A DNA stretch of 32,378 nucleotides from Octopus sinensis (lineage: Eukaryota), in contig NW_021833546.1 of NCBI RefSeq assembly GCF_006345805.1, positions 1 through 32,378 on the forward strand, in the 5' to 3' direction. The position numbers were made by a program, and so were the translations under genes. Position 1 is the first letter of the stretch, and each line of letters opens with the position of its first letter. The notes under the pieces are model-generated. The model worked only from the letters and a program-made list of their open reading frames with translations. It ran no database searches and was not told the origin of the DNA. Below are positions 1 to 32,378 of the stretch, one piece after another.

Positions 1-47
1 TAGATATATATTATCGATATAGATACATACATACACATATATATATA

Positions 48-80
<33 letters not shown>

Positions 81-116
81 CACAATATATAGATATATAT
101 ATATGTATATATGTGC

Positions 117-150
<34 letters not shown>

Positions 151-151
<1 letters not shown>

Positions 152-288
152 ACGGGTTTCTTTCAGCTTCCATCTACCAAATCCACTCACAAAGCTTTGG
201 TTGGCCTGGGGGTATAGTAGAAGGCACTTGCCCAAAGTGGCATGCAGTGGGACTGAACCCAGAACCCTACCATGCAGCCATACCTGCA

Positions 289-291
<3 letters not shown>
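151..291 (-). mobile_element. SINE family A, 5' half
   Basis: Reverse complement of the family A head, ending in (TA)n. Confidence 0.7.
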
Positions 292-325
<34 letters not shown>

Positions 326-329
326 AAGG

Positions 330-628
330 AAAAAATAACAATAATAATAGGCAGAATGCTAAATTGAAAGTAAATTGCAATATAAATGGGTCTAAGAAAG
401 ATTAAAAAGGGTTTCAAACGGGCTTTCATTGCATGGCAAAATTTCAAGATAAGAAAGGGGAAACAAAAAATAATGTTTTTTTCAAATAATTTTTCCCCCC
501 ACTTTCTTATCTTGAAAAGTTGCTATGCGATGAAAGCTGGTTTGAAAACCTTTTAAATTTTTCTTATACTTATTTATATTAAAATTTGCTTTCAGTTTAG
601 CATTCTGCCTTATTATTATTATTTTTTC
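330..628. repeat. Imperfect ~300-bp foldback
   Basis: aggcagaatgctaaattgaaag pairs with ctttcagtttagcattctgcct, and ttcaagataagaaag with ctttcttatcttgaa. Confidence 0.8.
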
Positions 629-682
629 CTTTCTTATCATTTCTCCACGTGCAGTTAACACAACCCCACCATTTACTGACTT

Positions 683-717
<35 letters not shown>

Positions 718-721
<4 letters not shown>

Positions 722-840
722 CCTGCTCGCTTAGCCAGCGGGATGGCATCATTTGAAGGCTAAAACAATGCGAAGCGCATTGTGACCAGCGGTGTGTAGC
801 AACATCTAATAGCCTGGTTGTTCACGGTGATCAAGGTGAT
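718..840 (+). mobile_element. SINE family B, tail type 1 only
   Basis: Matches 22930-23049. Confidence 0.7.
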
Positions 841-960
841 ATATATATATCATCGATTAATGTCCTCCTTCCATGTTAGCATATATATACATACATACAT
901 ACATACATTCATACATACATACATACATACATACATACATAACATACATGCATACATACA

Positions 961-1002
<42 letters not shown>

Positions 1003-1005
<3 letters not shown>

Positions 1006-1292
1006 AAGATTATTTGCCAACATAATGTGGCAGTCTCGATTAGGACGAATGTTATTGCTATTTAGACCCAGGAAATATTGTCTCCAGCTGGCGATTGATG
1101 TATTATCTGCATCCTTATATTTTTAAACAAGGGATTTTACTGTCCCCACTCAGCTCAGCTCCCTTGTTCGAAAATATAATGACACAGACAGTGCGTTGGT
1201 CAGCAGCTGGAGACGATGTTTCCTGGGGATAAATAGTAGTAACATCTGTCCTAATAAAGACTGCCACATTATGTTGGCAAATAATCTTTTCT
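1003..1292. repeat. MITE-like foldback
   Basis: aaagattatttgccaacataatgtggcagtct pairs with agactgccacattatgttggcaaataatcttt; pairing continues inward to ccagctg/cagctgg. Confidence 0.85.
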
Positions 1293-1339
1293 CTAGAGTA
1301 CTGTTACTGAATGTTTCTCGTTCAGAGATTCAGAAATAA

Positions 1340-1404
1340 TATTTTTCTATTGATATCTGTGTATATATATATATACACACACACCACACCACATATACAT
1401 GTAT

Positions 1405-1443
<39 letters not shown>

Positions 1444-1528
1444 TATATATATTATATATATATATATATAGATATATATATATATATATAATATATAATA
1501 TATATATAATAATATATATATATATATA

Positions 1529-1565
<37 letters not shown>

Positions 1566-1628
1566 TTATATATATACATATTATAATATATATATATATC
1601 TATATAATATATATATATATTATATGTA

Positions 1629-1688
<60 letters not shown>

Positions 1689-1792
1689 TCATATATATAT
1701 TATATATATATTTGTATATGTATATACATATATATACATATATATATACATATATATAAATATATATACATACATATATACATATGTATATA

Positions 1793-1826
<34 letters not shown>

Positions 1827-1853
1827 CATATATATATACATATATAATATATG

Positions 1854-1884
<31 letters not shown>

Positions 1885-1938
1885 ATATATATATTATGTA
1901 TATATATATATATATATTATGTATATACATATATATAT

Positions 1939-1976
<38 letters not shown>

Positions 1977-2025
1977 GATTATATATACACACACTATATA
2001 CACGCACATATATATATAAATATAT
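1340..2025. repeat. Long compound (TA)n microsatellite region
   Basis: Direct observation. Similar tracts lie at 1-150, 4490-4690, 5105-5330, 5620-5800, 19940-20300, 20400-20640, 20920-21430, 29690-29810, 30010-30300 and 30990-31260. Confidence 0.95.
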
Positions 2026-2362
2026 GTGAAGGTGCGTGGTTAGGTGCGTGGTTAGTGGTTAGGGGCATTCGGTTCGCAATCGTAGGGTCGTGAGTTCAAT
2101 TCCTGGTGACGCATTGTGTCCTTGAGCGAGATATTTTATTTCACATTGCTCCACTCCACGCAGCTGGCAAAAATAAATAGTACCTGTAATTCAAACGGGC
2201 CAGCCTTGTCACACACTGAGCCATGCTGAATCTCCCTGAGAACTACATTAAGGGTATACATGTTTGTGGTGTACTCAACCATTTGCAAATTAATTTCATG
2301 AGCAAGCTGTTCTATTGATTGGATCAGCTGGGACCCTTGTCATTATAACTGCCAGAGAGCTC
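2026..2362 (+). mobile_element. SINE with a different tRNA-like head and body, sharing tail type 2
   Basis: Head ggttagtggttaggg...gtgagttcaattcc; 3' part (tacctgtaattcaaacgggccagccttgtcac...) matches 28990-29165. Confidence 0.7.
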
Positions 2363-2762
2363 CTTGTATGTATATATAATAATAATATTAGGGAGTAAAT
2401 CCAAACTTACAGGGAAAAATTAGATTTAGGATTAAATCTAATTTTATAGTATAAATATATATTATATATTATATATTATATATTATATTAAATTAGAGAT
2501 AAAACCACTATTAGGCAAATCAAACAGTGAAAAACATAAGCCAATACATAGAAATAAAATTAATTAAAAATATATAAAAAAATATAAAATATAAAAATCC
2601 AATTAAAATATTTAAATTAAAGTTAAAATTTTTAAAAATTATTTAAATTAATAATTTAAACTTATAAATTATAAATATATATATATTTTTATTATTATTT
2701 TATTTAATTATTAATTTTTTTTTATTTATATTATTTATTTTTTTATTTTTTTATTTTTTTAT

Positions 2763-3330
2763 AAGGTGGCAGTGGTAGTGGTGGTCGTGGTGGTGGCAGT
2801 GGTGGTGGTGGTGGTGGTAGTGGTGGTGGTGGTGGTGGTGGTGGTGGCAGTGGTGGTGGTAGTGGTGGTGGTGGTGGTGGTGGCAGTGGTGGTGGTAGTG
2901 GTGGTGGTAGTGGTGGTGGTGGTGGTGGCAGTGGTAGTGGTGGTGGTGGTCCGGATGCTCGAGTTGTACTTCTAGGTGGTGGTTGTAGTTGCGGTGGTTC
3001 TGACATTGTTGTTGGTGGTCGTGGTGGCTTGCGTTGCTGCAGTGCAGATGTATTTTGCAGGGTGGTGCATACAGCGGGTAGGTAGGGTGAGCAAAGTGGC
3101 AAATAGGTACAACCATCGTGGAGTGATAGGTGAGGGGAGGGGGAAAGGGAAAGGAAGGGAACCCCTTGCTTTCCCTTCCATCCCCACAACCACCACCACC
3201 ACTGCCACCATCATTACCACCACTAAAACCAGTGCCACCACTATCAAAACTACCATCACTACCATCACCATCACCACCAACACCATCCTCACCCCCCAAC
3301 CACACACCACTACCAAAACTACCACCCACC
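2763..3330. repeat. (GGT)n tract and (ACC)n tract in inverted arrangement
   Basis: GGT-rich 2763-3030 and ACC-rich 3185-3330. Confidence 0.8.
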
Positions 3331-3435
3331 CCCCATCTCTTCCTGACTATGCCTTTGTGAATCATCCTTTGTGATTCATTGATCCATAAATATATACAAA
3401 ACCATGAGACAAATATTCCTTACAATATATATATG

Positions 3436-3500
<65 letters not shown>

Positions 3501-3662
3501 GTGTGTATATTTCCCTTGTTAACAATTAACACAGAAAAAATAGATAAATAGTTACCAGGGTAGCAAATAATCACACAAGTAAAAAGGTTGTAACTCCTTG
3601 TTTTCAAAGGTAGAGATTTCAGGTTAACATAAAATATTTTGTATAATAAATATAAATAAAGA

Positions 3663-4008
3663 AATGGAATTAAACGCAGGTGTTATTCAAATTCTTTTAC
3701 TTCCGACACATGTTTCGAAGCTAAATCACGCAGAGTGAAGCTGCTAGACACAGATTGACCTTGAACTCTGCTGTGCATGCACACAAAGTTTTAACGTTCT
3801 AGCTCACTTCTGCTGTTTATAGCAGAGCTTGGAAGGAAGGTGTGTAGTGTGTGATCGTCTTATTGACGAGTTTCATTTCTTCACTTCCCTAAAGAGAAGA
3901 TTGCATTATTTTACACCATTTTATTCCTTTGGAATACTACCAATGATATCTTCGAAACATGTGTCAGAAGTAAAAGAATTTGAATAACACCTGCGTTTAA
4001 CTCCATTT
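3663..4008. repeat. Pair of ~57-bp inverted repeats (3663-3720 and 3951-4008) enclosing a mariner fragment
   Basis: aaatggaattaaacgcaggtgttattcaaattcttttacttccgacacatgtttcgaag and its near-exact reverse complement. Confidence 0.85.
3716..3875 (+). mobile_element. Fragment of the same mariner 5' region
   Basis: cgaagctaaa...cagagtgaagctgct...gttctagctcactt...gcttggaaggaaggtgtgtag aligns with the reverse complement of about 29265-29425. Confidence 0.65.
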
Positions 4009-4010
4009 AG

Positions 4011-4141
4011 TTACTCTTTTACTTGTTTCAGTCATTTGACTGTGGCCATGCTAGAGCACCGCCTTTAGTCGAGCAAATCGACCCCAGGACTTATTCTTTG
4101 TAAGCCCAGTACTTATACTATCGGTCTCTTTTGCCAAACCG
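4011..4141 (-). mobile_element. SINE family A, 3' tail
   Basis: Reverse complement of 6070-6200. Confidence 0.75.
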
Positions 4142-4611
4142 AATGAGCGGTCTTTGGCGGCTATTTCTAAATTTTCAGTATGTGGTGAAGCAACTTGTTG
4201 CTTAACCCTTAATTATAATTATATATATATATATACATATATATGCGTGTGCACACATACATACATACATACATACATACGTACGTACGTACATACATAC
4301 ATACATACATACATACATACATACATACATACATACGTACATACATACATGCATATATGTGTGTGCGTGTAAATATTATACCCTTTGAATGAGTAATTTA
4401 TGATCTCATCCACACTTTCAGAACTTGACAGCTAAATCAAAACATTAATACCAAATTCATTTGTTGTATACACACTAATATCATCTAAATATATATATCT
4501 ATATATATATATATTATATATATCTATATTATATATTATATATAATATATATACATATATAATATATATGCACACTCCATCCATTGTCTCCCGAGACAAA
4601 AGGATGCCAAA

Positions 4612-4689
<78 letters not shown>

Positions 4690-4841
4690 GTATAACTATA
4701 TAACAAAGTAAACTTGCAAGGTACCACATGAGTGAAAATGTATAGGAAAGAGGGTTGTAAATGCAGAGGTCTTTTAAGATGTTTATTGACTTGACTGGCC
4801 AAGGGCAAAAATCTTGTTGCACAATTCTTTCTCTCCTTCAT

Positions 4842-4937
4842 CTATCTGGTTTGCCAGTTCTCAGTCAAATCGTCCAACCTATGCTAGCATGGAAAGCAGA
4901 CGTTAAACAATGATGATGGTGACGATGATGATGATGA
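4842..4937 (+). mobile_element. 3' end of the same RTE-tailed family
   Basis: gtccaacctatgctagcatggaaagcagacgttaaac followed by (GAT)n. Confidence 0.65.
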
Positions 4938-4949
4938 TCTCTCTCACAG

Positions 4950-5104
4950 AGGCGCAGGAGTGGCTGTGTGGTAAGTAGCTTGCTTAGATGGTTCCGGGTT
5001 CAGTCCCACTGTGTGGCACCTTGGGCAAGTGTCTTCTATAGCCTCGGGCTGACCAAAGCCTTGTGAGTGGATTTGGTAGACGGAAACTGAAAGAAGCCCA
5101 TCGT
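4950..5104 (+). mobile_element. SINE family A, 5' half
   Basis: Head ending at aagaagcccatcg, followed by (TA)n. Confidence 0.75.
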
Positions 5105-5110
5105 ATATAA

Positions 5111-5247
<137 letters not shown>

Positions 5248-5267
5248 CTATATAGAATATATATATA

Positions 5268-5329
<62 letters not shown>

Positions 5330-5330
<1 letters not shown>

Positions 5331-5531
5331 CATTAAGACTGAACACGAAAAGGTGGACAGTCAACTGGTAGATATAGACGTCAAATCGCCATTCTCCACA
5401 AAGATTTTGTTCTCAAATAAATAAAAATAAAAATAAAATATTTGAGAACAAAATCTTTGTGGAGAATGGCGATTTGACGTCTATATCTAGCATGTTGACT
5501 GTCCACCTTTTCGTGTTCAGTCCTTAATTGG
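5330..5531. repeat. Near-perfect foldback element (~90-bp arms, 19-nt A-rich loop), flanked by TA
   Basis: Arm 5330-5419 is the reverse complement of 5439-5531 with few mismatches. Confidence 0.9.
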
Positions 5532-5627
5532 TATATATAAATATTTTAATCTTCGGATTCTTTTTAATGTGCTAGACCACTGGTTTTAATTGACTAATAT
5601 CAATTTTTACCCTTATTTTTAAATATA

Positions 5628-5776
<149 letters not shown>

Positions 5777-5799
5777 TATATACATACATATATATATAT

Positions 5800-6210
5800 A
5801 GGAGTGGCTGTGTGGTAAGTAGCTTGTTTACCAACCACATGGTTCCGGGTTCAGTCCCACTGTGTGGCACCTTGGGCAAGTGTCTTCTATAGCCTCGGGC
5901 CGACCAAGGCCTTGTGAGTGAATTTGGTATACGGAAACTGAAAGAAGCCCGTCGTATATATGTATATATATATATATATATGCGTGTGTATGTTTGTGTG
6001 TCTGTGTTTGTCCCCCTAGCATTGCTTGACAACCGATGCTGGTGTGTTTATGTCCCTGTTACTTAACGGTTCGGCAAAAGAGACCGATAGAATAAGTACT
6101 GGGCTTACAAAAAGAATAAGTCCCGGGGTCGATTTGCTTGACTAAAGGCGGTGCTCCAGCATGGCCGCAGTCAAATGACTGAAACAAGTAAAAGAGTAAA
6201 GCGTAAAGAG
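5800..6210 (+). mobile_element. tRNA-derived SINE family A, near full length (internal (TA)n/(TG)n, (GAGTAAA)-type tail)
   Basis: Pol III A-box-like tggctgtgtggtaag and B-box-like ggttcagtcc; 13 copies or fragments in the window. Confidence 0.8.
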
Positions 6211-6298
6211 AGTGTTGGTTAATTCTTCTCCTCACTCTCTCGCTTTCTCTCACTCTCATTCATTCTTTTCCACTCTCTTTCTTTCTCTCTTTCTGCAG

Positions 6299-6472
6299 TG
6301 TCAGCTCCCGCCAAAGCAGGGATCTTCTCTACAACAGCAAAGAGGCCCAACGAAAATGCGACCGAGTACATTCAGGTGGAATGTGGAAAGACTGTAAATG
6401 TAACATCCGACAGGGCCGAAAAGGTTACCATTTCTTGTGTTGGCGGTCCCAAGACGTATCAGATGGACCCAT
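6299..6472 (+). CDS. Internal coding exon A of a ZP-domain protein (first half of ZP-N, Cys1-Cys2)
   Basis: Pyrimidine tract plus ttctgcag acceptor (AG 6297-6298) and donor T|gtaagc at 6473; phase 1/1. Reads SAPAKAGIFSTTAKRPNENATEYIQVECGKTVNVTSDRAEKVTISCVGGPKTYQMDP. The split codon T+AC (Tyr) joins exon B in frame. Confidence 0.8.
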
Positions 6473-6532
6473 GTAAGCATTCTTCACTTCTTTTCCATTC
6501 TCCCTCCCTATCAATCTATCAATCTATCTATC

Positions 6533-6811
6533 TTTCCACGGGTAAACCTCACCTGTCCTCCCCTTTACACTTCATATTGACATTTCTGTGATAACGATCC
6601 CTTTTGATCAATTTTTTCCTTTCCCTTTTCCCTCCCTCTTTTTTTATTTATTATTATTTTTTTTTATCCCCCCTTTTTTTTGTCCTCTTTCTTTCCTTTT
6701 ACGATCCCTTTTGATCGAAAACCAAACCCCCCTTTTTTACCCCCAAAAGAAAAGCTCTACCTTGTAATTTGTCCTGTCTGTGTGCAGCCCTGTGTGGCTA
6801 ATAAAGAAACA
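6533..6811 (+). mobile_element. Tx1/L1-like LINE, 5'-truncated 3'UTR copy A
   Basis: Homologous to the 3'UTR of copy C (ttccacgg-taaacct... to ...ctgtgtggctaataaagaaac). Preceded and followed by TCTA repeats. Confidence 0.7.
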
Positions 6812-6829
6812 TATCTATCAGTCTATCAC

Positions 6830-6981
6830 TCTTTTACGATCCCTTTTGATCGAAAACCTACCCCACTTTTTATTTTTTAGTTTTATTTTTATTTTGCTTT
6901 TTTTCTTCTCCCCCAAAAGAAAAGCTCTACTTTGTAATTTGGCCCCTCTGTGTTCAGCCCTGTGTGGCTAATAAAGAAACA
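6830..6981 (+). mobile_element. Tx1/L1-like LINE, short 3'UTR copy B
   Basis: Same terminal ~150 nt (acgatcccttttgatcgaaaacc ... aaaagctctac ... gtggctaataaagaaac), followed by a (TCTA/TCTG/TCCA)n tract. Confidence 0.7.
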
Positions 6982-7271
<290 letters not shown>

Positions 7272-8146
7272 TGCCTGTTCGGGACGACTTTCGGGCCAGG
7301 GCCCATGGACAACTTCCAGAGATCCCTGGCCTGGCAGTGCTACCGAGAAGCGCTACCCGTTCGGGATAAGCTCTACAGACACGGCTCGAGAAACACGGGG
7401 CCGACCTGCCAGAGCGACGAAACCGTTCTGCACGCACTCATGCAGTGTCCAACAATTTCCGACCTGTGGGCTTATGTCGAACAACTGCTGTCACGTGTGG
7501 GACGAGTCAGTTTATCAGCTGAGTTTATCGTCAATATTGTCACGCCTCCTTCCTTCAAACGGGAAGGAAGAGCTATTTTCATCATCCTTGTGGCTATGGC
7601 GAAAGAATGTACCTGGTGGACGTGTCTGAAAGGATTGGAGACAAACACTTTCCTCTCTGATCAATCTCTCATCAACTTCTTCAAGTATCACTTGAATAGG
7701 AAAGTGAGAGTAGAGAGGCAAGTTTTGTCTAGCGAATGTTTTAAAAAAAGATGGGTGAATGTAGCAAGGATGGCACGTATGAATGACGAAGCCACCTTGA
7801 GCATAATCCTATGAACCCAGAAATTGAAAACAGAGCGTTACCCACTTGCAAACAAATGTGGTAACATATAACAATATTGACCAAGGTTACCGTGGTCTTT
7901 TTCGTAGGCTTTTCTTCCCACGGATAAACCTTACTTGCTTTCCCCTTCTTTTGTTTCTTTTCCTTTTTCTTTTTTCTTTTTTGTTCTTTTTTTCCCTTTT
8001 ACGATCCCTTTTGATCAAAAACCTGCGCCACCTTTCTTTTTGTTTCTTTTGTTTTTTGTTTTTTGTTTTTTTCATCCCCCAAAAGAAAAGCTCTACCTTG
8101 TAACTTGTCCCATCTGTGTGCAGCCCTGTGTGGCCAATAAAGAAAC
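7272..8146 (+). mobile_element. Tx1/L1-clade LINE 3' fragment (ORF2 C-terminal zinc-binding region plus 3'UTR), copy C
   Basis: ORF 7305-7814: LAWQCYREALPVRDKL...PTCQSDETVLHALMQC...LW matches the C-terminal Cys/His region of Tx1/L1 ORF2, with one Cys of the CxxC apparently lost. T-rich 3'UTR ends in AATAAAGAAAC. Confidence 0.8.
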
Positions 8147-8244
8147 TTATCTATCTATCTATTTATCTATCTATTCATCCATCCATCCATCCATCCATCC
8201 ATCCATCCATCTATCTATCTATCTATCTGTCTATCTATTATCTA

Positions 8245-8278
<34 letters not shown>

Positions 8279-8334
8279 CATCCATGCATCCATCATGCAT
8301 CCATCCATCCATCCATCCATCCATCCATCCATCC

Positions 8335-8388
<54 letters not shown>

Positions 8389-8687
8389 TTATCTATCTAT
8401 CCATCCATCCATCCATCCATCCATCCATCTATCTATCTATCTATCTATCTGTCTATCTGTCTGTCTGTCCGTCCGTCCGTCAGTCCATCCGTCCGTCAGT
8501 CCATCCGTCCGTTTGTCTGTCTGTCTGTCCGTCCGTCCGTCCGTCCATCCGTCAGTCCACCCGTCCATTTGTCTGTCTGTCTGCCCGTCAGTCCATCCGT
8601 CCGTTTGTCTGCCTGTCTGTCTGTCCGCCCGTCCGTCAGTCCATCCGTCCATCAGTCCATCTATCTGTCTGTCTATCTAATTATAAC

Positions 8688-9120
8688 AGAGAGGGAAGTT
8701 TTGTCTAGTGAATGTTTCAAAAAAAGATGGGTGAACGTAGCAAGAATGGCACGTGTGAATGACAGACCCACCTTGAGCACAATCCTATGAACCAGAAAAA
8801 GAAAAGAAAAAAGAGGGTCACTTACTGTAATGTATTTTTTGCACGACATTTTTACCCGAGGTTACCGTGGTCTTTTCTGTAGGCTTTTCTTTCCATGGAT
8901 AAACCTAATCTGTTTCCCATTTTACATTATGACATTTCTGTGATACACGATCCCTATTGATCGAATTTCTTCCCTTTTTTTTTTTGCTTTTCCACGATCC
9001 CCTTTGATCAAAATTCAACCCCCACCTTTATTCTTTTGTCTCTTTCCTTCCCAAAAAGAAAAGCTCTACTTTGTATTTTGTACCCCCTATGTTTAGCTCT
9101 GTGTGGCTAATAAAGAAACA
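8688..9120 (+). mobile_element. Tx1/L1-like LINE 3' fragment, copy D
   Basis: Encodes VLSSECFKKRWVNVARMAR...TLSTIL*, nearly identical to the end of the copy C ORF, with the same 3'UTR and terminus. Confidence 0.8.
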
Positions 9121-9138
9121 TATCTAACTATCTCTCTC

Positions 9139-9169
<31 letters not shown>

Positions 9170-9198
9170 ATCTTTCTCTCTCTCTATCTATCTATCTA

Positions 9199-9239
<41 letters not shown>

Positions 9240-9248
9240 TTCTATCTA

Positions 9249-9280
<32 letters not shown>

Positions 9281-9299
9281 ACTCAGAATCACAAAAAGG

Positions 9300-10197
9300 G
9301 TTTGCCTCCATCACCGCCAATATCACCCACAACACCACTACTACCACCACCACCAAAACCACCAGCACCACAACCAGCACCACCACCAAAACCACCACCA
9401 TCACCACCAAAACCACCATCACCACCACCACTACCACCACCACCACCACCATAACCACCACCACCACCATCACCAAAACCACCACCACCACCACCAAAAC
9501 CACCACCACTACTGCCGCCAAACCACCACCACCACCACCACCACCGCAACCACCGCTGCCGCCACCACCACCATCACCACAACCATCACCAAAACCACCA
9601 CCACTACCGCCACCAAACCACCACCACCACCACCATCACCACTGCCAAACCACCACTACCGCAACCACCACCGCAACCACCGCTGTCGCCACCACCACCA
9701 CCACCATCACCAAAACCACCACCACTACCGCCACCAAACCACCAGAACCACCACCACCACCACCACACCACCACAACCACCGCTGCCGCCACCACCACCA
9801 CCACCACCACCACAACCACCGCTGCCGCCACCACCACCACCACCACCACCACCACCATCACCACAACCACCACCACCACCGCCGCCAAACCACCACCACC
9901 ACCACCACCACCACCACCACCACCACCACCACCAAAACCATTACCAAAACCACCACCACCAAACCACCACGACCACCACCGCCACCACCGCCGCAGCCAC
10001 CACCACGACCATCACCACCACCACCACCGCCACCACCACCACCGCCGCCATAACCACCACCACCACCACTACCGCCGCCACCACCACCATCACCACCACC
10101 ACCATCACCACCACCACCACCACCACTACTGCCGCCACCACCACCACCACCACCACTGCCGCCAAACCACCACCACCACCACCACCACCACCACCTA
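9300..10197 (+). repeat. Degenerate (ACC)n tract
   Basis: About 900 nt of ACC/GCC/ATC/AAA variants ending roughly 40 nt before the exon B acceptor. Confidence 0.9.
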
Positions 10198-10235
10198 CAA
10201 CTTATGTCCTTTGTGTCCTTCTTTCTCTGTTGCAG

Positions 10236-10666
10236 ACGAAGTATATCTGCAGATCAATATCAGTGATCTCACTCCAACGACTGGCACCTGCAGGCTGCCC
10301 AGAGTCTCCATGAGCAATCAGGGATCTAATCCCAGTGCCAATAGCCATCCGGGTCATCCGGGCCAAGACAGCAATGCCAACGCCAGCGATGATGAGGATG
10401 TCTTCCTGGTGAACGTGACGACTTCCCGAAGCAACGGGCAACGCAAGACGTACCTGGAGCATTGCATGTACGAGTCGTTTGGAATTATGCAGGTAAAAAT
10501 GAACAGCTTGGTCGATGCCGCAGCACAAGGGGCAGGAGGAACAGGAGGAGATGATCATGGAGAAGGAGGAGGCGGAAGGGAAGACACTAAAGACCTAAGC
10601 ATCGTCATGGAAATACGCGACAAATCATGGAATATGCTGACAGCACAAACGTCAGCCAACACTGCT
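10236..10666 (+). CDS. Internal coding exon B (second half of ZP-N with Cys3 and the Cys4 C-x-Y motif, Gly-rich linker, start of ZP-C)
   Basis: ctttctctgttgcag acceptor and GCT|gtaagg donor at 10667; phase 1/0, matching both neighbours. Reads EVYLQINISDLTPTTGTCRLP...VFLVNVTTSRSNGQRKTYLEHCMYESFG...DLSIVMEIRDKSWNMLTAQTSANTA. Confidence 0.85.
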
Positions 10667-10672
10667 GTAAGG

Positions 10673-10701
<29 letters not shown>

Positions 10702-10703
<2 letters not shown>

Positions 10704-11092
10704 TATGTTTGACTTTTGCTTTATATTTGTACAAGTTGGCTCCAAGTCTCACCCAGAAACCTCAAGAGACAACAGGTTGGATGTTCACATTATTGTTATG
10801 CCATATATTTGGGGGGTTTTTTTGGTGTTGTACCAGTGGATGTCTAAAAAAAAAAATTATGTTTGTTTTAAACCTTGAGATTACATAGAATGTATTTTGC
10901 GTAGGGTATGAGCAGTTCCCATGAGCACTATCGTTTGAATTTCTACCATTTTTTGGTTTCCTGGTATCTGAGTTACATAGCAATCAGCCCCTTTTGCTAT
11001 CATTTCCAGGGCACGTATGACAACAGGTATTGTTTTAGTCTTCAGGTTTCACATTTTGCTCATTTCTATTTCAAGATCTTTATACTTGCTTT
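10702..11092 (-). mobile_element. R4/Dong-like non-LTR retrotransposon 3' fragment, unit 1
   Basis: Minus strand reads SKYKDLEIEMSKM*NLKTKTIPVVIRALEMIAKG...EIQTIVLMGTAHTLRKIHSM*, the C-terminus of an RLE endonuclease. Bounded by (TAA)n. Confidence 0.8.
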
Positions 11093-11111
11093 ATTATTAT
11101 TATTATTATTA

Positions 11112-11517
11112 TTCTATGTTTGACTTTTGCTTTGCATTTGTACAAGTTGGCTCCAAGTCTCACCCAGAGACCTCAAAAGACAACAGGCTGGAAGTTCACG
11201 TTGTTGTTATGCCTAGGGTGCCATATATTTGGTTTTGTACTTAGTATTGTACTAGTGAATGTTTAAGAAACCATAAGAAAATTATGTTTGTTTTAAAACT
11301 TGAGATTACATAGAATGTATTTTGCGTAGGATATGAGCAGTTCCCATGAGCACTATCGTTTGAATTTCTACCATTTTTGGGTTTCCTGGTATCTGAGTTA
11401 CGTAGCAATCAGCCCCTTTTGCTATCATTTCCAGGGCACCTATGACAACAGGTATTGTTTTAGTCTTCAGGTTCCCCATTTTGCTAATTCCTATTTCAAG
11501 ATCTTTATACTTGCTTT
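11112..11517 (-). mobile_element. R4/Dong-like 3' fragment, unit 2
   Basis: Near-identical to unit 1 (425-nt period over the coding part), with the same 5' truncation point. Bounded by (TAA)n. Confidence 0.8.
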
Positions 11518-11536
11518 ATTATTATTATTATTATTA

Positions 11537-12071
11537 TTCTATGTTTGACTTTTGCTTTGCATTTGTACAAGTTGGCTCCAAGTCTCACCCAGAAACCTCA
11601 AGAGACAACAGGTTGGAAGTTCATGTTGTTGTTATGCCTAGGGTGCCACATATTTGGTTTTGTACTTAGTGTTGTACTAGTGAATGTTTAAGAAACCATA
11701 AGAAAATTATGTTTGTTTTAAAACTTGAGATTACATAGAAAGTATTTTGCGTAGGATATGAGCAGTTCCCATGAGCACTATCTTTTGAATTTCTACCATT
11801 TTTGGGTTTCCTGGTATCTGAGTTACGTAGCAATCAGCCCCTTTCGCTATCATTCCCAGGGCACGTATGACAACAGGTATTGTTTTAGTCTTCAGTTCCC
11901 ATTTTGCTGATTTCTATTTCAAGATCATATTTCCTCAGTTTTTGGTAGGTCTTGACAGATACGTTTATATATCGATTGGACAGTCATATGATGAGGAGGC
12001 ATGTTCTTTGTTGAAGTCTTTCAATATGATGTCTGGCCTATTTGCATCTATCTTCCTGTCAGTTTGAATGG

Positions 12072-12072
<1 letters not shown>
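11537..12072 (-). mobile_element. R4/Dong-like 3' fragment, unit 3 (longer; includes the RLE catalytic PD motif)
   Basis: Minus strand begins IQTDRKIDANRPDIILKDF..., then a frameshifted KYDLEIEISKM... continuation. Bounded by (TAA)n. Confidence 0.85.
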
Positions 12073-12127
<55 letters not shown>

Positions 12128-12182
12128 CCACTCATTGACCCCAGTATGCAACTGGTACTTAATTTATCAACCCTGAAAGGGT

Positions 12183-12305
12183 TTGGTCACAAGTCTTTGG
12201 TCGGCCCGAGGCTATAGTAGAAGACACTCGCCCAAAGTGCCACACAGTGGGAATGAATCCGGAACCATGTGGTTGGTAAGCAAGCTACTTACCACACAGC
12301 CACTC
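12183..12305 (-). mobile_element. SINE family A, head fragment
   Basis: Reverse complement of the family A head. Confidence 0.7.
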
Positions 12306-12448
12306 CTGCATCTGTCCATATGTTCTGAGTTCATAAAGGTTAACTTTGCCTTTCATCCTTTCGGGAGTGATGAATGAAGTACCAGTTGCGTACTGGGGTC
12401 GATGCAATTGACTATTCTCCATCCTCCAAAATTGCTGCCCTTGTGGCA

Positions 12449-12483
<35 letters not shown>

Positions 12484-12499
12484 GATTATTATTATTATT

Positions 12500-13163
<664 letters not shown>

Positions 13164-13299
13164 CATCATCATCATCATTATTATTATTATTATCATCATT
13201 ATTATTATTATTATTATCATTATTATTATTGTTATTATTATTATCATCATTATCATCATTATTACCATTATTATTATTCTTCTTCTTATTATTATTATT

Positions 13300-13711
13300 G
13301 AGTGAGAGAGCAGTGCATGCCATCAAAGTGACACTGGGGTAAAAATATACAGAGCCCAGTATACCCATCATGACTAGCCGTCTGATAAGGGTACACCAGC
13401 AACATGCATCACAACCATATGTGCGCAACATGGTGATCTCATATCAAGATAACAGCACATGACCTTGCAGGTGGGGGCCCAGTTAGAATATTCTTCAGGT
13501 TGAGTAGCCCATCTGCTCAAAGGTCCCTGAATAAGGGTTGCTTTAGGATGTTAACGAAACACCTATGTTTCCTGAGGTGAATTATTCAAACTCCAAAGAA
13601 TCCCTCTCAACACATGGCTATGATGCTCCCCCACTACTTCTGCTCGTGATCAGAGATGCACGTATCGTCAGCCACTAAGGGACATGCTCAACAGGTTACG
13701 GTCAAACAACT

Positions 13712-13712
<1 letters not shown>
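13300..13712 (-). mobile_element. Same element, copy 2 (truncated at the inferred 5' end)
   Basis: Shares the gagtgagagagcag terminus and stops after ggtcaaacaactg. Flanked by (ATT)n. Confidence 0.75.
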
Positions 13713-13753
<41 letters not shown>

Positions 13754-13794
13754 TTATTATTATTATCAATATTATTATTATTGTTATTATTGTG

Positions 13795-13995
13795 AAGGTG
13801 GCGGGCTGGTAGAAATGTTTGCAAGCTGAGCGAAATGCAGTGTCTTTACATTCTGAGTTCAAATTCTGCTGAGGTCGACTTTGCCTTTCATTCTTTCCGG
13901 GGTTGATAAATCAAGTACCAGTTGCATACTGGGGTTAATTTAATCGACTGCCCCCCTCCCTAATAAATTTCAGACTTTGTGCCTAGAGTAGAAAA
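13795..13995 (+). mobile_element. SINE family C with an alternative (ATT)n-ending tail
   Basis: Same head and body as 22286-22511 but ends ...ctttgtgcctagagtagaaaatattatt. Related fragments lie at about 12125-12182 (-), 12315-12450 (+) and 15612-15790 (+). Confidence 0.65.
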
Positions 13996-14005
13996 TATTA
14001 TTATA

Positions 14006-14041
<36 letters not shown>

Positions 14042-14540
14042 TACTTTTTTTTTTCTTCTTTCAAATTTTCTTCCATTTCTTGCCGAGTGTCTTCCCGACT
14101 CCTAGGGCAAAGAAACTCATAGTGTATATTGGTAGGCCATTAAACCAAACTCAGTAGTTCGTTCATTTTTTTTTTTTTTTAAAATCAAAATACATGAGCA
14201 GCAACAGTTCTCACATCGACAATGCTCTTCTCAATACGTGTGATGTACCAGTTAAGACAATCTTTTGCACTTCTTGCAGGAATGGTAAGCCAGGGATCAT
14301 TCTCATATAATTTTCGGTTCCCTTCTTGATCATTCCTAGTGCTCCTACGATCACTGGTATTGTAAGACCGCCTTGAGATGCCACATTTTCTCAATTTCAA
14401 TGAGTAGGTCTTTATATTTTCTGAGCTTGTCAAACTCTTTCGCTGAGATATTATGATCACAGGGGATGCTCATGTCGATCAATAAGCAAACTTATTGTTT
14501 TGGTCTTTCAAGCAATCTTTATTGTTTTGGTCTTTTATCG
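14042..14540 (-). mobile_element. R4/Dong-like 3' fragment, second subfamily
   Basis: Minus strand with small indels reads KDQNNK.CLLIDMSIPCDHNISAKEFDKLRKYKDLLIEIEKMWHLKAVTIPVIVGALGMIKKG...VQKIVLTGTSHVLRRALSM*. Flanked by (TAA)n. Confidence 0.85.
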
Positions 14541-14575
<35 letters not shown>

Positions 14576-14790
14576 ATTATTGTTATTATTATTATATTAT
14601 TATTGTTATTATTATTATTATCATTATCATCATTATCATAATTATTATTATTTTATTTTATGATTATTAGTATTATTATTATTATTAATCAATATTATTA
14701 TTGTTTATTATTATTATTATTATTATTATCAATATTATTATTATTATTATTATTATCATTATCATCATTATCATAATTATTATTATTATT

Positions 14791-15343
14791 GAGTGAGAGA
14801 GCAGTTCATGCCATCAAAGTGACACTGGGGTAAAATATACGAAGCCCAATATACCCATCATGACTACCCGTCTGATAAAGGTACACCAGGCACATGCATC
14901 ACAACCATATGTGCGCGACATGGTGATCTCATATCAAGATAAACAGCACATGACCTTGCAGGTGGGGCCCAGTTAGAATTTTCTTCAGGTTGAGTAGCCC
15001 ATCCCGCTCAAACGATCCCTGAATAAGGGTTGCTTAAGGATGTTGAAAGAACCACCCATGTTTCCAGAGGTGAACTATTCAAACCCCAAAGAATCCCGCT
15101 CACACATGGCTATGATGCTCCCCCACTACTTCTGCTCGTGATCAGAGATGCACATATCGTCAGCCACTAAGGGACATGCTCAACTGGTTAAGGTCAAACA
15201 ACTGACAAGCAATCTGTGGTATTGAGCAGAATATTTGCTGTAGCCCATCTTTTATACCAAGACAAAACAATGTTACATGATAACACTTCTAATCAGTTAG
15301 ATCAGAAGCCATGAGAGCCACTGCCTGGTACTGCATCAGGGCA

Positions 15344-15345
<2 letters not shown>
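14791..15345 (-). mobile_element. Same element, copy 3 (full length)
   Basis: Both termini match copy 1. Flanked by (ATT)n. Confidence 0.75.
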
Positions 15346-15374
<29 letters not shown>

Positions 15375-15539
15375 TTATTATTATCAGTATTATTATTGTT
15401 ATTATTATTATTATCATTATCATCATTATCATATTATTATTATTATTATTATATTATTATTATTATTATTATCATATTATTATTGTTATTATTATTATTA
15501 TCACTTATCATCATATCATAATTATTTATCATTATCATA

Positions 15540-15578
<39 letters not shown>

Positions 15579-15809
15579 GTCAATATTATTATTGTTATTA
15601 CTATTATTGTTAAAGTGTGGTGAGTTGGCAAAACTATTAAAGCATCAGAAAAAGTTTTTGGTAGTATTATTTTCAGCTCTCAGCGCTCTGAGTTCAAATA
15701 CTACCTGGGTCAAAATTGTCTTTCATCATTTTGGGGATTGATGAGTTATTTTATCCCTTCCCTCAAAATTGCAAGTCTTGGCACTGTGCCTGAATCCCCT
15801 TCATCTTTG

Positions 15810-16335
15810 TCATCCTCATCATCATCATCGTCATCATGAACTTAACCATCCTGTTCACTATCACAACCACCAACTACCTCATCAAAATCACACCATCATC
15901 ACCACCACCACCACTACCACCATTGCCACAACAGCCACCACAACCACCACCAACAACAACAACACTACCATCACAATCACCACCACCACCACTATATCAC
16001 CACCACCACTGCCTCCACCACCATCACAATCACCACCACCACTATCATCACAATCACCACCACTAACAACACTATCACCACCACCACCACTATCATCATC
16101 ACCATCACCACCACCACTACCACCACCACCACCACTACCACCACAATCACCACCACCACTATCATCACAATTACCACCACTAACACCACTACCACCACCA
16201 CCAACACCACTATCATCATCACCACCACCACCATCACCAATGCCACCACAATCACCACCACCACCACCACTACCACCACCACCTCCACCACCACCACCAC
16301 CACTACCATCACAATCACCAACGCCACCACCGCCA
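15810..16335 (+). repeat. Degenerate (ATC)n/(ACC)n tract
   Basis: Ends roughly 60 nt before the exon C acceptor. Confidence 0.9.
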
Positions 16336-16398
16336 CTTCATTAATATAAACCCTCATTCTCTCTTTTTTCCTTTTCCTCTCTCTCTCTCTTCCTACAG

Positions 16399-18468
16399 GT
16401 GTGTTTGTTTGCCAACATATCCGCATACAACGGAACAGACCTTGGTGCGCCCCACAGCATCGACACCAGCAAAGCCAGAGACAGGGAAAGCGGAACAGCC
16501 TCACATATCTTGGTAAAGGATTGCAACTTGACATTATCGAATTCGACGGTGCTACCACTGATCAGAGATTACTGTGGCACAGGTGACTTTATCCCGATGG
16601 ACAAGGGTGTCACGAATGACGGCGAAACACTTGTCAGTTTCCCTTTCCATACAGCGGAGCTTATTTTGGGTGGCATAACTGCAAACTGCTCCTATATCCT
16701 TTGCGGCAATGACTCCTGTAAAGGGGACAGCTGTGAAGTTGGAGGGATGGTGGAGGAATTCGACGGTGTGTCACGAGATGACGATGGTGATGATGAAGAC
16801 GATGGCAGCGATGGTGATGATGAAGACGATGGCAGTGATGGTGATGGTGTTGGTGAAGATGGTGATAGCGGCAGTAGTAATAGTAGTAGTAGTAATAGTA
16901 GTAGTAGTAATAGTAGTAAGGATGGTGCTGATGGTGGTGGTGATGACATCAATGCTGGCCGAACCGACAGCGATGACAAGGATCACAGCAGCAATAATGA
17001 TGCTAGCAACAAGGATGATGGTGATGGTGATGGTGATGGTAGTCATGGTGATGGTGATGGTAGTCATGGTGATGGTGATGGTAGTCATGGTGATGGTGAT
17101 GGTAGTCATAGTGATGAGAATGATGATGGTGATGATGGTGATGATGGTGATGATGGTGATCATAATCACGATCATGATGATAGCAAGAATCATACACGCA
17201 GTGACGCTGAAGATACGAACCCAGAAAATTCAGATGCTGAGAAACAGCCGGCACCAGAACCAGAGGAGACATCAGCTGTGCCTGAGGATCAGAATGTTAA
17301 TGAGACAGCAGATGTGATGAAGAATTTGACACTGAATAGTGGGGATGTTGGATTTGGTGGGGAGACAAACGAACATGATGAAGACAGTCAGCCGGCATCG
17401 GAGACAGAAGGGAGTCAAAACAGTTTGGAAGCATCTGCGAACCCTGCTGTGAATGCAACTGAAGCCCCAGCTAGGCAACCAAATAGACATAAGAACAGAC
17501 ATCATTCGTCGAAGAAAAGAAAAGGTGGGAAACGAGAGAGAAGGGATCACGATGAAGAGGAAAGAGAAGAAGAGGAAGAAGAAGAAGAGAATGGAGAGGA
17601 AAGAGAAGGGGAAGAGGAAGAAGGAGCAGGGGCAGGAGGACATGAAGAGGAAGAGGAAGGAGTGGAACATGCAGAAGAAGGAGGAGAAGGAGGAGGAGAA
17701 AAACAAAAGGGAAAGGAAAATGATTTAACAACATTTGGAAACTCATCTCAAACAAATGACAATAGTATTGACCACAGCAACAACAATGACAGTTTTGACA
17801 AAAGCATAGAACCTTCGACGAGTATTGACGAAGATCACCAGGGGTCAGAAAATGGTTCAAATCCTGATGATCATCATGCCAGTACCGGTCAACAAGGGGA
17901 GGAAAAGGATGATGTTGATGGTAGCGATGATCACGAGGGCAATGATCACAGAAATGACGATCATGATGGTGATGATGATGATGGTAAAGTTAAGGATAAG
18001 GAAAATAACAGTAGTGAGGACAGTGGAGATGAAGTTGACCATGGTGATGATGCGAATAGAGACGGCAGTGATAGTGGTGGTGAAAATACTGACGGGGACA
18101 AAGAAACAGCAGTGATAACGTCAAAAGAATCTGGCCAAGAGACACCAACGACGGCTATCGTGGATGACGGTGATGTCAAGGATAGTTCGACAGAGACGTC
18201 ATCAAACACAACAGAGGGTGCAACGAAGATGGACGCAGGCATGAAGGACACTGCATCACAGCCGACAGAGGATGGCGACAGCCCGAACTCAGAAGATTCT
18301 TCGACGCCAGCAGAAGAAACTGAAAAGCGAGAGGGGGAGGAGGATGAGAGGAGCGAAGGTGAGGACAATGAGGAAGGAGACGAGGAAAGGGAAGAGGAGG
18401 TGGGAGAGGCGGATGTCAAGATGGAAAAGACAGAGCCACGTGTCGATTCTGACCTGTCGAAAACCTGA
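16399..18468 (+). CDS. Terminal exon C, first frame: ZP-C core followed by an Asp/Glu/Ser/Gly-rich disordered region
   Basis: ctctcttcctacag acceptor, phase 0. HILVKDCNLTLSNSTVLPLIRDYCGTG...LVSFPFHT...ITANCSYILCGNDSCKGDSC fits the ZP-C pattern (L-x-V-x-x-C ... LI-x-x-x-C ... F-x-F ... C-x-x-x-x-C ... C ... C). 689-aa ORF with coherent acidic composition. Confidence 0.85.
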   Translation: MCLFANISAYNGTDLGAPHSIDTSKARDRESGTASHILVKDCNLTLSNSTVLPLIRDYCGTGDFIPMDKGVTNDGETLVSFPFHTAELILGGITANCSYILCGNDSCKGDSCEVGGMVEEFDGVSRDDDGDDEDDGSDGDDEDDGSDGDGVGEDGDSGSSNSSSSNSSSSNSSKDGADGGGDDINAGRTDSDDKDHSSNNDASNKDDGDGDGDGSHGDGDGSHGDGDGSHGDGDGSHSDENDDGDDGDDGDDGDHNHDHDDSKNHTRSDAEDTNPENSDAEKQPAPEPEETSAVPEDQNVNETADVMKNLTLNSGDVGFGGETNEHDEDSQPASETEGSQNSLEASANPAVNATEAPARQPNRHKNRHHSSKKRKGGKRERRDHDEEEREEEEEEEENGEEREGEEEEGAGAGGHEEEEEGVEHAEEGGEGGGEKQKGKENDLTTFGNSSQTNDNSIDHSNNNDSFDKSIEPSTSIDEDHQGSENGSNPDDHHASTGQQGEEKDDVDGSDDHEGNDHRNDDHDGDDDDGKVKDKENNSSEDSGDEVDHGDDANRDGSDSGGENTDGDKETAVITSKESGQETPTTAIVDDGDVKDSSTETSSNTTEGATKMDAGMKDTASQPTEDGDSPNSEDSSTPAEETEKREGEEDERSEGEDNEEGDEEREEEVGEADVKMEKTEPRVDSDLSKT

Positions 18469-19460
18469 CTGAAGCGATAACATCAGGGGATGAGTCTGAT
18501 CTTCCACCCACGAAACTCGGTGAGGAAACTTTGAATGAGAATTGGGACTCCGACAATGAGGGCTTTGACAGCGAGGAAAACGACACGTCTGCTGCAGCTG
18601 AGCCTGCACCTACAACTGTGAAAATAGCTGCAGCTGCAGCAACCACTGCAGCTACTGTGATGAAGTCAAGGACATTAGAGGATAAGGACAGGGAGGGCTC
18701 AGCGTTTTCAGAAGAGGGCAATGAAGGAGAAGACAATAATGGCCTTGGTGATGACAATGATAATGAAAATGGTGACAGCGATGATGACAATGATGATGGT
18801 GATGACAATAGCGGTGGTGGTGGTGGTGGTGGTGGTGGTGGTGGTGGTGGGGATAAGGACGCTGATGACAATGATGAAAAGGGTGAGAGTAACGACGAAG
18901 AAGTGGAAGAAGGGGAGAAGTTTGAAGAAGGGCCAGATGCTGGAGAGCAGCAATCTACTGGTTCGTCTGAGGTGAGCAATGAAGAGGAGGAGGAGAAAGC
19001 AATCCCATCTGATTCAGACAGTGAGGGCCAAAGCTTTGTGGACAATCCCGAATCGGAAGACGACAGCAACAACAACAATAGCAACAGCAGTAACATAGGG
19101 GACAGCAACGAACAGGGGACAGGTGAGAATGAGATGCTCCCTGCACAAACTACATATTATCAACTGACACAGACAACGCCACCTACAGGTCAGAATGGAA
19201 ACACGATACAGAAACCCGAAAAGGGTGATGCCGGCGGTGGGAACACTGTAGACGCAACTGGCACCACGGACAACAACGATGATTACGATGGCACGGAAAA
19301 CGGCAAGAAATCTGGACATCCTCACTCAAGAAGGAAAGGTGGTGCCTCCGGAAAACACAAGAAGAAGAAGGGCTCCAGGAAGACCGGGAGGAAGAAGAGA
19401 GGATGGACATACGAAAAGCATCTTAGCGACACTCCTGACCAACGCGGGTTTCGCAGATGA
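18453..19460 (+). CDS. Terminal exon C, second frame: continuation of the acidic tail after a 1-nt frameshift, ending in a basic C-terminus
   Basis: Frame is open from 18453 (PVENLTEAITSGDESDLPPTKLGEETLNENW...) and overlaps the end of the previous ORF. Composition is the same, and it ends ...KHKKKKGSRKTGRKKRGWTYEKHLSDTPDQRGFRR*. Confidence 0.75.
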   Translation, partial: PVENLTEAITSGDESDLPPTKLGEETLNENWDSDNEGFDSEENDTSAAAEPAPTTVKIAAAAATTAATVMKSRTLEDKDREGSAFSEEGNEGEDNNGLGDDNDNENGDSDDDNDDGDDNSGGGGGGGGGGGGGDKDADDNDEKGESNDEEVEEGEKFEEGPDAGEQQSTGSSEVSNEEEEEKAIPSDSDSEGQSFVDNPESEDDSNNNNSNSSNIGDSNEQGTGENEMLPAQTTYYQLTQTTPPTGQNGNTIQKPEKGDAGGGNTVDATGTTDNNDDYDGTENGKKSGHPHSRRKGGASGKHKKKKGSRKTGRKKRGWTYEKHLSDTPDQRGFRR

Positions 19461-19896
19461 CTGAGGGCTGATTTGGGGCTCTGGTAATCAGGTGTAGAAG
19501 AGGGTGAAATAACAGAAGGGTGAGCATTGGTCAGTCATATGATCAAAGACACTCCAATTATGACCATCCCTTCTTTTATTTAGACGTAATGTATCTAGGA
19601 TTGCATTATATAATGTATAGTATAATAGTCAGTTTTAGTGTCTATGGTTGTCATTTAGCCCCAGGTCAGCATTGATCCAGCAGACATAATCGAAGATGTT
19701 CTAGTTATGACCATTCCATCAAATTTTAGACATAGGACATCAAAACTAGGTTATCTAATTTTTAGTATAGGACTTAATATTTTTCGCTGTAGCTCTTGTT
19801 CTTTAACCTCATCATGTCTTCTATTCAGGCATAGTGTATCTAGGACAGTGATATACAACAGCTGCAGTTCATACCCAACAAAATCTAAAGTAAGAA

Positions 19897-19902
19897 AATA
19901 AA
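19897..19902 (+). promoter_or_regulatory. Candidate polyadenylation signal of the ZP-domain gene
   Basis: AATAAA about 440 nt downstream of the stop, just before a long (TA)n tract. Motif only. Confidence 0.25.
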
Positions 19903-20037
19903 TCGACCTTTATCATTTTCCTTGATGATTTATCTCAAAAGTGTATATATACATATATATAAATATATGTATATATACATATACATCATACATACATATA
20001 TATATATATAATATATATACTATTATATGTATATATA

Positions 20038-20106
<69 letters not shown>

Positions 20107-20682
20107 CATATATACATATATATATATATACATATACATATATATGTATATGTAGCATGTATATATATATATATGTATATATATATAGCATAAATATATG
20201 TATATTGCCTTAATACCGAATTTATATATAGTAGTAATATATATAGCTATCTTATAAAATGTATATGTAATATATATATATACACATATAGGTAAGTGGT
20301 ATATTAGGCAATCTATCATACATTTTATTGGCCGTTCGATCAGCTTCGGAAAGCAAAGAATTAATATTTAATAATTCTACCTGGCAAAAACAATGTATAA
20401 CATATGTGACTATATGATATAATATGTATATGTAATATCTGTATGGTATATATGATATATCACGTGATGTGTGATATATATATATATATGTATATATATT
20501 TATCTGTATAGATGTATTATATATGTATGTATATTATCTGGTAGTAGTATATGATTATATATATGTATATATGTATATATATTATTATATATATATCTAT
20601 GTATATTATATATCTATATATAATATATATATATATATAATTAATCAAATTAATTCCAACATAATCTGATTTTCATGTTTTA

Positions 20683-20847
20683 TTATTTACAGTTTTACAA
20701 TATTAAAATAAAACTAGTACATTTGGTGCAGTAAGCAGTCATCAGGCTCTTGTGGAACATGACCACCACTACATAAACCTGATGACTGCGTAACATATGA
20801 AGTACTAGCTTATTTCAATATTGAAAAATTGTGATAATTGTAAATAA
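20683..20847. repeat. Decayed foldback
   Basis: Perfect 12-bp core gcagtcatcagg (20735-20746) / cctgatgactgc (20778-20789), with imperfect outward extension. Confidence 0.65.
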
Positions 20848-20918
20848 CAGAAAAGGAAAATCAGAGAGTAAGTGGAATTTTGTTGATTAATATATTCTTC
20901 TATACACAATCATACAAA

Positions 20919-20995
<77 letters not shown>

Positions 20996-21315
20996 GAGTG
21001 TATTTACCTTGTTAACAATTAACACGGATATAAATAAATAAATAGTTACCAGGGCAGCAATATGTAGAAAGTAAAAATTTGTTTTAAACCTGCGTTAACT
21101 CCATTTTTTATCATATATATATATATATTTATACATACTATAATATATATGATATATATATTATATATACATATATATATACACATATATATACATATAC
21201 ATATATATATATATCATGCAAATGCATACATGCATATATATGCCATATATATATATATATCTATATATATCATATATATATATATATACATATATATAAT
21301 ATATATACACATATA

Positions 21316-21382
<67 letters not shown>

Positions 21383-21383
21383 C

Positions 21384-21429
<46 letters not shown>

Positions 21430-21431
<2 letters not shown>

Positions 21432-21586
21432 CTATCTACGTTATTTACATTCGGCGGATATTTGTCCTTATCTTGTTTGTTGTTAACACAACGTTTCGGC
21501 TGATTTACCCTCCAGCCTTCATCAGGTGTCTTGGGGAAATTTCGAACCTGGGTTCTCATTCCTAAGATATTTTTCAATGTTATTAC

Positions 21587-21640
<54 letters not shown>

Positions 21641-21765
21641 CATCATCATTATTATTATTATTCAGCTCACTGCCTGGAATCGAACTCGGAATGTAAATAA
21701 TGTAAATAATGTACATAATGTCTCATCTCTTAAATATAGAACTGTACAGCTCTACGTGATTCAAA
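21430..21765 (-). mobile_element. Penelope-like terminal repeat fragment containing the hammerhead, split by (ATT)n
   Basis: Hammerhead motif, plus the segment gaatgtaaataa present in inverted orientation at about 21440 and 21690. Confidence 0.45.
21485..21530 (-). ncRNA. Minimal type I hammerhead ribozyme (Penelope-type)
   Basis: Minus strand GACAC-CTGATGA-A-GGCTG(GAGGGTAAAT)CAGCC-GAA-ACGT-T-GTGTT. Intact core, helix I 5 bp, helix II 5 bp, palindromic minimal helix III. Confidence 0.7.
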
Positions 21766-22035
21766 GTTTCATGCGGCCATACAATGAACCCATCTCATCA
21801 GATCTTTGGGCGAAGAGAACTACCCACCCACGAAACTTAGAATCAAACTGTTATTAAAAATACATGTAACACTGATCAAATGTGTTGAGTGCTACATTCT
21901 TCCATTTGCCCACTCACACACAAACACACACACATATATGCATGAATGCATGCATATAAGTGTGGTAGTGTCAAATAATAAGTATGATTTGCTTACCACT
22001 GCATTGGTGGATAAATATTCTTTTTTTTGTGTGAT

Positions 22036-22177
22036 TTAGCAAGGCAACCAGTGGTTTCCTGTAGAAAAGATATTCACAATTATTCAAGAGAACCACTTCG
22101 GTATGTTGATATTCATTGCCATTTTGAAGAAATTGTGGAGACCTTTTACTGCATGGAACCATTGGTTGCCTCGTTAA
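22036..22177. repeat. Decayed foldback
   Basis: aggcaaccagtggtttcc pairs with ggaaccattggttgcct; arms align for about 55 nt. Confidence 0.7.
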
Positions 22178-22248
22178 GCCACAAATAAATATACACATGT
22201 GTATGTGTGTATATATATACATATATATGTGTATATATATATGTATAC

Positions 22249-22285
<37 letters not shown>

Positions 22286-22286
<1 letters not shown>

Positions 22287-22509
22287 TTCTTTATTGCCCA
22301 CAAGGGGTTAAACATAGACGGGACAAACAAGGACAAAGGGATTAAGTCGATTACATCGACCCCAGTGCGTAAATGGTACTTAATTTATCGACCGCGAAAG
22401 GGTGAAAGGCAAAGTCGAGCTCAGCGAAATTTGAACTCAGAACATAACAGCAGACGAAATACGGCTACGGATTTCGCCTGGTGTGCTAACGTTTCTGCCA
22501 GCTCGCACC

Positions 22510-22511
<2 letters not shown>
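22286..22511 (-). mobile_element. SINE family C with a Tx1-like 3' end
   Basis: Minus strand runs aaggtgcgagctggcagaaacgttagcac...ctgagttcaaatt...gactttgcctttcaccc...tttaaccccttgtgggcaataaagaaa. Confidence 0.75.
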
Positions 22512-22548
<37 letters not shown>

Positions 22549-22568
22549 TAGATATATAATTATAATAT

Positions 22569-22730
22569 AGGCGCAGGAGTGGCTATGTGGTAAGTAGCTG
22601 CTTACCAACCACATGGTTCCAGGTTCAGTCCCACTGTGTGGCACCTTGGGCAGGTGTCTTCTACTATAGCCTCAGGCTGACCAAAGCCTTGTGAGTGGTT
22701 TTGGTAGACGGAAACTGAAAGAAGCCCATC
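22569..22730 (+). mobile_element. SINE family A, 5' half
   Basis: Head only, directly followed by a family B SINE. Confidence 0.75.
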
Positions 22731-22749
22731 ATATATATGTGTATATATA

Positions 22750-23049
22750 CGCAATGGCCCAGTGGTTAGGGCAGCGGACTCGCGGTCGGAGGATCGCGGT
22801 TTCGATTCCCAGACCGGGCGTTGTGTGTGTTTATTGAGCGAAAACACCTAAAAGCTCCACGACTCTCCGGCAGGGTGTGGTGATCCCTGCTGTACTCTTT
22901 CACCACTCTTTCTCCCACTCTTTCTTCTGCTGGCCTGCTCGCTTACCCAGCGGGGTGGCGTCATTCAAAGGCTAAAACAATGCGAACGCATTGTGACCAG
23001 CGATGTGTAGCAACATCTGATGGTCTGGTCGGTCACGTGATCACGTGAT
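22750..23049 (+). mobile_element. SINE family B with a tRNA-Arg-like head and tail type 1 (possibly one of the octopus OR families)
   Basis: gcaatggcccagtggttagggcagcggactcgcggtcggaggatcgcggtttcgattccc head; tail ttggcctgctcgctta...ggtcacgtgat. Family name is from memory and not verified. Confidence 0.75.
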
Positions 23050-23086
23050 ATATATATATATATAATATATATATATTATATATATA

Positions 23087-23462
23087 GGTGCAGGAGTGGC
23101 TGTGTGGTAAGTAGCTTGTTTACCAACCACATGGTTCCGGGTTCAGTCCCACTGCGTGGCACCTTGGGCAAGTGTCTTCTACTATAGCCTCGGGCCAACC
23201 AAAGCCTTGTGAGTGGATTTGGTAAATGGAAACTGAAAGAAGCCCATCGTATATATGTGTATATATATATATATACACTGGTAACCTTATATATTACTAT
23301 ATGTCGTATACTTATATATATGGTGTGTGGGGGGGATATTTGTTTGTATGTATGTCTGTGTTTGTTCCCCTACATTGCTTGACAACCAATATTGATGTGT
23401 TTATGTCCCTGTATCTTAGCATTTCGGTAGAAAAGACCAATAAAATATGTAATAAGCTTACA
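23087..23462 (+). mobile_element. SINE family A, 3'-incomplete
   Basis: Head, internal microsatellite and middle segment present; terminal tail missing. Confidence 0.75.
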
Positions 23463-23825
23463 TGTGCCTCCACTCATAAAACATTGAATTAAGTTTAATT
23501 TATATGTCTCGAGCTATGCCATGCTGATGACTTCTGAAAAAACTGAAATAGCACTGTATATGTCTACAAACGACTAGAAACTTTAAGATCTTTATAACCT
23601 AAATCTTTTATCTTTTACATGTTTCACTCATTGGACAACAGCCATAGTGGGGGTGGGGTATCACTTTGAAGGGCTTTAGTTGACCGAATTTACTCCAGTA
23701 CTTATGATTTTATTTAAACTTGGTATTTATCCCTTCAGTTTCTATTGCCAACAAGTTGTCAAGCAACAGCTGGGAACAAACATAAGTCACACACACACAC
23801 ACAGATATATATCTCTTTCTCTCTT

Positions 23826-24222
23826 CTCTCTTTTACTTGTTTCAGTCATTTGACTGCGGCCATGCTGGAGCACCGCCTTTTAGTCGAGCAAATCGACCCC
23901 GGGACTTATTCTTTGTAAGCCCAGTACTTATTCTATCGGTCTCTTTTGCCGAACCGCTAAGTGACAGGGACGTAAACACACCAGCATTGGTTGTCAAGCA
24001 ATGCTAGACACAGACACACAAACACACACACACACATATATATATATATACATATATACGACAGGCTTCTTTCAGTTTCCGTCTACCAAATCCACTCACA
24101 GGGCATTGGTCGGCCCGGGGCTATAGCAGAAGACACTTGCCCAAGGTGCCACGCAGTGGGACTGAACCCGGAACCATGTGGTTGGTTAGCAAGCTACTTA
24201 CCACACAGCCACTCCTGCGCCT
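23826..24222 (-). mobile_element. SINE family A, full length
   Basis: Reverse complement of the 5800-6210 and 26313-26717 sequence. Confidence 0.8.
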
Positions 24223-24533
24223 TATATATATATATATTTTTTTTTTTAATGCAGGCATGTAAAAAATATATTTATCATTAAATATAATAATATAACTTAT
24301 TTACATGCTTTTAAGTTATGAAACAATTTGTTATGATAAAATGTTTTTATTGTTAAATAAAAAATTATTCAAACTATTTCGCTGTTGTTTGTGATTTTAT
24401 ACACTCCTTATCATTTTTTTCTTGTGTTGTACCAAATGTTCTATGTTTTGTAGATTGATACATTAAGGAGTTTTAATGAGTACTGATGGATTACTTAAAT
24501 CCATATATTGTGACTTAAATTTATGTCCATATC

Positions 24534-24870
24534 ATCATCATCATCATCATCATTTAACGTCCGTTCTCCATGCTAGCATGGGTTGGACGGTTCGACCGGG
24601 GATCTGGGAAGCCAGAAGGCTGCATCAGGCTCCAGTCTTATCTGGCAATGTTTCTACAGCTGGATGCCCTTCCTAACGCCAACCACTCCGTGAGTGTAGT
24701 GGGTGCTTTTTACGTGCCACCTGCACAGGTGCCAGGCGAGGCTGGCAACGGCCACGGTCGGATTGGTGTATTTTATGTGCCACCGGCACGGAAGCCAGTC
24801 GAGGCGGCGCTGGCATCGGCCACGAGTCGGATAGTGCTTTTTACGTACCACCAGACCAGGGATCCTGGTT
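24534..24870 (-). mobile_element. Same RTE-tailed retroposon family
   Basis: (CAT)n followed by ttaacgtccgttctccatgctagcatggg, the reverse complement of 28000-28150. Confidence 0.7.
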
Positions 24871-25156
24871 GGTTCAATTCGATTTCGATTTCGATATATA
24901 TATTTCGATTTCCATATATATATATATATATATATATAATATGAGTAAATAATTTCTATAATGGTTTTTAAAAAAACCAACAATTATTTACTGGTAGAAT
25001 TCGGTATGTAAATATAGCCGATCAACGGTAGGAACTTCTGTAAAGTTCAGTATATATATTGTATATAAGTAAATGGGGCAGGCAACAGGTTGCTTGGCCG
25101 CATACCGAAAAATTAGAAATAGAAGTCAAGACTGTTTATTTCTATTATCTATATGT

Positions 25157-25620
25157 ATATAGGGAGAGTTCACAAAAAAAACATCAAAAGACAAAGTGGT
25201 GTATAAAACAAACAGATGAATTAGTATAATGCTCAGGAATTGAAAAAGTCTTTTATGTTTTGAACCTATGCTCTTCTACAGAAAGGGACACAGAAAATAA
25301 CCAGGAGAGAAACAAGGAGAGAAAAAACATGTTTGTAGTGGCTACTGATCTATCATGGTGACTGGGGTGGAAATGGAGGCGGAAACCTTTAGGGATGAGG
25401 CGGTGATGTAAGCAGCGACTGAGAAATGAAATGTAGCTAGAGAAGCGAGTTTTTTTTTTTAAATTAGTAAAGAAAGGTTAACAGAAGGCTGAAAGTAGTG
25501 GGAAGGAAGTTTGCGGAGGTATTGTTTTAAGCGGTGGTGGAGAGTGAGGAGGTAGGATTTGTAGTCCGGCATGGTAGAATACATGGAGGAGAAAGAAAAA
25601 AAAATGTTGGGGAGGAAACA
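25157..25620 (-). mobile_element. Penelope-like element fragment (ORF N-terminus plus a decayed hammerhead-type repeat)
   Basis: Minus strand reads RFSSYISFLSRCLHHRLIPKGFRLHF (FL-x-x-C...LIPKG-x-x-L, as seen at Penelope-like ORF N-termini). Decayed core ctttctgtagaagagcataggttcaaaacataaaag at 25250-25285. Confidence 0.5.
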
Positions 25621-26312
25621 TTCGAAAGATGTGGGGAGAAAAAAAAAATTATTTAAAATTTTATTTATTTTTAAAAATAAATTCCACGTAACTAAACACT
25701 TTTAAACTTCGTATACTGGTAGAATGTGTTTATAAAACATCTTTTTCACTAGGCTTTATTGAGAAAATTCTATAGTTTGTAAGATATTTGTTGTTCTTTT
25801 TCTTCAATTTCTGCAATTTCAACCAATCAATGACGTCTATTGAGGTAAAGAACATTATGTGCCGTATGAATATGTCCCTCGTTTAAGAAACAGATTGGGT
25901 TTATTTACATTTCTGAAGAAAAAAAAGATACCTTTCCTCCCACCCCTAACCCTAAAACAGATTGAAATGCAATAGATCGATACTAGGGTCATAATAATGG
26001 GTGAAAATTTCATATGACACCGCTAGAAAAAAACTGCCGTTCAAACCGAAAAGATCCTTATTTTCTCTTAAAACAATTCTGTTTACATTTAAAATATAAA
26101 TAGAGAAGATTTGAGAAACCTGAAACATTGTGGCTGTGTGGTAAGAAGTTTGGTTCCCAACCACATGGTTCCGGGTTCAGTCCCACTACATGGCAACTTG
26201 GGCAAATGTCTTCTACTATAGCCTTGGGCCGACCAAAGTCCTGTGAGTGGATTTTGTAGACGGGAACTGAAAGGAGGCAGTCAGAATTTTGAATAATATT
26301 TTATTAGTATAT

Positions 26313-26717
26313 AGGCGCAGGAGTGGCTGTGTGGTAAGTAGCTTGTCTACCAACCACATGGTTCCAGGTTCAGTCCCACTGCGTGGCACCTTGGGCAAGT
26401 GTCTTCTACTATAACCTCGGGCCGACCAAAGCCTTGTGAGTGGATTTGGTAGACGGAAACTAAAAGGAGCCCATCGTATATATGTATATATATATATATG
26501 CGTGTGTGTGTTTGTCCCCCCAACATCACTTGACAACCGATGCTGGTGTGTTTATGTCCCCGTTACTTAGCGGTTCGGCAAAAGACACCGATAGAATAAG
26601 TACTGGGCTTACAAAAGAATAAGTCCCAGGGTCGAGTTGCTTGATTAAAAAGGCGGTGCTCCAGCATGGCCGCAGTCAAATGACTGAAACAAGTAAAAGA
26701 GAGAGTAAAGAGTAAAG
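26313..26717 (+). mobile_element. SINE family A, full length
   Basis: Runs from aggcgcaggagtggctgtgtgg to gactgaaacaagtaaaagag. A partial copy lies just upstream at 26130-26282. Confidence 0.8.
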
Positions 26718-26838
26718 AAAACATGAAACCAAGGGGTGCTACTCTTGAATAACATCGTTTGGTTGATTATCTCTCTTGGGTATGACTTTTGGGGGAAAAC
26801 TGTGCTGGATGATGAATTTGTTTGCATTATTGTATGTG

Positions 26839-27145
26839 TGGAGGCGCAATGGCCCAGTTGGTTAAGGCAGTGGACTCGCGGTCGTAGGATCGCGGTTTTG
26901 ATTCGCAGACCGAACATTGTGAGTGTTTATTGAACGAAAACACCTAAGGCTCCATGAGGCTCTGACAGGGGGTTTTGGTGAACCCTGCTGAGCCCTTTCA
27001 CCACAACTTTCTCTCACTCTTTCTTCCTGTTTCTGTTGTAATTCAAAGGTGCCAGCCTTGTCACACTCTGTGTCACGCTGAATCTCCCCGAGAACTACAT
27101 TAAGGGTACACGTGTCTGTGGAGTACTCAGCCACTTGCACATTAA
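26839..27145 (+). mobile_element. SINE family B head with tail type 2, 3'-incomplete
   Basis: Colinear with 28790-29105. Confidence 0.75.
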
Positions 27146-27164
27146 TAAATGAGCTGTGACATCA

Positions 27165-27320
27165 ATGGTGCCTTTCCCTTGGATAACACTGGTGGCGTGG
27201 AAAGGAGAGGCTGGTATGCGTGGTGACTTCTGGCCTTCCATAAGCAACCTTGCCTGGACTTGTGCCTCAGAGGGGAACTTTCTAGGTGCAATCTCATGGT
27301 CATTCATGACTGAAGGGGGT
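27165..27320 (+). mobile_element. Probable LINE-like 3' end fragment
   Basis: GC-richer island (ccttggataacactggtgg...catgactgaaggggg) resembling an interspersed repeat. Single copy here, so it cannot be confirmed internally. Confidence 0.3.
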
Positions 27321-27594
27321 CGTAATTCTGGATATGTGTAATGATTGTATGTTTATGTGCTGAGGGAGTTCATCAGGAGTAGGGCAGGTATCTTCTATGC
27401 TAGTCAAAAGGTAACATCCTAAACGTCAAAGAAGAAACTTTTTCTCCTTGCATAAAAAGCAATATTTTTTGCTTCAGCATTTCACAGAGGAACCATTGCC
27501 AACTCCACCAATCCCTTCATGATAGTGTCTTTCTTTGAATGTGAACATTGAATATGTAAAACACATGAATTCCACGCATAAAAAATACATATAT

Positions 27595-27757
27595 AGGCGT
27601 AGGAGTGGCTAGTGGTAAGTAGCCTGCTTACCAGCCTCGTGGTTCCATGTTCAGTCCCAGTGTGTGACACCTTGGGTAAGTGTCTTCTACTATAGCCTTG
27701 GGTCGACCAAAGCCTTGTGAGTGGATTTGGTAGAAGGAAACTGAAAGAAGCCTGTCA
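27595..27757 (+). mobile_element. SINE family A, 5' half
   Basis: Diverged head ending in a microsatellite. Confidence 0.7.
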
Positions 27758-27789
27758 TGTATATATGTATGTATATCATCATCATCATC

Positions 27790-28150
27790 ATCTTCATTTA
27801 GCCAGCCTCGTCTGGCACCTGTGCTGGTGGCACGTAAAAAGCACTCACTACACTGGCATGTGAAAAAACATTCGAGTGAGGTCATTGCCAGTGCCGCTGG
27901 ACTGGCTCCTGAGCAGGTGGCACGTAATGACACCATTTGAGCGCGGTCATTGCCCGTACTTCTTGACTGGCCCTCGTGCCAGTGGCATGTAAAAGCACCC
28001 ACTACACTCATGGAGTGGTTGGTGTTAGGAAGGGCATCCAGCTGTAGAAACACTACCAGATCAAGACTGGGGCCTGGTGCAGCCTCCTGGCTTCCCGGAC
28101 CCCGGTTGAACCATCCAACCCATGCTAGCATGGAAAGCGGACATTAAACG
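27790..28150 (+). mobile_element. Retroposon with an RTE-like (ATG)n-type 3' end and internal ~70-bp tandem units
   Basis: Repeated ggtggcacgtaaaaagcac units, then ttggtgttaggaagggcatccagctgtagaaa ... catgctagcatggaaagcggacattaaacgatgat. Confidence 0.65.
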
Positions 28151-28507
28151 ATGATTGACATGATTAAACGATGATTGACATGATTAAACGATGATTGACA
28201 TGATTAAATGATGATTGACATGATTAAACGATGATTGACATGATTAAATGATGATTGACATGATTAAATGATGATTGACATGATTAAACGATAATTGACA
28301 TGATTAAACGATGATTGACATGATTAAACGATGATTGACATGATTAAATGATGATTGACATGATTAAACGATGATTGACATGATTAAACGATGATTGACA
28401 TGATTAAATGATGATTGACATGATTAAACGATGATTGACATGATTAAATGATGATTGACATGATTAAACGATGATTGACATGATTAAATGATGATTGACA
28501 TGATTAA
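28143..28507 (+). repeat. 20-bp minisatellite (ATTAAAYGATGATTGACATG), about 18 copies
   Basis: Exact 20-nt periodicity with a C/T variant at one position and one G>A variant. Confidence 0.95.
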
Positions 28508-28789
28508 GGAGATATCGTACAACTGCAACCCTAGTGTCCATTTGGTCAGCTGAAAACAAATTTGGTACAAACTTGGCTGACACGCGTCTCATACCCAAAT
28601 CTTCCATGATAATAGACTGAAATGACCCGTAACTAAAACATTCTCTGATAACTCACAGATGGTGATTCGATGATTTCAACTCACAGCTACATGCTCATCA
28701 GTGATACTTTTCTCAATTCTGCTCATTGCAGGTCTCCCAGAACGTTCATCAATATCTACATTTTTTAAGCTATTTTGTACACTTGTGTG
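28503..28789 (-). pseudogene. Decayed mariner transposase fragment (HTH region onward)
   Basis: Minus strand reads ...VDIDERSGRPAMSR... then NHRITICELSENV..SYGSFQSIIMEDLGMRRVSAKFVPNLFSADQMDTRVAVVRYLL, matching mariner DDERSGRP and DLGMRRVSAKFVP motifs. Confidence 0.85.
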
Positions 28790-29176
28790 TGGAGGCGCAA
28801 AATGCCCAGTGGTTAGGACAGCAGACTCGCGGTCATAGGATTGCGGTTTCGATCCCCAGACCGGGCATTGTGAGTGTTTATTGAGCGAAAACACCTAAAG
28901 CTCCACGAGGCTCCGGCAAGGGATGGTGGTGATCCCTGCTGTACTCTTTCACCACAACTTTCTCTCACTCTTACTTCCTGTTTCTGCTGTACCTGTATTT
29001 CAAAGGGCTGGCCTTGTCACTCTCTGTGTCACGCTGAATATCCCCGAGAACTACGTTAAGGGTACACGTGTCTGTGGAGTGCTCAGCCACTTACACGTTA
29101 ATTTCACGAGCAGGCTGTTCCATTGATTCAGATCAACAGGAACCCTCGTCGTCGTAACTGACAGAGTGCTTCCACC
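28790..29176 (+). mobile_element. SINE family B head with tail type 2, full length with an 11-bp TSD
   Basis: TSD acacttgtgtg at 28779-28789 and 29177-29187. Interrupts the mariner. Confidence 0.85.
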
Positions 29177-29430
29177 ACACTTGTGTGCAGTTCATACACT
29201 CCTCTCCATAATCATTCTGCAACTTTGCGTAGTCCTCTGAGCAGGTATCGCCATGACAGCTTTCTCTGTCATGGTCAATGCGACGATCATACGCTACACA
29301 CCTTCCTTCCAAGCATTGCTGTAAAAAGCATAAGTGAGCTAGAACATTAAAACTCAGTGCTCATGCAAAACAGAGTTCAGTGTCAATCTCTGCCAAGCAG
29401 CTTCACTCTGTGTTGTTTAGCTTCGTTACT
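29177..29430 (-). pseudogene. 5' part of the same mariner element (5' noncoding region plus transposase N-terminus)
   Basis: Minus strand reads GDTCSEDYAKLQNDYGEECMNCTQV, which resembles mariner TETY-x-x-LQ-x-x-YGEECMSRTQVY. Continuous with 28503-28789 once the intervening SINE is removed. Confidence 0.75.
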
Positions 29431-29693
29431 ATGGCAACAGTCCAGATACTTAAGTTAAGTTAATTTAATTTTTTGGCTCAAAAAGCAAAAGCAAGGCCAT
29501 GTAGGGGGACATGGAGTTATGTACAGGGAGGGTGGTCATACAAAGAGTTCAGGCCATTTCTAGTCAAGAGAGACTTTGAACCGAGCGGTCATCGGCATCT
29601 TCACTATCTCGTCCGGCAGCTTATTGATCAGATCTCATAGGTGTGTGTATGTGTGTGCATATATGTTTATATACATACACACATACATACATT

Positions 29694-29736
<43 letters not shown>

Positions 29737-30007
29737 TATATACACATATATGCACAAACATTTATGTATAAACAAATATAATATATATACATACATACAC
29801 ACACACACACATAAAGGCCTGTCAATCTCTCATCAAAGACCATTCTTGAATTGTCCCAACATCAAACATGGCATCTCCACTGGGTTCTTTTTGACAACTG
29901 CTTTCAAAATATTTCTCATAGCTGTCCAGCTAATCATATAACATGTATACACACACATCTGAGGATAAATAGTGATTATTCATACATGTGTGTGTAGTAG
30001 GTATGTA

Positions 30008-30046
<39 letters not shown>

Positions 30047-30218
30047 TTATATATATATAGATAGATAGATAGATAGATAGATATATATATCTGTATGTTA
30101 TATATATATATATATATTATATATATATGTATATATATATAATATATATATATATATTGTATCTATACATATATACATATATATATATTATATGTATTAT
30201 ATATAATATATATATATA

Positions 30219-30261
<43 letters not shown>

Positions 30262-30311
30262 CATATACATATATATACACTTATATATATACATATTACA
30301 GAGAGAGAGAG

Positions 30312-30356
30312 TAGATAGATAGCTAGATAGATAGTTAGATAGATAGATAGATAGAT

Positions 30357-30413
<57 letters not shown>

Positions 30414-30449
30414 TATAGATAGATAGATATATAGATAGATGGATGGATG

Positions 30450-30525
<76 letters not shown>

Positions 30526-30535
30526 TACAGATAGA
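30312..30535. repeat. (GATA)n tract
   Basis: Direct observation. Confidence 0.95.
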
Positions 30536-30685
30536 CAGGCTGATAGATTTGGTAATGCAAACTCAAAACACGAATGTATATATGTATTTTTATTAATATT
30601 TAGCTGAAGCAACAGAGTGACTCACAGGGTGAGAATTTTGTATGTTAGATGGCCAGCTAGACAGATTTATATATATATATGTGTG

Positions 30686-30989
30686 TGGAGGCATAATGGC
30701 CAAGTGGTTAGGGCAGCGGACTCACAGTTGTAGGATTGCAGTTTCGATTCCCAGACCGGGCGTTGTAAGTGTTTATTGAGCGAAAAAATCCTAAAGCACC
30801 ACGAGGTTCCGGCTGGAGGTTGTGGCGACCCCTGCTGTATTCCTTCGCCATGACTTTCTCTCAATATTTCTTCTGTTGGCCTGCTCACTTAGCCAGCGGG
30901 GTGGCGTCATTTGAAGGCTAAAACAATGCAAAGCGCATTGTGACCAGCGATGTGTAGCAACATCTTTTAGCCTGGACGATCACGGTGAT
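30686..30989 (+). mobile_element. SINE family B, tail type 1
   Basis: Colinear with 22750-23049. Confidence 0.75.
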
Positions 30990-31046
30990 ATATATATATA
31001 AAAGATATATAATATTATATCTATATATATATATATATATAAAAGA

Positions 31047-31077
<31 letters not shown>

Positions 31078-31084
31078 ATATATA

Positions 31085-31121
<37 letters not shown>

Positions 31122-31260
31122 CTGGAGTAAACACATAAATGTGCATGCATGTGTGTGTATGTGTGTGTGTATTATATATATATATATATATAGATATATC
31201 ACACATACACATACACACACATGCATGCACATATACACACATATGTTTTTGTGTATATAT

Positions 31261-31790
31261 AGGCGCAGGAGTGGGTGTGTGGTAAGCAGCTTGCTTACCA
31301 ACCACATGACTCCGGGCTCAGTCCCACTGCGTGGCACCCTGGGCAAGTGTCTTCTACTATAGCCTCGGGCCGACCAAAGCCTTGTGAGTGGATTTGGTAG
31401 ACAGAAACTGAAAGAACTCCATCGCACATATGAATGTATGTATGCATGTATGTATGTATGAATGTATGTATGTATGTATGTATGTATGTGTGTGTATGTA
31501 TGTATGTATGTATGTATGTATGTATGTATGTATGTATGTATGTTTGTATGTATGAATGTATGTATGTTTGTATGTATGAATGTATGTATGTATGTATGTA
31601 TGTATGTGTATGTATGTGTGTGTGTATGTATGTATGTATGTATGTATGTACGTGAGTGAGTGTTTATCTCACTAGCATCACTTGACAACCGATGCTGGTG
31701 TGTTTACATCCCCATAACATAGCAGTTCAGCAAAAGAGACCGATAGGATAAGTGCTAGGCTAACAAAGATTAAGTCCTGGTGTCGATTCC
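31261..31790 (+). mobile_element. SINE family A with a greatly expanded internal (TATG)n tract
   Basis: Head 31261-31425, about 230 nt of (TATG)n, then the usual tagcatcacttgacaaccgatgctgg continuation. Confidence 0.75.
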
Positions 31791-31837
31791 AGGCCTTCTG
31801 CCTAGAGTAGGAAAGAATATTTTTGAAATTCAAATTT

Positions 31838-31970
31838 GCTTACCAACCACATGGTTCCAGGTTCAGTCCCACTGCATGGCACCTTGGGCCAGTATCTTCT
31901 ACTATAGCCTTGGGTCGACCAAAGCCTTGTGAGTGAATTTGGTAGACTGAAACTGAAAGAAGCCCATCGT
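31838..31970 (+). mobile_element. SINE family A, head fragment
   Basis: cttaccaaccacatggttccagg...aagaagcccatcg followed by (TA)n. Confidence 0.7.
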
Positions 31971-31975
31971 ATATA

Positions 31976-32023
<48 letters not shown>

Positions 32024-32209
32024 TTAAAGTTACTAAGTCTCTCTAAAAGAGAACAGCGGCAGCGTTCCCGGAAAATAATAGTTATCGCCATACTAATATG
32101 GCATTCTTATAAAAATAAGAATAAAGCTGTCCGCTTATTAGCTCCATGAGGCCATCGCCTTAAGTTAGCTATTTGATACACAAACTGTATCCATATAACC
32201 TTCGAACAA

Positions 32210-32378
32210 GGGAGGTCAGTCGCTCCACACTACTTGACCGAAGCTAGATAAATAAAACCTTCGAACAGAGATTGTCAGAAGCGACACCTACTGGTCTGGC
32301 TACGCTGCATTGAAAGGGGCAATACCCCGAAACGCGTCTGTAGCTGCCGGTCAAGTAGTGTGGAGCGACTGACCTCCC
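32210..32378 (+). mobile_element. Penelope-like terminal structure: 31-bp perfect inverted repeat enclosing a variant hammerhead
   Basis: gggaggtcagtcgctccacactacttgaccg (32210-32240) and its exact reverse complement at 32348-32378. Hammerhead-like motif at 32304-32344. Confidence 0.5.

Follow-up and report, generated by a model that had tools for sequence, protein, structure and literature searches.

A VERL-type ZP module and an acidic tail in a predicted protein of Octopus sinensis

Does the 3′ part of a gene in Octopus sinensis encode a protein in which a ZP module runs into a long acidic tail rather than a membrane anchor? We addressed this question for the window, i.e., the whole stretch of 32,378 nucleotides analyzed (contig NW_021833546.1, positions 1 to 32,378), for which an earlier note had proposed three in-frame exons, a ZP module, and a tail of about 900 residues.

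Gene model

Three exons (A, B, and C) with canonical splice sites were identified on the + strand, and all junctions are in frame (Table 1). The proposed junctions and phases were confirmed, but the donor at 10492, originally assigned to exon B, was replaced by the same-phase donor at 10666. The latter is the more likely exon end, because it fits the VERL_C domain model better. The long form of exon B scored 47.6 bits in a single stretch (profile positions 1–231; one low-complexity insert removed), compared to 39.5 bits in two stretches for the short form, and eight controls in which the extension was shuffled or reversed reached 39.9–43.8 bits. The 58 additional residues of the long form fill the linker between ZP-N and ZP-C. 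The A/B junction is spanned by the VERL_C alignment.

The window holds the 3′ portion of a gene with at least three exons, and the gene is 5′-incomplete therein. Positions 1–6298 contain no candidate start exon with signal peptide, i.e., no hydrophobic exon that opens with an ATG and has a phase-1 donor, and the 5′ end of the gene probably lies outside the window. Outside the three exons, the window yielded no paralogous ZP exons. Four candidates for an additional phase-0/0 micro-exon in intron B–C were rejected, two of them lying inside copies of a 425-bp tandem repeat and one being an (ATT)n-type low-complexity tract; a 14-codon candidate (10973–11014) carried no ZP-like sequence. Intron A–B harbors a retrotransposon fragment, whose best named relative is found in Argonauta hians, in keeping with an octopod-like cephalopod.

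Table 1. Coordinates of gene features within the window.
Feature	Position	Strand	Remarks
Exon A, internal	6299..6472	+	acceptor ttctgcag/, donor CAT/GTAAGC; phase 1 in and out; polypyrimidine tract before AG
Exon A product			~25 residues, then first ZP-N half with C1 (VEC, 6382-6384) and C2 (ISC, 6436-6438)
Exon B, long form	10236..10666	+	acceptor ctgttgcag/, phase 1 in; donor GCT/GTAAGG, phase 0
Exon B, short form	ends 10492	+	donor CAG/GTAAAA, phase 0
Exon B product			second ZP-N half (C3 10289, C4 10463), interdomain linker, first ZP-C strand-like segment DLSIVMEIRDKSWNML (10592-10639)
Low-complexity insert SMSNQGSNPSANSHPGHPGQDSNANASD	10307..10390	+	28 codons, ZP-N loop between C3 and C4
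Exon C	start 16399	+	acceptor cctacag/, phase 0
ZP-C-coding start of exon C	16399..16734	+	7 Cys, FPF strand, many N-X-S/T sequons; VERL_C match
Acidic tail part 1	16735..18465	+	576 aa, same exon and frame as ZP-C
(DGDGSHG)n in tail part 1	17023-17109	+	
Basic island NRHKNRHHSSKKRKGGKRERR in tail part 1	17482-17544	+	
Poly-E in tail part 1	17554-17625	+	
Frame break	18453..18468	+	in-frame stop TGA 18466-18468; -1 frame open only from 18453
Acidic tail part 2	18453..19460	+	-1 frame, 335 codons and stop TGA 19458-19460
Ala/Thr stretch in tail part 2	18618-18662	+	below TM grade
Poly-G in tail part 2	18813-18850	+	
C-terminal basic island SRRKGGASGKHKKKKGSRKTGRKKRG in tail part 2	19326-19403	+	
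Candidate polyadenylation signal AATAAA	19897..19902	+	first one past the second stop; sequence motif only

The acidic tail and its frame break

The open runs of 577 and 335 codons behind ZP-C go far beyond chance (maximum of 187 in 1000 shuffles), which speaks for a coding tail. Part 1 consists of 18.6% D, 15.1% E, 13.5% G, and 11.8% S, with a net charge of −148; part 2 has the same composition. Both parts also share a codon signature: in each of them, stop codons are frequent in the frame that lies two bases downstream of the coding one. The claim that the tail lacks cysteines and hydrophobic segments was borne out: it contains 0 Cys, and a 19-residue Kyte–Doolittle scan for a TM-grade segment gave a best mean of 1.06. 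The tail is predicted to be disordered. D, E, G, S, and N, described earlier as dominant, do account for 66% of the tail, but it is really D/E/G-rich. Its likeness to DSPP, DMP1, and Aspein is compositional only (D + E of 34%, no Cys, predicted disorder), and the comparison to DSPP and DMP1 made in the earlier note turned out to be weak. In contrast to these proteins, the tail has just 12% serine, neither a (DSS)n repeat nor a poly-D block, and 0 Pfam family matches. Phosphorylation-type motifs amount to 6 S-x-E and 11 S-x-D in 577 residues.

As assembled, the tail comprises 576 residues in the frame of ZP-C, since the last 335 codons follow the stop codon in the −1 frame. It would extend to 911 residues if the frame break is a one-base assembly error or allele. 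The proposed length of about 900 residues therefore needs a one-base correction inside the 13-nt overlap of both frames (18453–18465; cctgtcgaaaacc), which contains an A4 run. An intron bridging the two frames is not credible, as there are only two weak candidates, each of which deletes hundreds of codons. Alternatively, the break may be real. The protein would then end after 576 tail residues, with the 335 codons as a remnant inactivated recently, or the entire locus would be a decaying pseudogene. The in-frame stop with its −1 continuation speaks for such a scenario, as do the missing 5′ exon in 1–6298 and the fact that the region is unmatched by any annotated or predicted protein in the databases searched. 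We nevertheless regard it as unlikely: the defect is the only one across an open frame of about 2.9 kb, its position at the A4 run means that one missing base would account for it, and the second ORF retains the codon signature, with a basic island at its end that resembles the one of part 1. Furthermore, the ZP exons are intact and flanked by good splice sites.

We further searched the sequence behind ZP-C for the elements usually found there. Neither a furin consensus site nor an external hydrophobic patch nor a TM or GPI anchor was detected in the sequence analyzed. Unlike in canonical ZP-module proteins, the ~260 residues that follow the last Cys hold no RxxR site, and a GPI or TM signal is missing as well; the first R-x-K/R-R lies 267 residues past this Cys. 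The motifs KRERR and RKKR in the two basic islands are candidate proprotein-convertase sites, which could release parts of the tail. A scan of the repeat-rich 3′ flank (19461–32378) for a TM exon produced matches only in AT-rich repeat sequence, none of them credible. Within the limits of the window, the analysis supports the earlier note in that an acidic tail, albeit one with a frame break, stands in place of a membrane anchor.

An ordinary architecture would result if a donor just past ZP-C led to a downstream exon with furin site, hydrophobic patch, and anchor, leaving the acidic stretch outside the main mature protein. Nearly all characterized ZP-module precursors, VERL included, carry a C-terminal propeptide (PMC5480393), GT dinucleotides are present just past ZP-C (e.g., ACG/GTGTGT near 16766), and the scan of the 3′ flank is not decisive. 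Still, we consider this arrangement quite improbable. The 577-codon frame is in phase with ZP-C and, unlike an intron, shows strong codon periodicity and a length well above the shuffle maximum; the 3′ flank offers no credible TM exon; and TM-less ZP proteins are known, e.g., the bivalve EGFL shell proteins. These derive from EGF-ZP proteins, have lost their C-terminal TM domain, and act as soluble matrix components (PMC9290575). Their resemblance to the octopus protein, for which no TM segment was detected, is architectural in that both are molluscan ZP-type proteins; the EGFL proteins possess EGF domains and lack a long acidic tail.

Assignment of the cysteine-patterned region

The spliced cysteine-patterned region matches the Pfam family VERL_C (PF25272) above the curated cut-off. 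The raw spliced sequence scored 29.7 bits with the short and 35.2 bits with the long exon B (gathering threshold 27.2 bits). After removal of the low-complexity insert in the ZP-N loop, the match is collinear and covers the entire 231-position model (E = 2.4e-12). The ZP-N half aligns to positions 1–85 only without this insert, and the ZP-C piece of exon C alone matches positions 153–231 (E = 3.9e-6), so that both halves are recognized separately and in the correct order. Controls with reversed or Cys-fixed shuffled sequences gave 0/10 matches to VERL_C. The VERL_C family represents the C-terminal domain of VERL and VEZP, which is the ZP polymerization module (PMC5480393, PMC3567151).

The cysteine pattern is in line with this assignment. 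All motifs listed in the earlier note are present. ZP-N comprises four Cys (VEC, ISC, GTC, HCMY), which become residues 29, 47, 77, and 135 after splicing and translation, and C1 lies in a V-x-C strand, as at the start of the four-Cys ZP-N of uromodulin, ZP1-4, and the tectorins. The six ZP-C Cys (VKDC, RDYC, NCSYILC, SC, and SC; codons at 16522, 16573, 16687, 16702, 16717, and 16732) are preceded by one additional Cys at 16402. Their spacing (gaps of 17, 38, 5, 5, and 5) is nearly equal to that of PDB-verified human uromodulin (21, 39, 5, 7, and 4), and the linker has a length comparable to canonical ZP-module proteins if the long exon B is used. We counted 11 N-X-S/T sequons in 257 residues, as would suit a secretory protein. 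Many N-glycosylation sequons and low-complexity inserts in the module are also shared with the likewise molluscan VERL and VEZP of abalone.

In contrast to canonical ZP-module proteins, the octopus sequence was not listed for Pfam ZP-N (PF23344) or ZP-C (PF00100) at E ≤ 10 with any construct, whereas human uromodulin, used for comparison, scored 58.7 and 126.3 bits, respectively. BLASTP against the uromodulin ZP module was non-significant, and an AlphaFold2 single-sequence run (no alignment; exon-C part only) reached a pLDDT of 36, i.e., no usable fold model. A word-indexed search of 5.8 billion clustered proteins with the raw and trimmed spliced ZP region returned nothing at E ≤ 10. An exhaustive phmmer search of 1.84 billion representatives with the ZP-C part of exon C revealed no true homologue; three matches, namely a tandem-repeat ORF of a metagenome contig and two bacterial S/T/G-rich repeat proteins, were rejected. 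PDB sequence searches and a scan of JGI metagenome contigs gave no match, and the look-up of the exact exon-C ORF product found nothing on record.

The failure of PF00100, PF23344, BLASTP, and the PDB searches, together with the poor fold model, would fit an unrelated disulfide-rich domain that resembles a ZP module by chance, but the full-length collinear VERL_C match, the separate and correctly ordered matches of its halves, the unmatched shuffles that keep the Cys positions, and the uromodulin-like spacing make this highly improbable. The earlier proposal of a ZP module is therefore supported with a qualification: judged by its sequence, the region appears to be a ZP module of the abalone VERL type, which the canonical ZP models leave unmatched.

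Proposed protein and its implications

The gene product is, in our view, rather probably a secreted N-glycosylated matrix protein, in which a VERL-type ZP module runs into a disordered polyanion without the usual elements behind ZP-C. We infer its secretion and heavy N-glycosylation, as well as its tissue and role in the extracellular matrix. The sole globular unit would be a VERL/VEZP-type ZP module, consisting of a four-Cys ZP-N, a linker, and a uromodulin-like six-Cys ZP-C, the last Cys of which would pass within the same exon and frame into the intrinsically disordered tail. By homology, this module may make the protein part of a ZP matrix or of extracellular filaments. With a net charge of −148 to about −200, the tail would contribute dense, fixed negative charges able to bind cations and water, and the mature transcript presumably encodes no anchor. 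A filament-forming scaffold carrying a polyanion is the function we propose. More tentatively, the protein might represent an anchor-free cephalopod ZP protein, in which a polyanionic brush of ~600–900 residues replaces the cleavable propeptide and the membrane anchor; we offer this stronger form as a possibility rather than a probability.

The egg coat is the known home of the VERL/VEZP family. In the assembly of ZP modules, as described by current structural work, membrane-proximal cleavage frees an inhibitory hydrophobic strand. Abalone VERL itself carries 22 ZP-N repeats in its N-terminal part and, behind the ZP module, a TM segment (PMC5480393), whereas the octopus ZP-C is followed by neither furin site, hydrophobic patch, nor TM segment, but by a polyanion of 576 to 911 residues. 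We read the locus, on the basis of its sequence, as an unusual combination: a known VERL-type ZP family with a differing architecture, i.e., ZP module plus polyacidic tail.

If this holds true, the VERL-type ZP family would extend from gastropod egg coats to cephalopods, and ZP filaments displaying dense fixed negative charge would form a new cation- and water-binding extracellular scaffold, with possible uses in, e.g., chorion swelling, metal sequestration, or the statolith matrix. Control of polymerization would then be independent of an external hydrophobic patch. Two questions would follow, namely how polymerization is controlled in a protein that lacks the cleavage apparatus and what role a charged ZP filament plays in cephalopod matrices like the egg chorion or the statocyst. 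Regarding annotation, the earlier note had expected automatic procedures to miss the ZP module, which applies to the classic ZP models but not to current Pfam, where the region is labeled VERL_C. PF25272 thus detects a ZP branch that classic ZP models miss.

Exon structure and identity of the ZP module

A VERL-type ZP module, consisting of ZP-N, linker and ZP-C, was shown to be continuous with a long polyanionic ORF. Three exons contribute to it, termed exons A, B and C. Joined in this order, they form an uninterrupted reading frame with compatible phases at both junctions; splice sites and open frame support the in-frame splicing (phases 1/1, 1/0, 0) described in the earlier note, and the exons are real insofar as sequence supports them. 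As exon A begins in phase 1 and has no in-frame start codon, the gene has at least one further exon upstream. A scan of positions 1–6298 for an ATG-initiated, hydrophobic phase-1 exon gave microsatellite artefacts only, and the 5′ end, including the signal peptide, probably lies beyond the window.

Features of the ZP gene and the surrounding repeats (slashes mark splice junctions)
Feature	Position	Strand	Remarks
Exon A	6299–6472	+	polypyrimidine tract, acceptor ...ttctgcag/, donor CAT/GTAAGC; phase 1 in, 1 out
Exon B	start 10236	+	acceptor ctgttgcag/; phase 1 in, 0 out
Low-complexity insert	10307–10390		28 residues, ZP-N loop
Exon C	start 16399	+	acceptor cctacag/; phase 0 in
Eleventh Cys	16402–16404		start of exon C, ZP-N/ZP-C linker region
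Tail, part 1	16735–18465		same frame as ZP-C
Tail, part 2	18453–19460		−1 frame
Reverse transcriptase, C-terminal part	7305–7814	+	retrotransposon ORF in intron A–B; second fragment about 8700–8790
(CAC)n tracts	9333–10195; 15891–16336		290 and 149 copies; directly upstream of exon B and exon C acceptors
Complementary-type tract	2743–3374		upstream of exon A
425-bp tandem repeat	10680–11926		3 copies, 92% identity; begins 14 bp past the alternative exon B donor
Dispersed ~400 bp repeat	123–266, 4011–4141, 4956–5132, 5800–6260, 12187–12307, 22575–22749, 23092–23462, 23812–24216, 26130–26718, 27601–27776, 31267–31996	both	

The spliced product was compared to Pfam PF25272 (VERL_C), the C-terminal domain of the abalone egg-coat protein VERL. 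In its raw form, it matched profile positions 153–231 only (29.7 bits, E 7.2e-7; curated cut-off 27.2 bits). Upon removal of the low-complexity insert, the N-terminal half aligned to positions 1–85, spanning the exon A/B junction. As both halves align separately, they constitute two independent matches in the correct order. The match was absent in 10 control trials (reversed sequences and shuffles with every Cys fixed), so neither Cys spacing nor composition explains it. In VERL and VEZP paralogues, the C-terminal domain is the ZP polymerisation module (PMC5480393; PMC3567151); from these studies and the model length, we infer that VERL_C models this module.

The earlier note had placed the end of exon B at 10492, and by consensus strength this donor appears stronger than the alternative. 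However, compared to both VERL_C and uromodulin, the resulting product is about 30 residues too short in the region linking ZP-N to ZP-C. The open frame extends past 10492 to a second donor, GCT/GTAAGG at 10666, which is in phase 0 too. Against VERL_C, with the low-complexity insert removed, the short form scores 39.5 bits, split over two stretches; with the 58 residues gained, the score increases to 47.6 bits (E 2.4e-12), and a single stretch covers all 231 profile positions. When the extension was reversed or shuffled, the eight resulting constructs scored 39.9–43.8 bits, so that a mere spacer contributes about 2 bits and the real sequence about 6 bits. Judged by profile fit, the long exon B is more likely and the boundary needs correction; both forms may also represent alternative isoforms.

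The six Cys of ZP-C are separated by gaps of 17, 38, 5, 5, and 5, compared to 21, 39, 5, 7, and 4 in human uromodulin, for which each residue was verified against PDB 6zs5. Whereas uromodulin is strongly matched by the Pfam models for ZP-N (PF23344) and ZP-C (PF00100), neither matched any construct of the Octopus module, and BLASTP against uromodulin as well as PDB sequence searches with the module were negative. The ZP assignment thus stands by its VERL_C match and uromodulin-like Cys spacing, but not in its canonical form: as VERL_C matches while the canonical models fail, the comparison argues for a divergent mollusc-type ZP module instead of the textbook type. The module carries 11 N-glycosylation sequons, and single-sequence AlphaFold2 of the exon C part (no alignment) reached a pLDDT of 36, too low to be informative. 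The Cys count is odd owing to an eleventh Cys (QVC or TAVCLF), which is unpaired; uromodulin likewise has eleven Cys in its module. This residue could bond with an upstream domain or, alternatively, link two molecules.

Polyanionic tail and frame break

In known ZP precursors, ZP-C is soon followed by a consensus furin site, an external hydrophobic patch, and a TM or GPI anchor. At the corresponding place in the window sequence, none of these was found. Following the last Cys codon (16732–16734), the same exon continues in the same frame for 576 residues, 66% of which are D, E, G, S, or N (net charge −148). As proposed earlier, this tail contains neither Cys nor a hydrophobic segment of TM grade (best window 1.06, far below that grade). 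It includes short tandem units, i.e., (DGDGSHG)n and poly-E, and is not a pure microsatellite. The first furin-like motif is carried by the basic island NRHKNRHHSSKKRKGGKRERR and is located 267 residues past ZP-C. The suggested likeness to DSPP is compositional at best, since serine accounts for only 12% and (DSS)n repeats are absent from the tail.

A tail of ~900 residues, as the earlier note had it, is conditional: as assembled, it comprises 576 residues, because the exon C frame closes at TGA 18466–18468. The other 335 codons, which run to the stop at 19458–19460, lie in the −1 frame, and this frame opens only at 18453. Both open runs (577 and 335 codons) are longer than any in 1000 shuffles (maximum 187). 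In either part, stop codons abound in the frame located two bases downstream of the coding one, revealing a shared codon signature. No credible candidate was found for an intron bridging the two frames. The simplest reading of the sequence is a one-base difference within cctgtcgaaaacc: the assembly may be wrong at the A4 run, or the frameshift may be genuine and recent. The second ORF terminates in another basic island, including RKKR, and AATAAA is located 437 nt downstream of its stop. Scanning the 3′ flank for TM-like exons gave matches in AT-rich repeats only, which is not decisive against an anchor exon. An anchorless ZP protein has precedent, as the molluscan ZP proteins include some in which the TM domain was lost, such as the bivalve EGFL shell proteins (PMC9290575).

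Possible function and relatives

The observation in the earlier note was largely right, with tail length and exon B boundary corrected. The domain architecture is real and moderately unusual, a variant within a known family, as read from an incomplete, partly broken gene model. Within the scope of a limited literature search, we know of no described ZP protein with a comparably large polyanion fused directly to ZP-C. The protein would be secreted and placed by its ZP module in an extracellular ZP matrix, where the tail would provide fixed negative charge for cation and water binding; convertases might cleave at the basic islands. The egg coat, the known home of the VERL family, is for this reason our best guess for the location, albeit a tentative one.

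Word-indexed searches of 5.8 billion proteins with the spliced ZP region revealed no homologue, nor did metagenome contigs, and the exon C ORF is not recorded as a called gene. Since the searched protein database includes Argonauta proteins, the gene is either fast-evolving, lineage-restricted, or unannotated. Exhaustive phmmer searches of 1.84 billion representatives with the ZP-C part gave spurious matches only. The ENA metagenome contig ERZ26222911 (positions 546–1907) contains a 62-aa tandem-repeat ORF with FTYPFHHAKLQILLHGVTANSLYL, resembling the ZP-C strand SFPFHTAELILGGITANCSYIL (44% identical across 34 residues, with a summed E of 4e-9 for six copies). This resemblance is probably due to chance, inflated by the repeats.

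Repeats and retroelement around the gene

The window is eukaryotic, repeat-rich, and full of microsatellites. Of the dispersed ~400 bp repeat, the window holds at least 13 copies with 75–94% identity, one of which stops some 40 bp short of the exon A acceptor. The repeat matched neither tRNAs nor Rfam, and may be a SINE or belong to another class. Matches of the reverse transcriptase ORF carry Pfam PF13966 (zf-RVT); among named proteins, its closest relative comes from the octopod Argonauta hians (58% identity), while identity rises to 76% in unnamed ENA proteins. A cephalopod source is thus a reasonable assumption for the window. The (CAC)n and complementary tracts yield long Thr/Pro/His ORFs, which are discontinuous with the exons.
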